A stretch of DNA of 51,483 nucleotides, from NCBI GenBank assembly GCA_048882385.1, contig JBHLRQ010000011.1, positions 1 to 51,483 of the forward strand. The letters are read 5' to 3'. Within the stretch, counting starts at the first letter, position 1. Every line of letters starts with the position of its first letter. The position numbers were made by a program, and so were the translations under genes. Below the pieces are notes generated by a model, which saw only the letters and a program-made list of their open reading frames with translations, was not told the origin of the DNA and ran no database searches. The stretch comes from Candidatus Thorarchaeota archaeon (lineage in GTDB: Archaea; Asgardarchaeota; Thorarchaeia; Thorarchaeales; Thorarchaeaceae). Positions 1 to 51,483 of the stretch are shown here, piece by piece.

Positions 1-2
1 GC

Positions 3-1373
3 AACATCCTCGGCAGTGATTGGTTCACCGTCAGTCCATGTTGCATTCTGAATGATATCCACAGTGAACCGTGTGTGGCCCTCTGGTACGTCAGCATTGT
101 CAGCGTGAGTTTCCTTGATGTAACTCTCAGCAAGATCTGGATGTGGTTCCATGTTAGGATCAAAGCTATATAATGAAGGCCATAGGTTGCTTAGGATTGC
201 AGCAGAGTATGCTGAGTTTGTCGTATAGATGTTGAAGCTATCAGGCTCTTGACCAATACGAATTGTGACTGTACCACCGTGAACAGCATCAATTGGATTG
301 ATCTTTCGAGCAGTCCATGGACCTGCGATGTATCTACCTTGGTCCTGAACATGTCCTTGGAATGTGTCAATTCTATATGCCTGCATGTAGGTGTTCTCAT
401 ATACAACGAGTCTTGGCACTGTGTAATGGAGTATCCTCTGCATTGCAGCAGAGGCTTCCTCGATTTCAGCAGCGTTTCCATAGAGGAGTTGATCTATCCA
501 GGAGTCGAAAGTTGCATTAACATACATGCATGGATTCTGATAGGGCAGTGTTGCTAGTTCACTATCAAATAATTGAGGTAGCCAATCGACATCGTTGACA
601 TAGTAGTTACTTGCATAAAAGACCATGTCCCAACCAGATTCGTGGCTGTCAAGCATTGAGATGTATGCGTTGAAGTCTGCAGCCTGTGTGTCTGCGTTGA
701 CACCAATGGCACGTAGTGCATCCACACCAATCTGGGCTGTTGCACCAGCAATGGCTTCAGAGTCCTGTGAGTACTGAATTATGATCTCAAATGGTGAACC
801 ATCTGGAGCTTCCCTCCAGTCATCAGCATCTCCAGTATCAAGGAATCCGGCATCGTTCAGAAGTTGGTTTGCTGTGTCCAAGTCAGACTCGTAGTAGTGC
901 CATTCAAGCTCGTCCTCTATAGAGTATGTGCTGACATATGGCACAAGTGAGTCCTGTTCACGTGAGAATCCATCATGGACTTCAGACGTGACTCTATACT
1001 TATCAAAGGCAAATGCAAATGCTCTTCGGAATTCGGTTATGTTTGTTGGATAGTCACGACAGTTTATGGTTATATGACCATATCCGTTTCTTAGCGCAGA
1101 GGCTATTTCTATATCAGGGTCTGCATCCAAAACAGGAAGATGAACCGGTTGAAAGAAACTATTATCCATTTCAACCTCTCCTGCTTGGATAGCGAGAACT
1201 GCCTGATCATCGCTAGATATCACTTGGTAAACAATCTTGTCTACGTATGGACCTACGTTTAGATCTTCTGGCACAGGAAGGACTGCTTTTGTCAGTCCCG
1301 GTGATAATGCCATAAAAACAAAGGTCACAACGAAGGTGATAGCTAACAATCTCTTATTTCGATTTGTAAGCAT
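3..1373 (-). CDS. ABC transporter family-5 (peptide/nickel) substrate-binding protein, 5' part (runs off the left edge; not in ORF track)
   Basis: Manual translation from ATG at 1373: MLTNRNKRLLAITFVVTFVFMALSPG (signal-peptide-like)...GPYVDKIVYQV...FRRAFAFAFDK...GGTVTIRIGQEPDSFN...DLAES...ATWTDGEPITAEDV; adjacent to Dpp permeases. Confidence 0.9.
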   Translation of the reverse strand, partial: MLTNRNKRLLAITFVVTFVFMALSPGLTKAVLPVPEDLNVGPYVDKIVYQVISSDDQAVLAIQAGEVEMDNSFFQPVHLPVLDADPDIEIASALRNGYGHITINCRDYPTNITEFRRAFAFAFDKYRVTSEVHDGFSREQDSLVPYVSTYSIEDELEWHYYESDLDTANQLLNDAGFLDTGDADDWREAPDGSPFEIIIQYSQDSEAIAGATAQIGVDALRAIGVNADTQAADFNAYISMLDSHESGWDMVFYASNYYVNDVDWLPQLFDSELATLPYQNPCMYVNATFDSWIDQLLYGNAAEIEEASAAMQRILHYTVPRLVVYENTYMQAYRIDTFQGHVQDQGRYIAGPWTARKINPIDAVHGGTVTIRIGQEPDSFNIYTTNSAYSAAILSNLWPSLYSFDPNMEPHPDLAESYIKETHADNADVPEGHTRFTVDIIQNATWTDGEPITAEDV

Positions 1374-1529
1374 GTTTTCTCTATCTCCATTCTATCCGAG
1401 TCGATATCGGATGGAGCGAAATCGCTGGAGATTATTAAAAGAGTAATTAATGTTGTAGTTGTTGAGGTAAAATTGCACAGCCATTGCGTGGAAATTTCTT
1501 TGAAAAATAGGGATTTGCGAAGAATTGGA

Positions 1530-1570
1530 AAATAAAAAGAAGAGAGAGGAGCACTTGGCTCCCTCAAAAA
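1530..1570 (-). terminator. Putative terminator after first dppB copy
   Basis: On the minus strand a GAGGGAGC/GCTCCTC hairpin followed by a pyrimidine/T run immediately after the stop codon. Confidence 0.5.
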
Positions 1571-2632
1571 TTATCCGTACTTGATTCTCGGATCAAGCAC
1601 TCCATACAGTAGGTCAGCAACAAAGTTGGCTAATACTGCGGTTATGGCTATTATCATGAAGATTGCTTGAATGACTGGGTAGTCCAATAATAGCAGACTA
1701 TCGAAGATGAATCGTCCTAGACCACGCCACGTGAACACTGTTTCCGTTAATGTTGCACCGTTTATTAGGAACCCAAACGTCATCGCGATTATTGTTACCA
1801 TTGGCAGCATCGCATTCTTCAATCCATGCTTGTACAAAACTTGGTTTTCATCAAGTCCCTTTGCTCGGGCAGTAAGAATGTAGTCTTCTGTCATGACATC
1901 GATGAGGTTGTTTCTCATGTATAGGAAATATCCACCATATCCTCCCACACCTAGAGTAATCATAGGCAAGAATAGATGGTGAAGTAAATCTCCAGTGACC
2001 ATGAGCGCACCGAATGGACTTGTTCGAGCCACCTCCCAGACATCATAGCTTATAGTTCCAAACTGTGGAAATCCAAGACGGACACCCCAAACTGCCTCAG
2101 TCCACTCAGGGAGCATGAAGCCAAAGATGAGAAGCAGCATCATCCCTAACCAGAAAATTGGTAGCGCATAGATAAACAGTGCCACCGTGACTGCACCCAC
2201 ATCCTTTCTCGAACCAGGATCTGCTGCTACTTTGACACCGGTCCAGATACCCAGAAGAATTGAAACCATTGATGAGGTTCCCATGAGCAATAGAGTATTT
2301 GGTAGTCTTTCGATGATAGCAGTCATCACTGGTTGCTGTGTCAGAAATGAAACTCCGAAGTTGCCTGTAAACATACTAACGATGTAGCGCCAGAACATAT
2401 AGATCCAGTCAAAGATGTCTGGATCAGGCACAAGTCCAAAGTTTGCAAACATCTGTTCGAGCAAATCTTGAGTCAGATTTCGACGAAGCTCGTCACTAAG
2501 CATTAGACTAACGGGGCTTGCTCCAAATAAGAATGTAGGAAGTCTGAATAGGAAGAAGTTGAAGCACACAACTGCAATAATCAACAGAAACATGTAGATG
2601 CTTCTTCGAATGATATATTCTCGAAGTCCCAT
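1571..2632 (-). CDS. dppB: Peptide/nickel ABC transporter permease, DppB/OppB type (copy 1)
   Basis: FTGNFGVS, ERLPNTLLL, EDYILTARAKGL (EAA loop), ETVFTWRGLG, DLLYGVLDPRI; GGAGTG upstream of ATG. Confidence 0.95.
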   Translation of the reverse strand: MGLREYIIRRSIYMFLLIIAVVCFNFFLFRLPTFLFGASPVSLMLSDELRRNLTQDLLEQMFANFGLVPDPDIFDWIYMFWRYIVSMFTGNFGVSFLTQQPVMTAIIERLPNTLLLMGTSSMVSILLGIWTGVKVAADPGSRKDVGAVTVALFIYALPIFWLGMMLLLIFGFMLPEWTEAVWGVRLGFPQFGTISYDVWEVARTSPFGALMVTGDLLHHLFLPMITLGVGGYGGYFLYMRNNLIDVMTEDYILTARAKGLDENQVLYKHGLKNAMLPMVTIIAMTFGFLINGATLTETVFTWRGLGRFIFDSLLLLDYPVIQAIFMIIAITAVLANFVADLLYGVLDPRIKYG

Positions 2633-2652
2633 TTATAGACGCACTCCGTTTT

Positions 2653-2689
2653 TATACTAGTACCTAGTGATACTAAGTACTATAGTATA
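2653..2689 (-). promoter_or_regulatory. Inverted repeat/hairpin just upstream of the RBS of dppB copy 1
   Basis: tagtacctagt-gat-actaagtacta on + strand; conserved upstream of copy 2. Confidence 0.55.
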
Positions 2690-2771
2690 GAATTCACAAC
2701 CCTCAACCTAATAAAAGTAATGCTCAAGGCTGATGAGTATAACTTTCGCTTCAACATCGATAAACAAATGA

Positions 2772-2792
2772 AAGAGAGCACAAAGCTCTCTT
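2772..2792 (-). terminator. Putative terminator hairpin after dppB copy 2
   Basis: Perfect 8-bp stem aagagagc/gctctctt, 5-nt loop, T-rich tail on minus strand, 5 nt after the stop codon. Confidence 0.5.
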
Positions 2793-2797
2793 GAGAA

Positions 2798-3859
2798 TCA
2801 TCCGTACTTGATTCGTGGATCTAACACACCATATAGTAAGTCAGCCACAAAGTTTGCTAGAACAGCTGTAATGGCAATGATCATGAATATAGCTTGGATT
2901 ACAGGATAGTCTAGCAGCAACAAACTGTCGAATATGTAGCGCCCCATTCCTCGCCACGTAAACACCGTTTCTGTTAGTGTCGCACCATCTATCAAGAATC
3001 CAAACGTCATTGCGATTATTGTGACCATAGGAAGCATTGCATTCTTCAATCCGTGTTTGTAAAGAACTTGATTATCGTCAAGACCCTTTGCACGAGCAGT
3101 CAGAATGTAGTCTTCCGTCATGACATCGATGAGATTGTTTCGCATATACAAGAAATAGCCACCATAACCACCAACACCCAATGTTATCATTGGTAAGAAC
3201 AGGTGGTGAAGGAGATCTGCAGTGACCATGAGCGCACCGAATGGACTTGTTCGAGCCACCTCCCAGACATCATAGCTTATAGTTCCAAACTGTGGGAATC
3301 CAATCCGGACTCCCCAAATAGATTCAGTAAAATTTGGAAGCATGAAGCCAAAAATAAGCAACAGCATCATTCCCATCCAGAAGATAGGCAAAGCGTAGAT
3401 AAAAAGCGCGACCGTGACTGCACCCACATCCTTTCTCGAACCAGGATCTGCTGCAACCTTGACACCAGTCCAGATACCCAGAAGAATTGAAACCATTGAT
3501 GAGGTTCCCATAAGCAATAGGGTGTTGGGTAACCTTTCGATAATTGAGGTCATCACTGGCTGCTGCGTCAGAAATGAAACTCCGAAGTTCCCAGTGAACA
3601 TATTGACCAAGTAGCGCCAGAACATATAGATCCAGTCAAAGATGTCTGGGTCTGGCACTAGTCCGAAGTTGGCATACATTTGCTCCAATAAATCAGTGGT
3701 TAGATTACGACGAAGCTCGTCACTTAACATTAGACTGACTGGACTTGCTCCAAACATGAATGTAGGTAATCTGAATAGGAAGAAGTTGAAGCAAATTACA
3801 ACTACAATCAATAGAAACATGTAGATGCTTCTTCGGATTACATATTCTCGAAGTCCCAC
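2798..3859 (-). CDS. dppB: Peptide/nickel ABC transporter permease, DppB/OppB type (copy 2)
   Basis: Near-identical paralogue of 1571..2632; GTG at 3859 aligns with the ATG of copy 1, gives the same 353 aa length and has the same GGAGTG spacing. Confidence 0.95.
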   Translation of the reverse strand: MGLREYVIRRSIYMFLLIVVVICFNFFLFRLPTFMFGASPVSLMLSDELRRNLTTDLLEQMYANFGLVPDPDIFDWIYMFWRYLVNMFTGNFGVSFLTQQPVMTSIIERLPNTLLLMGTSSMVSILLGIWTGVKVAADPGSRKDVGAVTVALFIYALPIFWMGMMLLLIFGFMLPNFTESIWGVRIGFPQFGTISYDVWEVARTSPFGALMVTADLLHHLFLPMITLGVGGYGGYFLYMRNNLIDVMTEDYILTARAKGLDDNQVLYKHGLKNAMLPMVTIIAMTFGFLIDGATLTETVFTWRGMGRYIFDSLLLLDYPVIQAIFMIIAITAVLANFVADLLYGVLDPRIKYG

Positions 3860-3883
3860 TTTCAGACGCACTCCGTATTAATC

Positions 3884-3908
3884 CAGTACCTAGCGATACT
3901 AAGTACTG
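3884..3908 (-). promoter_or_regulatory. Inverted repeat/hairpin upstream of dppB copy 2
   Basis: cagtacctagc-gat-actaagtactg; homologue of 2653..2689. Confidence 0.55.
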
Positions 3909-4022
3909 TGCTGAACTATCATAGAATATCAACTTAATAAAATTAGTGCTTCGGGCTAAAGATTTTAAAAAATGAAAAGAAGGAGAAAGGAGGTCAAGAA
4001 TAGACCCCCTGCTCCTAGTGTT

Positions 4023-5597
4023 CTATCTCTCTCTGAGTCGTGGGTTCATTACTTGATCTAACGTATGTCCAACAAACGTGAAGGACAGCGAGAGTAGAGT
4101 GATCATCAGACCTGGGAATAATACAACCCACCAAGCTCCAGTAATAAAAGCTCCACCGGATCTTGCATCAGCGAGCATTCGTCCCCAGCTTGGATCTTCT
4201 GGGTCTGTCAGTCCTAGGAATGATAGACCAGCCTCAGAAAGAATTGCGCCAACGACTCCAAGTGTGATATTCGCAAATAGAATTGGCGTTACGTTGGGCA
4301 GGATATGTCGGAACATGATATACGTGTCCGAGGCACCTATTGCTCTGGCTGATTCGACATAGGCCTTGTTCTTTTCAGCCAAGACCTGAGACCGTATCAG
4401 CCGCGACGTTCCTGTCCACCCTAATATCGCGATTACGATGATGATGTTTTGTATCGAAGCTCCTAGGAACGCCGCAAGCACCATCATCAACGGCAATCCG
4501 GGAATGACAAGTAAGAAGTCGACAACACGCATCAAGACCTCATCGACCTTCCCTCCGAAGTATCCAGCCACCATTCCCACAATAACCCCAACACCGGTGG
4601 ATAGTCCAGTAGCCAAGATACCTATGATGAGTGAGATTCTAGTACCGTAAATGAGTTGTGCCCATGCATCAGAGCCCCAGTTAGTAGTCCCCATAACTCC
4701 AAAGTATTGCCCGTAGGCAATCATCTTGAGGCTGTCGACTGTGAAAGTAACAGAGCCGGACCAGTTGAGGCGTGGGTAATCGTAAGAGGCATATTCAATG
4801 AAACGATGTGGTGCAAGACCCACCCTAACACGAATGGTATCATAAGGATCTTCCTGAGTTCCATTCACTTGAGTCATTCCATCAAAGATGTCCTTTAGAC
4901 TTAGATAGTTCAAGCTGATTCTTCTTTCCCTGATTGTTTCGTCATAAGTCGCCGCTCTAGACTCATATACCTTAGTCCAGTCATTTGAGGAATCAACAAC
5001 CCAGACAAAAATTCTAAACATCAAGTTATTGGATGGCTGAGCACCTGGTGCGAAGTCACCAGTCAAAGTTGTACTGTAGGATATAGACATGTTCACGTCA
5101 CTGGGACGATTATTGTAGGTCCAGTTTACAGTTTGTTCAAAGTAGACATAGTCGTTGTAATCTGGTAGCGTATCTTCTGGATCCGCACCAAGGAAATCAA
5201 GATCAGCACCCGCTGTATGTGTCCATGTTAGATTCACATAACTATCATCACTCGTTTCCGTTGGTCCAACATGTACTCCAGTGAATTCTCCACTAGTCCC
5301 GTTCACTCCAATATATGGATCTTGTTCGATTTCAGGATCATCTAATAGATCACCTGTGACAACACCATTTGGATCAAACACCGCAAGCCAGGATGGTGCA
5401 AGAAAACCTGGAGCGATCTTGTGCTGTGGTGTTGGATCTTCTGCTGCAATATAAGGAGCAAAGATAGCAATTCCAAAGAACATGAACATCACGGTAAGAC
5501 CGACTATACCAATTCGGTGCTTTCGATATTCACCCCAGAAATTTGAAAAACTAACATACCAGTTACTATCTTTCCAACCCTTTTTTGACCCGGACAA
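4023..5597 (-). CDS. dppC: Peptide ABC transporter permease DppC/OppC type with a large extracytoplasmic insertion
   Basis: MGTTNWGSD, IYGTRISL, YVESARAIGAS, HILPN, EAGLSFLG, PSWGRML; TTG start after GGAGGA. Confidence 0.92.
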   Translation of the reverse strand: MSGSKKGWKDSNWYVSFSNFWGEYRKHRIGIVGLTVMFMFFGIAIFAPYIAAEDPTPQHKIAPGFLAPSWLAVFDPNGVVTGDLLDDPEIEQDPYIGVNGTSGEFTGVHVGPTETSDDSYVNLTWTHTAGADLDFLGADPEDTLPDYNDYVYFEQTVNWTYNNRPSDVNMSISYSTTLTGDFAPGAQPSNNLMFRIFVWVVDSSNDWTKVYESRAATYDETIRERRISLNYLSLKDIFDGMTQVNGTQEDPYDTIRVRVGLAPHRFIEYASYDYPRLNWSGSVTFTVDSLKMIAYGQYFGVMGTTNWGSDAWAQLIYGTRISLIIGILATGLSTGVGVIVGMVAGYFGGKVDEVLMRVVDFLLVIPGLPLMMVLAAFLGASIQNIIIVIAILGWTGTSRLIRSQVLAEKNKAYVESARAIGASDTYIMFRHILPNVTPILFANITLGVVGAILSEAGLSFLGLTDPEDPSWGRMLADARSGGAFITGAWWVVLFPGLMITLLSLSFTFVGHTLDQVMNPRLRER

Positions 5598-5724
5598 TTA
5601 ATTTCCTCCATTAATCAGAATCGATGAAACCAAGAGCCTAGCACAGAGAGCACAAAGCAGATTGGATCCACCTTTTCTCTAATATCGACAATATGACGTG
5701 AACCCCGAATTTTCCCTAAAAAAG

Positions 5725-5758
5725 CAATTGGTTCGGGTAGCCACAATTAGTTCGGGTA
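5725..5758. repeat. Direct repeat caatt(g/a)gttcgggta x2, upstream of dppC
   Basis: 5725-5739 and 5744-5758, 14/15 identical; partial inverted copy (cccgaa) at about 5704-5709. Confidence 0.5.
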
Positions 5759-5777
5759 TGCAAGATTCTTGAAAGTA

Positions 5778-6095
5778 TCATTCATCTCCAAGAGTTTCTT
5801 CGAAAGGATCTTCATCAAAATCCTGGTCATCTTCAGTTTCTAATCCCTTCTCTTCTCGTTCTCGTATTATCTGTTTAGTCCTTCTATGAGAGGCCCAGAG
5901 GTCTGCAAAAACCATCCCGACCAAGAATATCGTCAGAACACCAGTAAGTGACAGAATGGCACCAATGAATTGAAAACCCGGAATGAACATCAGAGCTGAT
6001 CCCCCAAACAAGAGAACTACAGGAATTAGTAGAATGCGTTTTTGCGGTTCACGTCTCGTCCTGGGGAAAGATCTAATCTCTGGCATTGTGATCAA
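5778..6095 (-). CDS. Small hypothetical membrane protein (2 TM, acidic tail)
   Basis: Two hydrophobic segments, acidic C-terminus, AGGAGG upstream. Confidence 0.7.
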   Translation of the reverse strand: MITMPEIRSFPRTRREPQKRILLIPVVLLFGGSALMFIPGFQFIGAILSLTGVLTIFLVGMVFADLWASHRRTKQIIREREEKGLETEDDQDFDEDPFEETLGDE

Positions 6096-6312
6096 TGAGC
6101 CTCCTAGAAAATGAACTCCCTTTTACCTTTTCTAATTAAGCGAAAGAATAGTTCAAAGAGAAATTCACTATTGTGATGAAAATTACTATCAGCGTCCACT
6201 GATTAATGTCTTTGAAAGCAACATATTTAAGCCAACCTAAGGGCATCGGTACCCCACAAGGGTGAGGTGATTCCACACCCAGAGCCAGACCGGCTCATCG
6301 GAGTGTACAAAC

Positions 6313-7302
6313 ATGCCCCTGCTTGACATTAGGAATTTACGCATGTATTACCAGACTCAGAAGGGTCTAGTAAAAGCGGTCGACGATGTTTCTCTCACAC
6401 TTGAGCCGGGAGAATCAGTTGGACTTGCAGGAGAATCAGGTTGTGGTAAGAGCAGCTTGGCTTATTCTATCATGCAACTCCTTCCACCTGCTGCCAATAT
6501 AATTGGTGGAAACGTCTACTTCAAGGGCGATGACTTGATTCGTAAGACTGCAAAAGAGATGCGGGATATACGCTGGAAGAATGTTGCCATTGTGTTCCAG
6601 GGTGCAATGAACGCGTTGAATCCCGTTTTTGAGATAGGAGAACAGATAGCTGAAGCGATCCTCATGCACGAAAATGTCACTGAGGAAGAAGCGCTTGATA
6701 GATGTGCTAAACTTTTTGAGATGGTTGGTCTTGATCCTGGGCGGCTTCATAACTATCCACATGAATTTTCAGGCGGGATGCGTCAAAGAGCCATGATTGC
6801 AATGGCATTGGCGTGTAATCCAGATTTAGTTATTGCAGACGAACCAACAACAGCATTAGACGTCACAATACAAGCTCAGATTCTTAAGCTTATGCAGAAG
6901 CTACAGAAAGACTTGGGACTTTCACTCATTCTAATCACACATGACTTGAGTGTTATAGCTGAAACTTGTGACAAGACAGCTATTATGTACGCTGGCAAAA
7001 TTGCTGAGCTTGCAGATGTGGTCTCTGTCTTCAAAGATCCTATACACCCATATGCTACAGGTCTTGTAGGTGCAATTCCAAGTATGGTGAAAGCAGAGCA
7101 GAAGAAACTGACTTCAATCCCAGGCTCACCACCGGATCTCATTGCCCCTCCACCAGGGTGTCGCTTCCATCCAAGATGTCCTTATGCACAGGATATCTGT
7201 TCAAAGGAAGATCCAATAGCCCTTGAGGTTGAACCTGATAGATTCGTGTCATGCCACTTTGCTGAGCAGCTTAGAGGAGAGATGGAGATAGATTTGGGGT
7301 GA
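6313..7302 (+). CDS. dppD: Peptide ABC transporter ATP-binding protein DppD/OppD
   Basis: GESGCGKS, FSGGMRQR, IADEPTTALD, C-terminal HPY and GCRFHPRCP. Confidence 0.96.
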   Translation: MPLLDIRNLRMYYQTQKGLVKAVDDVSLTLEPGESVGLAGESGCGKSSLAYSIMQLLPPAANIIGGNVYFKGDDLIRKTAKEMRDIRWKNVAIVFQGAMNALNPVFEIGEQIAEAILMHENVTEEEALDRCAKLFEMVGLDPGRLHNYPHEFSGGMRQRAMIAMALACNPDLVIADEPTTALDVTIQAQILKLMQKLQKDLGLSLILITHDLSVIAETCDKTAIMYAGKIAELADVVSVFKDPIHPYATGLVGAIPSMVKAEQKKLTSIPGSPPDLIAPPPGCRFHPRCPYAQDICSKEDPIALEVEPDRFVSCHFAEQLRGEMEIDLG

Positions 7303-7308
7303 TAGTAA

Positions 7309-8367
7309 ATGACAATTGACGAATCAAGAGTATTAGAAGGATCCTCAGATATTCGAGACGGAGAAACGATCATTGCTGTGAAGAATATGAGAAAGTGGTT
7401 CCCGGTTAACACAGGGTTCCTTTCCTCAATGTTGTATAAGCAGGAGTTATTTGTTAAAGCAGTGGATGGTGTTACCTTCGATATCATCAAGGGAGAAGTT
7501 CTTGTTCTTGCAGGTGAAAGCGGATGTGGAAAAACCACAACTGGCAGATGCATTCTTCATCTTGAAATTCCAACTGATGGCGACGTGATATATGCAGGAC
7601 AAAGTCTGTCCACACTCGACCGCAATGAAATCAAAGAACTCAGGAAAAGAATGCAAATTACATTCCAAGATCCTTACGAGTCATTGAACCCCAAGCAGAG
7701 CATCTTCAGCATTGTAGAAGAACCACTTCTGGTCCACAAAATTCCTCTCTCACCAAGTCAGAGGCGTCAGAGAGTTCTTGAAGCACTTGAAAGTGTTGCA
7801 CTAACTCCAGCAGAAGATTATATCGATAGATATCCGCACGAGCTTTCGGGTGGTCAGCGCCAGAGGATTTCTGTAGCAAGAGCTCTTATTCTTCACCCTG
7901 AGTTCATGGTAGCTGATGAGCCAGTATCTATGCTTGACGTATCCATTCGTGCAGAAATTCTTAATCTGTTGCTTAATCTAAGAGAAGAGCTAGGACTCAC
8001 ATACTTGTTCATCACACACGACTTGGCTGTGGCTACATATATCGCTGATAGAATCGCTATCATGTATCTCGGAAAGATCATGGAGCTTGGACCAGCACAT
8101 GAGGTGGCCTTCAATCCATTACACCCGTACACTCGCGCTCTAATTTCTGCAGTGCCATCAGGAGACCCCACAGTAAAACGACGAGTTGAGTCACTTAAAG
8201 GTGAGCCGCCGAGTCCCATAAATGTACCATCAGGATGTAGATTCCATCCCAGATGCCCATATGCTCAGGAAATATGTGTACGAGAGGTTCCTGAGGACCG
8301 AGACCTAGGCGAAGGACACATCGTTGCATGTCATTTCGCTGGTGAGCTTCCAGAGGCACAGCTCTGA
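7309..8367 (+). CDS. dppF: Peptide ABC transporter ATP-binding protein DppF/OppF
   Basis: GESGCGKT, FQDPYESLNP, LSGGQRQR, VADEPVSMLD, HPYTRAL, GCRFHPRCP. Confidence 0.96.
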   Translation: MTIDESRVLEGSSDIRDGETIIAVKNMRKWFPVNTGFLSSMLYKQELFVKAVDGVTFDIIKGEVLVLAGESGCGKTTTGRCILHLEIPTDGDVIYAGQSLSTLDRNEIKELRKRMQITFQDPYESLNPKQSIFSIVEEPLLVHKIPLSPSQRRQRVLEALESVALTPAEDYIDRYPHELSGGQRQRISVARALILHPEFMVADEPVSMLDVSIRAEILNLLLNLREELGLTYLFITHDLAVATYIADRIAIMYLGKIMELGPAHEVAFNPLHPYTRALISAVPSGDPTVKRRVESLKGEPPSPINVPSGCRFHPRCPYAQEICVREVPEDRDLGEGHIVACHFAGELPEAQL

Positions 8368-8454
8368 GAGTAATGATTATGGATTGCGGGTGTCGCCAAT
8401 GGCCACCCGTACATATTTCATCTTTTCATCTCAGAATTCCAAAGAGGTGGCTGT

Positions 8455-8892
8455 GTGACAGAAGCTGAAGATAGACCCAAGATTCTTCGTGCAATAAAGA
8501 AATGCCTTGAGAATGGAAACGAGTATTTCGCAAATGCTATGAATACTCTTGATGAAATTGGTAGAGGGTCTCTTGGAGTTGGCATGACTCCATTAGTTGG
8601 AGGATATGCAATGAAAGATCCAAAAGAAAACTATCGAACCGCTCTAATCAATATTGATTCTGCAGAGAAGGCCTTAATGCCACTGATCAAGCGTTTTAAA
8701 GATGGTAGAGTCAACCAATCACATTTTACATCAGAAAGAGCAATGGTTATTCTGGGAGACATTGCTGGGTTTGAGTTTGAAATACTAATCAGGAAGCTCT
8801 CAGAAGGTAGTGGACGTGAATCAATCTGGTACCGTCTAAAAGAAATTCGAGCTAAGATGGATGAACTTCAAAATCTAGTTGCAGAAACATAA
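8455..8892 (+). CDS. Hypothetical alpha-helical protein
   Basis: 145-aa ORF with GAGGTGG RBS before GTG; no recognised motif. Confidence 0.75.
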   Translation: MTEAEDRPKILRAIKKCLENGNEYFANAMNTLDEIGRGSLGVGMTPLVGGYAMKDPKENYRTALINIDSAEKALMPLIKRFKDGRVNQSHFTSERAMVILGDIAGFEFEILIRKLSEGSGRESIWYRLKEIRAKMDELQNLVAET

Positions 8893-8962
8893 GAGTCTGC
8901 AGAGCTAACAAAGATAATAACGATTCACTCGCATTCTCAAGTTTAGAGAGTGGTCTAGGCTC

Positions 8963-9628
8963 ATGAGTGGTGCACGGAAGCAAAGCGGTTTCCTTCAAGA
9001 GCTAGAGCGAACAGAGAGAGTGCTCGAAGTTCTACTCACAAGACTTTCTGAGTTGAACTCAGCTCTAGAACCAATAGAAAAGATGATGCGAGTAAGTGAT
9101 TTTGCATCTAGTGGAGTGTATGTTCAAGGTGCATCAAGAGGAGTAGTTTGTGTTCTGTCAGGACTAATTAGAGGAGATCCATTTGATCGCTTGCTTAGTG
9201 AGAACAAGGGTCGTGGAATACCTGCACTAATCAAAGCAGGAGATAGAAGTGAATCACAATCAACGGTAGAAAGTATTGTGAGTATGGTACATGCCAAAGA
9301 TCAATCGAAGTCAGTAGAATTTATAGTAAATCTCAGATGGTCTGTTCTCCCAAAACCAATTGAGAAAGAAAACATAATGATAGTTGGAACAAGGTATTTG
9401 TCAGGTAATCCTCAAGAAGTGAGGCGGCTTATAGTAGAATTACAAGGACTTGGTATCGAAATTCTGGAAGATGATGGTGAATTTGGAGGAGGACCTCTCG
9501 TATATGAATTCATCAAGTCATATAATAATAAACAAACACCTTTGGTTGTTGAACTAACTCTCTCACATAAACTCTCAGAAAATCAGAATTTGGTCACTAA
9601 GATTCTTAATACCCTCGCCGCGTTTTAG
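8963..9628 (+). CDS. Hypothetical protein: N-terminal coiled coil plus possible degenerate N-formylglutamate amidohydrolase (Zn-peptidase fold) domain
   Basis: 4 nt before the ligase ORF; motif order IVNLRWS / MIVGTRY / GEFGGGPL / VVELTLSHKL resembles the FGase family without its His/Glu ligands. Confidence 0.55.
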   Translation: MSGARKQSGFLQELERTERVLEVLLTRLSELNSALEPIEKMMRVSDFASSGVYVQGASRGVVCVLSGLIRGDPFDRLLSENKGRGIPALIKAGDRSESQSTVESIVSMVHAKDQSKSVEFIVNLRWSVLPKPIEKENIMIVGTRYLSGNPQEVRRLIVELQGLGIEILEDDGEFGGGPLVYEFIKSYNNKQTPLVVELTLSHKLSENQNLVTKILNTLAAF

Positions 9629-9632
9629 GTGC

Positions 9633-12600
9633 GTGAACATGGAACCGATTGCTGATAACACCGAGATGCAATTGCCTTTTCCACACGGTATTGAGATAGA
9701 ACTCCAGGTGATTCGGAAAGACGGAACTTGGATTCGCGGTGAAGATATTCTCCAAGTTTTCGACAGGATTGTATCAAGCGCAAAAAGTCTGCTGGACAAG
9801 AAAATACGCTCCTCTCCTGTAGAATCTGTAAAAAGAAAATACAAACAATCAGCACAGACAGAAGAGGGAGAAAGAGGATCTAGAATTGTAGCAGCCTATG
9901 AAGACCCCAATGGAGAACCAAAAGAATACACTCTGCTTGGCCATGATCCTAATGTGACTAGTCTAACATGGATTCTTGAAGTAGCGACTCCTCCTTGTAC
10001 AACACTCGAAGAGCTTGCATGGTGGATTCAAACACTCATAGCAATATCTCATGACTCCCTTCCAAAAGATTCGCAAGCCATCCTTGTGTCTACTGGGCTA
10101 AATCCTACACAGGAGTATCTTAGAAATCTGTCTTTTGGAGAACATCATCATATACTAAGTCATAGCGTAGATGAGAAAACGAAAATAGCAGTCTATAATA
10201 TGATTAGGAATTTCCTTCCTCATCTTATTGCAATTTCAGTCAACTCACCATTTGAGAACAAGAAACCTACTGACGAGTTAACGGTGGCTAGTGATGGAAA
10301 ACTTCGAGCACCAAGGTGCAAGAGGTCGATTAGATTATTAAGAAACACAACACAGATGGGACCAACCAACGAGTTCGAGCTGATACCATATCTCAGTGGG
10401 TCTGACAAGGAAGCCTTTGCGCGACATGTCAATAGAAGCTTTGCCAGAATGGTGGACATGTATCCTTTCACAGATTATGGTACTATTGAGATACGAGTTT
10501 TTGACACCCAATTATCAATTCCCAGAAGGATTGGGCTTGCCTTAATCCTTCAGGCTCTTGCATTGAAAGCTAAAAGAATGATTGAGAATGGCGAAACAAT
10601 ACCGGATGTTGGTCCAAAGTCTTTAGCAGCAAACAGGGCTTCAGCAATTGCAGCTGGATTATGGGGACCATTCAAACCAAGTAGTGCCTCCAAGGATTCA
10701 AATTATGTAAGAATATATGATTTCCAAGTTACTGATAACGGGGTGATAGAGGAGAAGAAGAGAAATCGTTTCCTTGGAGATGCAGTTGCATCAATGTTCT
10801 ACATGATACGAGAAGAGCTTGAGGAACTAAAGATAATGGAGAATCCATTCATGCAAGCTCTCTTGGTTTCAGTTTTTGGTAGTGAATATTCAGAACCTAG
10901 AACAACCGGTGCAGATTTTCAGCTGGATGTTTATGCAAAATCAGACTTCAATATGGTTGTTCTACTGAAAAGACTTTCAGAGGTAACAAGGGAATGTAGC
11001 ACGAATTGGCTTTATGATCCTATAGAAGGAACACCGCATTTACCAACATGGATATGCTGGTGGAAGGGTCTAGAACCAGAAATAGTAACTGACATGGAAA
11101 GAGTATTTGCAGGACAACAAGTGCAATTCAGTGTTTTTGTGAAGAACTCAACCGGACGTCGCTTAGAGAATCTTACACTCACATATTCAATTGAAGACTC
11201 AGAAAGGAATTTGGTCGAGAGTAATGTTATCTCTATTCCGGGTATTGAAACTGGTGAGATACATGTGTCTGATATGGCTTTTCAGACAAAGAAGAATATT
11301 ACAGCATACAACGTAATTGTTGAGGTTGGGTTTGTTGGGAGGGTCATCAACCTCACAAGTACAATCAATATGTATTGGATGAAAGCCTCAGTCAAACCAG
11401 GAACAACAACGCAGTTTGCAGATGGGAAGACTCCTGTTCTGTTTGATGGACAAATTGACACCAACTACCCAGCAGCAGCTTCTGTTCGTTCTCAAGTCAG
11501 CATTATTGCGCTTAGTATGGGAAAAGTGTTGACAACATCTGAGGACATACTTGATGTTGAGAGCGGTGAGTCGACTGCTTTCAACCAGTCTAAATTCAAC
11601 CCAATTCTAATTCCCTCCGATGCCTCAACAGGCGTTGAAAGATGTGTGCTTCAACTTAAACTTTTGAATGAAGATGACACAGAGATAGCAGAAGCTGTAT
11701 CAAAACCGTTCTATGTTGGATTTGTTAGGAGAGGTCCACAAGTCATTATTGACTCAGATCTCAAAACCACATATTTACCTGGGGAGTTGATATCTGGAAA
11801 CATCATAGTTAGTAATATTGGGAAGAAGAAAGAGGGAGCTGAAACTAGGTTGGCCCTTGAGTTTAGGAGTGACTCAGGGAGGTCCTATCTAATTGAAGAA
11901 TTTCTTTATCATGAGTTTATAGGTGGCGATGTGCGATTTAATTGGAAAGTTCCAACTATATCTACTGAGAGCCCAGCAGATCGTGTTGGAATTCTCAAAG
12001 TATCTCTCTCTGACAAGGGGCAAGTTATCGCAACAGCAGAATCTGATAGGATTAGAGTAGACCAAGTTACAACACGTGTAAATATTGATTCACTTCGAGT
12101 TCCAAAAAGATCACATGTTGGAGGTAAATTATCTGGTTGGCTCAGAGTTCGAAGGAATACAGAATTAGGCGAAGCAGCGGTATTGACAATGTCATTCATA
12201 TATCCTGATGGCGAAGAACATCAAGTACTAAGTCAGTCAGTGAAGCAAAGCAAGAATCTCTCATTAGCTTTCGGACCTGTTGTCATTCCAGCACCACGAA
12301 AAATCGATGATCCAAAAACGGTAACACTTGTTGCTTCTCTCAGTTATGCTGGAGTAGAGGTTGATACAAGATCAACTGAGATTGAGCTTCTAGGCGATCC
12401 ACAGGCAGATATTGCCATCATAGAATTTTCAGGTGTTCCTAGTTTCTCATCACCAGACGAGGTAATTCAACCAACAGTTCAAATAACAAGCAATCTAGAC
12501 AAGAAAACTGGTTGTGTTCTCACCGTAGAGCTTGAATCTATTGGAGGGAAAACACCCATTTTAACTCGTGAAATCAATCTTGAACCACGTCAACCACGAA

Positions 12601-13079
12601 TAATACCGATATCTGTACGGATTCCAATGAGCGCTGAGATGAGTACGGCTCATTTACGTGCCATTCTTAGATGTGGAAAGAGAGCATGTGAGAACAGACA
12701 GAGATTCAAAATTAAAGCAATAGAGAAACCAATGTTCAAAGTGAGTTTCTCAATTATGGATGAATCAGGGGAAGAAATACCAGGGCTAGTAGCAAGATTA
12801 TCCCCGATTGATATTATCGCCACAATTGAAAGTCAGAGAGAAAATGTTGAAGAGCTTTCACTAAGCATCCGAGTGATGACTGTTAGAGAGCTTGTCAAAG
12901 AATTTGATATCCCACTCCCTAATCCTGAATCAAAACGAAACACCGTCAAGGTAAGATGGATGACCCCACCAATTGATGTAGTTACAGGATACTATATTGA
13001 TGCAGTAATGATCCAATCAGGACGTCCACTCCCATCAAGGGCAGTCGATTTAATTCGAAGGCAATTCACTGTTTACTAG
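9633..13079 (+). CDS. Glutamate-cysteine ligase family 2 (GCS2/YbdK-like carboxylate-amine ligase) fused to ~6 Ig-like beta-sandwich domains
   Basis: HGIEIELQV, ILEVATPPC, GEHHH, NSPF, SIRL, YGTIEIRVFDTQ in the first ~330 aa; beta-rich ~100-115 aa units from ~11070 to the end. Confidence 0.85.
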   Translation: MNMEPIADNTEMQLPFPHGIEIELQVIRKDGTWIRGEDILQVFDRIVSSAKSLLDKKIRSSPVESVKRKYKQSAQTEEGERGSRIVAAYEDPNGEPKEYTLLGHDPNVTSLTWILEVATPPCTTLEELAWWIQTLIAISHDSLPKDSQAILVSTGLNPTQEYLRNLSFGEHHHILSHSVDEKTKIAVYNMIRNFLPHLIAISVNSPFENKKPTDELTVASDGKLRAPRCKRSIRLLRNTTQMGPTNEFELIPYLSGSDKEAFARHVNRSFARMVDMYPFTDYGTIEIRVFDTQLSIPRRIGLALILQALALKAKRMIENGETIPDVGPKSLAANRASAIAAGLWGPFKPSSASKDSNYVRIYDFQVTDNGVIEEKKRNRFLGDAVASMFYMIREELEELKIMENPFMQALLVSVFGSEYSEPRTTGADFQLDVYAKSDFNMVVLLKRLSEVTRECSTNWLYDPIEGTPHLPTWICWWKGLEPEIVTDMERVFAGQQVQFSVFVKNSTGRRLENLTLTYSIEDSERNLVESNVISIPGIETGEIHVSDMAFQTKKNITAYNVIVEVGFVGRVINLTSTINMYWMKASVKPGTTTQFADGKTPVLFDGQIDTNYPAAASVRSQVSIIALSMGKVLTTSEDILDVESGESTAFNQSKFNPILIPSDASTGVERCVLQLKLLNEDDTEIAEAVSKPFYVGFVRRGPQVIIDSDLKTTYLPGELISGNIIVSNIGKKKEGAETRLALEFRSDSGRSYLIEEFLYHEFIGGDVRFNWKVPTISTESPADRVGILKVSLSDKGQVIATAESDRIRVDQVTTRVNIDSLRVPKRSHVGGKLSGWLRVRRNTELGEAAVLTMSFIYPDGEEHQVLSQSVKQSKNLSLAFGPVVIPAPRKIDDPKTVTLVASLSYAGVEVDTRSTEIELLGDPQADIAIIEFSGVPSFSSPDEVIQPTVQITSNLDKKTGCVLTVELESIGGKTPILTREINLEPRQPRIIPISVRIPMSAEMSTAHLRAILRCGKRACENRQRFKIKAIEKPMFKVSFSIMDESGEEIPGLVARLSPIDIIATIESQRENVEELSLSIRVMTVRELVKEFDIPLPNPESKRNTVKVRWMTPPIDVVTGYYIDAVMIQSGRPLPSRAVDLIRRQFTVY

Positions 13080-13432
13080 AAATTTGAAAGAGTATTATAT
13101 GGTCATAAAATAATCATAATGCTCTTTTGATTGAAAAACGGACTATGAGCGCCCTTTTTTGGCGATATGGATATTTCGGCCATTGCCGAAAGAAACATCG
13201 TGTAATTATTGTTCGACATTTGCCGATTCCTATATGAAAATCATTATATTGGCGAATTGAAGTCAACAATTTAGCATTCCCAAGGCAAAGCTATAAATGC
13301 AAATTTTCGGCCGCAGGTTGGTAACCGGACACAACAATTAGGATATGATATATACTCATAGAACATTCGAGAATGACCGCGACCGATATTACCTGAGTTT
13401 GAAGCTATGATAACAAATTGGATGTGAAGTGA

Positions 13433-14359
13433 ATGCTGCAGATACTGACCCATCCGGCCGTTTCCGGATTATTGGTGATGACAATAGTTGGAGCTTTAGC
13501 TTACAAGCTCAACTTTGTGGACATCTCAGGTCTGATCAGTGCTTTCGTTGTAGGATTCACTATTTGGTATACTGGTGGAGTTGTATCCTTCATAATCATC
13601 CTGTTCTTCTTTATGAGCGCAGGCATAGCAACAAAGATGAAGTATAAAGAAAAAGCAAAGCAGAATTTGGCTCAGGAAGGCAAGGGCAAACGGTCATGGA
13701 AAAATGTCTTTGGTAGCGGAATAATCCCAATGATGTTCTCGATAGGGATGTATTTGACGAGTTTATCACCAGAACTGAATGCAGCAAGCTGGCCGTTCCT
13801 GATGTTTGGTGGATATATTGGAGCTGTGGCTACCACAAGCGCAGACACACTCGCGAGCGAGATCGGAGTATTCAGTAAGAGCAAGCCTCGTCTAATTACA
13901 AACCTTCGGCGGAAAGTACCACGAGGTACAATTGGAGCAGTATCACTTCTTGGAGAAGGAGCAGCTCTCTTTGCTGGATTTTTCATTGGTGTTCTTGCAC
14001 TTATCATCGCACTCCTCGCTCCAAGTTTGGTACCTGCAGTCACTACAACAGACCAACTGATTGTGCTTGTTCCGCTGTCAATGTTGACCGCATTCATCGG
14101 ATGTAATCTTGACAGTGTATTTGGAGCAGTTCTACAAAATAGATTCGTATGCGAAATATGTGGTGCAGTCACTGACAAGGAGTTTCATTGCAACTATGAA
14201 ACGAAGTATGTTGGCGGCTTCAAGAGCTTCACAAACATGCATGTGAATCTTGGTTCTTCTGGAATGGGCGCAACTCTAGGAATCATTTTGGGTGCGGGGC
14301 TATTCGTCTGGATACTTGGAGGCCTATTCTTCTGGATAGCTGCTTCTTCTAGCAGTTGA
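13433..14359 (+). CDS. DUF92/TMEM19-family membrane protein with CxxC..HC zinc-ribbon insert
   Basis: KRSWKNVFGSG, ADTLASEIG, GAVSLLGE, DSVFGAVLQ, CEICG...HC, NMHVN. Confidence 0.88.
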   Translation: MLQILTHPAVSGLLVMTIVGALAYKLNFVDISGLISAFVVGFTIWYTGGVVSFIIILFFFMSAGIATKMKYKEKAKQNLAQEGKGKRSWKNVFGSGIIPMMFSIGMYLTSLSPELNAASWPFLMFGGYIGAVATTSADTLASEIGVFSKSKPRLITNLRRKVPRGTIGAVSLLGEGAALFAGFFIGVLALIIALLAPSLVPAVTTTDQLIVLVPLSMLTAFIGCNLDSVFGAVLQNRFVCEICGAVTDKEFHCNYETKYVGGFKSFTNMHVNLGSSGMGATLGIILGAGLFVWILGGLFFWIAASSSS

Positions 14360-15701
14360 TTGACCGGGATTCAAATTCTATCGCATATTCAACAGATTTT
14401 ATAGAATCAACTCCTTCAGACATCCTCTTCAAAAGCCCAGAAACAAACAGTTCAGAAAGATCAGCTGAATCATATTCACAGGAGATAACCTGATCCAATC
14501 CATCAACAGAACTGAAACGGTACTTCTTTTTCGATAGTTTGATGATCATCGCAGCCTCACTAATTCCTCTAAGTTTCGGTAAAGGTTTAGGTCCCAAGAG
14601 CTGTCTAAGGAATTTCCATGCGCGATTCGATATTAGTAAAGTATCTACCTGAGATAGTACAGGCTTCAATCGATTGAGTCCAAGTTCCCAAAATGGTACG
14701 GAACATCGATACACTGTCGGAATTCCTCGAGCTTTAGCATGAGCAGCAATTGCTGCGGCAACTTCAACGAATACTTCACCTATGTAAACAACCTTGGATG
14801 TTTCCAGCTCATTCCACGGAACTTGTGAAGGAGAAGTAATTGAAAGTGAAGTGGATGAACCAACACCTACGAGAGTCCTCGAACCTTTCTTTCCTTCGCC
14901 AATGATGAAGGTTTCATTGGTACGTTTATTATCTTCCACTACAATATGACTGACATCTACACCTCCTTGGATGAGATTACTGATAATATTCCAGCCATCC
15001 ATGTCATTACCAACTGATGATACCAAGACTGTTTCTAGAGCCTCTCTTGCCAAAGAAAGTGCGAGATCCAAAGTTGGTCCTCCAGGGTAGCGAACAGGCG
15101 AACTACAACTCGCAAGAGCTCCAAGAGCAGGAAGTTTATCACACTCGATCTGGGTATTGACTGCAGATGCGCCAAATAATATGAATGCAGGTTTCTTGTA
15201 TGTTTTTGACCCGTCAAGTAAAGCTTTGCCTCTCATCCGTGCAAAAATCTCAAAGAGTGCGGACTCAGGAATTCCCTGATCTCTGTAAAGTGTAGCTAAC
15301 CTTGTTAAATAATCTTCAAGTAGGAATGCAGTCAATTCTTCAATGTCAGATGGAAGTCCTTCAAAATAGAATCTTGCGAGACCCCATCCATTCTTTGTTA
15401 GTTCATGATACACAACTCGTTTTCCATTATGTATTGTCGTCCCAGTTGTGATAAGGTCAAACCTCTGTAAGGTCTTCAAGTAGGAGAGCACACTCTTGTT
15501 GGAGTGTTGCAAGTTCTCAACAAGGTCTCGCTGCAAGACACGTCCCTCCTCACTGAAACTGGAGAGCACGCTTCGAGCAATACGGGATGCAAGCACAGAT
15601 CGAATGAAATCATCTCTAGCTTCATGTTCAGCTGGTAGAAAGAGAAGGTATGGCCAAAGAGGCTCAGTGGAGTTTGATTTCGTCATTCCCAACATCTTCA
15701 A
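14349..15701 (-). CDS. Winged-helix transcriptional regulator fused to a degenerate PfkB/ribokinase-like domain (start uncertain)
   Basis: wHTH (QRDLVENLQHSNKSVLSYLKTLQRFDLI...YHELTKNG); PfkB-like PGG, VGNDMDG, GVDVSHI; no DTxGAGD motif. Confidence 0.8.
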   Translation of the reverse strand: MKMLGMTKSNSTEPLWPYLLFLPAEHEARDDFIRSVLASRIARSVLSSFSEEGRVLQRDLVENLQHSNKSVLSYLKTLQRFDLITTGTTIHNGKRVVYHELTKNGWGLARFYFEGLPSDIEELTAFLLEDYLTRLATLYRDQGIPESALFEIFARMRGKALLDGSKTYKKPAFILFGASAVNTQIECDKLPALGALASCSSPVRYPGGPTLDLALSLAREALETVLVSSVGNDMDGWNIISNLIQGGVDVSHIVVEDNKRTNETFIIGEGKKGSRTLVGVGSSTSLSITSPSQVPWNELETSKVVYIGEVFVEVAAAIAAHAKARGIPTVYRCSVPFWELGLNRLKPVLSQVDTLLISNRAWKFLRQLLGPKPLPKLRGISEAAMIIKLSKKKYRFSSVDGLDQVISCEYDSADLSELFVSGLLKRMSEGVDSIKSVEYAIEFESRSINC

Positions 15702-15787
15702 ATAGTGGTTTGATATGCGAAACTGGTGTATATTCCTACCTATGTAGTTTACTAATGTACACTAAATAAAGAGAATAGGTCATCTCG

Positions 15788-16579
15788 ATGTCAATCTCGT
15801 CACAATCTAAAGCATACCCATGGGCATTAACAGGGATTTTCGCTGCGGTTCATCTCATTATCACATTAATACCATATAACATTGCTATTGGTGGAGAAGG
15901 TGCAATATCGTTTGGTCTCATATCAGCTCCCATTGTAGGATTCCTTCTCGGACCATTCTTTGGGGTCATTTCAGTATTAATAGGTTCAGAAATTGCTATG
16001 TTGATGTTTCCATCATTAGCACTAATTGGACCATTTACAGCGATTGCAACAGCTTTTGGAGCATTTGGAGCAGGTGCTCTGAGAACAAAATGGCGATTTT
16101 CAGTTCCAGTTGCCTATCTCATTTTCATGGGAGTATTTATTATTGGTCCGATTGGACTGTTGCTCCCCCAATTTCTTATATTCCAGGTCATCGTATTCCT
16201 GCTTTCCTTGGTATTCGTGATACCAAAAGTTTCGAAGCTATTTCTGGAACCGTTCAGGCGGAGAAGGGATTTCAACAGAGCATTTGGTCTTTTTTCAATA
16301 TGGTTGCTAAGCATAGTTGCAGTCACTCTGGACCATGTGTTTGGCTTAGCACTAGGAGTCTTTTGGTTTAACATTGCCTTGGCTGTTGACCCGACGACCA
16401 TTGCTGTGTGGTTCGCTCCTGCACTCTTGATCATACCAATTGAGAGAATCGTTGGTTCGGTAATTGTGGCATTAATCTTGGCAGCTCTAATTGAAGTTCT
16501 TGTTAGAAACGATTTCAATTTGCCATTAACACGCATTGGAAGTTATGAATTGCTTGAGTTGAGTGAAGAGGAAATCTAG
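15788..16579 (+). CDS. Integral membrane protein, ECF-transporter S-component-like
   Basis: Multiple TM helices; APIVGFLLGPFFG..IG pattern; C-terminal IPIER. Confidence 0.6.
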   Translation: MSISSQSKAYPWALTGIFAAVHLIITLIPYNIAIGGEGAISFGLISAPIVGFLLGPFFGVISVLIGSEIAMLMFPSLALIGPFTAIATAFGAFGAGALRTKWRFSVPVAYLIFMGVFIIGPIGLLLPQFLIFQVIVFLLSLVFVIPKVSKLFLEPFRRRRDFNRAFGLFSIWLLSIVAVTLDHVFGLALGVFWFNIALAVDPTTIAVWFAPALLIIPIERIVGSVIVALILAALIEVLVRNDFNLPLTRIGSYELLELSEEEI

Positions 16580-16611
16580 CTCACACAAAAGGAGGAGCTT
16601 TTCTCGCAAAC

Positions 16612-16657
16612 GTCGGAGGAATTTTGCTGGCCTTCCTCCGACACCTTTTCTCTTTTT
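16612..16657 (+). terminator. Putative terminator
   Basis: Perfect 10-bp stem gtcggaggaa/ttcctccgac followed by cttttctcttttt. Confidence 0.65.
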
Positions 16658-16787
16658 GAAATTCTGCGGTATAGAGACGAAGCTTCATAAGAGTTCACAC
16701 AAAAGAATTACGTGAAATGGGGTCCTCGGATCCTGTTCGATATTTCGTCTGCACAAGTCGTGTGTGGAAGGAAGGAGCAAGAAAGAA

Positions 16788-17624
16788 TTGCAATTTGTAA
16801 TAGATGAATACTTACTACTAATGTTGGTCATCGTGCTCGCGTTCTTCATTCTGATGTTTGTAGCTAGTGGGATAAAAGTCCTAAAAGAATGGGAGCGTGT
16901 TGCTGTGCTTAGGCTTGGGAAGTTCAAGCACATTCGAGGACCAGGTGTAATCTGGGTCACTCCAATTCTTGATAAAATTGCCATGAAGGTCTCTTTGAGG
17001 CTTCTTACATATGCTTTCAAGACAGAGAGATCACTAACTAAAGACAACGTTCCGGTCGTCGTTGACGCTGTTATGTACTTCAGAGTCATTGATGTTGAGA
17101 AAGCTATCCTTAGCGTCGAGAGATACACAGTAGCCGTAGAGCTTGGAGCACAGACAACACTGAGAGAAACAACTGGTAAAGTCACACTTGACGAGCTTCT
17201 TTCAGAGAGAGACAAGATTGCAGAACACCTTCAAGAGCTCATTGATGAGAAGACGGAGCACTGGGGTGTGAAAGTCACTAGTGTAGAGATACGTGATGTA
17301 GTTATTCCTGCAGCACTTCAGGATGCAATGAGCCGCGAAGCTCAAGCTGACAGAGAGGGAAGAGCCAGAATCATATTGGCTCAAGCAGAACTTGAAGCTG
17401 CTGAAAATATGTTGAAAGCAGCCAAAAGATACGAGGAGTCTCAAGTTGGTTTCGTATTACGTACATGGAACATTATGCAAGAGATTTCCAAGAATGCCAA
17501 CCTCATCATCATGGTCCCCACGAATATACCTGAGGTGGGCGTGACAACTGGAGTCGCGGCAGCTATGTCAGCTGGAACTGGTGGAATGCGAGTACCTCAA
17601 GATAAAGGAACGGTGAAAGAATAG
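16788..17624 (+). CDS. SPFH/band-7 (stomatin-like) protein
   Basis: EWERVAVLRLGK, LTKDNVPVVVDAV, AQTTLRE, WGVKVTSVEIRDV, AMSREAQADRE; TTG at 16788 after GGAG preferred to GTG at 16764. Confidence 0.93.
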   Translation: MQFVIDEYLLLMLVIVLAFFILMFVASGIKVLKEWERVAVLRLGKFKHIRGPGVIWVTPILDKIAMKVSLRLLTYAFKTERSLTKDNVPVVVDAVMYFRVIDVEKAILSVERYTVAVELGAQTTLRETTGKVTLDELLSERDKIAEHLQELIDEKTEHWGVKVTSVEIRDVVIPAALQDAMSREAQADREGRARIILAQAELEAAENMLKAAKRYEESQVGFVLRTWNIMQEISKNANLIIMVPTNIPEVGVTTGVAAAMSAGTGGMRVPQDKGTVKE

Positions 17625-17650
17625 ACATTCGGAAGTAGGATGAGAGAAAG

Positions 17651-18346
17651 ATGGATGCGTGGATTAAGATTCTGGTTGTCATGATCATGTTTTCAGCGAT
17701 TAGCATGGTAATGACATATGTTCTCATTGATCCATTCATTGGTCTGATTCTATTAGGTGTGCTTCTGACACTCCTTGTGCTCACACTGGAACCAGCAACA
17801 GGAAAAGCAATGGCACAAGTGACAGTACCCCTTGTGATTATACTGTTCGTGATGCAGGTATTCTTCAATCCGCTTTTCATATTCAATGATTGGATGCTTT
17901 TGATAATCGGATTAGTTCTCTATCTGATGTTCACGATTTTCACAGGTGGAAGTAGCTTCACAGAGGGGGGTTTCATTGATGCCAAAGTATCACTGAAACT
18001 ATTTCCTCTATATGGGGTGGCGATTTTTCTATCAGTACTTATCGATGAAACTCGTCAATTGACAGTCTACATTATGTCTGGTACTGTCTTTTGCTTGATG
18101 ATTCTTTATTTTGCATTCCTCAGGGACTATGACAAGTGGCCTACATATTCTCAATTCAAGTACTCTGACATACATGCCACCACTGACATCAATCCTAAGG
18201 GCAAAGTGAAAACAGGTGCTGAAATCTGGTGGGCAAAGACAACTGGACCTCCAATAAAAGCTGGAGAAAAAGTTGTCATTGAAGGAATAACGGGTATGAC
18301 AATGCTCGTTCGAAGGCCAGATGACATCTCAGTTTCAGATCAATAA
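17651..18346 (+). CDS. NfeD-like membrane protein (TM helices + C-terminal OB fold)
   Basis: INPKGKVKTGAEIWWAK...IKAGEKVVIEGITGMTMLVR; follows SPFH gene. Confidence 0.85.
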   Translation: MDAWIKILVVMIMFSAISMVMTYVLIDPFIGLILLGVLLTLLVLTLEPATGKAMAQVTVPLVIILFVMQVFFNPLFIFNDWMLLIIGLVLYLMFTIFTGGSSFTEGGFIDAKVSLKLFPLYGVAIFLSVLIDETRQLTVYIMSGTVFCLMILYFAFLRDYDKWPTYSQFKYSDIHATTDINPKGKVKTGAEIWWAKTTGPPIKAGEKVVIEGITGMTMLVRRPDDISVSDQ

Positions 18347-18386
18347 TGAGAACTTCAAGAAGGGAACGGAAAAACCCGAACCCTTC

Positions 18387-19190
18387 TCACTCTTTCTTTT
18401 TTGAACCAATTATACTCCATAGAATAGATATTCCAAAGAGGAATCCAATGACTGTTGTTACACCCCACTCTATCTGAAAGATTTCTGGTGAAATAACTGA
18501 GTCAATTGGAAAACGAGGGAACACTAAATAAGCAATCATATTCCAGACAAAATGGAATGAGATTGGAACCCACAGTTTCCTCCCAGACCAGTAGTAGCTA
18601 AGCGAGAGTAGCACTCCTCCCAGAAACAGGTTGAGAGAATTTAGAATGATTAGATGAAATGGAACGCTATATGTTGCCCACCAACTAAAATGACCCAATG
18701 AAAAGAAAATGGAGCCAAGAAGGATTGCGTTTCGGCGTCCGGTAAGTTCCTCCATTCTTGTGAGGATGTATCCACGGTGGGCAAGTTCTTCAAACACTGC
18801 AGATGGAACAGTGATCATTAATTGATTGAGTATTAGATCAGTTGTGATTAGATCAAACTGTCTTAGTTGGCCTGCTCCGATAACTGCCAAACCTATGACT
18901 AATCCAGATGCAGCAACAGCTGCTACCGCGCCAATGATAACATGAGGAACAGTGTCTGTATCAAAATCGATGCCTAGCTCCGAGATGTATTTACCGCTAT
19001 CCCATATGACGAAAGCCCAGGTTACTCCGTAAATGAGGAAAAAAGTAAGGAAAAAGACCACGGAACCTATTAGCTGATATAATTCACCAACAAACAGGAT
19101 GCGAACAATAGGACCCATTAGAAAAATCAAAGTAATCAAAGACATGAAGAGGATTAATTTTAGCCATTTCAGCTGTCGGTCTTCATTCAT
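18387..19190 (-). CDS. CPBP (Abi/CAAX II) intramembrane metalloprotease
   Basis: EELAHRG, FSLGH, SFHFVWN. Confidence 0.9.
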   Translation of the reverse strand: MNEDRQLKWLKLILFMSLITLIFLMGPIVRILFVGELYQLIGSVVFFLTFFLIYGVTWAFVIWDSGKYISELGIDFDTDTVPHVIIGAVAAVAASGLVIGLAVIGAGQLRQFDLITTDLILNQLMITVPSAVFEELAHRGYILTRMEELTGRRNAILLGSIFFSLGHFSWWATYSVPFHLIILNSLNLFLGGVLLSLSYYWSGRKLWVPISFHFVWNMIAYLVFPRFPIDSVISPEIFQIEWGVTTVIGFLFGISILWSIIGSKKKE

Positions 19191-19386
19191 ATGGTACGCC
19201 CATTGGATTCGACTGAAAATCTTACCTAAATCTCATCCGGTGTAGGTCTATCAGAGAATATTGTATATGTAGTGCCAACTGATATAAGTAGGCGGCAATA
19301 TTCGCCCACCTAAGGCTATTAAGAGAGTAAGCTGCAGAATAGAATAGCTAATCGGAGGAAATTGCCTACGTCATGGAGGAGTATCC

Positions 19387-20538
19387 GTGAGTACAAGAAT
19401 AAGGAGCCTATTGCTGGAATTCGAAACAGACGAGGTTGGGAAACTAGCAAGAATGAATGTCAAAAACAAGACGGCATTGATCAAGGCGTTCTCCGATACT
19501 TCTGATATTGTAAGAGAACGAGCTCTAATCGCATCAATAGACCTTGCAGACCCCGAAGTAGTAACCGACGTGGCAAAGGCTCTAGACGATGATGTGACTG
19601 ACGTACGAATAGCTGCAGCACAATCTCTTGCTTTCTATCATCAACCTAGAACAATTCCAGTTCTATTCAAGGGACTCAAAGATGATAGTACTTGGGTCAG
19701 ATCTCATTGTGCAGTCGGACTATCTAAACTATTGAATGGACCAATTTGGGCACGACTTCCAACTGAAGATATTGACAAGTTTCTGGATGATTTCCCTGAG
19801 ATGGCAGAAGAAGAAATCAATAGATTTCTCTCAAGCATCAAAATGAATGCCTCCGCTATTGATCGATATATGAATTGGCGTGGTAAGGGATTTGATATCG
19901 AAATTGATGTGACCACTGTTGTTGAAGAGCTTGAAAGCGCACCAATTTTCCTGTCTGAGGAGGCAGTTGCATCTGTTGATGTTTCCAAACGAACAGGAGT
20001 TACTGACGAAGTTGAGGAGATCCTTAGTGAGCTTCCAGAAGAAATAATCTCCACCCTTCCACCTGAGGATATCAAAAGACTAACACCTGCATCAGCAAGA
20101 GAGCTTGTTCAAAAGCTAAAGGTATCAATTCCTTCTGCTGCACCAAAGAAGAAAAAGAAAGCTGTGAAAGTTCGTAAAGTCAAGAAGGTCAAAAAGAAAA
20201 AGAAACCCACTGAAATAGATGAACTGGTTGCGAAACTCCCTGCGGAAGTACGGAGTGAGATTGGAGATGAAACTCTCGCATCTTTGAGTGTAGAGGAACT
20301 AGAAGCATTGCTGGCATCGTCTCCGGAACCAGAAGAGCCGGAGCCGGAACCAGAACCAGAAGTTGAAGCACCTGATCCGAGGATGCAAACCTTCATTGAC
20401 AAATATGGAGAAGAGAAAGCACAGCTTCTAATCACTATTCCAGAAGTAATGCTGGAGGGTATTCCAGAGGAACAAATAGAGGAAATGGATCTAGAAACTT
20501 TGAAAGGTCTTACTCAAGCTCTAGAACCCCGAGAGTGA
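19387..20538 (+). CDS. HEAT-repeat (PBS-lyase type) protein with Lys-rich tract, (EP)n linker and acidic helical repeats
   Basis: LIKAFSDTSDIVRERA, ALDDDVTDVRIAAAQSL, GLKDDSTWVRSHCAVGL; PKKKKKAVKVRKVKKVKKKKKP; PEPEEPEPEPEPE; GGAGGAG RBS. Confidence 0.85.
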   Translation: MSTRIRSLLLEFETDEVGKLARMNVKNKTALIKAFSDTSDIVRERALIASIDLADPEVVTDVAKALDDDVTDVRIAAAQSLAFYHQPRTIPVLFKGLKDDSTWVRSHCAVGLSKLLNGPIWARLPTEDIDKFLDDFPEMAEEEINRFLSSIKMNASAIDRYMNWRGKGFDIEIDVTTVVEELESAPIFLSEEAVASVDVSKRTGVTDEVEEILSELPEEIISTLPPEDIKRLTPASARELVQKLKVSIPSAAPKKKKKAVKVRKVKKVKKKKKPTEIDELVAKLPAEVRSEIGDETLASLSVEELEALLASSPEPEEPEPEPEPEVEAPDPRMQTFIDKYGEEKAQLLITIPEVMLEGIPEEQIEEMDLETLKGLTQALEPRE

Positions 20539-20539
20539 C

Positions 20540-21844
20540 TTATTCAGCACCACGAATGACAACTGCGAACTCACCAGCTAATTTGCCATACCACTCAAGA
20601 AGATCTCGCATATTATCTACATGACGATAACTGCCATTTCCATATTGCGCGATAGCAAGCATTAGCTCTTCATCAATCTCACTTCTTTCACCAAGACCTA
20701 TTGAGTAAATTACGAGCTTGCTTCGGTCTGTGAATCGTTCTTTTAGGACCTTTAAAGGTGGAGGTCCAGAAGTGGTCATTCCATCTGTGAGCATAATTAA
20801 CATTGTGGGTTTGTTTGGGTCACCAAACTCTTCCATTATCTCATGTGCCTTCGCAAGAGCTGAGCCCATGTCTGTTAGTGTACCACCTTCTTCAACCTTG
20901 TCAACGACATGCGTGCTAATTATCTGAAGGCCCAGCGCTTTTTCACGTCCAGTACATTCAACAAAGGGTTGAACCTCGCCGGATTCTGAGTTTAGAAATG
21001 TCATCTCACTGACTTCTTTCTCAAAAGTAATGACACCGACCTTCTCTCCATAACCCCGACCGACTTTTTCAGCAAGATAGAGCAAGACTGCCATTGCTGC
21101 AGCTTCAGCTCTACTAACATTTCTCCCTTCCTCAAATCGGTTGAGAAAGGCATGAACTTCTGGACTATCGCCTGCGAGATCCTTCAATCCTTCCCGAGCG
21201 TGAGCGATATCCTGAACAGGAACATCTGTAGTTTTCATCGAACCGCTCGTATCAACGCATAAAACTGCATTGAAAGGAGAGGCGATTCCAACAGTCTTGA
21301 ATTGGTAGCCAGTTCGTTCTCGTAGAGCTTCGAAGGCTAGTTTGGCAAAGGTTTTTCCTGCCAACGGAGGCTTTGTGTTGATTATTTCAACCTTCACAGC
21401 CAACTCGGGCCAATTAAAAGACATTCCAGGATAGACAAGTCTGCCTCCAATAATGTTCTCAAGTGATTTTACCCGTTCTGCAGCTCTCGAAACAAGATCT
21501 TCGGTGTTAGCATCTTCTGCCAAGGGTTTGAGACCAAACTCTACGTATTCTAGCGCTAGCATATCCTCATCATAGAGGGTTGCTTCAACTTGATCGCCTT
21601 CCATAAGTAATGATGCTTCCAGAACTAATGTATCAATGACAATCTGGTCCTCAGACACCTCGTTGCTTTTTCTAATCTCTGCGGCACCCCAGAAGCTACT
21701 CTGTGGATCTTCAAATATTACAATTGATCCTATGTCTGCATCAAGTTTCTTTGCAGTTTTAGGATGAAGATTAGCAAATCCTCTAAGGTCTCCGCCGTCG
21801 ATTATCTCCAAGGATAGTTTCTTGGTGATGGCTTTTGCCTCCAT
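20540..21844 (-). CDS. CDC48/NSF N-domain-like + vWA (intact MIDAS) protein
   Basis: GFANLHPKTAKKLDADIGSIV...QIVID...GDQV (double-psi barrel pattern), GRLVYPG...VEIINTKP (CDC48_2-like), CVDTSGSM, TDMGSAL, MLTDG, YSIGLG. Confidence 0.8.
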   Translation of the reverse strand: MEAKAITKKLSLEIIDGGDLRGFANLHPKTAKKLDADIGSIVIFEDPQSSFWGAAEIRKSNEVSEDQIVIDTLVLEASLLMEGDQVEATLYDEDMLALEYVEFGLKPLAEDANTEDLVSRAAERVKSLENIIGGRLVYPGMSFNWPELAVKVEIINTKPPLAGKTFAKLAFEALRERTGYQFKTVGIASPFNAVLCVDTSGSMKTTDVPVQDIAHAREGLKDLAGDSPEVHAFLNRFEEGRNVSRAEAAAMAVLLYLAEKVGRGYGEKVGVITFEKEVSEMTFLNSESGEVQPFVECTGREKALGLQIISTHVVDKVEEGGTLTDMGSALAKAHEIMEEFGDPNKPTMLIMLTDGMTTSGPPPLKVLKERFTDRSKLVIYSIGLGERSEIDEELMLAIAQYGNGSYRHVDNMRDLLEWYGKLAGEFAVVIRGAE

Positions 21845-21897
21845 AGTGCTATAGAATGTAACTCTAATTCTGATGTTATAAAGAATTGTGAGTCCGC

Positions 21898-23382
21898 TTA
21901 TGCCAAAAGTCGAAGTAAGTGGGTTTGTAACTCTTGTGATGATTCTAGTGTTATTGAATGGTCAGACAAAGATTTCTGTAGTACGAGTCCAATTTTCTGA
22001 GATGCATTTTCCAACGTATCAAGCTGTATCATTCCTTGAGTTGTCAACACCGTGCAGCTAAGGAGATTTCCTGGACGCCGTCGTATCCAGATATGGTATT
22101 CTTTAGGTTCATCCTTTAATGTCAGTGTTAAAACATAAGATTCCTGATGAATTCCATTTTCCCTAGCGCTATCGACGGTTTTGGGCTCAGGCCAAGTCCC
22201 TATTGGAGGAATCATGTAATCAAGTGAACATAGGTCCCATGTTCCTTTTTTCATAAGGCTAATGATCATTTCTTCGACTTCTCGTTGTATTTTTCGAGAG
22301 GTGTCTAAACAGATCAATTCACTTGGTGTTCCACTTGAACCTTTTGAAGTCCTATATGGAGAACGTAGTAAAGAGAGTGTGTTTCCTCCTAGAATTTTCT
22401 GCGCATCACCTAAGGTTCCAGGAAAATCTCTTGAGAGCAGATACATGATTATATCAAGAGCTTGAACAGACAGATAACTAAAATCAGTACCAAAGAGTAA
22501 TTTTTGGGACCATAATCGTAACCTGTCGCTAGCAGTTTCAAATAGAACTGGAACGTCTCGATCATGCAAGGTAGAGGTTTCACCAAATATTAGTGGGTCC
22601 TTTAAAGCTTCATAGAGGCGCGAATCACCAGGAGACATTCCACAATGAGCAAGAATGACCTTCAAACCTCTTAGAGCATCCCCGCATTCAGGATCGTTGC
22701 GCATCGAATCCACGAGTCTTTTGATTCTAACAACAGTCTTCATATTTCGTGTATCAAAGATAATTGGTAGACCAAGTTCTCCAGCACGTTTTACAACATT
22801 TCTGGTTGCCTCACCTTCAATTGAGTCTATGAATAACTGGGCAAGGGGATGAAGTTTGAGTCCCCTTAATCCGAGATTCTTCACACTCCTTTCAAGTTCC
22901 TTTACTGCAGCATCTCCATCATCTAGTGGATTAACCCTGGAAAAACCAATGAGCCTGGTTGAGTGAGGTGCTCTGCTTGTCCATGAAGCAATTTTGTCAT
23001 TTGAAATCTTGAATGAAGGGACTCCAGGTTCCTCTGGCGATGAATAATCATCCGTGTATGGAAAAACAACAGTTCTGTCAACCAACCAACCATGGTCTAA
23101 GCGATTCCAACTGTTGCGGCTCTTAAAAACACGAGTGGCTAAATCAGGAGCCCTGACATTTACAGGTTCGAAAAGTAGTTGATCATCATCCATCATTTTT
23201 TGTGATTGTTTTTGAATCTCAAACCAAAGAGATGCATAAAAATCGTAAGCACCAGCAGGAGTGTTTTTGTGTCCTTTTTCAAGGCCCATATGATGATGAG
23301 TATCTACGATATAGATAAAGAACTCGTCATCCTTCTTTATGCCTCGATTTGGTTGATCTTCAACAGCCCGGACTACAAGCAT
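21898..23382 (-). CDS. Metal-dependent amidohydrolase (Amidohydro_2-like TIM barrel) with a C-terminal extra domain
   Basis: VDTHHH, RLIGFSRVNP, LGLRGLKLHP, AHCG, LLFGTDF, KILGGN. Confidence 0.88.
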   Translation of the reverse strand: MLVVRAVEDQPNRGIKKDDEFFIYIVDTHHHMGLEKGHKNTPAGAYDFYASLWFEIQKQSQKMMDDDQLLFEPVNVRAPDLATRVFKSRNSWNRLDHGWLVDRTVVFPYTDDYSSPEEPGVPSFKISNDKIASWTSRAPHSTRLIGFSRVNPLDDGDAAVKELERSVKNLGLRGLKLHPLAQLFIDSIEGEATRNVVKRAGELGLPIIFDTRNMKTVVRIKRLVDSMRNDPECGDALRGLKVILAHCGMSPGDSRLYEALKDPLIFGETSTLHDRDVPVLFETASDRLRLWSQKLLFGTDFSYLSVQALDIIMYLLSRDFPGTLGDAQKILGGNTLSLLRSPYRTSKGSSGTPSELICLDTSRKIQREVEEMIISLMKKGTWDLCSLDYMIPPIGTWPEPKTVDSARENGIHQESYVLTLTLKDEPKEYHIWIRRRPGNLLSCTVLTTQGMIQLDTLENASQKIGLVLQKSLSDHSITLESSQELQTHLLRLLA

Positions 23383-23500
23383 GAATGAATTTCGTTATAT
23401 TTGTGTGATAAACTATTGCTTCAACTCAAGGTAGAAGTCAGCATTATGCATATATCAGCTACTGTCAACATTTTGCTAGTAAGCTCTGGAGCCCTGAAGG

Positions 23501-26158
23501 ATGATAGTTGTTGAAGACATTGAAGCAAATGAAATTCATCGCTTCGTTGTTATTGACACGTCATTGCAACTTGGTATCGTTAGAGCAGGGCAGGATATAC
23601 GAACTTTTGACCCAGACCGTGCGTTTTCATTCTATAATATGGTCGATAACCAGCTTAATGATTTTGCATCAGTGTACCCAGGTGCATTCAGGTATCTTCC
23701 AAGAAGAGCATATGACTATCTTCGAAAACCGCGTCTTCTGAGTGAGTTCTATCACGGATCTACTGCTACATCAGAATCAAGTTGGATAGCAGACTACCTT
23801 GTAGTTAAACCACTAATCAATCTTGGAGATACAGCCCTTCCAGTATTGCAGCAGGAAACGAATGCAAAATCAATCCACAGATGGGCTACAGTTCCACCTC
23901 ATAGTCCAAGATTATATCATCTTCAAGATATGAGACAGGGTCGTAGATCAGAGCAGGGATGGGGGTGCGTATTGCGGACAAATGATCTTCCAGTTGCTCT
24001 AAAAGGACCAAACAGAACAGATTTGCTAGACTACATCAAAACGAACAAGCCAATCTTCATTGAACTAGGTCCTAGTGATGAGCTAGATCCGTTGTTGGAA
24101 TGGCTGGTTCTCTTGAAGCAGGCGGGTTTGAAGACTCCGAATCTTGTTTTGGGGGCTAAGAATCACAAAGCATGGGGTAAGAACATAACTCGACTTCTTG
24201 ATGTCCCAGGAAGCAAGGTCTTGACATCCGGCGCGACCATATCTTCATTATCGACTCTTGTACGTCATATGCGAAAGACCCAAAGTGATGCAAACTGGTC
24301 AAAGAGATTAATATTCTCCTCAGCATATCCTGAAACTCAATTTGGCGACAGTATTTCAGAGATATTCAGTTATCTATTAAGCAGGAATTTAGCTGCAGAA
24401 CCGGAGGAAATACAGCGAATTCTAGGGGGCAATTTTCTAGCAATCACACCTCCTCGTCCTGCATTCCTTCAATATGATGAAAACAAGACATCCGTTGTTG
24501 CCGAGGAAAGCCTGGGAAAAGCAGCTATGAATGAGCTTGCAAGAATACTTCAGCTTCTGGATGCTCGAAAAAAACTTGGAATAGTATCGCTTGATCATAT
24601 GGTTGAAAATGATGGAGGAAGGATCTATCTGGATAGTTGTGTCCTAACACTAAAGAGTTCCAACTCACCCAACGCAATAAGTCTCGCTTTGTTACTTGAA
24701 AAGAATGGTTCTGTAATGTTTTCAGGATGGAAAAAAGCATTCTCAGAAAGTCTTCTTTCTAGAGACGGAATTCTTCTCGCAACACTGGTCCGTGCAAATG
24801 CCAAACTAGAAGGACCAATTTACGGTTCTCCAGCACACCTGACCCGTTTTAATCAAGCCCTCCTCACCTGTCTTCACGTGGACAAACCAAAGGAGGTGCT
24901 GTCAGCTCTTCATTTTGGTGTTGAGATTGCAAAATCTGAACCAGGTATATTCTTCATGTGCGAGAGCGATATGAAAGCGCTTGAGGTTTCAAGTGGGGAC
25001 TATCTTCTTGCTTTAGATGTCAATACTGGTCAATGGTGTACAGGCGTAACCAAAAAACATCCTCGTTGTGGTGAACGGTCAATAGTAGTTTCTGAATCTG
25101 ATGCATTTCTCTTCGGATTTCAAAATTCGACCATTGTGAATCTGGTTAGATATGAAGGAGAAATCACTGAAATCAAGGAAGCTGTATTCTCATACTATTC
25201 ACCTCAGCCATCAAGCAATGCCGAGTTGGCATCATTCATGCATTTGCATGAGAATCAAATTCGAGATTCTATAAAAGGTGTACTTGTGGGGGTTGATACT
25301 AGGCTGAATGTGGGACGAAATGAAAGCAAAGTTTCGATGAGAGTCAAGCATTCAAAACCTCAATTGCTTCCTGGGCAGGTTGGAAGAATAACTGATATTG
25401 GAACAGATTTCAAGCCCCATCAATCCTTCAGTGATTTCAATATAATTCTCTGTATCTCAAAAGGAATGAAGATGAAGACAAAGGATGTTTCTTTAAAAAC
25501 ACTGCAAACCGCCAAGACACAATTGAAACCCTTAGTAAGAATCGTTCCAGAACTTGAAACATTTCTTGATGGAATAAAAAGGACTTCATCAAGATCACAG
25601 ATTGCAGCATTGGCAGCTCTTATGATTGTAAACATGCTGATACACAATCGAACTGAAGGAAGATTAGCGCTTGTGACCTTCAATGAAATTCCAGAGAAAT
25701 TCTCTATCCAAAGAGGAAAGGAAGTACAATCTTTCATTGAATTCTACGAAGACCTTCAATCAGAAGAAGTCCTAATTTCATTGATTTACTCAATTATTGA
25801 TGCTGTTGAGGGAGTTGAAGGATTTGAGAACATGGCTGGAGCTTACCGCTCGATAGCAGAATACCTTGAAGACTTTGGACCAGAACGTCCAACAATAGCA
25901 CTCGTATTCAGTAACGGAGCTGGTTCCTTTGATGAGGAGCATATCTCGTTTCTTCGAGCGATATCAAAACAAGACCGGTACCGACTTGACATTCTAACCC
26001 TTGGGAAGAATGGAAACCAGAAATCTAGCCTCAGATTACTAAAAGGGCTGCATTCAAATTTGATTCCAATTGAAACGTTCTCAGCCTATACTTTTACAGG
26101 TTACTTTCTGGATTTAATTGAAAATCTTGTACCCAGAACTACAAGCCACCAGTCCTAA
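23501..26158 (+). CDS. Multidomain pseudoenzyme: degenerate amidohydrolase + accessory domain + CDC48-N-like + degenerate vWA
   Basis: Collinear similarity to the two divergent neighbours: YLLSRNL..EIQRILGGN vs YLLSRDF..DAQKILGGN; FNIILCISKGMKMKTKDV vs FNAVLCVDTSGSMKTTDV; SRSQIAALA vs SRAEAAAMA. Confidence 0.8.
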   Translation: MIVVEDIEANEIHRFVVIDTSLQLGIVRAGQDIRTFDPDRAFSFYNMVDNQLNDFASVYPGAFRYLPRRAYDYLRKPRLLSEFYHGSTATSESSWIADYLVVKPLINLGDTALPVLQQETNAKSIHRWATVPPHSPRLYHLQDMRQGRRSEQGWGCVLRTNDLPVALKGPNRTDLLDYIKTNKPIFIELGPSDELDPLLEWLVLLKQAGLKTPNLVLGAKNHKAWGKNITRLLDVPGSKVLTSGATISSLSTLVRHMRKTQSDANWSKRLIFSSAYPETQFGDSISEIFSYLLSRNLAAEPEEIQRILGGNFLAITPPRPAFLQYDENKTSVVAEESLGKAAMNELARILQLLDARKKLGIVSLDHMVENDGGRIYLDSCVLTLKSSNSPNAISLALLLEKNGSVMFSGWKKAFSESLLSRDGILLATLVRANAKLEGPIYGSPAHLTRFNQALLTCLHVDKPKEVLSALHFGVEIAKSEPGIFFMCESDMKALEVSSGDYLLALDVNTGQWCTGVTKKHPRCGERSIVVSESDAFLFGFQNSTIVNLVRYEGEITEIKEAVFSYYSPQPSSNAELASFMHLHENQIRDSIKGVLVGVDTRLNVGRNESKVSMRVKHSKPQLLPGQVGRITDIGTDFKPHQSFSDFNIILCISKGMKMKTKDVSLKTLQTAKTQLKPLVRIVPELETFLDGIKRTSSRSQIAALAALMIVNMLIHNRTEGRLALVTFNEIPEKFSIQRGKEVQSFIEFYEDLQSEEVLISLIYSIIDAVEGVEGFENMAGAYRSIAEYLEDFGPERPTIALVFSNGAGSFDEEHISFLRAISKQDRYRLDILTLGKNGNQKSSLRLLKGLHSNLIPIETFSAYTFTGYFLDLIENLVPRTTSHQS

Positions 26159-26405
26159 GACGGAATCCCATATGTTCAATAGCTGATACCCTCATTTCCA
26201 AATTATCAACTTCAATCTCTATACTATCCACAAGATTTTGAACGGAATTAATTCGAAACAAAATTTCCTGAAGATTGAATCCATCGGGGCTCTGAGATAT
26301 CTGGCCCTCTAGGAAAGTTGCACGACTATGTATTGTCTCTAGTGAAAGTACTTGTCTTTCTAGTATCCGGATTATTTTCGACAAGTTTTCGATTTCATCA
26401 TCCAT
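26139..26405 (-). CDS. Small coiled-coil protein (88 aa) ending RLRTGGL
   Basis: ATG at 26405 with AGGTGA RBS overlapping the upstream stop; heptad pattern; 3' end overlaps the convergent 885-aa gene by 20 nt. Confidence 0.7.
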   Translation of the reverse strand: MDDEIENLSKIIRILERQVLSLETIHSRATFLEGQISQSPDGFNLQEILFRINSVQNLVDSIEIEVDNLEMRVSAIEHMGFRLRTGGL

Positions 26406-26412
26406 ACCTGAA

Positions 26413-27582
26413 TCACCTGGAAGTACTAATCTTCTTAATCCGTTGCTCAAGCTCCAGTAATCTTTTCGTTAGTATTTCGATTCTATCAATATTTTCAGCA
26501 AGTCGGGTTTGTAATGCATCAAGGCTGCCTTTTTCGACAGTAGATGAACCTGATGTTGTATCGAATTTTGACTCTAAAACATCTAAACGTTTTTCAAAAT
26601 CAGAAAGACTCAATTTATCCAATCGACTTCTTAGAGATTCAAGACTCCTTTTCACATCATCTGAACTAAGCTCTTCTCTAGTAGATGCTGCCTTTTTTGG
26701 TTCTTGACTAACTCTAGCTTCTAGAACAACCTCTCTCATCTTTTTTGGTGGTCGAAAACTATCTCCAGGCACCATCCAGATTGGGACAAGATATTTTCTG
26801 GAGATCTCTTCAAGACCAACACCCGTGATACTCGCAAATGCGGCTATTCTTTGTGGCGAATCCCAGAAGCACACATCGATAATACCATCCTTAACAAAGA
26901 CACAAGCCACAATAGCAGATCGTATTCCTCTAAATAATTCAAGACCAGTAATCCATCGAGTAAGGAGAGCAGAGAAAATTGGGAGGTCTTTTGATGAGCC
27001 ATGGCGAATCAGGAGATCCTCAGAAGATCCTTCTTGAACAATAGCCTTGATCCACTCAGTCATTTTGGTACTCGCCTTTGGCAATGATAGCACTAAGACA
27101 TCATTCACAAGTTTCTCGTTCGTATCCATCCTCAACTGTTCTACATAATCGAGATTAGGCTCAACAAAACTCTTTGATACGTTCTTTCCAAGCCCATACT
27201 CAAGAAGAAATCGAATGATTTCAAGAGGTGATTGATTCTGAACTTGGAATGCAATGATAGACTGTGAATTCTTTTTTCCCAAGACCATAGCTACAAACTT
27301 GCTTTCAGTGAGACCCTTAGGACCTATTACAAGAATATTTGCAGCTCCGGGCGAACTCATATCTCTGACTAGTCTTGCAAACCTGTCTGCAGGTATAACT
27401 AGTGATTCTTGATTGTGTTTGTCACGAAGTTTTCCTTTCATACCCATTGAAAGAATACCTTGCTCAATCCATCCAGTCTTCATTGAATCTTCAGGAAGTT
27501 TGGAATAGATATATCCAGAAACTTCACCACTGTGATAAAGGGCTTGAAGTCTGGTCGATAGATCTTTACTAATCGATATCAC
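26413..27582 (-). CDS. Hypothetical protein, alpha/beta N-terminal region plus C-terminal coiled coil
   Basis: 389-aa ORF overlapping the upstream gene end; heptads in the last ~85 aa. Confidence 0.8.
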   Translation of the reverse strand: MISISKDLSTRLQALYHSGEVSGYIYSKLPEDSMKTGWIEQGILSMGMKGKLRDKHNQESLVIPADRFARLVRDMSSPGAANILVIGPKGLTESKFVAMVLGKKNSQSIIAFQVQNQSPLEIIRFLLEYGLGKNVSKSFVEPNLDYVEQLRMDTNEKLVNDVLVLSLPKASTKMTEWIKAIVQEGSSEDLLIRHGSSKDLPIFSALLTRWITGLELFRGIRSAIVACVFVKDGIIDVCFWDSPQRIAAFASITGVGLEEISRKYLVPIWMVPGDSFRPPKKMREVVLEARVSQEPKKAASTREELSSDDVKRSLESLRSRLDKLSLSDFEKRLDVLESKFDTTSGSSTVEKGSLDALQTRLAENIDRIEILTKRLLELEQRIKKISTSR

Positions 27583-28705
27583 CTCTCAAGATAAGACGTC
27601 TATCAATCGTATCAATAATTTCATCCAACTTCCTAATGTTATCAATATGAACAAATGCTCCAACACCCTCTTTGGCGATTGCTTCCATAATATCAATTTC
27701 AGATTTTATACCCATTGAAAACGCAAAAATCATCACCTTTGAATTCCCGCCATGGATTCTAGAAATCTTAACAGGATTTTGACCAGCAGTATATATCCCG
27801 CTTGAAAACAATAAGATTGCTGTTGGAAGATTGTTAGATTCAGATAGTGATTGAGCAATTATCAGACTTTCTTTCAAAGCTTCCCCAGGATTAGAGGGCA
27901 GATTCAAATTATCTTCAGAAATTTTTTTCACCCACTCTCTATATGCTCCTATAAGGGATGATGAATGGATGGATGTTCTCTCTACTTCTACTCCAGTTTC
28001 AGAATCAAAAGTCTTGAAATGAAATACTGTATCAGAAAATGCCATTCCAGCAAAGAGAACTTTCTTTCCAATACTCGTAAATTGTGCTTCAATTTTCTGG
28101 AGCGAAGATAAGATAGCTTCGTGACGAGAGATTTTTTGATCACCGGATAAGACATCAACAATCTGAGTTGCCGCGGCAGTTTCAACGATTATGCAGAGAT
28201 TATAGGGTTCAGAATCGCTGGGAGCAAGGCGGATCTTTAGGAGTTGGTTCCAAGATATTCTCGCACTTTTTGTAGAGGATTCAGTAGGTGTCATCGATAG
28301 GACACAAAGACTAAGTCCCAGTTTTGGTATGAACAAGTCTTGCCCTTCTTGCAATATTAGACCATCGATGAACTCCTGAAAATCATCAATCCGCTTTGAC
28401 ATTGCATGTGCCACTTTCTGGTTATCGAGGTCTCTTTTAGAGGTTACAGCTAGACGTATCTCATTACAAACTGGTATTTCATGCTGAACCAGCTCAAGTG
28501 TTATTCTGCAACCTTCATCTATTTCAAGAAGTTCTGATAGCCTTGAGTCAATTATGATTGTTCCAGTGGGAACTTTTTCTGAGGGGCGTATATCAGAAAT
28601 TGCTACTTTCCCATTGAATTCCATCTTGAAGATTCCTGAATCAGTATCTGTTGAAACAAAACAGAGCCCCTTTTGATCACGCCCTCTTAGCGCTCTTAGG
28701 TTCAA
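27569..28705 (-). CDS. CDC48-N-like + degenerate vWA protein (third paralogue)
   Basis: GTIIIDSRL..LEIDEGC, IDGLILQEG, LSMTP; YNLCIIVETAAATQIVDV (MIDAS lost), SRHEAIL, SNPGEAL, LFSSG, FAFSMG, IAKEGVG; TTG at 28705 (or CTG at 28708) after GGAGG. Confidence 0.75.
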   Translation of the reverse strand: MNLRALRGRDQKGLCFVSTDTDSGIFKMEFNGKVAISDIRPSEKVPTGTIIIDSRLSELLEIDEGCRITLELVQHEIPVCNEIRLAVTSKRDLDNQKVAHAMSKRIDDFQEFIDGLILQEGQDLFIPKLGLSLCVLSMTPTESSTKSARISWNQLLKIRLAPSDSEPYNLCIIVETAAATQIVDVLSGDQKISRHEAILSSLQKIEAQFTSIGKKVLFAGMAFSDTVFHFKTFDSETGVEVERTSIHSSSLIGAYREWVKKISEDNLNLPSNPGEALKESLIIAQSLSESNNLPTAILLFSSGIYTAGQNPVKISRIHGGNSKVMIFAFSMGIKSEIDIMEAIAKEGVGAFVHIDNIRKLDEIIDTIDRRLILRGDID

Positions 28706-28718
28706 CAGGCAACCTCCT

Positions 28719-29861
28719 TCAATGAATTCGAGTATTGTAGATTTGTGTTGCAACCGAGCGTGATCCATAAAAGACCTCTACTCGCAAGTTTGCTTTCCCC
28801 TTTGTATCAGTCATTGGGATGAAGCTAAGTTCTAGTTTGCGATCAGAATTTGGACTTATTTGATGATGTTCATTCGTAACCTCAGAAACTCCATCTGAGG
28901 TGACTAGTGACGCAATGACTCTAATTCCAACAACTGCGGCACTAGGATTCTTTACTCGTATATAGTAGTTGAATGCTTTACCAGCCACAATGTTGTTGGG
29001 TATCTCTCCCAAGTTTACAATCAAGTCTAACTGAGAGGTCGACAAAGGTTTCCCCTTGGGCCAACGAGATATTCTTCCGAGTTCTAGGAGACGCGAGAGT
29101 GATGTCTTCAATTCCCTCAATTCTAGCGATAGCTTTGAAGCAGCATCACCCAAGTCAAAGACTCCGTCATTCGCTTCGTAGTATGAGAGCACCTTTCTGT
29201 CAGCTTCGATGAGATCACTAACTCCTTCTAGTATCTGCATTATTGCCTCTGGAAGCTCATGTGCTTCCAACAATGAGTAGTACTTGCCTTCCTCAACAGC
29301 AGAGGCTATTTTCCTGAATGAATCTTCAACAAGGGGATTGCAACCACAAACAAATACAAACATCGTACTTCCATACTCTTTGCGAAATTGCTGAACTTCA
29401 GCTATGGGGTCATGACCTTTTGGACATCCTTCAGGAAAATAGTCATCGCTAATGCTATTGTAATTGCGACCATGTGGCGGAGCATCACCCACTAACAAGA
29501 GTACCTTGTAGGAATCTCGTTCCCATGACAGCTTTGTACGTGCATCGAATAGCCCATCAGCAACAGCCTCCGGAGTATCGCCACCTTCAGAAGGGTTTAG
29601 CGACGATATGAGTTTGTGAACGCTTTTGATCTTTGGTGAGAAATCAAAGACTTTGGTTACATACGATCGATCTTGAGGAGGATGATCACGATAGGACACA
29701 ATTCCAAACCGAATCTCAAGACTTTCTGTTTTACGCGATATATGGTCAACAATTTCAAAGAGACTATTCCTGACTGCTTGGATATCATCCTTCATTGAAC
29801 CAGTTGTATCTACAACAAATGCTACGTCTAGTTTGGTGGAGGCCAGCCTAATCCACTCCAA
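28719..29861 (-). CDS. vWA domain (intact MIDAS, vwkA-like subtype) + winged helix + Ig-like domain
   Basis: LDVAFVVDTTGSM, YRDHPPQD, GGDTPEAVADGL, GDAPPHG, FPEGCP; wHTH DLGDAASKLSLELRELKTSLSRLLELGRI; beta-rich tail; start may be CTG at 29846. Confidence 0.88.
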   Translation of the reverse strand: MEWIRLASTKLDVAFVVDTTGSMKDDIQAVRNSLFEIVDHISRKTESLEIRFGIVSYRDHPPQDRSYVTKVFDFSPKIKSVHKLISSLNPSEGGDTPEAVADGLFDARTKLSWERDSYKVLLLVGDAPPHGRNYNSISDDYFPEGCPKGHDPIAEVQQFRKEYGSTMFVFVCGCNPLVEDSFRKIASAVEEGKYYSLLEAHELPEAIMQILEGVSDLIEADRKVLSYYEANDGVFDLGDAASKLSLELRELKTSLSRLLELGRISRWPKGKPLSTSQLDLIVNLGEIPNNIVAGKAFNYYIRVKNPSAAVVGIRVIASLVTSDGVSEVTNEHHQISPNSDRKLELSFIPMTDTKGKANLRVEVFYGSRSVATQIYNTRIH

Positions 29862-29944
29862 ATCAACCAGTGTTCATGACCAATTAAGCCTTTGCTGCTA
29901 AGCAGAACGCAGCACATTTTAGGAGCTATTTACGGTGGAAGTAT

Positions 29945-30334
29945 ATGGGCGAAGTGAGTGATACAGACCTTTTACTTGAGTTCATTTTTGAAGGAGGTCT
30001 TATTCTCAAAGGCATTATTAACAGAATCCATGCTCCACTGATAGTTGAAGAGATAAAATCTAGACTTCCATTCGAAGGTCGGACTGCATTGATGGGTGGA
30101 GAAATGAAGATTACATTGGGGATATCAAAAGGAAATGCAAAGCCAACAAAAGATGTCAAGAAAGCTGACATAGCATACCAACCACTTGGCGACTCCTTGG
30201 ATATCTATCTTAACGATACTAGTACTTTTAGTCAAGTGAACATACTTGGCAGAATAACCTCAGATGACGAAGAACTTGGAAAATTGGCTAATGTAAGAAG
30301 AGGTAGTCTAGTGACTATCAGGATGGTAAGCTGA
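29945..30334 (+). CDS. Cyclophilin-like fold protein (DUF369/TM1367-type)
   Basis: APLIVEEIKSRLPF, ADIAYQPLGDSLDIY, SQVNILGRI. Confidence 0.75.
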   Translation: MGEVSDTDLLLEFIFEGGLILKGIINRIHAPLIVEEIKSRLPFEGRTALMGGEMKITLGISKGNAKPTKDVKKADIAYQPLGDSLDIYLNDTSTFSQVNILGRITSDDEELGKLANVRRGSLVTIRMVS

Positions 30335-30353
30335 GAAATAGAAGAATCAAAAG

Positions 30354-30896
30354 TTACAGATTCTTTATGATTGCTTCCTGCTCATCGACTTTCTTTTCTT
30401 CGGGATCTACGACCATGCCGGGTTCATGTGTTTCAATCAAGACCTCAATTCCAGAATGTTCGACACGTTTTACTCCATTGCTTGATAGTGCACGAACACG
30501 CAGCTGAGTGGTGTTGAATTCTGTCTTGTCAGATGTTTCAACAGCTTGTGTTTCTCGACGGAGCTTGGTCTTGGAAATCCGAACTTGCTCTTTTAGTTCG
30601 GCAACCTGTACTTGGAGTTTTTTACGTTCTGAACTCTCTTGATCAAGCTGCGTCTTTAATTCGTCATGCGTGACACGAGTAACATAATCCTTGGTCTTGT
30701 CAACCCATGTAACAATAGTACCATCAAATTTCCGTGTAGTTGTGACCTGGCCTAGTGCTCTAAGAACTGCAATAACATCATAGACCCTTCTTTTTGGAGT
30801 GTTCAGAGTTTCAGCTAGAATATCACTTCTGATTCCAACCTCCCCACACTCCCTTAGAACCCTAACTGACTCTTTAGCCAGATCTACTAGCTTCAA
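30354..30896 (-). CDS. E2F/DP-family-like winged-helix DNA-binding protein with coiled coil
   Basis: LAETLNTPKRRVYDVIAVLRALG...VTWVD matches the E2F/DP recognition helix (RRxYD..vL..lG...W); followed by heptad coiled coil. Confidence 0.8.
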   Translation of the reverse strand: MKLVDLAKESVRVLRECGEVGIRSDILAETLNTPKRRVYDVIAVLRALGQVTTTRKFDGTIVTWVDKTKDYVTRVTHDELKTQLDQESSERKKLQVQVAELKEQVRISKTKLRRETQAVETSDKTEFNTTQLRVRALSSNGVKRVEHSGIEVLIETHEPGMVVDPEEKKVDEQEAIIKNL

Positions 30897-31236
30897 CTAT
30901 GCACCCCACTGAAATCCGGCGGCTTGCTCAAAAGAGCACACTTCCATCATATTTATCGTGCCCCGTATATATGGGTTTGTAATTTCCATATTATACGCGT
31001 CCGTCCCGATTTATCGAACGTATTACTGACATACTACATTTTAAGGAATCTAGTAAAATCGCCCGAGTATCTTTCGAAAAATGAAAATCAGCATTATTCG
31101 TCACAGTCTCCGATAATTCGTAGCGGATATTGAAGAAATAGTCCCTACACATCCTTATGACTAGACCAGACATTTTTTAACGTGGAAGAAAAGTCGAGGC
31201 TTTAAATCCGCCCTGTATTTTGGAGTGGAGATATCG

Positions 31237-32568
31237 ATGAGTAAGAAAAAAGTAATAATCATGGGAGCAGCTGGTCGCGATTTCCATAATTTCAACACGT
31301 ATTTCCGCGACAATGAAGACTATGAGGTTGTTGCATTCACAGCCGAACAGATTCCAGGAATCGGTGACAGAATGTACCCACCAGAGCTCTCGGGCCCACT
31401 CTATCCGAAGGGAATCAAAATCTATCCGGAAGAAAAATTGCCCGAACTCATCAAAGAATTTGAAGTTGAACAATGCATTCTTGCATATTCTGATCTTCCA
31501 TACGAGGTGGTTGGTAATAAGATTGCTTGGGTAAATAGCTTAGGTCCAGATCTTCGCCTGATGGGTCCAGATCTAACAATGATAAAGAGTTCCAAGCCAG
31601 TTGTTGCAATCTGCGCGGTCAGAACAGGTTGTGGTAAGAGTCAGACATCAAGACGTGTTAATCAGATTCTCGTTGATATGGGATTAAAGCCGGTCAATAT
31701 CAGACATCCGATGCCATATGACCCAGATCTAACTACCCAGATTGCACAGAGGTACGAGAAGCTTGAGGATTTGGACATGTATCGTTGTACAATTGAAGAA
31801 AGAGAAGAGTATGAGCCTATGATAAACATGGGTGTCATCCTTTATGCAGGAGTTGACTATGGCAAGATTCTCGAGCAAGCTGAAAAAGAAGCAGATGTCA
31901 TTACATGGGATGGAGGAAACAACGACTTTCCATTTTACAAGCCAGACCTTTTAATCGTCATTACGGATCCTCATCGTCCTGGCCATGAAATCTCATACTA
32001 CCCTGGTGAAACTAATCTCAGGATGGCAGATGTCGTGGTGATCAACAAGATTGACACTGCAGATTATGATGATGTAGAAGAGGTCAGAGAGAACATTATG
32101 TTTACAAATAGCAGGGCAATGATTGTGGATGCTGCATCTCCACTCACTATCGAGAACATGGAAATGATCAGAGGTAAGCGAGTCATAGTTGTTGAAGATG
32201 GTCCAACTGTTACGCACGGTGACATGCCATATGGTGCAGGCTACATTGCAGCAAGAAAAGCTGGTGCAATAATTGTCGACCCACGACCATTCGCAGTTGG
32301 AAGTATCAAAGTCACTTTTGAGAAGTATCCACATCTCGAAGATGTCTTACCTGCAATGGGCTATGGTAAGAAACAGATGGATGAGCTTCAGCAGACAATA
32401 AACAAGTCAGATGTGGAGGCAATTGTCATTGGTACTCCCATTGACCTTAATCGAGTTGTAAAGATTGACAAACCAAATGTCAGAGTCAAGTATGACCTTC
32501 AAGAAATTGGCAGACCCAATCTTGAAGACGTTTTGAAGGAGTTTGTCAAAAAACATAATCTGAAGTAG
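31237..32568 (+). CDS. COG2403-type P-loop protein (cyclic 2,3-diphosphoglycerate synthetase-like; arginine synthetase ArcE-like)
   Basis: MGAAGRDFHNFN, AVRTGCGKSQ, RHPMPY, TIEEREEYEP, WDGGNND, VEDGPTVTHG, LPAMGY. Confidence 0.85.
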   Translation: MSKKKVIIMGAAGRDFHNFNTYFRDNEDYEVVAFTAEQIPGIGDRMYPPELSGPLYPKGIKIYPEEKLPELIKEFEVEQCILAYSDLPYEVVGNKIAWVNSLGPDLRLMGPDLTMIKSSKPVVAICAVRTGCGKSQTSRRVNQILVDMGLKPVNIRHPMPYDPDLTTQIAQRYEKLEDLDMYRCTIEEREEYEPMINMGVILYAGVDYGKILEQAEKEADVITWDGGNNDFPFYKPDLLIVITDPHRPGHEISYYPGETNLRMADVVVINKIDTADYDDVEEVRENIMFTNSRAMIVDAASPLTIENMEMIRGKRVIVVEDGPTVTHGDMPYGAGYIAARKAGAIIVDPRPFAVGSIKVTFEKYPHLEDVLPAMGYGKKQMDELQQTINKSDVEAIVIGTPIDLNRVVKIDKPNVRVKYDLQEIGRPNLEDVLKEFVKKHNLK

Positions 32569-32620
32569 AGTTGAAAGGGGAGAAGATCACCCATCCTCCT
32601 TTTCTCTTCATTTTGAATTC

Positions 32621-33577
32621 TCATAGTACATACTCTGGAAGATCTGATCCACTTATTCCGTGTCGAGAACTTAAATCTCGATAAATAACAGCAATGAAAA
32701 TCAGATTCGGGGCACTGAAGAACAGTGCAGAAATTGCAGTTTGTATGACAATTCCTAAAGGATCCAAATACATGATTGCTGTCACTCCAAATGAAACAAG
32801 AATTCCCAAAATACCTACTGCTAATATGATGAGAATCTGACTACCGAAAACATGGAAGAAATTTCCACTTGTCATTTCCCATGCTTTCTTCAATGAGTCA
32901 ATTGCAGATAGGTCAGTATCCATAACAATAGCGAGAGCAGGAACTAATCTAACAGTGATATAGACTATGAAAATTCCACCAGCAAAAAGTAACATTGAGG
33001 CCATCATCATTTGTTGGATAGCTTCTGGAGTGATTATTGGATTGAAAGGATCGGATATATCAATACCTTCCAAGGCACTTCCCATCAATGCAATACTAGG
33101 TCCCGTCACAATAGACACAATGATCGTCATAATTAACTGGATAACAATAATCCTACCAATTCTTCCGAATGCGTGTGAGAAACTCACTCCAATCTCTGCA
33201 TTTTGACCTGCATAATCATCAAGAGCAAATTTGATTCCCGCTCCGCTCAGAATAGCATTGATGATAAACGCGATTATCCCAAATCCAACTGTGGTTGCTA
33301 TCAAAGTCATATCAGGCAGTGTTGAGAGAGAGAAGATACCGAAAAGATAGGTAATCGGATCTTCTGATATTACTCCAATTCTCCCGAATATGGTAAGCAG
33401 AAGAATGAAGGAAACTAGTGTTATTGCAACACTTGCAATTCCCACAATAACAATGTACTGGACAAGCTTGCGAGCCCACAAGCTTAGGGTCTGTGAAACT
33501 ATACCAGTAGCACTAAGAGTGTAATCCTCAACACCTGGCTGAGATGCATCTACGCCCAATCCATCTTCGAAAGCCAT
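32621..33577 (-). CDS. Hypothetical multi-pass membrane protein
   Basis: Multiple TM segments; AIDSLKKAWEMTSGNFF motif typical of a widespread membrane family; ATG after GGGAGG. Confidence 0.8.
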   Translation of the reverse strand: MAFEDGLGVDASQPGVEDYTLSATGIVSQTLSLWARKLVQYIVIVGIASVAITLVSFILLLTIFGRIGVISEDPITYLFGIFSLSTLPDMTLIATTVGFGIIAFIINAILSGAGIKFALDDYAGQNAEIGVSFSHAFGRIGRIIVIQLIMTIIVSIVTGPSIALMGSALEGIDISDPFNPIITPEAIQQMMMASMLLFAGGIFIVYITVRLVPALAIVMDTDLSAIDSLKKAWEMTSGNFFHVFGSQILIILAVGILGILVSFGVTAIMYLDPLGIVIQTAISALFFSAPNLIFIAVIYRDLSSRHGISGSDLPEYVL

Positions 33578-33681
33578 AGATTTTCCTCCCACTCATAAAA
33601 TCCAATATACTTGGTTATAATTGCTCCGCAGAATCAAACATCGTGAGTTGGTTGTGAAAGCTAGTCCTAGAACATTGATTA

Positions 33682-35283
33682 TCATGCTGGCTTAGGTCGG
33701 TTGTCAACAATCTCCATGAATTTCATTCCACCTGCTCGCTCAACCAGTTCTTCAAACCCGATTATGGCTACACTAGGAGTAACCTCAGTGTTTGTCTTCG
33801 TCATCTTCTGAATCTCTTGTATCAGTGATTTGTATTCACCTGGCACAGGTCCCCTTGGAGCTACATAGAGGATTAAAGCATCCATACTATACGGGTCAGA
33901 CATGTCTTCTTTTGCAACCTCGATTTGAATCTCTTCAACTTCACTGATTGCAAGAAGCATTTCTCTAAGCGCTGTTAGATTAACTGTTGCACCTTTGATC
34001 TTCTTTTCACTCATTCCCATGATATCCAACTGCGCCTGCGCATCATTCGTCCTACCAATATCCCAGAAGAAAGGACCATCAAATTCGCAGTGTGGGCACT
34101 TGCCTTTTTCTTGATGAGATGCAACATCTCCCAAGAGGAATCCTTCAAACACAGACCCAGTACCATCAAGATGGAAAAGGCACATGTGACCAGATTCATC
34201 ATCTCCTACAAAATCATATGTCCCATCATCGTTGAACTTAATGAGTTCGAATGCAAGCATTAACGGAGAAACATTATGATACGGTCCATGTCGATCACAC
34301 TGAACCGCGAATGAGATCTTGCTCTCTGAAGATGCGTATCCTCCAACAACTCGCACCTCTTTTGCACCTTTCTCTGTCAAGGTAACAATCATATCATCAA
34401 CAGCTGGTTCGTATATTTTTTCCCCAGCCAAAAGCATGACACATTTTTCAGGTGCCTTGTAATCTTTCGTTTCCTTCATTGTTCTGAAGAATCTGTTCCG
34501 AAGGTAGCTTGGCATTCCAGCAAAACCATTCACGTTGAACAAACCTGCCAGTTCAACCAATCTTTCACTAGGAATCGCTCCTCCGGCACTTGTCGCTACA
34601 TAGAACTTGGACATCTGCCTGAGACCTAAATTCACAGCATGCCAACCGAGATGTGGTGCGTATGGAAAGAGGTTCATACTAGTTAGTTCCCAACCGCTAT
34701 TAACAAATGGATCAATTGCCATCTGCCCAACTTTCACACAATTCTTGTACAACAAATCGTTGTCATAACGGGTAAGGAACACAGGAGAAGGTAGACCAGA
34801 AGCTCTCCCGGAACTGAACCAAAACTGTAGTGGCGAGAACTGATATGTAGCACGCTCCTTAATTCGAGCTGTTGCCGATGCTTTTCCGATTCCAAGCTTG
34901 ACTTTTGCTCCATTGTTACGAATGAATTTTGCAAGTTCCTTGTGACCAGCTTCATTTGCGTATTTCATCAGATTACCAATTGCTTCAGAAGATTCGCGTG
35001 GTTTGCCATCAACTTCTGTTGGATTCAAAACGAATTTCTGAATGTTTTCTCTGTAATCGACTTTTTTGACAAGAGGAATATTATACTTAGCCCAGTCTTC
35101 AATGCATGTGATGCTAAATGGATCAATGTTGTTGTCTTTGAAGAGTTTCCGATAGTATTGGTGATTTGGCCATACTTGATACCGGATGAATGCCCTGAAC
35201 TTCTTGTCTTGAATCTCCTTTATCTCACGATGGTTTGTTTTCTTCAGCTCTTGGAAAGTGAAAGTGTCTTTTGTCATGCACAC
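33682..35283 (-). CDS. Phenylacetate-CoA ligase/F390 synthetase-like adenylate-forming enzyme
   Basis: YYRKLF, IPLVKK, FSSGRASG (P-loop variant), GMPSYL, AGEKI, GYASSE, GD, IGR, KIKGATV. Confidence 0.8.
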   Translation of the reverse strand: MCMTKDTFTFQELKKTNHREIKEIQDKKFRAFIRYQVWPNHQYYRKLFKDNNIDPFSITCIEDWAKYNIPLVKKVDYRENIQKFVLNPTEVDGKPRESSEAIGNLMKYANEAGHKELAKFIRNNGAKVKLGIGKASATARIKERATYQFSPLQFWFSSGRASGLPSPVFLTRYDNDLLYKNCVKVGQMAIDPFVNSGWELTSMNLFPYAPHLGWHAVNLGLRQMSKFYVATSAGGAIPSERLVELAGLFNVNGFAGMPSYLRNRFFRTMKETKDYKAPEKCVMLLAGEKIYEPAVDDMIVTLTEKGAKEVRVVGGYASSESKISFAVQCDRHGPYHNVSPLMLAFELIKFNDDGTYDFVGDDESGHMCLFHLDGTGSVFEGFLLGDVASHQEKGKCPHCEFDGPFFWDIGRTNDAQAQLDIMGMSEKKIKGATVNLTALREMLLAISEVEEIQIEVAKEDMSDPYSMDALILYVAPRGPVPGEYKSLIQEIQKMTKTNTEVTPSVAIIGFEELVERAGGMKFMEIVDNRPKPA

Positions 35284-35452
35284 ACATCCGATTATTAATG
35301 CAGCAAGATGCGCGACTCAGCCCAGCATAAGAAAGTTGTGAGTAATAATAATGTAGGAAATACACGCACTTAAGGGTCTGAAGTAGAAACCCATAATAGA
35401 TAATACCACAGTGACCAAATGACTTAGAAAGTCTGTCAGGAGTGAATCTTCG

Positions 35453-35884
35453 TTGTCAGAAGCTGACGAAAAACTTCAGAAAGGCATTATTGAACTTGAC
35501 AAAGGAAACGACAAGAAGGCTTTCAGCCTCTTCAAAGAGGTTTTCGAAGAACGCCAAGGAAGACTCCTGAAAAAAGTTCAAGACAATCCCAAATCCCCAA
35601 CGTTGATGCTTGATGCATTATATATGATTCATGGGCTAGTGTGGTTAAGAGTTGCTGAAGCTGGAAAAGACAAGAAACACAGTGTTGAACTACTTGGAAA
35701 AGCTGTGGGAACAGTTGAAGCAGCCAGAAGTGCCTTAGGACCTCTTGTGTCAGGTCTGGCTCAATGGGCAAAAGAACAGAATATCAAAGTTGTTCACAAC
35801 AAAGCTCTTGGACTCCTTGCAGCGACAAAAGATCTTGAAGATATGGCAAAGAAAGCTCTCGAAGCTAGCCGTCGTATGGGTTAG
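35453..35884 (+). CDS. Hypothetical helical protein
   Basis: 143-aa ORF, AGGAGTG RBS before TTG. Confidence 0.75.
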   Translation: MSEADEKLQKGIIELDKGNDKKAFSLFKEVFEERQGRLLKKVQDNPKSPTLMLDALYMIHGLVWLRVAEAGKDKKHSVELLGKAVGTVEAARSALGPLVSGLAQWAKEQNIKVVHNKALGLLAATKDLEDMAKKALEASRRMG

Positions 35885-35913
35885 AGAGATTCCGAAAATA
35901 GCATCAAAAAGGG

Positions 35914-36261
35914 TTAATCGTTATTCCTTTTTTTCATATGTTCGATCCATTCGTCAACAGGAAAGCGTTTTTCCATTAATTCGAGTTCTGAAAGTACTGC
36001 AGATTCGAGATCGATGTCAAATGAATTAGCAATCTGAGTAAAAAGATTGAAAGATTGAGCAAATTCACGGGACAAGTCCTCCTTTTTTGGAGCATCGTGT
36101 CCCAGCCCAACTACTTTGTATCCTTCACTTATGGTAATATGACGAGATATTTCACCCAATTCTTCAATCAAATGTGCAAAGACAAGTGATGCAGGGAACT
36201 TGTCCCAGCCACGGTCTTTATCGAATTTGTCAAGCTTGGTTTGAATTTCCTTAAGATGCAT
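35914..36261 (-). CDS. MazG-like nucleotide pyrophosphohydrolase domain protein
   Basis: RGW, HLIEELGEI, REFAQ (D replaced by Q), IDLESAV. Confidence 0.8.
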   Translation of the reverse strand: MHLKEIQTKLDKFDKDRGWDKFPASLVFAHLIEELGEISRHITISEGYKVVGLGHDAPKKEDLSREFAQSFNLFTQIANSFDIDLESAVLSELELMEKRFPVDEWIEHMKKRNND

Positions 36262-36969
36262 TTACATCATCCTCTTCGCAATTTGTAGTACTTGTGCACG
36301 GGCATGGTCCAGCGCAGATGTGGGAGGATTTGCCAAAGGTCCAAGCGGTGTATCCTCTGGAAGGGATTCCCCTCCAAGGAACATAGCCTCGCTAACAATA
36401 TTCATCATCTCAACAGGAGGAAGAATTGCACATGCAAGTTTGGTTCCTTGTTTGAGTCCTTGGATGTTTGTCACAATTCTCCATATTCTTGAACCATCTG
36501 TACATCGACATTCTGTGAGGTTCTTGGAATCAGGAACACCATGAGCTTGACTAATCTCAACAGCAACAATATCCACTGCATGACCAGGATCGTCATCAAA
36601 ATCACGGAGTTTTTGTATGAAATGCTCGAAAATACGAAATGAATAGAAGACTTCTGCTAGACTGAGTGTTTCTTTCAAAGATGTTGGTTTGTATCCTGTT
36701 GTTTTGATAGCGTCTTCAAGAACAACCTTGAAAGATAATATAGCGTCGACAATGTTCTGTGTTGATTCAAGATCGGCGACTTGTTCTGCAGGTATATATG
36801 AATACTTTATTTCGTATATCAGACTCCCTGCTTGCTGGAGAGATTGAACGAGCTTTGAATAATCCACATGTAGTTTCAATTTTCGATTACCCACAACTTC
36901 AGTCAACCGTCTGAGAGCATCTTCCAATACTAGTATTCTAGCATCTTTAGCAGTGTCCAAAAATGTCAC
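36262..36969 (-). CDS. Archaeal tRNA-binding (C-terminal EMAP/Trbp OB-fold) protein
   Basis: IYEIKYSY, AVDIVAVEI, RIVTNI, ILPPVEMMNIVSEAMFLG. Confidence 0.82.
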   Translation of the reverse strand: MTFLDTAKDARILVLEDALRRLTEVVGNRKLKLHVDYSKLVQSLQQAGSLIYEIKYSYIPAEQVADLESTQNIVDAILSFKVVLEDAIKTTGYKPTSLKETLSLAEVFYSFRIFEHFIQKLRDFDDDPGHAVDIVAVEISQAHGVPDSKNLTECRCTDGSRIWRIVTNIQGLKQGTKLACAILPPVEMMNIVSEAMFLGGESLPEDTPLGPLANPPTSALDHARAQVLQIAKRMM

Positions 36970-37088
36970 CGAAATTAAGGAAACAGAGGATATTGATAAA
37001 CCTCTCTCATAAAAGAGGAGGTCACACGAATTGATATAAAGACAGGCGCAATATGCCAGCTTGACTTCAGCAGTGGGAGATACGTACT

Positions 37089-37700
37089 TTGATACAAGCC
37101 GTATACATCCTTATTGCCGACAGCGGACTATGTGTCCTTGATAGGAAATATGGAGAAGCGGATATGGACCCAAACCTCATCAGTGGGTTCCTTACAGCCT
37201 TGATTCAATTTGGCCGTGAACTTAGTGATGGTAATCGAGTTCATGTAATTGATTTTGGTGCGTTTGATATTTGTCTTTCACTGAAGAACAACGTGATTGT
37301 TGCAGCCACTGTCGACAAGGTGGATGATGGAAATGCTGCAATGGCAGTTCTTGGAGAGGTCAATAATTCATTTTCGAAGAAATACGGCGATATGTTAGCT
37401 GAATGGGATGGAAACCTCGAACCATTCGAGTCATTCTACTCAATTCTAGACAATATTACAAAGGAAGGGCGAGCATCTGAAACGAAGATTGTTGTTCCAG
37501 TATTGAAGGGAAAAGTCAATCCAATGTTAGTTCGTTTGGGGCAGATGAGTCAGGAAACCTTTGATATAGCCAAGAAATGTGATGGCAAACTCACAACAAG
37601 AGATATCGCAGATCAACTCGGAATGCATATGAAACAGGTTCAGAAGTCTCTAAACACACTTGAGGACATGAAAATCCTGGAGTGGAAAGAGATAGGATAA
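37089..37700 (+). CDS. Longin-like domain + winged helix (NPRL2-like architecture)
   Basis: IQAVYIL..SGLCV..DPNLISGFLTALIQFGREL (longin); VPVL...KCDGKLTTRDIADQLGM...SLNTL (wHTH). Confidence 0.8.
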   Translation: MIQAVYILIADSGLCVLDRKYGEADMDPNLISGFLTALIQFGRELSDGNRVHVIDFGAFDICLSLKNNVIVAATVDKVDDGNAAMAVLGEVNNSFSKKYGDMLAEWDGNLEPFESFYSILDNITKEGRASETKIVVPVLKGKVNPMLVRLGQMSQETFDIAKKCDGKLTTRDIADQLGMHMKQVQKSLNTLEDMKILEWKEIG

Positions 37701-37759
37701 AATCAAACCTACCTCATTCTAAGTACGTCTTCAAGGCGAACGATAGTTAGGCTTCAATC

Positions 37760-38458
37760 CTATGATGATTGTCCCCACTCATTGCCAACAGCTATCAGAA
37801 TCAAGCCTATAACAATCAGACCGGGTGCTAGAACTCCAGGTATTGTGACAGAACCAAACACAAGATCGCTGAGTAGATAACGACCTGCATGGATAACCCT
37901 TCCTGCAAATAATACAAAGAATCCAAGTCCAAGAAATAGATTGGATTTACGTAGATTTCCACCAGATTGCCAAGCAAGGTACCAGAATAGCAATGGTATG
38001 AATAGAGCGTATACCGCACCAGCAGAACCTGAAAGAAGAACTCTTGTCGCAGAGTCTAGAGAAACGAATCCTAGAAGAATTCCAATTCCAACTGCTGGAA
38101 TCGCGAATGCAATTTGAGCCCATTTTTTACCAAAAATCATGAAACCTGCGGTTGCAGAAAGTAATGCAAGTGCCATCCATTGGAAGAAGGCCCCAGCCAT
38201 AAGCCAGAATGGCGATTCACCAAGAAAAGGTGTCAATGTTCCAGAAAGGCTCTGAGGATCAGCGTAGAAATCACCTACGAAATAGAAACATCGACCAATA
38301 GCTAAGAGAAGGAAAAACAATGACATTGCAAACTGGAAAGGATTCCCAGTTTTCCTCCATCTTCGCCCCATGAATATGAAAAGGAAGAAGTAATATCCCA
38401 CGACCAAGAACCATAACCCTGCGTGAACTTCTCGAATAACCATGTCAGCAGTTTGCAT
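37760..38458 (-). CDS. Hypothetical ~7-TM membrane protein
   Basis: About seven hydrophobic segments; GGAGAT upstream of ATG. Confidence 0.8.
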   Translation of the reverse strand: MQTADMVIREVHAGLWFLVVGYYFFLFIFMGRRWRKTGNPFQFAMSLFFLLLAIGRCFYFVGDFYADPQSLSGTLTPFLGESPFWLMAGAFFQWMALALLSATAGFMIFGKKWAQIAFAIPAVGIGILLGFVSLDSATRVLLSGSAGAVYALFIPLLFWYLAWQSGGNLRKSNLFLGLGFFVLFAGRVIHAGRYLLSDLVFGSVTIPGVLAPGLIVIGLILIAVGNEWGQSS

Positions 38459-38564
38459 TGTATATCTCCATCCTGAACCTTCTGAATTACATTGAGATGC
38501 GCGCTAACAAATAAAGCTATTCTGCGCTAGTACAATTGGAGCCATACGACCAGATAAGTTCTAT

Positions 38565-39002
38565 ATGAGAGAATTTGATGTATTTTTTCGGTATTTTATG
38601 ACTTCAGGTGATACTTGGAAACTACAAAGGGATGACTCAACTGTAGATGAATTCATAGATATTCGTCGGAAGGTTGGAAACCAAGTGATCCGTGAATACC
38701 TGTTGAATAACATAATCGAGAGTAACAAAATAGAACGAGTCAGTGGCAAGCTCAGAGGTCCGAAGAATGAATTCAAGGATTTTGCCAAATTTCTAATCCT
38801 TAAGATTTCAATAAAGGGAGTATCTGCTAGATTTCTGGCTGAAGCAGGAGTGTATCAGAACCTCCGAATTGTAGCGGTTGATTCAAATGAACTCGCAAAT
38901 CGAAATTCTGAGAGTCTAATCAAGATTTTCGCGGATGCTCTCGAAAATCCAGAAATATATGATACTCGACTAGTCCTCAGTGAGGATTCAAAGGTCCGAT
39001 GA
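38565..39002 (+). CDS. Hypothetical protein
   Basis: 145-aa ORF, 11 nt from next gene. Confidence 0.7.
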   Translation: MREFDVFFRYFMTSGDTWKLQRDDSTVDEFIDIRRKVGNQVIREYLLNNIIESNKIERVSGKLRGPKNEFKDFAKFLILKISIKGVSARFLAEAGVYQNLRIVAVDSNELANRNSESLIKIFADALENPEIYDTRLVLSEDSKVR

Positions 39003-39013
39003 GGCTTTGAAAG

Positions 39014-39205
39014 ATGTTTGAAAGATATGCTAAATGTCCAATCTGCGGAAAAAGAACTGTTCTAAAAGTCCCACCGGATGTCGTTAATAATGTTGAACGA
39101 TATCCCTTTACCGTGAAAGTAAAACACGAGGATCATTATTTCTACATCAATCTAGATAGCAGAGCATGGATTACAGATATATTACATCCTGAGGTTGTTG
39201 AGTGA
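39014..39205 (+). CDS. Small putative zinc-binding protein (CxxC...HxxH)
   Basis: KCPICGK...YPFTVKVKHEDH. Confidence 0.7.
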   Translation: MFERYAKCPICGKRTVLKVPPDVVNNVERYPFTVKVKHEDHYFYINLDSRAWITDILHPEVVE

Positions 39206-39206
39206 A

Positions 39207-39998
39207 TCATCCTATGTATCTATCAGATGGACTATCTGCATCTTCGGAGGGAGGCCCTTTCTGAGCAATCTCATCCATAGCCCATTTTATGAACTCCACA
39301 ACTTTGTCAACCTCTGTGTCTATAACATCAAAATGTGCTTTAATTCCAACAAGATTCGCGAGTTTTTGGAGCAGGATTCGAGCAGCCCTATAATCAGCTT
39401 TTATGACGCCAATTGTTTCACCCAACAAACAGGCGCCTTCCATATTGTATACCGATGCCGCCCATGATGGAATGATTCCATTTGCACCCACAACGACTCC
39501 TTCTTCAGTAGCAATCATTCCATCTGTCTTGATTATTTTCTGCAATAATTCATTGGAGCTAGCGGATGTATAGATACGTGGTGGTAGAGGGAATTGTTTG
39601 AAGTATTCTTGATACCCTTGCTCATATGCAGCAAGAGCGTACATCTCTTTCACGCCAAACTTTGTAAATTCATTAGCAACATAATCTGCATACTCGAATA
39701 CTCCACTTCCTGATGCAGGTTGAAAATCAGCCGTTAGCAAGAGAAGGTCATGTGGTTCATCAGGAGCTGCACTGTATAGATGAATCGTTGACTTTGGACA
39801 CCTAGAGATTCCTTGATGAACTATAACACGTGGAGGAAAATCGTTGCTGAAGAAATCAACTATATGTATTGCATCTAGAACATGCGCCAAAGTTTCCACT
39901 GCGATCTTGCCTACATTCGCTATTCCAGGTAATCCGACTATGCCAATTGGATTCTTGAGTGAAGATTCATCCAGATCAATATAACGACGAGTATACAT
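39207..39998 (-). CDS. PAC2-family proteasome assembly chaperone
   Basis: GLPGIANVGKIA, DFPP, GVVVGANG, GACLLGET, ADYRAA, C-terminal RYIG; ATG at 39998 preferred. Confidence 0.88.
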   Translation of the reverse strand: MYTRRYIDLDESSLKNPIGIVGLPGIANVGKIAVETLAHVLDAIHIVDFFSNDFPPRVIVHQGISRCPKSTIHLYSAAPDEPHDLLLLTADFQPASGSGVFEYADYVANEFTKFGVKEMYALAAYEQGYQEYFKQFPLPPRIYTSASSNELLQKIIKTDGMIATEEGVVVGANGIIPSWAASVYNMEGACLLGETIGVIKADYRAARILLQKLANLVGIKAHFDVIDTEVDKVVEFIKWAMDEIAQKGPPSEDADSPSDRYIG

Positions 39999-40045
39999 GT
40001 ATAACAATTTAAGATGAAACCATTTGGCAGTTTGGGTTAAAGACA

Positions 40046-40798
40046 TTACAGTCCATAGAAGCGTTTGGCATTCTCAGTGGTAGTATTTGCAATATCATCA
40101 AGCGGAAATTCTAGAATCTTTCTAAGAGTTTCAGCTCCATAGACAATCTTTCCAGGCTCATTTCGTTCATTGTCTGGAGATAGATAGGGACCATCGGATT
40201 CTAGAAGAATCTGTGAAAGAGGAATTATTTTTGCAGCTTCGGTTCTGTTTCGATACTTGCCAAAGTTTGCAGGCAGAGTGATATACCATCCATTATCAGA
40301 TACTCTCTTTGCGACTTCAGGAGACCCATCGAAACAATGCATGAGCACATCTCCTGAAAATGTCTTCTCAAGAATTTCTGTTGCTTCGGCCTCAGCTTTG
40401 CGAGAATGAATGACCAATGGCAAGTCCAATTCAATTGCTAGGTCAATGAACATTTGAAAAAGAGGTTCTTGGGCTTTCCGTCCACTGGAATCCTTAATCC
40501 AATAATAATCCAATCCAACTTCGCCTACAGCTATGACATCTTTGGCATATTTCCGAGTGAGTGAGACAATTTTTTCAGCCTCATCATGTGTAAGCCTCGA
40601 CACTCCACATCCAGCGGAATGATAGATGTAATCTGGATGCTTTGAAATAATACCTAGAGTTCTGCGAAATGATGCAGCGCTAATTGAACAAGTCACCATC
40701 CCCACAAGTCCAGCCTTCTTAGCTCTTTCAATGACTCTCTCTCTATCATGTTTGTAATGGTTCATGTCAATATGTGTGTGCGAATCGAAAAGATGCAT
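40046..40798 (-). CDS. tatD: TatD-family hydrolase/DNase
   Basis: DSHTH, GEVGLDY, VIHSR, MHCF, LESDGPYL. Confidence 0.92.
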   Translation of the reverse strand: MHLFDSHTHIDMNHYKHDRERVIERAKKAGLVGMVTCSISAASFRRTLGIISKHPDYIYHSAGCGVSRLTHDEAEKIVSLTRKYAKDVIAVGEVGLDYYWIKDSSGRKAQEPLFQMFIDLAIELDLPLVIHSRKAEAEATEILEKTFSGDVLMHCFDGSPEVAKRVSDNGWYITLPANFGKYRNRTEAAKIIPLSQILLESDGPYLSPDNERNEPGKIVYGAETLRKILEFPLDDIANTTTENAKRFYGL

Positions 40799-40878
40799 TT
40801 GTCACACTCCAAGTCAATCCTATTTACACGAGACGCCTTTAATTATCGATAGATATGGTCATGTTTTTGGGGACCATC

Positions 40879-41778
40879 ATGTCAGACGACATCAATGAAC
40901 GCCTAAAAGATAAGACGATGCAAATTGTATCATTGAATCAAAAACTTGAGGTGTTGCAAGCTCAGCTTGGAGGTTCACAGAGGAGAGCTAATCAACTTGG
41001 TGAACAGGTTGCTCAGTTGGAATCAACATTGGCACAGAAAGATTCGGAGATTCAGATGCTTACTACTGAGCTATCAAAGACAAGAGGAGCTCTTGAAGCT
41101 GTAGGCAAAGAAGTACAAGGAATTAAAGCTGAACAGACGCAGCAATTACTCAAAAGAAAACCTGACGAGGAGTATTCCTTGAAAGAGGAACTCAATCTTG
41201 CAGAACAGCGTGTTAGGAAACTACAGGAGGATTTGAAACGATTCTCAGTAGCTGCTACATCTGCCTTAAACAAAGAAGATGGAGCTGATGAGATGCTTCG
41301 ACAGGTCTTACTTGAGGTTGGAGATCCAAAATACAGAATCCTGAATATTGTGTTGAATAGAAAATCCATTCGGATAGAAGAAATCGCCTCAACTCTCGTT
41401 ATTGATGTTTCAGAAGCGCTCCAAAAAGTTGAGTCATTGCAGATTGCTGGAGAGATTGAAATAAAGGATGGAAGTACTATTATTCCAGCTAGGAAATATA
41501 GGGAGCTCAAGGTGCCAAAGGACCAATGGAATGCAATGGAACCAGATGCTATTTTTGTTGGTCTTGAAGAGTTCATCGGAAAGACTGATGACTCAACCAG
41601 TATTGTTAACGCTCTCGAAACAGCTGTTGAAATACTTGAGCAAAAGCTTGTTCGTGGTGGTGCGCTTGTTTTTCAGATGAGACGCACAGCAGACACGTGG
41701 AAGAAGCAAGCAGGAAATCTTGAAGAACTTCGGTATGCAGTGAAAGATTGGAGAATTAGAGCTCAGACTATGGTCTAA
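40879..41778 (+). CDS. Coiled-coil + winged-helix hypothetical protein
   Basis: Long heptad region, then KYRILNIV...IEEIASTL...LQIAGEIEI; start ATG 40879 or upstream at 40855. Confidence 0.78.
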   Translation: MSDDINERLKDKTMQIVSLNQKLEVLQAQLGGSQRRANQLGEQVAQLESTLAQKDSEIQMLTTELSKTRGALEAVGKEVQGIKAEQTQQLLKRKPDEEYSLKEELNLAEQRVRKLQEDLKRFSVAATSALNKEDGADEMLRQVLLEVGDPKYRILNIVLNRKSIRIEEIASTLVIDVSEALQKVESLQIAGEIEIKDGSTIIPARKYRELKVPKDQWNAMEPDAIFVGLEEFIGKTDDSTSIVNALETAVEILEQKLVRGGALVFQMRRTADTWKKQAGNLEELRYAVKDWRIRAQTMV

Positions 41779-42182
41779 TCCTTCTTAGATTTGTTATTGC
41801 TCTCTTTGATAGCTTCTTTCACATATGTTCCAAAATCTGAAGTTTCACCATCTCGTTGGACACGAATCTTTGTTGGTTCACCTTTTACTTGGCGTTCGAC
41901 ATAGCGAATGTCGAGTTGAGTGATTGTTTGACGCAATCCTCGATATACAATAAGGTATAGAATCACATCCTCAACGCGTTTGCCAATTGGTGGTTCATGT
42001 TTCTTCAAGGCATCCAAATAGCTTTGGGCTTCAGGATTTAGAAAACGTTTGAGAAGTTTAGCACGTTCCACACCTGTTTTCGCCTCTTTCTCTTTTTGAG
42101 CTTGCAATTGTTTTTCTCTTGCAACAAGTTCAGCCATCTTTTTTCTTCGAATCATGGCTAGCTCAGAGTCATCGTCATTCAG
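41775..42182 (-). CDS. PDCD5/TFAR19-like dsDNA-binding protein
   Basis: NDDDSELAMIRRKKMAEL, LKRFLNPEA..YL, VEDVIL, TKIRVQR; in-frame CTG at 42182 after GAGGT restores the typical acidic N-terminus. Confidence 0.8.
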   Translation of the reverse strand: MNDDDSELAMIRRKKMAELVAREKQLQAQKEKEAKTGVERAKLLKRFLNPEAQSYLDALKKHEPPIGKRVEDVILYLIVYRGLRQTITQLDIRYVERQVKGEPTKIRVQRDGETSDFGTYVKEAIKESNNKSKKD

Positions 42183-42293
42183 TGTGGATACCTCAAGATT
42201 TTTCGCATTTTTGATGCTGTTAAAGATAACGATACAGCGAGGGTTGGTTTTTTAACATTCATGTAGAAGACTGACATAGACATCTGTAGAGAA

Positions 42294-43250
42294 GTGAAGT
42301 ATTTGGCTACTGAATACAAGTGTATGTGGTTGGGTACAGCAAAGGACTCAGATAAACCATACTGCAGATTGAGAGGACAAATAATACCAAGAATGGAAGC
42401 CACAGCAAAATGCCAAGTCCCAGATCTAGCAACAATGTGCATCGATGCCTATAGTTCTCTAGCACGAGGCCAAGATGCCATGGAATCTAACAGTACTGAT
42501 GCTTTTCCATGGTTAATCGAGTCTGCAACGCAGTTCGAAAACCTTGGAGAAACTGATAATGCAATCCTCACATATGTAAAGGCCATTGAGTTTGCAAACA
42601 AGAGTGACTTGGTTGAGAGAGCATACGATTTCTTTATCGCCGCCAGAATTGTTTTTGAAGATGGGATTGCAGATGGAGACCCTGCTTTGAAAGACGCATC
42701 CACTAAACAGGAGCTCGTAAAAGTAGCGAACGATCTTATGGAAAAAGTCCGAATTGTAGCTGAACGTGCACCAACGACAGAGATGCAAGCAGAATTGAAG
42801 GCAGCTGTTCTGGGTGGTGTGACACTGAAGAAAGCGCAGGATTCGAAAGTAGATACAAAAGACTTGATTATTAGCCACGGGCGTACTTTATACACTAAAA
42901 AAGCACAGGAGTACAGGGATGGTGCTGAGTCCTACATCAAATCAGGGATGGTGAAGAATGCTGTAACATTGGCATGTATGGCAGCACTAGCAGATCTTAT
43001 GCTTGGTAAACCAAAAGAAGGAATGGCATACCTTACCAAGGTGACAGCTGAGTCTGGTGATAGTCAAGCATTCAATGAACACCCATGTTTTGCATGGACT
43101 AAACTGATTTTCAAGATTCTAATTAATCGGGATCAAAATATGATGATTACTGCAAACAAGACCTTTCTAGAAATTCCTTGGTCATTCAAGGATGATAGAG
43201 AATTTGCTCGTAGAGTTATGGAGTCAGTTGAAAGAAGGATTACTGCTTGA
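42294..43250 (+). CDS. Helical-repeat (TPR/alpha-SNAP-like) protein with N-terminal 4-Cys cluster and WH2-like motif
   Basis: C..C..C..C in first 50 aa; SATQFENLGETDNAILTYVKA TPR-like helices; ELKAAVLGGVTLKKA. Confidence 0.7.
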   Translation: MKYLATEYKCMWLGTAKDSDKPYCRLRGQIIPRMEATAKCQVPDLATMCIDAYSSLARGQDAMESNSTDAFPWLIESATQFENLGETDNAILTYVKAIEFANKSDLVERAYDFFIAARIVFEDGIADGDPALKDASTKQELVKVANDLMEKVRIVAERAPTTEMQAELKAAVLGGVTLKKAQDSKVDTKDLIISHGRTLYTKKAQEYRDGAESYIKSGMVKNAVTLACMAALADLMLGKPKEGMAYLTKVTAESGDSQAFNEHPCFAWTKLIFKILINRDQNMMITANKTFLEIPWSFKDDREFARRVMESVERRITA

Positions 43251-44553
43251 TTTTGAATCGTGCAATGAAGAAACCACTACATGCGTGTTTATGAGGGAAC
43301 AATCGGCGTACAAAAGAGGAACACTTGAATCCAGAGTATCCAGGATCGCCATAATCAATGGGTTGTAGAAGTTCAATATCATGACGTTGCATAATCGAAT
43401 CAATTTGTGATTCACCTTCGTGTGGAAGAATCGAACATGTAGAAAATACAATCTCAGTGCCAGGTCTATCGACATAGGCGGAGAGGATAGCATCGAGAAT
43501 CTTGTTCTGGATAGTCATGAGCGCAAATAGTGTATCTTTGTTCAATCGCCATTTGAATGAGGGATATGACTGGAGAATTCCAGTAGATGTACATGGAGCA
43601 TCGATGAGAATCTTGTCGGCATCATGAACTAAAGGTTCGGTTGCATCAGCATGAATCCATTCGATGTGAGATGCATTGAGATTAATGGACAATTCCTTTC
43701 CTATTCTTACTCTGTCTGGATATACATCAGTCGCAATAATTTGTCCCTGTTTCATTGTTTTCTCAGCAATTAGTTGGGTCTTCATACCGGGAGCTGCACA
43801 CGCATCCCATATTTTCTGACCAGGTTTTGGATCAAGAGTGTTGACTGTGATGATACTTGCCTTGTCCTGGATGATCGCATGTCCATCTTTGAATGCCTGT
43901 GAACTAACTACCGAATCAACACCTTCCACTATTCGGAAAATATCTGGTACTTCACGATCACGAACCAATTTGACATTCTTTAGTGAATCAAAAACAGATT
44001 CAGCCTCATCATAGAGTCGATTTGGGCGAACATAGTAAACCCTGTTTTGATTATTTACTGTCATTAGCTGAACTGACTCCTCCAATGATAGGTTATCGAG
44101 AAGTGTCTTTACTAAAAATGTAGGATGAGAATGCTTCAAACTCAATCTGTTGATTAATGGCATTTCTTCAATAGCAGCATCTAAACTAAATGCTATCGCT
44201 CGATTGAACTCTCTTTCAAAGTTTGACTTGAGTGAAGGATAAAGTGAGTGGATTCTGGTAATATCACCTTGAAGCCATTTAGCTTCATAGACTGCAGCCC
44301 TGAGGAGATTCCTATCATATGGACTCAAGTTATGAAGCTTCTCTTTCATTAGTGATCTTGAAAGCACAAAGTCAATTGTGTTTCTAAATCTCAAAACAGA
44401 AAGCACCAATGATTGTATACGAGTTAGTGAATCAGGAGAATCGATGGAGATTGTTTGTAGCTCACGTAGAAGGGTCTTCATTGATGTAGAAGATTGCTCA
44501 TATTTGATCAATAAATCAACAGCATCTATTCTAGTTGACATATCCTGATTCAT
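43240..44553 (-). CDS. RsmB/NOP2 (Fmu/Sun)-family RNA m5C methyltransferase with NusB-like N-terminus
   Basis: IQDKAS, DACAAPGMKT, DAPCTSTG, FSTCS, GFFIARF. Confidence 0.92.
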   Translation of the reverse strand: MNQDMSTRIDAVDLLIKYEQSSTSMKTLLRELQTISIDSPDSLTRIQSLVLSVLRFRNTIDFVLSRSLMKEKLHNLSPYDRNLLRAAVYEAKWLQGDITRIHSLYPSLKSNFEREFNRAIAFSLDAAIEEMPLINRLSLKHSHPTFLVKTLLDNLSLEESVQLMTVNNQNRVYYVRPNRLYDEAESVFDSLKNVKLVRDREVPDIFRIVEGVDSVVSSQAFKDGHAIIQDKASIITVNTLDPKPGQKIWDACAAPGMKTQLIAEKTMKQGQIIATDVYPDRVRIGKELSINLNASHIEWIHADATEPLVHDADKILIDAPCTSTGILQSYPSFKWRLNKDTLFALMTIQNKILDAILSAYVDRPGTEIVFSTCSILPHEGESQIDSIMQRHDIELLQPIDYGDPGYSGFKCSSFVRRLFPHKHACSGFFIARFKIKQ

Positions 44554-44594
44554 GATTAGAGTGCTAGTGTTGAAATCCTGTTCAATCTTGCTGT

Positions 44595-46619
44595 TTATTC
44601 CTTAATAGGAGGCATAACATTGGCATAGCCATCCATTACTACAACATTATCTTGATTATAGACATCGAATTTAACTCGACAGAGATTATTCTCAGGAACT
44701 TTTTCTGTGACTTCTACAACAGCTCGTATTTCATCTCCAGGATAGACAGGAGCTTTGAAATTTACTTTCATATTGAATGCTAAAGTACCAAGTCCAGGCA
44801 GCTGCGTACCAATCACACGTGCTACTAAGGCACCACCAATCGGACCGTGAGCGATTCGTTTTCCAAACATCGTAGTTGAAGCGTATTCATCATCCATATG
44901 AAGTGCATTGTAGTCTCCAGACATTTGAGCATACAAGTCAATGTGTTCTTCGGATACTACCATGCTTGACTCTGCTTTCTCTCCAACTTCAATTTCTTCA
45001 AGACTTTTTCCAAGTTTAAACTTGGATTTCATTGGAGCTTCATTCTTCTCTATGGACATGTCAATAGGAATGCCTTGAAAAATCTCTGGAGTGAATCTGA
45101 ACATTCTGGCAAATTTCATCAGGAGTTCCATGTCATCTGTATCAATCACGACTTTCTCAGCCATCATAGCTTGCAATGCGTCAAGTTTCCCAAGTAAGAT
45201 ATCGCGCCAGGTCTGTGAATCTGTCTTCACAGTCATTTTTGGATTCTCAGATTCTCCTTTTTTGATGGAGCAGTTTTGATGCTCGATATTCAGGATCCAC
45301 GTATCAGCATCATCAAAAGAGAAACGAATTACTGCAGATACTCCAACAGCCCGATCAGGACGAAAACCATTTGGTATAGCAGCCATCATCGTATCGAAAT
45401 CTAGATCTTCGATTTCAGGTGAAATCTGAATGGAAGAATCACGTAGACTTTCTATATAGACTTCCCTTTGAATCAAGAAACGTAAAATCTCTGAAGTCCC
45501 ACCACCAATTGTGCCCAAACGGGCATCGCGATAGAATTTTTCCAGCGGGTAATAGTCTTTGACATATCCAGCTCCACCACAAATCTGAATCGCCATATCA
45601 CAGCATTCCACAGATACTTCACTTGCATAGAGTTTGGCAATAGTTGCTTCTTTCGTACAGGGAATATCATTCTGAATCATTCTAGCAGCAGAAATAAGGA
45701 GCAGTCTAGCTGCACGGATCTTTACAGCCATATCAGCAACCTTGAAAGAAACACCCTCAAACCGAGAGATTGGTGTTCCAAATTGTTCACGCTCTTGAGA
45801 GTATTTGACAGCAATTTCGAATGGGGTTCTCATGCATCCAAGTGCTTCAGCAGCTATGCCAATACGCTCCGAGTCCAGTTCATTCATAAGGATTAAGAAT
45901 CCCTGATTCTGTTTCCCAAGCAGATTTTCTTTTGGCACCTTCAAATTGTTAAGGCTGAAATGAGTAACACGAACTCCTTCGCGACCCATCAAGTTGAAGT
46001 CCTTCTCAACCTTGAAACCATCCCAAGAGGTTTCGATAATAAATGCAGACATGCCACTCTTACTGTCAACCGTTGGATCAGTAATAGCAAATACAACAAT
46101 CTGGTCAGCGATGCTAGCATTTGTGATATATCGCTTCTCACCATTAAGAATCCAACAATCTTGTTCCTTATCCCATTTTGCAGTTGTCACCATCCCAGCA
46201 GTGTCACTACCCACTTTCGGTTCAGTGATTGCTAGAGCACCAATTTTCTCTCCTCTTGCAAGAGGTACCAAGTACTTTTCCTTTTGTTCTTCTGAACCAT
46301 AGCGAAGAATTGGGATAGCAGATAGTGTGCAACTCGCTCCAAACATCATAGTCGCAGATGGACAGATTGCAGAGATTTCCTCTCCAGCAATTAACTGATA
46401 CATGAATGGCTTCTCAGTACCGCCATACTTCTTAGGAATTAATAGACCCGATAGACCAAAGTCACCGAGTTTTTTGAAATAACTACGAAAATCAAAATCG
46501 GGTTGTGTGATATTATCTACAATAGGTTGGATTTCCTTTTCAGCCCACTCTCGCACCTTTTGTCGAAATTCAAGCTCATCCTTTGTATATAGCAGCTCAT
46601 CGTCATTCATTTGAGTCAT
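44595..46619 (-). CDS. Acyl-CoA dehydrogenase + SCP2 sterol-carrier + MaoC-type hydratase fusion
   Basis: ITEPKVGSD, LNGEKRYITN, REQFG, YRDAR..TIGGGT; SCP2 (TWRDILLGKLDALQAMMAEKVVI); MaoC (GDYNALH, IAHG, FKAPVYPGD); ATG 46619 after GAGGTG. Confidence 0.92.
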   Translation of the reverse strand: MTQMNDDELLYTKDELEFRQKVREWAEKEIQPIVDNITQPDFDFRSYFKKLGDFGLSGLLIPKKYGGTEKPFMYQLIAGEEISAICPSATMMFGASCTLSAIPILRYGSEEQKEKYLVPLARGEKIGALAITEPKVGSDTAGMVTTAKWDKEQDCWILNGEKRYITNASIADQIVVFAITDPTVDSKSGMSAFIIETSWDGFKVEKDFNLMGREGVRVTHFSLNNLKVPKENLLGKQNQGFLILMNELDSERIGIAAEALGCMRTPFEIAVKYSQEREQFGTPISRFEGVSFKVADMAVKIRAARLLLISAARMIQNDIPCTKEATIAKLYASEVSVECCDMAIQICGGAGYVKDYYPLEKFYRDARLGTIGGGTSEILRFLIQREVYIESLRDSSIQISPEIEDLDFDTMMAAIPNGFRPDRAVGVSAVIRFSFDDADTWILNIEHQNCSIKKGESENPKMTVKTDSQTWRDILLGKLDALQAMMAEKVVIDTDDMELLMKFARMFRFTPEIFQGIPIDMSIEKNEAPMKSKFKLGKSLEEIEVGEKAESSMVVSEEHIDLYAQMSGDYNALHMDDEYASTTMFGKRIAHGPIGGALVARVIGTQLPGLGTLAFNMKVNFKAPVYPGDEIRAVVEVTEKVPENNLCRVKFDVYNQDNVVVMDGYANVMPPIKE

Positions 46620-46744
46620 ATACTTGCACCTCAAGTCCGAGTTGACGGATTCATCCAGTTTAGAAGCTCTTAAATCTCCTCTCATAGCCGACCATGCCTC
46701 GGGTTTCACACAACTCAAAACCGATTCATAGGAGCTACAGAATT

Positions 46745-48403
46745 ATGAGGTTCTTTGGTCATCTCATCAAAGGTGAAATATCAAAACGCATTGAGGGGAA
46801 AACAAGTTACTTCCCAAATATGAACAAAGCCATTGAAGAACCTCGATTGCTTTATGCAGTTGCTCTCAGACAACAAGGGTCATTTGGTAGATTCATGGCA
46901 AGATACTTTTCGAGTCAGTTACCAAGTAATGTACCTGAGATTCGACTTTTGAAGGACTACATCAAAGCTCATGGATATCCTGAGGCTTCAAAAGACGAGA
47001 TCGAAGATTTGATGTTCGCAGAATATGCTATGGGTGGACCTCGTGAAGCGGCTGAGGCATGCGAAGAAGCTCATAACATTCGTCATTTAATGCATAAAGA
47101 GCATTATAAGAAAGGCAAGGGACTGACTCTCAAAGAACGTGCCGAGGGACTTGTCAAAGTTGGCGAAACTCTCTGGAAGCATTTCGATGATTTCCGAGAG
47201 ATTGGTATTGCAGAGGGGACTCCTGTAAAATTGTTTGATTGGCAAACCGAGGGAGTCTTTAGTACACTAAACAAGAAACATATTGATTTTGCTAGCTCAA
47301 GAATTGAGTCAGAGAAAATCCCCTGTTCAAAAGAGGGTGAAACCACAGTATTGAGCCGATATCCCTTTGGAGCGGTGGGCATCTTTCCTCCCTATAATGC
47401 AGCTATTGGTTTGGGTGGAATGGCTATTATCTCAAGCTATTGGGCAGGGAATGCCACAGTGACAAGAACACCTTCGAAAATGCCACTTACAAATATGGAA
47501 TTGGCATACGTCTTGACAGAAGCTATGAGAGAATTGGAATTTCCACACAGTGCATTCCAGTCAATTATCGGACCAGCTCGAAGTATAGCCAATTACATGG
47601 TGAACGAGTCACCCCTAAATGCAATGGTATATTATGGTGATTCTGATATCGGTCTTGAACTGATGTCACAGGCAGTGAGAAGGGGGCTCCATTTCATTCC
47701 AGAGCTTGCTGGAAGTGGTGCAAGTCTTGTCTGGAAAGATGTGGATATTGACAAAGTGGCAGAATTTGTGAATCATGCGCGTTTCTTTGGTTCTGGGCAA
47801 ATCTGCTTAGCTGCCAAGAGACTATTTTTGCATGAAGAAATCTATGATGATTTTATCGAAGTACTTGTTGAAAAGAGTCAAAAACTGAAAGTAGGTCTCG
47901 CTTCGGATCCAAATACAGACTTACCAATAATGGGTGCTCGCGCTCTCTACCAGAACATTGACATGATAAAAGAAGCATTGAGCAAAGGAGCAGTGTTGGA
48001 AACTGGCGGATATCGACTTAATGCTCAGGGGGAACGTGATTCGTCAGGTCTGTTCTACAAACCCACAATTCTTAGTGATGTTTCACTTGACTGCAAGATG
48101 TGGTACCATGAAACATTCGGTCCAGTATTACCTGTCATGAAGATTAGTTCTTTTGAGGAAGCTATCAATCAAGCCAACAATTCTCCATATGGTCTTAGAA
48201 CATCGGTATATTCTGAAGATCCGGAGATTTGGCAAAGATTCTTCGACGAGATTGATGCTCCAGGAATCGCGGTAAATACAGACCATTTACACTTTGATAA
48301 TTATTATCCTCATTTAGGTGGATTGAAGACCAGTGGTCTATTTGGCGGAAAATACTTCTATGAGATTCTCACCTATCTAAAATACATGCATCTTCCAGCA
48401 TAG
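46745..48403 (+). CDS. Aldehyde dehydrogenase family protein with atypical N-terminus
   Basis: RYPFGAVG, PYN, PELAG, GQICLA, FYKPTIL, ETFGPV, ANNSPYGL; start uncertain (46694/46745). Confidence 0.88.
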   Translation: MRFFGHLIKGEISKRIEGKTSYFPNMNKAIEEPRLLYAVALRQQGSFGRFMARYFSSQLPSNVPEIRLLKDYIKAHGYPEASKDEIEDLMFAEYAMGGPREAAEACEEAHNIRHLMHKEHYKKGKGLTLKERAEGLVKVGETLWKHFDDFREIGIAEGTPVKLFDWQTEGVFSTLNKKHIDFASSRIESEKIPCSKEGETTVLSRYPFGAVGIFPPYNAAIGLGGMAIISSYWAGNATVTRTPSKMPLTNMELAYVLTEAMRELEFPHSAFQSIIGPARSIANYMVNESPLNAMVYYGDSDIGLELMSQAVRRGLHFIPELAGSGASLVWKDVDIDKVAEFVNHARFFGSGQICLAAKRLFLHEEIYDDFIEVLVEKSQKLKVGLASDPNTDLPIMGARALYQNIDMIKEALSKGAVLETGGYRLNAQGERDSSGLFYKPTILSDVSLDCKMWYHETFGPVLPVMKISSFEEAINQANNSPYGLRTSVYSEDPEIWQRFFDEIDAPGIAVNTDHLHFDNYYPHLGGLKTSGLFGGKYFYEILTYLKYMHLPA

Positions 48404-48419
48404 AAATAGAATCTGAGAT

Positions 48420-48905
48420 TCAGAGTAATCGCTCGTACATTTGTACTTGCATGTCCTCAGATTGATAATACGGTTCCCCCCAAGGTCGAAATCCATACTT
48501 CTTCATGAGTTTCTCTCCAACTTCGTGCCCTACAAGGATATTGCAGTAGTTTCTTTTGCAGCCATGCTGACGTCCATATTCTGCAAACTGGATGTACATT
48601 GCAGAAGCCAAGCCTGTTGTTCGACATTCTGGACGAACTGTCTGGTGTTCTCCATACAAACCCTTCTCGGTAATCATGGCTTTATACAGCCCAACTATTC
48701 GCCCTTGTAATCGACTACCAAAGTAATGATGACCATTTCTCATCTCCTCAACAATTTGATCAGGGTTAAGGATTCGTTTCTTCCGCCAGTGCTCGGGATA
48801 TTCTTTAGCGAGGGGCCAAACCTGCATAAACAGCTCTGAGATTTCCTTGGCATCATCTTCGTTAAATTCAATGATTCGAATCTCTTCAGCAGGAAAGTCT
48901 TGCAT
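48420..48905 (-). CDS. GNAT-family N-acetyltransferase
   Basis: VRPECRTTGLASAM (motif A), LMKKYGF; ATG 48905. Confidence 0.8.
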   Translation of the reverse strand: MQDFPAEEIRIIEFNEDDAKEISELFMQVWPLAKEYPEHWRKKRILNPDQIVEEMRNGHHYFGSRLQGRIVGLYKAMITEKGLYGEHQTVRPECRTTGLASAMYIQFAEYGRQHGCKRNYCNILVGHEVGEKLMKKYGFRPWGEPYYQSEDMQVQMYERLL

Positions 48906-48952
48906 ATCACTCGACCTCTCAATTGAGAACATCTTGCTATAACTTCTGGGAT

Positions 48953-50092
48953 TTAGTCTAATTTCGATGCCGCCCAATCATATGCTTCTTGATTTGGTGT
49001 ACATCCTCCACAGCTATGACATCCTGCTAGTGTTTTTTCTGGATTGAGTCCATTTCTGAAAAGAATCTCTCCGACATTGCGGTAGAGATCAATCGATTCA
49101 TCCAAGTGATTTACATATGTAGGAATATAATCAGCCAACTGACTTCCAGCAGAAGGTCGTACTGGTGCAACAATGGGCATTACTCCAACCTCAGCGAGCT
49201 CATTGACTAAAGACAAGGTTTTGCTTCTATCCTCCCCAAGACCATGAAGGATGAATGTACTGACATTCCCCTTGCCAAAGTAGTCAATAGCTTCTTGCCA
49301 GCTACGTTGATACAAATCAAGTGACCCGTACTCATGTTTCCCAGGACAGATCTCCTCGCGGATTGATTCATCAGCACTCTCTATGTGCATACCAACAGCT
49401 GTTGCTCCTGCATCAGCAACCTTTCGTATTATTTCTTTATCGAGGGGAGGTTCAAACTGGACACCGATAGGTACAGAGCTGAATTTGCGAATTGATTCAA
49501 TTGTTCGGACTAGATGCTCAACTCCCATATCTGCAGAATCAGGAGTTCCGGTGGTCAATAGGATATTGTCTATCAAATCCTCTTTCTCTGCAGCAAGAAC
49601 CACCTCAAGTATCTGTTCAGGTTTCTTTTCAAGAACTGTAGCTCCAGCAGTGTGAGAATGAGGAATTGTACAGAATTTACACTGTTTTCCGAATGACCAG
49701 TATCTACATGATTGATAGACAGTAGTTGCTAGAGTTCGGGATCCATGCAGAAGAGCAATTTTGTGGAATTCGATTCCATCACTTGTTTTCATATCAAGGA
49801 TCTTTGGTCGCGGGATAACTTTGAGTTTGACAGAATTGTCATAGAGCCAAATCTCTGGATTTTCAGTTGGCTCAAGAGATGCTGAATTGTATCTCTTAGC
49901 AATCTCACTTGATCGGATTGGGATGCCACAAGGGCGTCCATTGGGAAGAAGGAAATATCTTCCTCCAACTGGACCTGCGCCGCCCTTTCTTCCACGGTCT
50001 TCACCTTGAGGGAGGCTAGCTCCTTGGGTGAGAAGTCGAACTTTGAGTCGGAGACTGTCTTCGGGACTCATTTTATTCACTATATGGTTCAC
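48953..50092 (-). CDS. Radical SAM protein, MSMEG_0568/NitD-like (biotin-synthase related); start uncertain
   Basis: GRKGGAGP, KIALLHG..LATTV, CRYWSFGKQCKFC (CX8CX2C), LTTGTP, QFEPP, GMHIE, PGK, C-terminal CHSCGGC. Confidence 0.85.
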   Translation of the reverse strand: MNHIVNKMSPEDSLRLKVRLLTQGASLPQGEDRGRKGGAGPVGGRYFLLPNGRPCGIPIRSSEIAKRYNSASLEPTENPEIWLYDNSVKLKVIPRPKILDMKTSDGIEFHKIALLHGSRTLATTVYQSCRYWSFGKQCKFCTIPHSHTAGATVLEKKPEQILEVVLAAEKEDLIDNILLTTGTPDSADMGVEHLVRTIESIRKFSSVPIGVQFEPPLDKEIIRKVADAGATAVGMHIESADESIREEICPGKHEYGSLDLYQRSWQEAIDYFGKGNVSTFILHGLGEDRSKTLSLVNELAEVGVMPIVAPVRPSAGSQLADYIPTYVNHLDESIDLYRNVGEILFRNGLNPEKTLAGCHSCGGCTPNQEAYDWAASKLD

Positions 50093-50109
50093 TCCAAACT
50101 ATTTTTACC

Positions 50110-51231
50110 CTAATCTGCTTTCACATTGCGCTTTTTTTGGGCAAGCATCACAAATTCTGGTAGATCGAGTACCTCAATCTCATCTGTCTGAGAAGCTAAC
50201 ATATTTTTGCAGAACGGGCACGTTGTAATTAGAAATGTGGCACCTACAATCTCTGCTTGTTTGATTCGTTCAGAACCTATTTTCTTTGCCTGTTCAGGAA
50301 AAAGCGTTCGAAGACCAGTTCCATTCCCGCAGCAAGTAGCATTTTCTCGATTTCTGTCCATTTCAGCAATAGCAGAGCCAGAAACTTGAGTAATGACATT
50401 TCTTGGAGGGTCATAAATCCCACAGTGCCTTCCAAGGTGGCAAGCATCATGAAATGTGACCTTTCCGTTAAGTTCTGTGGTTGGTAAAGAATCTCTTGAA
50501 TCTGAAAGAACTTCACTGATGTGCTTCACCGGCTTCTTGAGATCAAGACCATGAAGTGGATAGTCTTGAGTTAAAACACGGTAACAACCCGGACAAGAGG
50601 TTACAATCTGGTCATACTCTAGAGCATTAAGAAATTCAACATTGTGCTTTCCTTGTTCTAGACCAGTTTCAACATCTCCTGTTCTGAATGCTGGGGATCC
50701 ACAGCACCATTCATCATCTGAAAGAATTACTCGATGGCCCAATAGTTCGAGTGCAGCCACCGTATCCTCAACTATCCCTTTCTCTCTATATGATGCAAGA
50801 CATCCAGCAAAGTAGAGAATAGGCGTTCCTTTTTTCATTCTAGGCTTCAACCAGTTGTTTCTTTCTGAATGTGGCTCTTCGAGTGGATTGTGATTGGTCT
50901 TTATTGATCTGGTGAGTTTGAGAAGCTCCTTTGGCTGGTTTCCATGCGACACAATTTCTCTTCGCTTAGTTTCTACAAGTGTGGCAATATCTATCTCAGG
51001 TTTGCACCACGTCAAGCAATGGCTACACTCAAGACATTGATATAGTATCTCAACACCTCGACTATCTATGTTACGAGTCCCAACAACTTCCTGGTGAAGA
51101 AGTAGAGCTCTGCCATGAGGAGTGGGAGCATCAGAACGCCACGCAAAAAACGTTGGACACACATGGCGGCACATTTTAGGACAACCTGCACACATGCGTA
51201 CTTGCTCTGCGATGTCTTCAGGAGTTGTCAC
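50110..51231 (-). CDS. (Fe-S)-binding protein, GlpC/HdrD-like with two CCG domains
   Basis: CAGCPKMCRHVCP, CLECSHCLTWC, WCCG, SCPGC, HDACHLGR, CCG, TCPFC. Confidence 0.92.
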   Translation of the reverse strand: MTTPEDIAEQVRMCAGCPKMCRHVCPTFFAWRSDAPTPHGRALLLHQEVVGTRNIDSRGVEILYQCLECSHCLTWCKPEIDIATLVETKRREIVSHGNQPKELLKLTRSIKTNHNPLEEPHSERNNWLKPRMKKGTPILYFAGCLASYREKGIVEDTVAALELLGHRVILSDDEWCCGSPAFRTGDVETGLEQGKHNVEFLNALEYDQIVTSCPGCYRVLTQDYPLHGLDLKKPVKHISEVLSDSRDSLPTTELNGKVTFHDACHLGRHCGIYDPPRNVITQVSGSAIAEMDRNRENATCCGNGTGLRTLFPEQAKKIGSERIKQAEIVGATFLITTCPFCKNMLASQTDEIEVLDLPEFVMLAQKKRNVKAD

Positions 51232-51483
51232 TAACGCACCCCCAATCCAAGCTTTCCAGGATTCATTATTCCGTTAGGATCTAGGATTTCCTTGATTTTT
51301 TTCAGAACAGTAAAACTTGACTCAAGTTCAGCTTCTGCATATGTGCTCCGAGTCAAACCAACACCATGCTGATGACTCATGGTTCCACCTTCTTTCAAGC
51401 ACGCTTCGACACCATCATCCCAAATCTTCGTGTAAGTTTCCCAAGCTGTTTTCGCGTCTGGCAGTGATGTGAAGAATATCATG
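51231..51483 (-). CDS. FAD-linked oxidase (GlcD/alkyl-DHAP-synthase-like), C-terminal fragment; gene starts beyond right edge
   Basis: GGTMSHQHGVG, KEILDPNGIMNPGKL. Confidence 0.88.
   Translation of the reverse strand, partial: MIFFTSLPDAKTAWETYTKIWDDGVEACLKEGGTMSHQHGVGLTRSTYAEAELESSFTVLKKIKEILDPNGIMNPGKLGLGVR

Follow-up and report, generated by a model that had tools for sequence, protein, structure and literature searches.

A predicted YbdK/GCS2-type ligase with a modelled six-domain Ig-like arm is inherited together with a vWA protein and a metal hydrolase in Asgard archaea

The window analysed here is a 51,483-nucleotide stretch of Candidatus Thorarchaeota archaeon DNA (GCA_048882385.1 JBHLRQ010000011.1:1-51483), in which the product of one long gene joins what appears to be an active, ATP-dependent ligase for amide bonds to a predicted chain of Ig-like domains. 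The gene represents, at this locus, an uncharacterised Asgard set that comprises the ligase, a vWA docking protein, a metal hydrolase and a small helper. The ligase is inherited together with the vWA protein, which carries a Cdc48N-like barrel, and with the hydrolase, which is of the Amidohydro_2 type. A fusion protein, co-occurrence and complex prediction make it very probable that the ligase is part of a protein complex. A literature search found no description of this ligase branch. The features of the locus are listed in Table 1.

Table 1. Features of the ligase locus and of the associated genes in the window
Feature	Position	Strand	Basis or remark
145-aa helical protein, no known family	8455..8892	+	Conserved upstream, Thor family only
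221-aa upstream partner	8963..9628	+	Long N-terminal helix and phosphorylase/hydrolase-fold domain
Ligase gene	9633..13079	+	1148 codons from GTG at 9633, stop included
Predicted YbdK/GCS2-type carboxylate-amine ligase domain, residues 12-478	9666..11066	+	Pfam, NCBIfam, fold match, motif alignment
Predicted Ig-like sandwich D1, residues 480-582	11070..11378	+	AlphaFold2 model; VIA matches
Predicted Ig-like sandwich D2, residues 583-697	11379..11723	+	AlphaFold2 model
Predicted Ig-like sandwich D3, residues 700-810	11730..12062	+	AlphaFold2 model, conservation
Predicted Ig-like sandwich D4, residues 813-920	12069..12392	+	AlphaFold2 model, conservation
Predicted Ig-like sandwich D5, residues 925-1030	12405..12722	+	VIA matches
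Predicted Ig-like sandwich D6, residues 1033-1148	12729..13076	+	AlphaFold2 model
Cdc48N-like barrel and vWA protein	20540..21844	-	Pfam VWA, complete MIDAS
Amidohydro_2-type metal hydrolase	21898..23382	-	Pfam E 3e-13; HxH, H, H, D ligands kept
885-aa single-chain paralog of hydrolase and vWA pair	23501..26158	+	BLASTP to cl1 and cl2 orthologues
399-aa paralog of barrel and vWA partner	27569..28768	-	BLASTP E 1e-13 to cl2

The ligase gene and its product

The reading frame is uninterrupted in the window over the 1148 codons from the GTG. An ATG at 9639 is the likelier start on sequence grounds, because it aligns with the starts of orthologues; the product would then have 1146 aa. The preliminary description had seen neither a signal peptide nor a transmembrane segment, and this is borne out: no hydrophobic N-terminus or transmembrane segment was found in the protein (highest Kyte-Doolittle mean over 19 residues, 1.32), which on this evidence is predicted to be cytoplasmic.

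The union of ligase and Ig-like tail is genuine and not an artefact, since full-length relatives are common. The best 120 database relatives listed are mostly 1130-1153 aa long with 99-100% coverage, the ligase is found at 69 loci in public genomes, and it is matched in 75 of the 85 genomes of the window's family (f1). Most of the listed family matches span approximately residues 1-1148 without stops, and some are fragments cut by contig ends. An assembly or frameshift artefact, which the preliminary description had considered, thus fails as an explanation.

A divergent ligase domain by sequence and predicted fold

The N-terminal domain is best described as a divergent YbdK/GCS2 ligase, related weakly by sequence and strongly by modelled fold. 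Pfam PF04107 scores 25.1 bits and passes its cut-off of 21, with an alignment that covers only residues 164-212 (profile positions 120-167 of 291); the match is similarly short in most of the 36 relatives scanned. The best NCBIfam model, TIGR02050, gives 57.3 bits and lies below its cut-off of 176.4, as do the PRK1351x GCL equivalogs (22-44 bits against cut-offs of 332-437). In structure, the domain is most similar to YbdK (1tt4; Z 34.1, rmsd 2.8 A, 329 residues, 22% identity), followed by plant GCL (2gwc, Z 26.6) and GshF (Z 20.8). Dop (9cku) and PafA (4bjr) score Z 20.5 and 19.6, respectively, while the glutamine synthetases, at Z 14-16, are well under YbdK and GCL.

The motifs E21-x-E23, LE116VAT, G169-E-H171-H-H173, R234/R272 and E286-I-R288-V-F-D291 are invariant or nearly so in 27 orthologues. 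They also persist in 13 ligase domains spread over 10 families and can be aligned with their counterparts in 12 short canonical GCS2 proteins. Of the motifs, we take ExE, E, HxH, R and ExR to be those for metal, ATP and substrate. Fold and invariant motifs together point to an apparently active enzyme, and the earlier reading of a GCS2/YbdK-type ligase with intact catalytic motifs holds.

Compared to YbdK/GCS2 proteins (PF04107, TIGR02050; 1tt4, 1r8g, 2gwc), the Thor ligase has the same fold and a common motif set (ExE, LE, GxHxH, NSP, R, ExRxxD). It differs in about 100 extra residues that lie in conserved, family-specific inserts (approximately residues 33-100 and 214-228), in a C-terminal helical extension (440-478), in falling far under the NCBIfam cut-offs, and in carrying six C-terminal Ig-like domains as well as dedicated protein partners, whose binding is predicted. 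The protein therefore departs from the single-domain YbdK architecture, as had been proposed.

The preliminary description had also drawn a parallel with the protein-tagging ligase PafA. The superfamily fold is indeed common to the Thor ligase and PafA/Dop (PF03136), but the implied closeness is not there: the fold is nearer to YbdK and GCL, so the analogy is one of function only. Membership of the PafA/Dop family was rejected, given that PF03136 Pup_ligase does not match the ligase protein at E 0.1 or better and that the fold similarity is well below that to YbdK. A search of the organism's genome with PF03136 likewise gave no match, and the control, Corynebacterium glutamicum, was recovered. 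At the level of analogy, a ligase accompanied by an amide-cleaving enzyme, together with the Cdc48N/VAT-N-like barrel of the partner, may recall write-and-erase tagging; unlike in PafA/Dop, however, the hydrolase of the Thor module belongs to an unrelated TIM-barrel family and is not a PafA paralog, and unlike in pupylation, the barrel has no fused AAA ATPase.

Joint inheritance with a vWA protein and a metal hydrolase

The vWA partner matches PF13519 with 38 bits (cut-off 27), and its MIDAS (DxSxS...T...D) is complete, with D198, S200, S202, T324 and D354 invariant in 17 sequences. Its barrel matches VAT-N at E 0.058. The hydrolase matches PF04909 with 50.6 bits (cut-off 26.4), and its motifs DTHHH, LKLHP, LAHCG and GTDF align with those of 9 orthologues. 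The window also holds an 885-aa paralog that has lost both metal sites and a 399-aa paralog without a MIDAS motif.

We determined the presence of the three genes in the same set of 400 Asgard genomes, in which related genomes are not independent samples: the ligase occurs in 254, the vWA gene in 246 and the hydrolase in 250. Within f1, each is found in 75 of the 85 genomes; 8 genomes of this family lack all three, and 6 of these 8 are 91-99% complete. All three are likewise absent from f8 (0/31), f10 (0/12) and f14 (0/19). Among 14 loci chosen from 9 other families, a hydrolase orthologue lies within about 6 kb of the ligase at 12 and a vWA orthologue at 9. Joint inheritance follows from this adjacency in distant lineages, from the identical presence and absence at family level, and from a single vWA-ligase fusion (see below).

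A link between the ligase and a vWA gene had been proposed earlier, and it stands for the gene at 20540..21844, next to the hydrolase gene at 21898..23382, to which the co-occurrence across Asgard genomes applies. It does not stand for the gene that had been named, 28719..29861; the likeness of the ligase tail to the product of that gene is not significant (best BLASTP E 0.22).

In the Thor family, about 7.5 kb separate the ligase from the hydrolase-vWA pair, which is on the opposite strand, so that the two are not co-transcribed there; this counts against the explanation that we favour below. As a separate observation, the ligase genes of the window's family adjoin an oligopeptide-type ABC transporter, a synteny confined to the Thor family.

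The gene next upstream encodes the 221-aa protein and has its stop 4 nt before the ligase GTG. This gene is present at 58 of the 69 Thor loci, and a protein with a homologous C-terminal domain is found directly upstream of the ligase in distant lineages (11 of the 14 loci; cl3 at 8 and cl4 at 3). Its model (pLDDT 86.9) gives fold matches at Z 9-11 to N-formylglutamate amidohydrolase, pyroglutamyl peptidase and PghP-like proteins (2q7s, Z 10.9; 2ebj, Z 10.7; 3a9l, Z 9.1), and YndL (5onj) matches with a Foldseek E of 1e-5; other sub-families, namely nucleoside phosphorylases and PAC2-type PbaB, score alike. No Pfam family matches the protein. Across 22 homologues, conservation is limited to D170 and G177, so that the protein has no conserved catalytic set; it is probably a non-catalytic helper with a hydrolase fold. 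The 145-aa gene is found at 56 of the 69 Thor loci; its product has no Pfam match and is not encoded beside the ligase at the 14 distant loci, and its membership in the system is uncertain.

A predicted complex of ligase and vWA protein

The relative P0180 (962 aa) joins the barrel and vWA partner (residues 1-410) to a ligase module (residues 452-904) in one chain, and its residues 1-410 match the product of the window's vWA gene at E 4e-24. Complex prediction for ligase residues 1-480 with the vWA protein, run on author-made alignments, gives ipSAE values of 0.68, 0.75 and 0.76 (median 0.75), a score that is the model's own confidence; the best of 3 controls is 0.00. The benchmark mark is attained by 116 of 157 solved complexes and by 2 of 215 mismatched pairs. 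The partner has a pLDDT of 80-82, and the runs have at least 50% of their contacts in common. Together with the P0180 fusion and the co-occurrence, this makes it very probable that the ligase functions within a protein complex; from its long arm, the preliminary description had suggested a ligase that glutamylates proteins or acts on a large complex.

The predicted contacts on the ligase (81-82, 104-113, 214-215, 225-228, 239-249 and 337-346) fall on its conserved family-specific inserts. Predicted contacts at 163-165, 239-249 and 267-270 lie near H171/H173, R234 and R272; none of the catalytic residues is in the contact list.

The target of the ligase

We favour, tentatively and at somewhat less than an even chance, a protein or peptide as the target, which would receive a reversible mark of the amide or isopeptide type. 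This target is the step of our explanation with the weakest support. The product of the Thor gene would be the catalytic subunit of a module that has not been described before and that extends over much of the Asgard phylum. As in its relatives, catalysis by the ligase would depend on ATP and Mg2+: a carboxylate would be converted to an acyl-phosphate and then joined to an amine. The inserts, which are absent from the short GCS2 proteins aligned here, are the predicted docking site for the Cdc48N-like vWA protein, whose intact MIDAS metal site could hold a carboxylate-bearing ligand. The metal amidohydrolase would undo or prepare the amide bond, and the 221-aa protein would assist without catalysis. 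The six-domain arm, which is specific to the Thor type and a few sister lineages, most likely recruits or holds a large partner and would not take part in the chemistry.

Several observations count for a macromolecular target: the intact MIDAS, the VAT-N-like barrel, the Ig arms of the long forms, the fusion of some ligase relatives to helix-hairpin-helix or zinc-ribbon domains, and the retention of catalytically dead partner paralogs in the window. Against a protein target count the action of all known close structural relatives (YbdK, GCL, GshF) on small molecules, the greater distance of PafA/Dop (Z ~20) and the absence of Pup_ligase from the genome. Short forms of the ligase (470-600 aa), which lack the Ig arm, occur in most Asgard families and also count against it; the arm is thus dispensable for the core function. 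In addition, vWA proteins serve small-molecule and metal-insertion machines (chelatases, MoxR partners), and this too speaks against a protein target.

More specifically, we can picture an Asgard system of reversible protein marking unrelated to ubiquitin, in which the ligase writes a glutamylation-like mark, the amidohydrolase erases it, the motor-less Cdc48N-vWA protein presents or reads it through its MIDAS, and the Ig arm recruits large substrates in Thor-type lineages. This fuller scheme is possible but doubtful.

About as doubtful is that the ligase makes a small-molecule amide, which the amidohydrolase recycles or matures, with the vWA protein and Ig arm serving only as scaffold or regulators. 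Such a product would agree with the nearest folds, with Amidohydro_2 being a family of small-molecule hydrolases and decarboxylases, with the armless short forms and with the neighbouring ABC transporter. Yet docking of a MIDAS-bearing vWA protein on dedicated inserts, as predicted, would be unusual for a simple metabolic step, as would the Ig arm and the fusions to DNA-binding or zinc-ribbon modules; moreover, no biosynthetic neighbours common to the 14 distant loci were seen beyond the module genes, and the transporter synteny is limited to the Thor family.

We consider it improbable that the gene simply encodes the organism's gamma-glutamylcysteine synthetase with an ornamental tail, a GshA serving a pathway for low-molecular-weight thiols like that of haloarchaea. 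The genome is 95% complete; no PF04107 match besides the ligase and no PF04262 GshA was found in it, and sources name relatives of the ligase 'glutamate-cysteine ligase family protein'. According to a review, Asgard genomes have GshA-family InterPro matches and Haloferax gshA makes gamma-glutamylcysteine in vivo (PMC7278568), which would fit this function. However, the protein scores at most 57 bits against cut-offs of 176-437 for all NCBIfam GCL/YbdK models, its large conserved inserts are the predicted protein interface, and its co-inherited hydrolase and vWA protein are not required for thiol synthesis. PF02955, the profile used to look for GshB, does not discriminate, as it also matches 8 of 14 control genomes.

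Ligation onto its own partner, with the vWA protein or the ligase tail as the substrate of a transglutaminase-like, covalently cross-linked assembly, is similarly unlikely. The partner is predicted at the rim of the catalytic face, through the contacts near H171/H173, R234 and R272 given above, and the tail resembles the beta-barrel pairs of transglutaminases (4kty and 8oxv, both Z 12.3), but the contact list is without catalytic residues, this fold likeness is generic to Ig-like domains, and outside the Thor family the C-terminal QFTVY is not conserved. Finally, it is very improbable that the protein is a pseudo-enzyme, a non-catalytic scaffold in which the ligase fold serves for ligand binding alone: the module does keep dead paralogs (the 885-aa twin, the 399-aa vWA-like protein and the hydrolase-fold helper), but all the ligase motifs for metal, ATP and substrate are without variation among 27 orthologues and persist in distant families.

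The enzyme fold is well known, but the branch is not. The branch is present in a clear majority of the Asgard genomes sampled and is always co-inherited with the two partners. With a protein as the target, as we favour, ligase-based tagging of proteins would have been invented independently a third time, besides ubiquitin-like systems and pupylation, and in the lineage nearest to eukaryotes, since Asgard archaea are their closest archaeal relatives. If it is a small molecule, the genes would represent a novel metabolite pathway, widespread in Asgard archaea, with a protein scaffold of an unusual kind. On either reading, the predicted ligase-vWA complex and the conserved inserts provide a concrete set of constructs for biochemistry, and in vivo study could be possible with the short forms, which occur in families that may include cultured strains.

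The Ig-like tail and its relatives

AlphaFold2 models residues 480-1148 with confidence (mean pLDDT 87.2) as all-beta and split into six units of about 105-116 residues each, which take the form of generic Ig-like sandwiches; the relative positions of the domains in the full model are uncertain (pTM 0.55). The model agrees with the earlier estimate of about six such domains, and the four peptides quoted at that time fall within the first strands of units 1, 3, 4 and 5. The VIA matches of D1 are to dextranase Ig (5axg, Z 13.4), Spo0M (12.8), the ARRDC3 N-lobe (11.4) and an alpha-2-macroglobulin MG domain (2p9r, 11.0), and the D1-D2 pair matches the factor XIII beta-barrels (4kty) over residues 478-695. 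D3 is the most variable unit and has weak profile similarity to D4 and D5, while D4 contains a conserved GWLR(I/V)RRNTE motif. The VIA matches of D5 include a complement C4 MG domain (5jpm, Z 11.7), CARDB (3idu, Z 11.1) and PKD (4xed, Z 10.5). The pattern at the end of the tail, in D6, is similar in other long forms; the C-terminal QFTVY is conserved in the Thor family.

Alpha-2-macroglobulin and complement proteins (C4, C3, C5, A2ML1, CD109 and bacterial alpha-2-macroglobulin) lead the whole-model Foldseek search, with E values of 1e-22 to 1e-17 over about 780 columns and TM-scores of only 0.09-0.16, and other Ig chains such as PirB score like them. Single tail units match MG domains at Z ~11-12, equal to other Ig-like folds, and Pfam MG2 is weak on the ligase protein (E 0.016, 16 bits against a cut-off of 32.8). 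A thioester macroglobulin identity was rejected: the protein sequence has no CxEQ thioester motif and no Pfam match to A2M, TED or the receptor-binding domain. Unlike these proteins, the Thor protein is predicted to be cytoplasmic.

Arrestin/Vps26 and CARDB had been put forward as candidates for the structural check. The former was rejected, since only one lobe is covered and no better than by glycosidase Ig domains: VPS26C (8p0x_P, 297 residues) aligns over only 102 residues, on D1 alone, the ARRDC3 and TXNIP matches are to single N-lobes (Z 10.6-11.4, under the dextranase Ig), and no arrestin or Vps26 Pfam family matches the ligase protein at E 0.1 or better. As for CARDB (PF07705), the fold similarity of D5 is not accompanied by a Pfam match in the window's protein at E 0.1 or better; compared to CARDB and other prokaryotic Ig-like sandwiches, the Thor tail differs in being fused to an enzyme and, as predicted, cytoplasmic. 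In the relative P0138, the first tail unit passes the Pfam CARDB cut-off (24 bits against 22.7, E 4.7e-5). The nearest Atlas clusters include one with CARDB in 40% of its members, which we regard as a lead only.

Integrity and conservation of the fused ligase

The window encodes a conserved and intact YbdK-type ligase that carries six Ig-like domains and is co-inherited with three further genes, which encode a vWA protein, an Amidohydro_2-type hydrolase and a 221-aa protein. As called, the ligase ORF is a single open frame of 1148 codons beginning with GTG, and a gap of 4 nt separates it from the stop codon of the 221-aa gene (TAG, 9626-9628). An ATG lies two codons past the GTG, at 9639. Because the starts of orthologues match that position and the ESM Atlas record begins there, the true product is probably 1146 aa long, and the annotation of its start should probably be moved to 9639.

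Coordinates of the ligase, its domains and the neighbouring genes discussed in the text
Feature	Window position	Strand	Ligase residues	Product
221-aa gene	8963..9628	+		221 aa
Ligase	9633..13079	+		YbdK/GCS2-type domain and Ig-like tail
Ligase domain			12-478	YbdK/GCS2-type
Tail (D1 to D6)			480-1148	all-beta in the model
D1			480-582	Ig-like unit
D2			583-697	Ig-like unit
D3			700-810	Ig-like unit
D4			813-920	Ig-like unit
D5			925-1030	Ig-like unit
D6			1033-1148	Ig-like unit
450-aa gene	14349..15701	-		HTH_24 (weak) and PfkB
HEAT-repeat gene	19387..20538	+		383 aa
vWA partner	20540..21844	-		vWA protein
Hydrolase partner	21898..23382	-		Amidohydro_2-type hydrolase
885-aa gene	23501..26158			885 aa
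Three-gene group	26413..29861	-		389, 399 and 380 aa
399-aa gene	27569..28768	-		399 aa
380-aa gene	28719..29861	-		vWA and C-terminal beta region

In a word-indexed search of 5.8 billion proteins, 7996 candidates were scored and 165 of them are relatives at E ≤0.001. The best 120 of these show 51-92% identity, are mostly 1130-1153 aa long with 99-100% coverage, and bear the source names Thorarchaeota or, in a few cases, Promethearchaeota, Sifarchaeia or Lokiarchaeota. A pattern scan of species-representative genomes yielded 69 ligase loci, nearly all titled Thorarchaeota. In a sample of 400 genomes of the phylum, the ligase is matched in 75 of the 85 genomes of the window's own (Thor) family; most of the matches listed cover approximately residues 1-1148 with no internal stop, some being fragments that are cut off by contig ends. 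In addition, the stretch carrying the ligase is represented in DNA sequencing runs of at least three studies. An assembly or frameshift artefact, the outcome that the preliminary description considered fatal to its reading, is thus ruled out by the full-length relatives and the occurrence across the family. We also agree with that description on a cytoplasmic, soluble protein, as suggested by a mean Kyte-Doolittle value of at most 1.32 in any 19-residue window and a polar N-terminus.

Genome G368 (C1:1477734-1481144, one contig) has a TAA within the ligase frame and far weaker vWA and hydrolase matches (E = 1e-34 and 1e-27, respectively); its copy of the module may be decaying.

Placement of the ligase domain

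The assignment to GCS2 is thin at the sequence level. Pfam GCS2 scores 25.1 bits (cut-off 21) and aligns to residues 164-212 only, NCBIfam TIGR02050 reaches 57 bits where its cut-off is 176, all GCL equivalogs likewise fall far under their cut-offs, and among PDB sequences phmmer detects YbdK (1r8g) at E = 0.0017. The structure of the protein was modelled using AlphaFold2 on a 40-sequence alignment (mean pLDDT 87.2, pTM 0.55), and residues 14-453 were aligned in a structural search against all representatives. The closest match is Salmonella YbdK (1tt4; Z 34.1, rmsd 2.8 Å over 329 residues, 22% identity), followed by plant GCL (2gwc; Z 26.6), GshF (3ln7; Z 20.8), Dop (9cku; Z 20.5), PafA (4bjr; Z 19.6), GshA (3nzt; Z 19.0) and the glutamine synthetases (Z 14-16). 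Since Z is 34.1 and 26.6 for YbdK and plant GCL versus approximately 20 for Dop and PafA, the modelled domain clearly belongs to the YbdK/GCL branch and not to the PafA/Dop branch.

The preliminary description had claimed intact catalytic motifs, and an alignment of 13 ligase domains from 10 Asgard families with 12 short GCS2 proteins (335-372 aa, from the exhaustive search) bears this out. All motifs are kept, namely: HGIExExQ (E21, E23), LE (E116), GxNP, FGEHHH (H171, H173), NSP, SxR (R234), RxxD (R272, D275), TxExRxxDxQ (E286, R288, D291) and NR. We take these residues to be the metal-, ATP- or substrate-binding positions of the superfamily. Because the motifs are kept and are invariant across 27 orthologues, we conclude that the ligase should be catalytically competent. 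Specific to this branch are two inserts, at approximately residues 33-100 and 214-228, and, at 440-478, a C-terminal extension that is helical.

Co-inheritance of the ligase with its partners

In the Thor family the gene order comprises ABC ATPases, a 145-aa gene (56 of 69 loci), the 221-aa gene (58 of 69 loci), the ligase, DUF92 and a PfkB kinase. Synteny extends across the whole of this neighbourhood and so says little about function. We therefore examined 14 loci, chosen by us from nine other families, and clustered their ORFs. An Amidohydro_2-type hydrolase is present at 12 of the 14 and a vWA protein at nine; they are orthologues of the window's hydrolase and vWA partners (E down to 8e-74 and 5e-107, respectively). 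Two further clusters, found at eight and three loci, lie immediately upstream of the ligase and have a C-terminal domain in common with the 221-aa gene. In the window itself, 7.5 kb separate the ligase from the hydrolase-vWA pair, which is downstream and on the opposite strand; this spacing is repeated in the genus, e.g. in G354, where the three genes are on contig C8.

The same 400 genomes were searched for the vWA protein (E ≤1e-25) and the hydrolase (E ≤1e-20). The ligase is found in 254 genomes, the vWA protein in 246 and the hydrolase in 250, and the family-level patterns match.

Genomes with each gene among the genomes sampled, by family (f1 is the window's own family)
Family	Ligase	vWA	Hydrolase
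f1	75/85	75/85	75/85
f11	17/22	16/22	16/22
f13	12/12	12/12	11/12
f15	5/5	5/5	5/5
f16	6/6	6/6	6/6
f21	11/14	10/14	11/14
f22	115/135	109/135	113/135
f23	4/4	4/4	4/4

None of the three genes was detected in any other multi-genome family of the sample, the ligase being found, for example, in 0 of 31 genomes of f8, 0 of 12 of f10 and 0 of 19 of f14. Compared by hand, approximately 235 genomes have both ligase and vWA protein, 19 the ligase alone, 11 the vWA protein alone and 135 neither. Within the Thor family, G321, G323, G324, G365, G380, G387, G388 and G389 are without all three genes, and six of these genomes are 91-99% complete. It should be noted that this co-occurrence is a pattern and not a statistic, as the genomes are related and non-independent.

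Two ligase paralogs, of ~1180-1200 aa and of 1230-1400 aa, are present in the genomes of f15 and f16 (L085-L088). For each, both sequenced loci carry an adjoining vWA gene of their own, three of the four loci carry a full hydrolase gene as well, and up to three vWA-partner matches occur per genome; the module has thus been duplicated as a unit.

A predicted complex of the ligase and the vWA protein

P0180, a 962-aa relative of the ligase, carries a vWA domain N-terminal to its ligase module according to Pfam. Its residues 1-410 are homologous to the barrel and vWA partner (E = 9e-32 to an f15 orthologue and 4e-24 to the window gene) and the ligase module occupies residues 452-904; by these matches, P0180 is a single-chain fusion of the vWA partner and the ligase.

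A ligase-vWA complex is also predicted by structural modelling. Ligase residues 1-480 and the vWA protein, both given as our own alignments, scored ipSAE 0.68, 0.75 and 0.76 (median 0.75), the best of three controls being 0.00; partner pLDDT is 80-82 and at least 50% of contacts are common to the runs. Of 157 solved complexes 116 attain the mark for such scores, as do 2 of 215 mismatched pairs; these counts apply only approximately here, as our own alignments were used. To our knowledge, there is no solved complex of a YbdK-type and a vWA protein for the model to have memorised. Predicted contacts on the ligase are at residues 35-40, 81-82, 104-113, 163-165, 214-215, 225-228, 239-249, 267-270, 337-346 and 379-380, mostly on the family-specific inserts and invariant residues, and those on the vWA partner include the invariant LLYLAEKVGRGYGE and WY segments. 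No catalytic residue is among the predicted ligase contacts, several of which flank H171/H173, R234 and R272. The modelled interface supports binding of the two proteins.

Partner proteins

The MIDAS motif (DxSxS...T...D) of the vWA partner is invariant in 17 sequences. A weak match (1cz4, E = 0.058) links its N-terminal region (residues 18-92) to the barrel of the VAT/Cdc48 N-domain, and one orthologue matches Molydop_binding at E = 0.002. The hydrolase retains the HxH, H, H and D ligands, and its best match among PDB sequences is 3nur at E = 0.0065. NCBIfam provides no name for any of the six partner-region proteins.

The model of the 221-aa protein (pLDDT 86.9, pTM 0.75) consists of a 50-residue helix and a phosphorylase/hydrolase-like domain. 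The latter resembles N-formylglutamate amidohydrolase (2q7s, Z 10.9), M42 peptidase (10.8), pyroglutamyl peptidase (10.7), nucleoside phosphorylases (9-10) and poly-gamma-glutamate hydrolases (9.1; Foldseek E = 1e-5). As conservation across 22 homologues is limited to D170 and G177, we read the protein as probably non-catalytic. Its profile gave one chance-level match in PDB sequences (E = 0.018). A PRTase fold, suggested by an hhhhDDxxFxGG motif and a weak PRTase-CE match (E = 0.036), was rejected on the basis of the modelled fold.

The 885-aa gene encodes a single-chain copy of hydrolase and vWA protein in which both metal sites are lost. Adjoining this dead twin are three tightly packed or overlapping genes, which encode a 389-aa protein without family, a 399-aa paralog of the vWA partner without the MIDAS motif and a 380-aa vWA protein (VWA_4, E = 3e-12) whose C-terminal part is a beta region. 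With the adjacent stretch 20540..26158, which holds the vWA partner, the hydrolase and the 885-aa gene, this group forms a cluster that contains four vWA-type genes.

The Ig-like tail

Approximately six Ig-like units had been proposed from the sequence, and six can be placed in the AlphaFold2 model using the strand pattern and the aligned ranges of the structural search. A proposed likeness of the tail to the 380-aa vWA protein did not hold, as the best BLASTP match has E = 0.22 and provides no sequence link.

With the whole model, the top Foldseek matches are macroglobulin-domain chains (C4, C3, C5, A2ML1, CD109 and bacterial alpha-2-macroglobulin) at E = 1e-22 to 1e-17 over ~780 columns, but with TM-scores of just 0.09-0.16, and similar scores are obtained for Ig chains that are unrelated, e.g. 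PirB. D1 matches dextranase Ig (Z 13.4), Spo0M (12.8), the ARRDC3 N-lobe (11.4), an alpha-2-macroglobulin MG domain (11.0) and VPS26C (11.0, covering only 102 of 297 VPS26C residues); D5 matches C4 MG (11.7), CARDB (11.1) and PKD (10.5), and the D1-D2 pair matches the factor XIII barrels (12.3). The protein sequence has no CxEQ thioester motif, and Pfam arrestin, A2M and CARDB do not match it at E ≤0.1. Given these results and the similar Z-scores to many Ig-like families, we rejected the tail as an arrestin or thioester protein. As modelled, the units are generic Ig-like sandwiches, and unit-level fold matches barely cover D3, D4 and D6. The mutual placement of the domains in the model is uncertain (pTM 0.55). 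Look-alikes of the tail in the ESM Atlas are unnamed clusters and one with CARDB in 40% of members; their scores of 0.91-0.92 serve as leads only.

The units are old, since by hhalign only D3-D4 and D3-D5 show profile similarity (probability ~55%, E = 1e-4); with the remaining 13 of 15 pairs at noise level, recent tandem duplication was rejected. Identity to the window protein averages 0.76 in the ligase domain and 0.41-0.59 in the tail units, D3 being lowest; the tail is constrained, yet evolves faster than the enzyme domain. Finally, the C-terminal carboxylate was considered as a MIDAS ligand, by analogy to C3b and factor B, and rejected since the invariant QFTVY end is not retained outside the Thor family.

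The wider ligase family

Across 1.84 billion cluster representatives, an exhaustive search with HMMER identified only 160 proteins at E ≤0.001, 92 of them at ≤1e-30. The ligase module, ~460 residues long, is found in four settings: full-length look-alikes (29-33% identity), tail-less forms of 466-640 aa, proteins of 1000-1400 aa with other tails, and proteins of 2232-3804 aa with the module close to the C-terminus. Among 36 relatives scanned with Pfam, few domains beyond GCS2 are found, including CARDB (P0138), helix-hairpin-helix (P0143) and double zinc ribbon (P0179). Fourteen families of the phylum sample are positive for the module and all others negative. Tails resembling the window's are found in f2 (33% identity along the full length), in f3 (31%) and, in part, in f15 and f16. 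In the large family f22, the forms are tail-less, 550-600 aa long and extended by ~100 residues at the N-terminus. Source names of the short forms are Hod-, Loki-, Hel- and Sigynarchaeal, and two are labelled Bathyarchaeota.

The giants (P0140, P0143, P0145, P0153, P0158, P0159 and P0189) gave an extra Pfam domain only in P0143 (helix-hairpin-helix, 1011-1062) among those scanned. One is source-named an SbcCD-like ATPase, of which coiled coils are the probable cause. The word-based search found only two long fused forms, of 2232 and 2438 aa.

Proposed mechanism and target

In the proposed mechanism, the hydrolase would undo or prepare the product of the ligase, the 221-aa protein would act as a helper and the Ig arm would recruit something large. 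The arm is not essential for the core chemistry, since most families are without it. In these families the upstream partner is longer and has one CARDB-like unit, judged by eye from the sequence pattern, which would at least fit Ig units having moved from one subunit to another of a putative complex.

We lean towards a macromolecular target because of the MIDAS-vWA protein with its Cdc48N-like barrel, the Ig arm, the nucleic-acid-binding and zinc-ribbon fusions and the retention of dead paralogs. A small-molecule product is the less likely reading, though one with some weight, as all of the nearest solved relatives of the ligase act on small molecules and the hydrolase comes from a small-molecule family. 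That the ligase is a plain gamma-glutamylcysteine synthetase is improbable: it is the sole GCS2 gene in a 95%-complete genome that has no GshA of another type, but this would leave the inserts and partners unexplained. The GshB profile PF02955 matches the same genome and is uninformative, as it also matches 8 of 14 control genomes, some of which are presumably organisms without glutathione.

Full-text searches of the literature for Asgard or archaeal YbdK or glutamate-cysteine ligase with vWA proteins or amidohydrolases found no paper that describes the module. The pertinent part of one review records GshA-family InterPro matches in Asgard genomes and nothing further on it (PMC7278568).

Other neighbouring genes

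In the two sister families f2 and f3, an ~800-aa protein is encoded immediately upstream of helper and ligase (L083:2962-5376, +; L084:9963-12344, -). The L083 protein has coiled coils as well as an EAP30/Vps36 (ESCRT-II-like) domain (E = 3e-19); its L084 homologue gives weak matches only (CarboxypepD_reg-like, E = 8e-4). In the window, the 450-aa protein combines a weak N-terminal winged-helix match (HTH_24, E = 0.05) with a PfkB sugar-kinase domain (E = 6.5e-14), and its gene is kept downstream of DUF92 at 33 of 69 Thor loci. A gap of 1 nt separates the end of the HEAT-repeat gene (HEAT_2, E = 1e-11) from the vWA partner gene, which is convergent with it.

Follow-up and report, generated by a model that had tools for sequence, protein, structure and literature searches.

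A fused paralogue of a neighbouring amidohydrolase and Cdc48N-vWA protein lacks the metal ligands of both in a Thorarchaeota archaeon

P0001 is an end-to-end fused paralogue of the two proteins encoded next to it, the amidohydrolase P0002 and the Cdc48N-vWA protein P0003. Folds and domain order are retained. The metal sites are not: the five ligands of the amidohydrolase and the five residues of the MIDAS are all substituted. On balance we favour the view that P0001 is an ancient dead fused paralogue, which now has a role of its own as a putative non-catalytic binding or scaffold protein. The gene lies in a 51,483-nucleotide stretch of Thorarchaeota DNA (the window), and its features are collected in Table 1. 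A preliminary description of this DNA had placed the fused gene, its two neighbours and the 118-nt gap at exactly these coordinates.

Table 1. Positions of the fused gene, its domains and its neighbours in the window
Feature	Position	Strand	Remarks
Fused pseudoenzyme gene (P0001, 885 aa)	23501..26158	+	one ORF
P0001 residues 1-325: amidohydrolase-fold TIM barrel without metal ligands	23501..24475	+	
P0001 residues 326-470: alpha/beta middle domain, counterpart of the C-terminal domain of the free hydrolase	24476..24910	+	hhalign, model secondary structure
P0001 residues 471-640: Cdc48/p97 N-domain-like module and linker	24911..25420	+	hhalign, Foldseek
P0001 residues 641-885: vWA fold without MIDAS site	25421..26158	+	
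Active-looking Amidohydro_2 enzyme with C-terminal extra domain (P0002, 494 aa)	21898..23382	-	Pfam PF04909, E 3.1e-13
Cdc48N-vWA protein with full MIDAS site (P0003, 434 aa)	20540..21844	-	extremely conserved
Divergent intergenic region, 118 nt	23383..23500	.	conserved blocks GTGATAAAnTATTGC and GCAyTAtGCATATATC (13 loci aligned)
Spacer between the free genes, 53 nt	21845..21897	-	TATA-like block TTCTTTATAAC, 8/8 loci printed
HEAT-repeat protein	19387..20538	+	Pfam HEAT_2
Third Cdc48N-vWA paralogue, MIDAS also lost (P0224, 399 aa)	27569..28768	-	hhalign vs A3
Giant GCS2/YbdK-type carboxylate-amine ligase with Ig-like repeats (P0227, 1148 aa)	9633..13079	+	Pfam GCS2

Profile alignments match the N-terminal half of P0001 to the Amidohydro_2 enzymes over 379 columns (hhalign probability 99.8, E 4.5e-30; residues 1-395 against 1-431 of P0002) and its C-terminal half to the Cdc48N-vWA proteins over 395 columns (probability 100, E 4.4e-38; residues 463-860 against 3-412 of P0003), scores that may be inflated by four of the 40 sequences in the fused-family alignment (A1), distant fused members with a closer similarity to the active enzymes. 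Single-sequence BLASTP values are unaffected by these distant members. BLASTP aligns residues 492-835 with 32-383 of P0003 (E 6e-17, 25% identity) and residues 266-315 with 291-338 of P0002 (E 1e-5, weak when taken alone). The free pair sums to 928 aa, compared to 885 aa for the fused protein. Two separate proteins match non-overlapping parts of P0001 in identical order, which is the Rosetta-stone pattern.

The preliminary description had aligned these proteins by eye. Both halves are now significant in profile alignments, and every motif pair that it quoted is aligned in the hhalign outputs. It had also called the gene a copy of the neighbouring operon. Homology and order agree with this; recency does not, since the trees discussed below show an old paralogue.

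The ligands of P0002 (H29, H31, H178, H246 and D300) correspond to S21, Q23, R159, A219 and A275 of P0001. Similarly, the MIDAS residues of P0003 (D198, S200, S202, T324 and D354) correspond to S653, G655, K657, E776 and N805. The claim that all metal ligands of both domains are lost is thus borne out at every aligned position. The free neighbours keep their ligands intact (20 of 20 amidohydrolase relatives and 19 of 19 vWA relatives), and D27 of P0002 is invariant together with the five ligands in 20/20 sequences. Among the 40 members of the fused family, none has an Asp at the counterpart of Asp300. Only two have an Asp at the first MIDAS position, and both lack the third. A full ligand set occurs in 0 of 27 further full-length fused representatives and in 0 of 5 fused genes checked in additional relatives.

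The folds are retained. P0001 has a (beta/alpha)8 barrel in its N-domain and a vWA Rossmann-like fold in its C-domain, and its AF2 model (pLDDT 86.5, pTM 0.77) also contains a two-lobed N-domain fold, a double-psi barrel plus a beta barrel (4kdi_B, TMt 0.63; p97 N domain 3qq7, TMt 0.58 in Foldseek). The pTM of the free two-domain protein is 0.59; among these predicted structures, the higher value of the fused model may be a weak hint of defined packing. P0001 matches no Pfam family at E<=1, and only 1 of the 40 members of the fused family matches PF04909 (E 0.0097). NCBIfam gives no family for any of the six proteins searched, P0001 included.

As Rosetta-stone evidence, the fusion makes a fair case for joint action of the free hydrolase and the free Cdc48N-vWA protein, and the two are therefore predicted to be a physical pair. 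That they work together had been proposed before. The proposal also gains from their adjacency, which is seen in 20/20 genus loci and, in L034-L040 and L055, for all but one of the eight free vWA genes examined, and from their joint absence at one site in three relatives. Nevertheless, the label "operon" is uncertain because a conserved TATA-like block separates the two genes. The two blocks in the 118-nt region are, judged by their sequence, probably back-to-back TATA-type promoters. In six relatives the pair itself was a candidate for a fusion (open frames of 950-972 aa), which we rejected: stops lie between the genes in 8/8 loci inspected.

Full-length fused matches are found in the GTDB families f1, f2, f6, f7 and f19 of the phylum. 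At E<=1e-3, the fused profile matches only 165 of 1.84 billion representative proteins.

P0001 could form one complex with P0002 and P0003 and be an obligate structural or regulatory subunit of it, just as a dead paralogue may complete an oligomer. The genes lie head-to-head across the conserved 118-nt region in 20/20 genus loci. All five families with the fused gene have the free pair in the same genome, within about 14 kb of the fused gene in f6, f7 and f19. However, in three genomes (G080, G041 and G042; 97, 98 and 95% complete) the fused gene is intact, encoding 874, 862 and 886 aa without an internal stop, and the pair is cleanly absent between the same flanking genes. Neither a free vWA gene (profile A3, E<=1e-3) nor a 500-aa hydrolase (profile A2, E<=1e-10) was found in these three genomes. 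This absence is read from MAGs that are 95-98% complete, and the deletion is seen within intact contigs. In G251, where only remnants of the pair are left, the intact fused gene adjoins a 73-residue hydrolase remnant. Also against an obligate subunit, a free vWA orthologue is found in families f9, f22, f24 and f27, for which no full-length fused match is listed.

The fused gene diverges faster where the pair is lost. Its profile score is 825 bits in the pair-less G080 versus 991 in the trio-keeping congener G100, and 720 bits in the pair-less G041 versus 1190 in the trio-keeping congener G245. Hence, part of its constraint may stem from the pair. Yet relatives keep the fused gene intact after the pair is deleted, which argues that its function is independent of the pair. 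We consider an obligate subunit unlikely. What stands of the earlier suggestion of a structural or regulatory subunit is the selective retention; the obligate tie to the pair does not, given the three pair-less genomes and the remnant in G251.

In the tree of the N-terminal half, free and fused proteins are split with an SH-aLRT of 99. In the tree of the C-terminal half, the free clade is supported by 98/98 and the fused side as a single group only by 54/17; both trees are unrooted and have long branches. The fused lineage is old, and the split between fused and free forms predates the divergence of the five GTDB families.

Being unrooted, the trees also accommodate a reverse history, in which an ancestral fused gene gave rise to the two free genes by fission, which would make the pair the copy. 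Deep fused members still have vestiges of the sites (HxH in P0253, DxSxS in P0286), as would fit such a history. In L014 and L030 only a single TAG separates the two free genes, which share one reading frame; the fused and the free state are therefore one mutation apart. However, the intact sites are carried by the free genes, the free vWA orthologue spans a larger number of families than the fused form, and in L057 a ligase gene lies between the free genes (operon order hydrolase-ligase-vWA). Fission seems quite improbable to us.

Alternatively, P0001 may still be an enzyme, either with a new site in the barrel that needs no metal or with a site made of the remaining invariant residues. D19, D98, N121 and N311 of the barrel are invariant in 40/40 fused members and correspond to D27, D102, N128 and N334 of the active family. 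Therefore some residual chemistry is possible. There is at least one precedent, the Amidohydro_2 enzyme LigI, which works without metal. However, LigI retains its His and Asp residues. In the fused family, residues that vary between members stand in place of all four His and of the Asp on strand 8. The shared invariant residues could equally be structural. Hence, we regard a catalytic P0001 as very unlikely.

All 24 genomes of the same genus have a fused orthologue, as a single open frame in 22 and broken by a contig end in two. No internal stop is found in 21 of 21 genus copies. The median dN/dS of the fused gene is 0.076 (range 0.05-0.14; 24 of 210 pairs with dS below 2), compared to 0.086 for the active enzyme. 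The median is 0.084 for the middle domain and 0.114 for the Cdc48N-like module with its linker. Purifying selection on all four domains of P0001 matches the strength of that on the active enzyme. This agrees with the earlier description of an intact, deeply diverged and retained reading frame, and neither relaxed selection nor frameshift decay is seen. The pair-less copies still have about 870 open codons at 28-35% identity. At this identity synonymous sites are saturated. A decaying pseudogene or an annotation artefact, which the missing Pfam and NCBIfam matches might suggest, is effectively ruled out by the intact frames, the low dN/dS, the open distant copies and the confident structure model.

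If P0001 is a non-catalytic binding or scaffold protein, as we favour, then it would no longer hydrolyse a substrate or bind a metal at the MIDAS. The barrel pocket, the Cdc48N groove and the vWA face would most likely still recognise a partner or ligand of the ancestral type, which P0001 would hold or present without turnover. The best candidate partner may be the neighbouring HEAT-repeat protein. The HEAT gene is syntenic in 20/20 genus loci and in L034, and directly adjoins the fused gene in L061, L062 and L063, where the pair is gone. The genomes without the pair are a natural deletion experiment, in which the active pair is gone and its dead counterpart persists. Here one can ask cleanly what a pseudoenzyme does alone.

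A literature search found no published description. Dead paralogues that are retained as scaffolds are a known kind. Inactive dihydroorotase-like proteins or domains have a structural role in pyrimidine-synthesis complexes; comparable cases are the CRMP/dihydropyrimidinase-like proteins. These too are barrels of the amidohydrolase superfamily without their metal ligands, retained for a binding or scaffolding role. P0001 differs from them: it belongs to another branch of the superfamily, two unrelated metal sites are lost in one chain, and its active paralogues are separate genes next door. The closest known metal-dependent TIM-barrel enzymes are those of Amidohydro_2 (PF04909; PDB 3cjp_A, 4dlf and LigW2 4qs5_A). 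Compared to these, P0001 lacks the HxH, two further His and the Asp, and carries three extra domains. A PDB sequence search with the hydrolase profile gave only 3nur_A (E 4.9e-4) and 3s4t_A (E 7e-4). vWA domains without a working MIDAS serve as docking modules in the proteasome (Rpn10) and in TFIIH (p44/Ssl1). P0001 has no sequence-family link to these proteins, and its context of Cdc48N and barrel differs.

P0003 shares the double-psi-barrel type fold of the N domain of Cdc48/p97/VAT. Its model matches p97 N with TMt 0.70-0.75 and rmsd 3.5-4.2 (5x4l_B, TMt 0.75, rmsd 3.6), and the VAT-N profile match has an E of 0.02. Pfam CDC48_N matches neither P0001 nor P0003; the L056 orthologue scores 31.4 bits, below the cut-off of 35.1. 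Unlike in Cdc48/p97/VAT, the N domain is followed by a vWA domain and not by AAA+. In the ESM Atlas, P0003 matched generic vWA clusters only, and P0225 gave no usable match.

The free hydrolase, the Cdc48N-vWA adaptor, the giant GCS2 ligase and the HEAT protein form an uncharacterised set, found here only in Asgard archaea. The pair probably acts with the GCS2-type ligase: the ligase would write an amide bond, the hydrolase would erase it and the Cdc48N-vWA protein would be the adaptor. The Pfam GCS2 match of P0227 scores 25.1 bits against a cut-off of 21, and a GCS2-type ligase gene adjoins the free pair in L035 and L040, which belong to other families. Scans of the window for tRNA and Rfam families gave no matches.

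DEPDC5/Iml1 is the core of the eukaryotic nutrient-signalling complex GATOR1, and Asgard archaea are the closest archaeal relatives of eukaryotes. In Foldseek, DEPDC5 ranks first over both domains of P0003 (9v0j_C, E 2.3e-12, TMq 0.40, 424 columns) and also for the fused P0001 model; 9xzy, a "DEPDC5 dimer", matches the P0003 model with an E of 4.5e-11. However, the margin is small: p97 N-D1 matches P0003 nearly as well (E 1.5e-11). DEPDC5 is absent among the best 50 matches listed by rigid-body Z. Unlike DEPDC5, P0001 and P0003 lack the SHEN, DEP and C-terminal domains, and both end after the vWA. In the whole genome, Pfam IML1 (PF12257) has no match at E<=10 and NPR2 (PF06218) none at E<=1; Gtr1_RagA-like GTPases have 12 matches, none of them on this contig. 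According to passages of a review (PMC8534245), the DEPDC5 NTD resembles the N domain of Sec18/NSF, and SABA resembles Sec23.

If true, the resemblance at fold level bears on the origin of nutrient signalling. It allows a speculative and rather doubtful extension. P0003 would be an archaeal relative of the NTD-SABA half of DEPDC5/Iml1 and, together with the GCS2-type ligase and the amidohydrolase, would make up a system, specific to Asgard archaea, of writer, eraser and adaptor for a modification linked through an amide. The fused twin and P0224 would then be non-catalytic readers or scaffolds. P0224 aligns with the Cdc48N-vWA alignment (A3) with an hhalign probability of 98.9 and an E of 1.5e-17. 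Its orthologue is present in 19 of 20 genus loci, in a clade with a support of 100/100.

P0001, the product of the fused gene, is homologous to both of its neighbours, the free hydrolase P0002 and the free Cdc48N-vWA protein P0003, as the preliminary description had proposed. BLASTP aligns residues 492-835 of P0001 with residues 32-383 of P0003 (E 6e-17, 25% identity), and residues 266-315 with residues 291-338 of P0002 (E 1e-5). To compare whole families, we built alignments of 40 fused proteins (A1), 20 hydrolases (A2) and 19 Cdc48N-vWA proteins (A3). In profile-profile comparisons the N-terminal half of the fused family matches the hydrolases (probability 99.8, E 4.5e-30, 379 columns), and the C-terminal half matches the Cdc48N-vWA proteins (probability 100, E 4.4e-38, 395 columns). 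These matches pair P0001 1-395 with P0002 1-431 and P0001 463-860 with P0003 3-412. Hence, the fusion is essentially end to end; the summed length of the pair is 928 aa versus 885 aa for the fused protein. The AF2 model of P0001 (pLDDT 86.5, pTM 0.77) confirms the folds, including the p97-N-like module.

Coordinates of the features discussed, from the 3.7 Mb, 95% complete source MAG (contig C11)
Feature	Position	Strand	Remarks
Ligase P0227	9633-13079	+	1148 aa; GCS2/YbdK-type carboxylate-amine ligase, Ig-like repeats
Band7/SPFH gene	16764-18346	+	with NfeD gene
HEAT-repeat protein	19387-20538	+	ends 1 nt from vWA gene end
Cdc48N-vWA protein P0003	20540-21844	-	434 aa; VWA_2
Hydrolase/vWA spacer	21845-21897		53 nt; P0003 lies downstream of P0002
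Hydrolase P0002	21898-23382	-	494 aa; Amidohydro_2, E 3.1e-13
Fused gene, P0001	23501-26158	+	885 aa; no Pfam match at E<=1; divergent from P0002, 118 nt between
Coiled-coil protein	26413-27582		no known family
P0224	27569-28768	-	third paralogue of Cdc48N-vWA protein, MIDAS-less
vWA_4 protein	28719-29861		MIDAS-bearing
447-aa protein	31225-32568	+	weak CobW/HypB/UreG-type GTPase match, E 2.7e-4

The fused protein has also lost the metal sites of both domains, which upholds its description as a pseudoenzyme. All 20 free hydrolases keep D27, H29, H31, H178, H246 and D300; P0001 has S21, Q23, R159, A219 and A275 at hydrolase ligand positions. Similarly, D198, S200, S202, T324 and D354 of the vWA metal site (MIDAS) are kept in 19/19 free vWA proteins, and P0001 carries S653, G655, K657, E776 and N805. 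None of the 40 fused family members has Asp at the Asp300 equivalent. The first MIDAS position is Asp in two of them, both without the third. A full ligand set is found in 0/27 further full-length fused representatives, among which P0253 retains only HxH and P0286 only DxSxS.

Selection maintains the fused gene. It is open in 21/21 genus copies, as are the hydrolase and vWA genes, and its median dN/dS is 0.076 (range 0.05-0.14, 24 pairs) versus 0.086 for the hydrolase (0.065-0.124, 24 pairs); the vWA protein has a median of 0.019 (0.005-0.039, 18 pairs). These are Nei-Gojobori estimates restricted to pairs with dS <2, from 210 pairs. Taken separately, its four domains have medians of 0.084-0.114. 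The open copies and the low dN/dS rule out a decaying gene.

Is the fused protein a subunit of a complex with the pair, as the preliminary description suggested? In three genomes (G080, G041 and G042; 97, 98 and 95% complete) full-length fused matches are present, and the pair is absent: A3 at E<=1e-3 finds nothing or the fused gene only, and A2 at E<=1e-10 finds no 500-aa hydrolase. There, an intact fused gene (874, 862 and 886 aa) sits immediately next to the HEAT gene, with an E2F-like gene after it. A fourth genome, G251, has an 889-aa fused gene beside a 73-residue hydrolase remnant. The congeners G100 and G245 retain all three genes. Conversely, free vWA orthologues with strong scores (E 1e-102 to 1e-114) occur in families f9, f22, f24 and f27, for which a profile scan covering 301 genomes of this phylum lists no full-length fused match. 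Thus, the fused gene and the pair are separable in both directions. However, the pair-less fused genes score much lower against the fused profile than those of their congeners (825 bits in G080 versus 991 in G100; 720 in G041 versus 1190 in G245), which counts against full independence. On balance, the subunit reading loses ground to one in which the fused protein has an autonomous, non-catalytic role. Since the HEAT gene lies directly beside the fused gene where the pair is lost, its product is a candidate partner.

The fused gene is a copy of the neighbouring operon in the sense of paralogy, but not a recent one. Fused orthologues occur in 24/24 same-genus genomes, and the profile scan gives full-length matches in families f1, f2, f6, f7 and f19. 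Among 1.84 billion representative proteins, 165 match the fused profile at E<=1e-3, of which 42 reach E<=1e-30. In the N-half tree, a quick build with long branches flagged, a branch with SH-aLRT 99 parts fused from free sequences of the same genomes. The C-half tree supports the free clade (98/98) and P0224 (100/100), and the fused side as one group only at 54/17. The distribution and the trees together place the duplication before the split of these families.

In Foldseek searches the P0003 model matches GATOR1/SEACIT entries best: 9v0j_C (E 2.3e-12, TMq 0.40), 9xzy ("DEPDC5 dimer") and 8ae6_W. They also top the list for P0001. For P0003, p97 N-D1 ranks behind them (E 1.5e-11, TMq 0.31). DEPDC5 is named in the title of 9xzy only; we infer that the chains matched in 9v0j_C and 8ae6_W are DEPDC5/Iml1. 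According to passages of a review (PMC8534245), DEPDC5/Iml1 has an NTD like Sec18/NSF N and a SABA domain like Sec23. A passage of a preprint (10.1101/2020.10.19.343400) reports that most Thor MAGs encode NPRL2-like proteins, and it names no DEPDC5 homologue. Against homology, Pfam IML1 and NPR2 have no match here, and by rigid Z the vWA domain resembles any classical vWA domain. The resemblance to DEPDC5 is no more than a lead. Supplements aside, we found no paper joining Asgard with von Willebrand and amidohydrolase, or with vWA and Cdc48, and the paper found on DEPDC5 and Asgard does not describe this gene set.

The gene set extends beyond the pair. Ligase homologues directly adjoin the free pair in loci L035 (E 1e-125) and L040 (E 2e-122), and in L057 a ligase homologue separates the hydrolase gene from the vWA gene; such positions beside or inside the pair occur in families f6, f7 and f22. 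The ligase is not found in pair-less G041 and G042, is shortened in G080 and stop-bearing in G251; its loss or damage tends to accompany that of the pair. P0224, the coiled-coil protein and the vWA_4 protein form a conserved three-gene row, likewise missing from the three pair-less loci. No family could be recognised for P0225, and P0226 is a MIDAS-bearing vWA protein. The 447-aa protein shows 77-88% identity across the family, and its gene is always found within a few genes of the fused one, pair-less loci included. In L035 and L038 a Band7 homologue also adjoins the fused gene.

Cdc48N-vWA orthologues of f9 and f24 carry about 300-350 extra N-terminal residues (L058 5180-7345, L059 5037-7331, L060 6070-8208) with weak matches to CDC48_N or Molydop_binding-type barrels, possibly a tandem barrel module. 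The spacer between the free genes contains a conserved TATA-like TTCTTTATAAC block, so the two genes may be separate transcription units. In L014 and L030 they are in frame with one TAG between.

The start of the Cdc48N-vWA gene is unusual. We surveyed the window copy and its orthologues in L014-L033, with one further copy unscored. In 14/21 genus copies there is no ATG, GTG or TTG in the open frame ahead of the conserved A-I-T-K-K-L N-terminus. Where the sequence was inspected, a GGAGG-type block (mostly AGGAGG) precedes the ATC of I-T-K-K by about 7-9 nt; in the window copy, this GGAGG overlaps the annotated ATG. Such a pattern suggests a non-canonical ATC/ATA/ATT start.

Follow-up and report, generated by a model that had tools for sequence, protein, structure and literature searches.

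In eukaryotes, E2F drives cells into S phase, and its origin is part of the question of eukaryogenesis. Within a window of 51,483 nucleotides from a Candidatus Thorarchaeota genome (the window being the whole stretch of DNA that was analysed), a protein of 180 amino acids had been read from its sequence as an E2F/DP-like factor. Is this protein a true relative of E2F or a TrmB-type regulator, does it pair with itself, and which sites in the genome might it read? The gene is real, its E2F-type winged helix is real and the family to which it belongs is already in print; what is added here is the prediction of a homodimer, the conservation of a neighbouring gene and a set of E2F-type sites open to testing.

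A conserved gene with a non-ATG start codon

The gene and the elements immediately upstream of it are as follows.

30354–30896, minus strand: E2F-like gene, 180 amino acids (ORF list and translation; 196 homologues)
30903–30908, minus strand: GGGGTG Shine-Dalgarno-like box, 6–12 nt 5′ of the TTG start
30965–30980, minus strand: promoter-like ACAAACCCATATATAC, BRE/TATA-type, roughly 70–85 nt 5′ of the start
31007–31018, minus strand: TTCGATAAATCG box (TTCGAWAAATCG-type), directly 5′ of the putative promoter

The ORF list and the translation give exactly these gene boundaries on the minus strand, with a TAA stop at 30354–30356 and a TTG start at 30896–30894, and every string quoted in the original prediction (KLVDLAKESVRVL, LAETLNTPKRRVYDVIAVLRALGQV, VTWVD and ELKTQLDQ...VAELKEQVRI) is found in the translated protein. 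The ORF is conserved over its full length across 196 database proteins, and all 120 of these among the matches listed carry the Pfam E2F/DP family PF02319. The closest database proteins share 62–92% identity with the 180-residue protein, and those that are named are mostly ‘hypothetical’ proteins from Thorarchaeota, Promethearchaeota or Asgard metagenome-assembled genomes.

In orthologues the start codon is TTG or GTG, placed at the same ‘KLV’ position. Judged by eye without counting, most of the 34 upstream regions from Thor orthologues show a GGGGTG (or GAGGTG) box 5′ of this codon. The non-ATG start therefore looks real. Further upstream, a ACAAAnnnTTAAATA-type box is kept at the promoter-like position in an alignment of orthologues, a pattern suggesting that the ACAAACCCATATATAC box acts as a promoter. 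The box that precedes it follows the pattern TCG-NN-AA-NN-CG, which recurs in the same orientation at positions −86 to −128 in 24 of the 34 Thor upstream regions; the strict form occurs at 17 sites in the genome that holds the window, 11 of them outside long ORFs. RNAalifold, applied to 28 orthologous leaders in search of a hairpin in the 5′ untranslated region, predicted zero consensus pairs, and no RNA run containing the stretch is listed among 22 runs.

Relationship of the winged helix to eukaryotic E2F

The N-terminal part of the protein comprises two features on which the E2F assignment turns.

30705–30896, minus strand: E2F/DP-type winged-helix DNA-binding domain, residues 1–64 (PF02319, hhalign, model pLDDT 84–91)
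30777–30791, minus strand: RRVYD recognition-helix motif, residues 36–40 (alignment to E2F RRxYD)

The original prediction had weighed an E2F/DP-type domain against a TrmB-type one, and the profile scores favour the former. Pfam E2F_TDP (PF02319) matches residues 11–56 of the protein with 30.7 bits (cut-off 25.7; E = 2.6e-07), whereas TrmB (PF01978) reaches 14.8 bits, under its cut-off of 25.6. In a six-frame search of the genome, PF02319 scores 32.1 bits for the E2F-like gene, which is alone in exceeding the cut-off there, and the same family rises above the cut-off in none of 14 well-known control genomes. An NCBIfam scan of the protein yielded no match over cut-off.

A profile built from 31 orthologues points in the same direction. 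Searched against PDB sequences at E ≤ 10, it gave five matches, namely E2F8 (4yo2, E = 9.9e-06), E2F4 (1cf7, E = 0.03), two engineered proteins and one coiled coil, with no TrmB or MarR protein among them. Searched against 1.84 billion representative proteins, it gave 49 matches at E ≤ 1e-3, of which 37 were scanned with Pfam. All 37 carry PF02319 over cut-off; they are Asgard relatives and genuine eukaryotic E2Fs, and none is a TrmB/MarR-type protein. E2F_TDP is the best Pfam family in 36 of them, the exception being P0165, a eukaryote-type E2F in which E2F_CC-MB slightly outscores E2F_TDP. E2F_CC-MB is also present in 5 of the 37, and relatives of one match that bears it are named E2F3, E2FA, E2F5 and similar in eukaryotes. 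E2F_TDP matched in two stretches each in P0164, P0168 and P0170. Those of the 37 that are not of Asgard type are E2Fs bearing either E2F_CC-MB or two DNA-binding domains. Furthermore, an hhalign comparison of the Asgard winged helix with the eukaryotic E2F winged helix yields 98.2% with E = 3.4e-14.

Individual residues bear out this relationship. Positions R36, R37, Y39 and D40 are invariant in Asgard alignments of 20 and of 68 sequences, and RRVYD aligns with the invariant RRxYD of 38 eukaryotic E2Fs, the motif with which eukaryotic E2F/DP recognises the CGCG core. The wing residue W64 is likewise invariant in the Asgard family and is aligned to an invariant Trp of the same 38 proteins. The original prediction had also remarked that a conserved Asn is Ala in this protein, and the alignments agree: N39, invariant in the 38 eukaryotic E2Fs and placed three residues past RRxYD (..YDITNVLEG..), aligns to A43, which is nearly invariant across the Asgard family. 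Judged by sequence, the winged helix is a true relative of the eukaryotic E2F DNA-binding domain.

Searches by structure were less specific. Foldseek and other PDB structure searches with two models returned generic winged helices with Zalpha, ArsR, MarR and RbkR at the top, and no E2F chain is among the PDB matches listed for the two models.

Distribution and prior record of the family

Of 301 Asgard genomes sampled, 123 have a PF02319 match over cut-off, including 68 of 76 in the family of the present genome, and several other Asgard families are without it (for example, 0/68, 0/28 and 0/21). The related loci that carry a name are mostly from Thorarchaeota, the remainder coming from Hermod-, Hel-, Baldr-, Odin-, Hod-, Sif- and Borrarchaeota. 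One further locus (L123) is a 15-kb contig in a bacterial bin (Candidatus Deferrimicrobium) that holds an Asgard-type pair of E2F-like and cyclophilin-like genes; this contig is probably misplaced in that bin.

Asgard members of this family have been catalogued before, and the gene described here is one more Thorarchaeota copy. The supplementary tables of eukaryotic signature proteins (ESPs) of Eme et al. 2023 (Nature 618:992, PMC10307638), as far as they were accessible, contain ‘E2F/DP PF02319’ 151 times, the rows seen giving one protein sequence apiece, as well as ‘E2F/DP homolog, arCOG02749’. In the same part of these tables, the Thorarchaeota orthologues begin with MKLVDLAKESVRVLRECGE, have TTG starts and fall in the same length class; these homologues and the present protein belong to the same orthologous family, and the accessible entries reveal no difference at the family level. 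The main text of that paper (PMC10307638) contains no occurrence of ‘E2F’. A 2024 review (PMC7617429) states that E2F homologues are present in some Asgard genomes. A literature search found no paper linking E2F and Asgard with thymidylate, or E2F with Promethearchaeota.

Zipper helix and beta tail

Two further segments follow the winged helix.

30552–30677, minus strand: long helix, residues 74–115, predicted parallel in-register zipper (pLDDT 87–97)
30357–30530, minus strand: tail, residues 123–180, four beta strands plus a short helix (AlphaFold2 model)

In the AlphaFold2 model, the strands of the tail comprise residues 131–136, 142–147, 152–156 and 161–166 and are followed by the short C-terminal helix; the tail has a pLDDT of 76–87 with an alignment of 68 sequences and of less than 50 with 31 sequences. 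The original prediction of a minimal E2F/DP domain order holds in part. The succession of DNA-binding domain, helix and beta region is supported, whereas assignment of the tail as a marked box is not. Compared with the E2F marked box by hhalign, it aligns over 9 columns at E = 0.16, and neither PF16421 (E2F_CC-MB) nor PF08781 (DP) appears among the Pfam families listed for the protein at E ≤ 10. The order of domains is thus E2F-like and marked-box homology is unsupported.

A full-length hhalign comparison of the Asgard family with eukaryotic E2F is collinear over 164 columns (98.3%, E = 1.8e-14) and was considered as support for marked-box homology. It was dropped as such evidence because, once split by region, its signal is carried by the winged helix alone; the helix aligns with the E2F coiled coil at E = 2.8e-4 and a probability of 41%. 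An ESM Atlas search with residues 70–180 gave no usable match, and the structure-search lists for full-length models were filled by winged-helix matches. The absence of an Rb-binding/activation tail, also foreseen from the sequence, is confirmed: the last strand is followed by 14 residues, after which the chain stops at residue 180, and so the protein has no Rb-binding or activation C-terminus. Short zipper-less forms of 113–137 amino acids also exist (for example, P0159 and P0162).

A predicted homodimer

Among Thor-family genomes, the 69 that have a PF02319 match hold exactly one copy each, and the present genome, in which the E2F-like gene is the sole PF02319 gene, has no second DP-like paralogue. 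When two copies of the protein were submitted to complex prediction, the pair scored 0.49 (median of three runs) versus 0.00 for the best of three controls. Among proteins of solved structure, 20 of 30 pairs reach this mark, as does 1 of 23 single chains. At least 94% of contacts are common to the runs, with a partner pLDDT of at least 79.

The contacts of lowest error in the dimer model join identical residues of the two chains (77-77, 80-80, 84-84, 87-87, 91-91, 94-94, 98-98, 101-101 and 105-105), as would be formed by a parallel, in-register zipper. The modelled interface also takes in residues 2–11 and 40–50 of the winged helix and residues 123–166 of the tail, the last of which meet from both chains beyond the zipper. 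The homodimeric form suggested in the original prediction is in keeping with both the complex prediction and the single copy per Thor genome, and the model supports pairing of the protein as a homodimer. The passing score may, in part or whole, stem from likeness to solved E2F–DP structures.

Nine non-Thor Asgard genomes (G044, G048, G053, G058, G061, G148, G181, G235 and G250) have two PF02319 matches each. These could represent paralogue pairs able to heterodimerise like E2F and DP.

Comparison with known regulators

The winged helix is homologous to that of typical E2Fs (E2F1–6; PF02319 plus PF16421), with RRxYD and the wing Trp common to both, and the two groups have the same order of DNA-binding domain, helix and beta-rich region, the helix aligning weakly (E = 2.8e-4). 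Typical E2Fs differ from the Thor protein in several respects: the latter is encoded in single copy, with no DP partner gene found, and is predicted to form a homodimer; its tail is not detectably a marked box; it has no Rb-binding or activation C-terminus; and it carries Ala in place of the conserved Asn.

The atypical E2F7 and E2F8 offer a second comparison, E2F8 (PDB 4yo2) being the best PDB sequence match of the orthologue profile (E = 9.9e-06). Like these proteins, the Thor protein needs no DP partner. However, E2F7 and E2F8 have two tandem winged helices in each chain, whereas the Thor protein has one, and its second would, according to the model, come from the zipper dimer.

TrmB-family regulators (PF01978) resemble the Thor protein in being archaeal and in carrying a dimerising helix after the winged helix. 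They differ in that the Thor protein falls under the TrmB cut-off (14.8 versus 25.6 bits) and in that the profile searches recovered no TrmB proteins among the matches scanned. Lastly, BusR (PDB 7b5y, 7wjg and 7oz3), which comprises a winged helix, a coiled coil and RCK_C, has a similar architecture and matches with a Foldseek probability of 0.84–0.92. However, the rmsd is 17–18 Å, E is roughly 0.01 and the searches found no sequence relation; the likeness is an analogy of layout only.

E2F-type sites upstream of thyA and MCM

Sites for an E2F-type factor were sought as the strict word TTTSGCGC. In the genome that holds the window, 21 of the 82 occurrences of this word are intergenic (26%), compared with a mean of 9.5% for 60 permuted motifs. 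The intergenic sites precede the genes for thymidylate synthase (thyA, a TIGR03283 match), a TFB and CTP synthase, among others, and the MCM gene of this genome has a site at −84. In this genome the thyA promoter region is upstream of 5691 on contig C36, and that of MCM upstream of 60402 on contig C1.

The sites before thyA and MCM recur across the family. Of 30 Thor-family thyA loci, 17 have a strict site in the 200 nt before the gene (16 of the 29 with full 200-nt windows). Upstream of MCM, a site is present in 15 of 30 loci, and the remaining 101,706 nt of these loci contain two. The background frequency is 11 strict sites in 467,782 nt. Among 200 permuted motifs, two came near the real counts, both by matching the same sites, and the others reached at most 2 windows for thyA and 5 for MCM. 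The extended consensus, TTTSGCGCS(A/G)WW, is near-palindromic.

Other candidate targets did not share this pattern. The present genome has no TTTSGCGC site upstream of its two Cdc6 genes or of the genes for RNR, PCNA and the E2F-like protein itself. CTP synthase was rejected as a target, as its site occurs in 1 of 30 loci, that of the present genome, and this gene served as a control. Autoregulation through E2F sites was rejected as well: the promoters of the E2F-like gene contain no strict site in 65 Thor loci, and 60 upstream windows contain no relaxed site. In three Baldrarchaeota/Odinarchaeota loci (L125, L126 and L129), the E2F-like gene is itself preceded by TTGGCGCC, at about −131 from its start; Thor loci have none.

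Beyond the Thor family, a strict site precedes MCM in 0 of 16 Asgard genomes with an E2F-like gene and in 0 of 21 without one, so this phyletic comparison does not discriminate between the two groups. PF00303 (thyA) was matched in 4 of 32 non-Thor genomes, and none of these four loci has a strict site. One genome (G093, 91% complete) keeps the thyA site, and the E2F-like gene was not found in it.

In the present genome, TTTCGCGCC lies 68–76 nt upstream of a TFIIB (TFB) gene (contig C58, 7800–8765), and TTTGGCGC lies 26 nt upstream of a gene for a Ras-family small GTPase (contig C6, 29613–30200). The 30 thyA loci (L154–L183) have a conserved CTAGAATA(A/G)G box directly 5′ of the estimated start codon. 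This box could serve as the actual TATA box of a thyA transcript without a leader, in which case the annotated thyA start is too far upstream.

The TTTSGCGC sites would be bound by the E2F-like protein. We infer this binding and claim nothing stronger, because Cdc6, RNR, PCNA and the gene itself have no such sites, the CTP synthase site is not conserved and no strict site was found before MCM outside the Thor family.

Neighbouring genes

The genes that surround the E2F-like gene are as follows.

29945–30334, plus strand: cyclophilin-like protein (PF04126), 129 amino acids, convergent, with 19 nt between the two stop codons
31225–32568, plus strand: very conserved protein of 447 amino acids, divergent neighbour, weak cobW/GTPase Pfam match
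26413–29861, minus strand: three consecutive genes beside the cyclophilin-like gene, order kept in most Thor loci

The 129-residue neighbour matches PF04126 with 43.9 bits (cut-off 27). Of 80 related loci, 74 have a cyclophilin-like gene next to the E2F-like one, mostly in convergent orientation; among the 15 loci from non-Thor Asgard archaea the number is 12. Co-occurrence of the two genes was discarded as an argument, as 215 of 301 Asgard genomes carry PF04126, among them members of families that lack the E2F-like gene; adjacency alone is specific. The divergent neighbour of 447 amino acids is found in 61 of 80 loci, with 77–95% identity across Thor loci, and has no NCBIfam match; indeed, five of the six neighbour proteins have no NCBIfam match over cut-off. 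Of the three genes at 26413–29861, one encodes a VWA-domain protein and two encode proteins without a Pfam match. No SMC or ScpA gene adjoins the E2F-like gene within the window.

Proposed role and alternatives

We consider it moderately probable that the protein is an Asgard ‘E2F/DP homologue’ acting as a homodimer that reads TTTSGCGC sites and controls DNA-synthesis genes. Two copies would pair in parallel through the leucine-zipper-like helix, with additional contacts from the beta tail and the winged helices, and this homodimer would stand in place of the eukaryotic E2F–DP heterodimer. The dimer would then bind the near-palindromic TTTSGCGCS(A/G)WW sites which, in Thorarchaeaceae, precede the genes for thymidylate synthase and the MCM helicase; control of DNA-synthesis genes is proposed because the sites are conserved at these two positions. 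An activator-type role is our guess, made because the sites lie upstream of putative TATA boxes. The narrower proposition that a homodimeric E2F-type factor of Thorarchaeaceae directly reads TTTSGCGC before thymidylate synthase and MCM is a possibility that we advance tentatively.

Its closest competitor, which we regard as somewhat unlikely, accepts a true E2F-type winged helix and has the TTTSGCGC sites read by another factor while the protein regulates something else. It might act on the TTCGAWAAATCG box of its promoter or work jointly with its cyclophilin-like neighbour, and the beta tail might be a sensor or partner-binding module, by analogy with BusR-like regulators. The promoter of the gene is indeed without an E2F-type site, a different box is kept there in 24 of 34 orthologues, and the MCM sites are found in 0 of 16 other Asgard genomes that have the gene. 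However, RRxYD is invariant in the Asgard family, and it is the textbook E2F word itself that is kept at thyA and MCM where the E2F-like protein is nearly universal. The cyclophilin-like gene adjoins in 74 of 80 loci, although PF04126 is frequent even in Asgard families where the E2F-like gene is missing. Similarly, the whole model aligns by Foldseek with BusR chains over 206–213 columns (probability 0.84–0.92), but with an rmsd of 17–18 Å and E of roughly 0.01.

It is improbable that the protein is an ordinary archaeal regulator of the TrmB, MarR or ArsR type, its E2F likeness arising from convergence or shared clan ancestry and its E2F label from over-reading of a short HMM match. The single-sequence Pfam match does span residues 11–56 only, at 30.7 bits, but the TrmB score, 14.8 bits, falls short of the cut-off of 25.6, and E2F_TDP is the top family in 36 of the 37 scanned relatives, with P0165 topped by E2F_CC-MB. 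Two distant relatives, P0139 (26.7 bits) and P0162 (27.5 bits), exceed the TrmB cut-off too, and some source annotations of relatives read TrmB or riboflavin-kinase regulator. The search of 1.84 billion proteins nevertheless gave eukaryotic E2Fs and no TrmB/MarR protein among the 37 of 49 matches scanned. Structure searches place Zalpha, ArsR, MarR and RbkR first, with no E2F chain among the matches listed, whereas the natural PDB proteins matched by sequence are E2F8 and E2F4 and the winged-helix hhalign comparison gives E = 3.4e-14. More improbable still is a protein that is no regulator at all and instead binds chromatin or nucleic-acid structures or acts in segregation, in the manner of ScpB-like or Zalpha-like proteins with a winged helix and a zipper. 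Matches of this kind reflect the shared winged-helix fold only, and both the E2F-specific sequence signal and the lack of adjoining SMC or ScpA genes in the window speak against it.

Implications for the origin of E2F

If the proposed E2F-type role is correct, an archaeal lineage would have possessed, before or beside eukaryotes, a wiring of E2F to DNA-precursor and replication-helicase genes in which a homodimer takes the place of the eukaryotic E2F–DP. The presence of an E2F word before thyA and MCM in a family that nearly always has the gene makes the role of the protein testable. If the protein binds these sites, a link from E2F to DNA synthesis would exist outside eukaryotes; if it does not, the DNA-binding fold alone would have been inherited.
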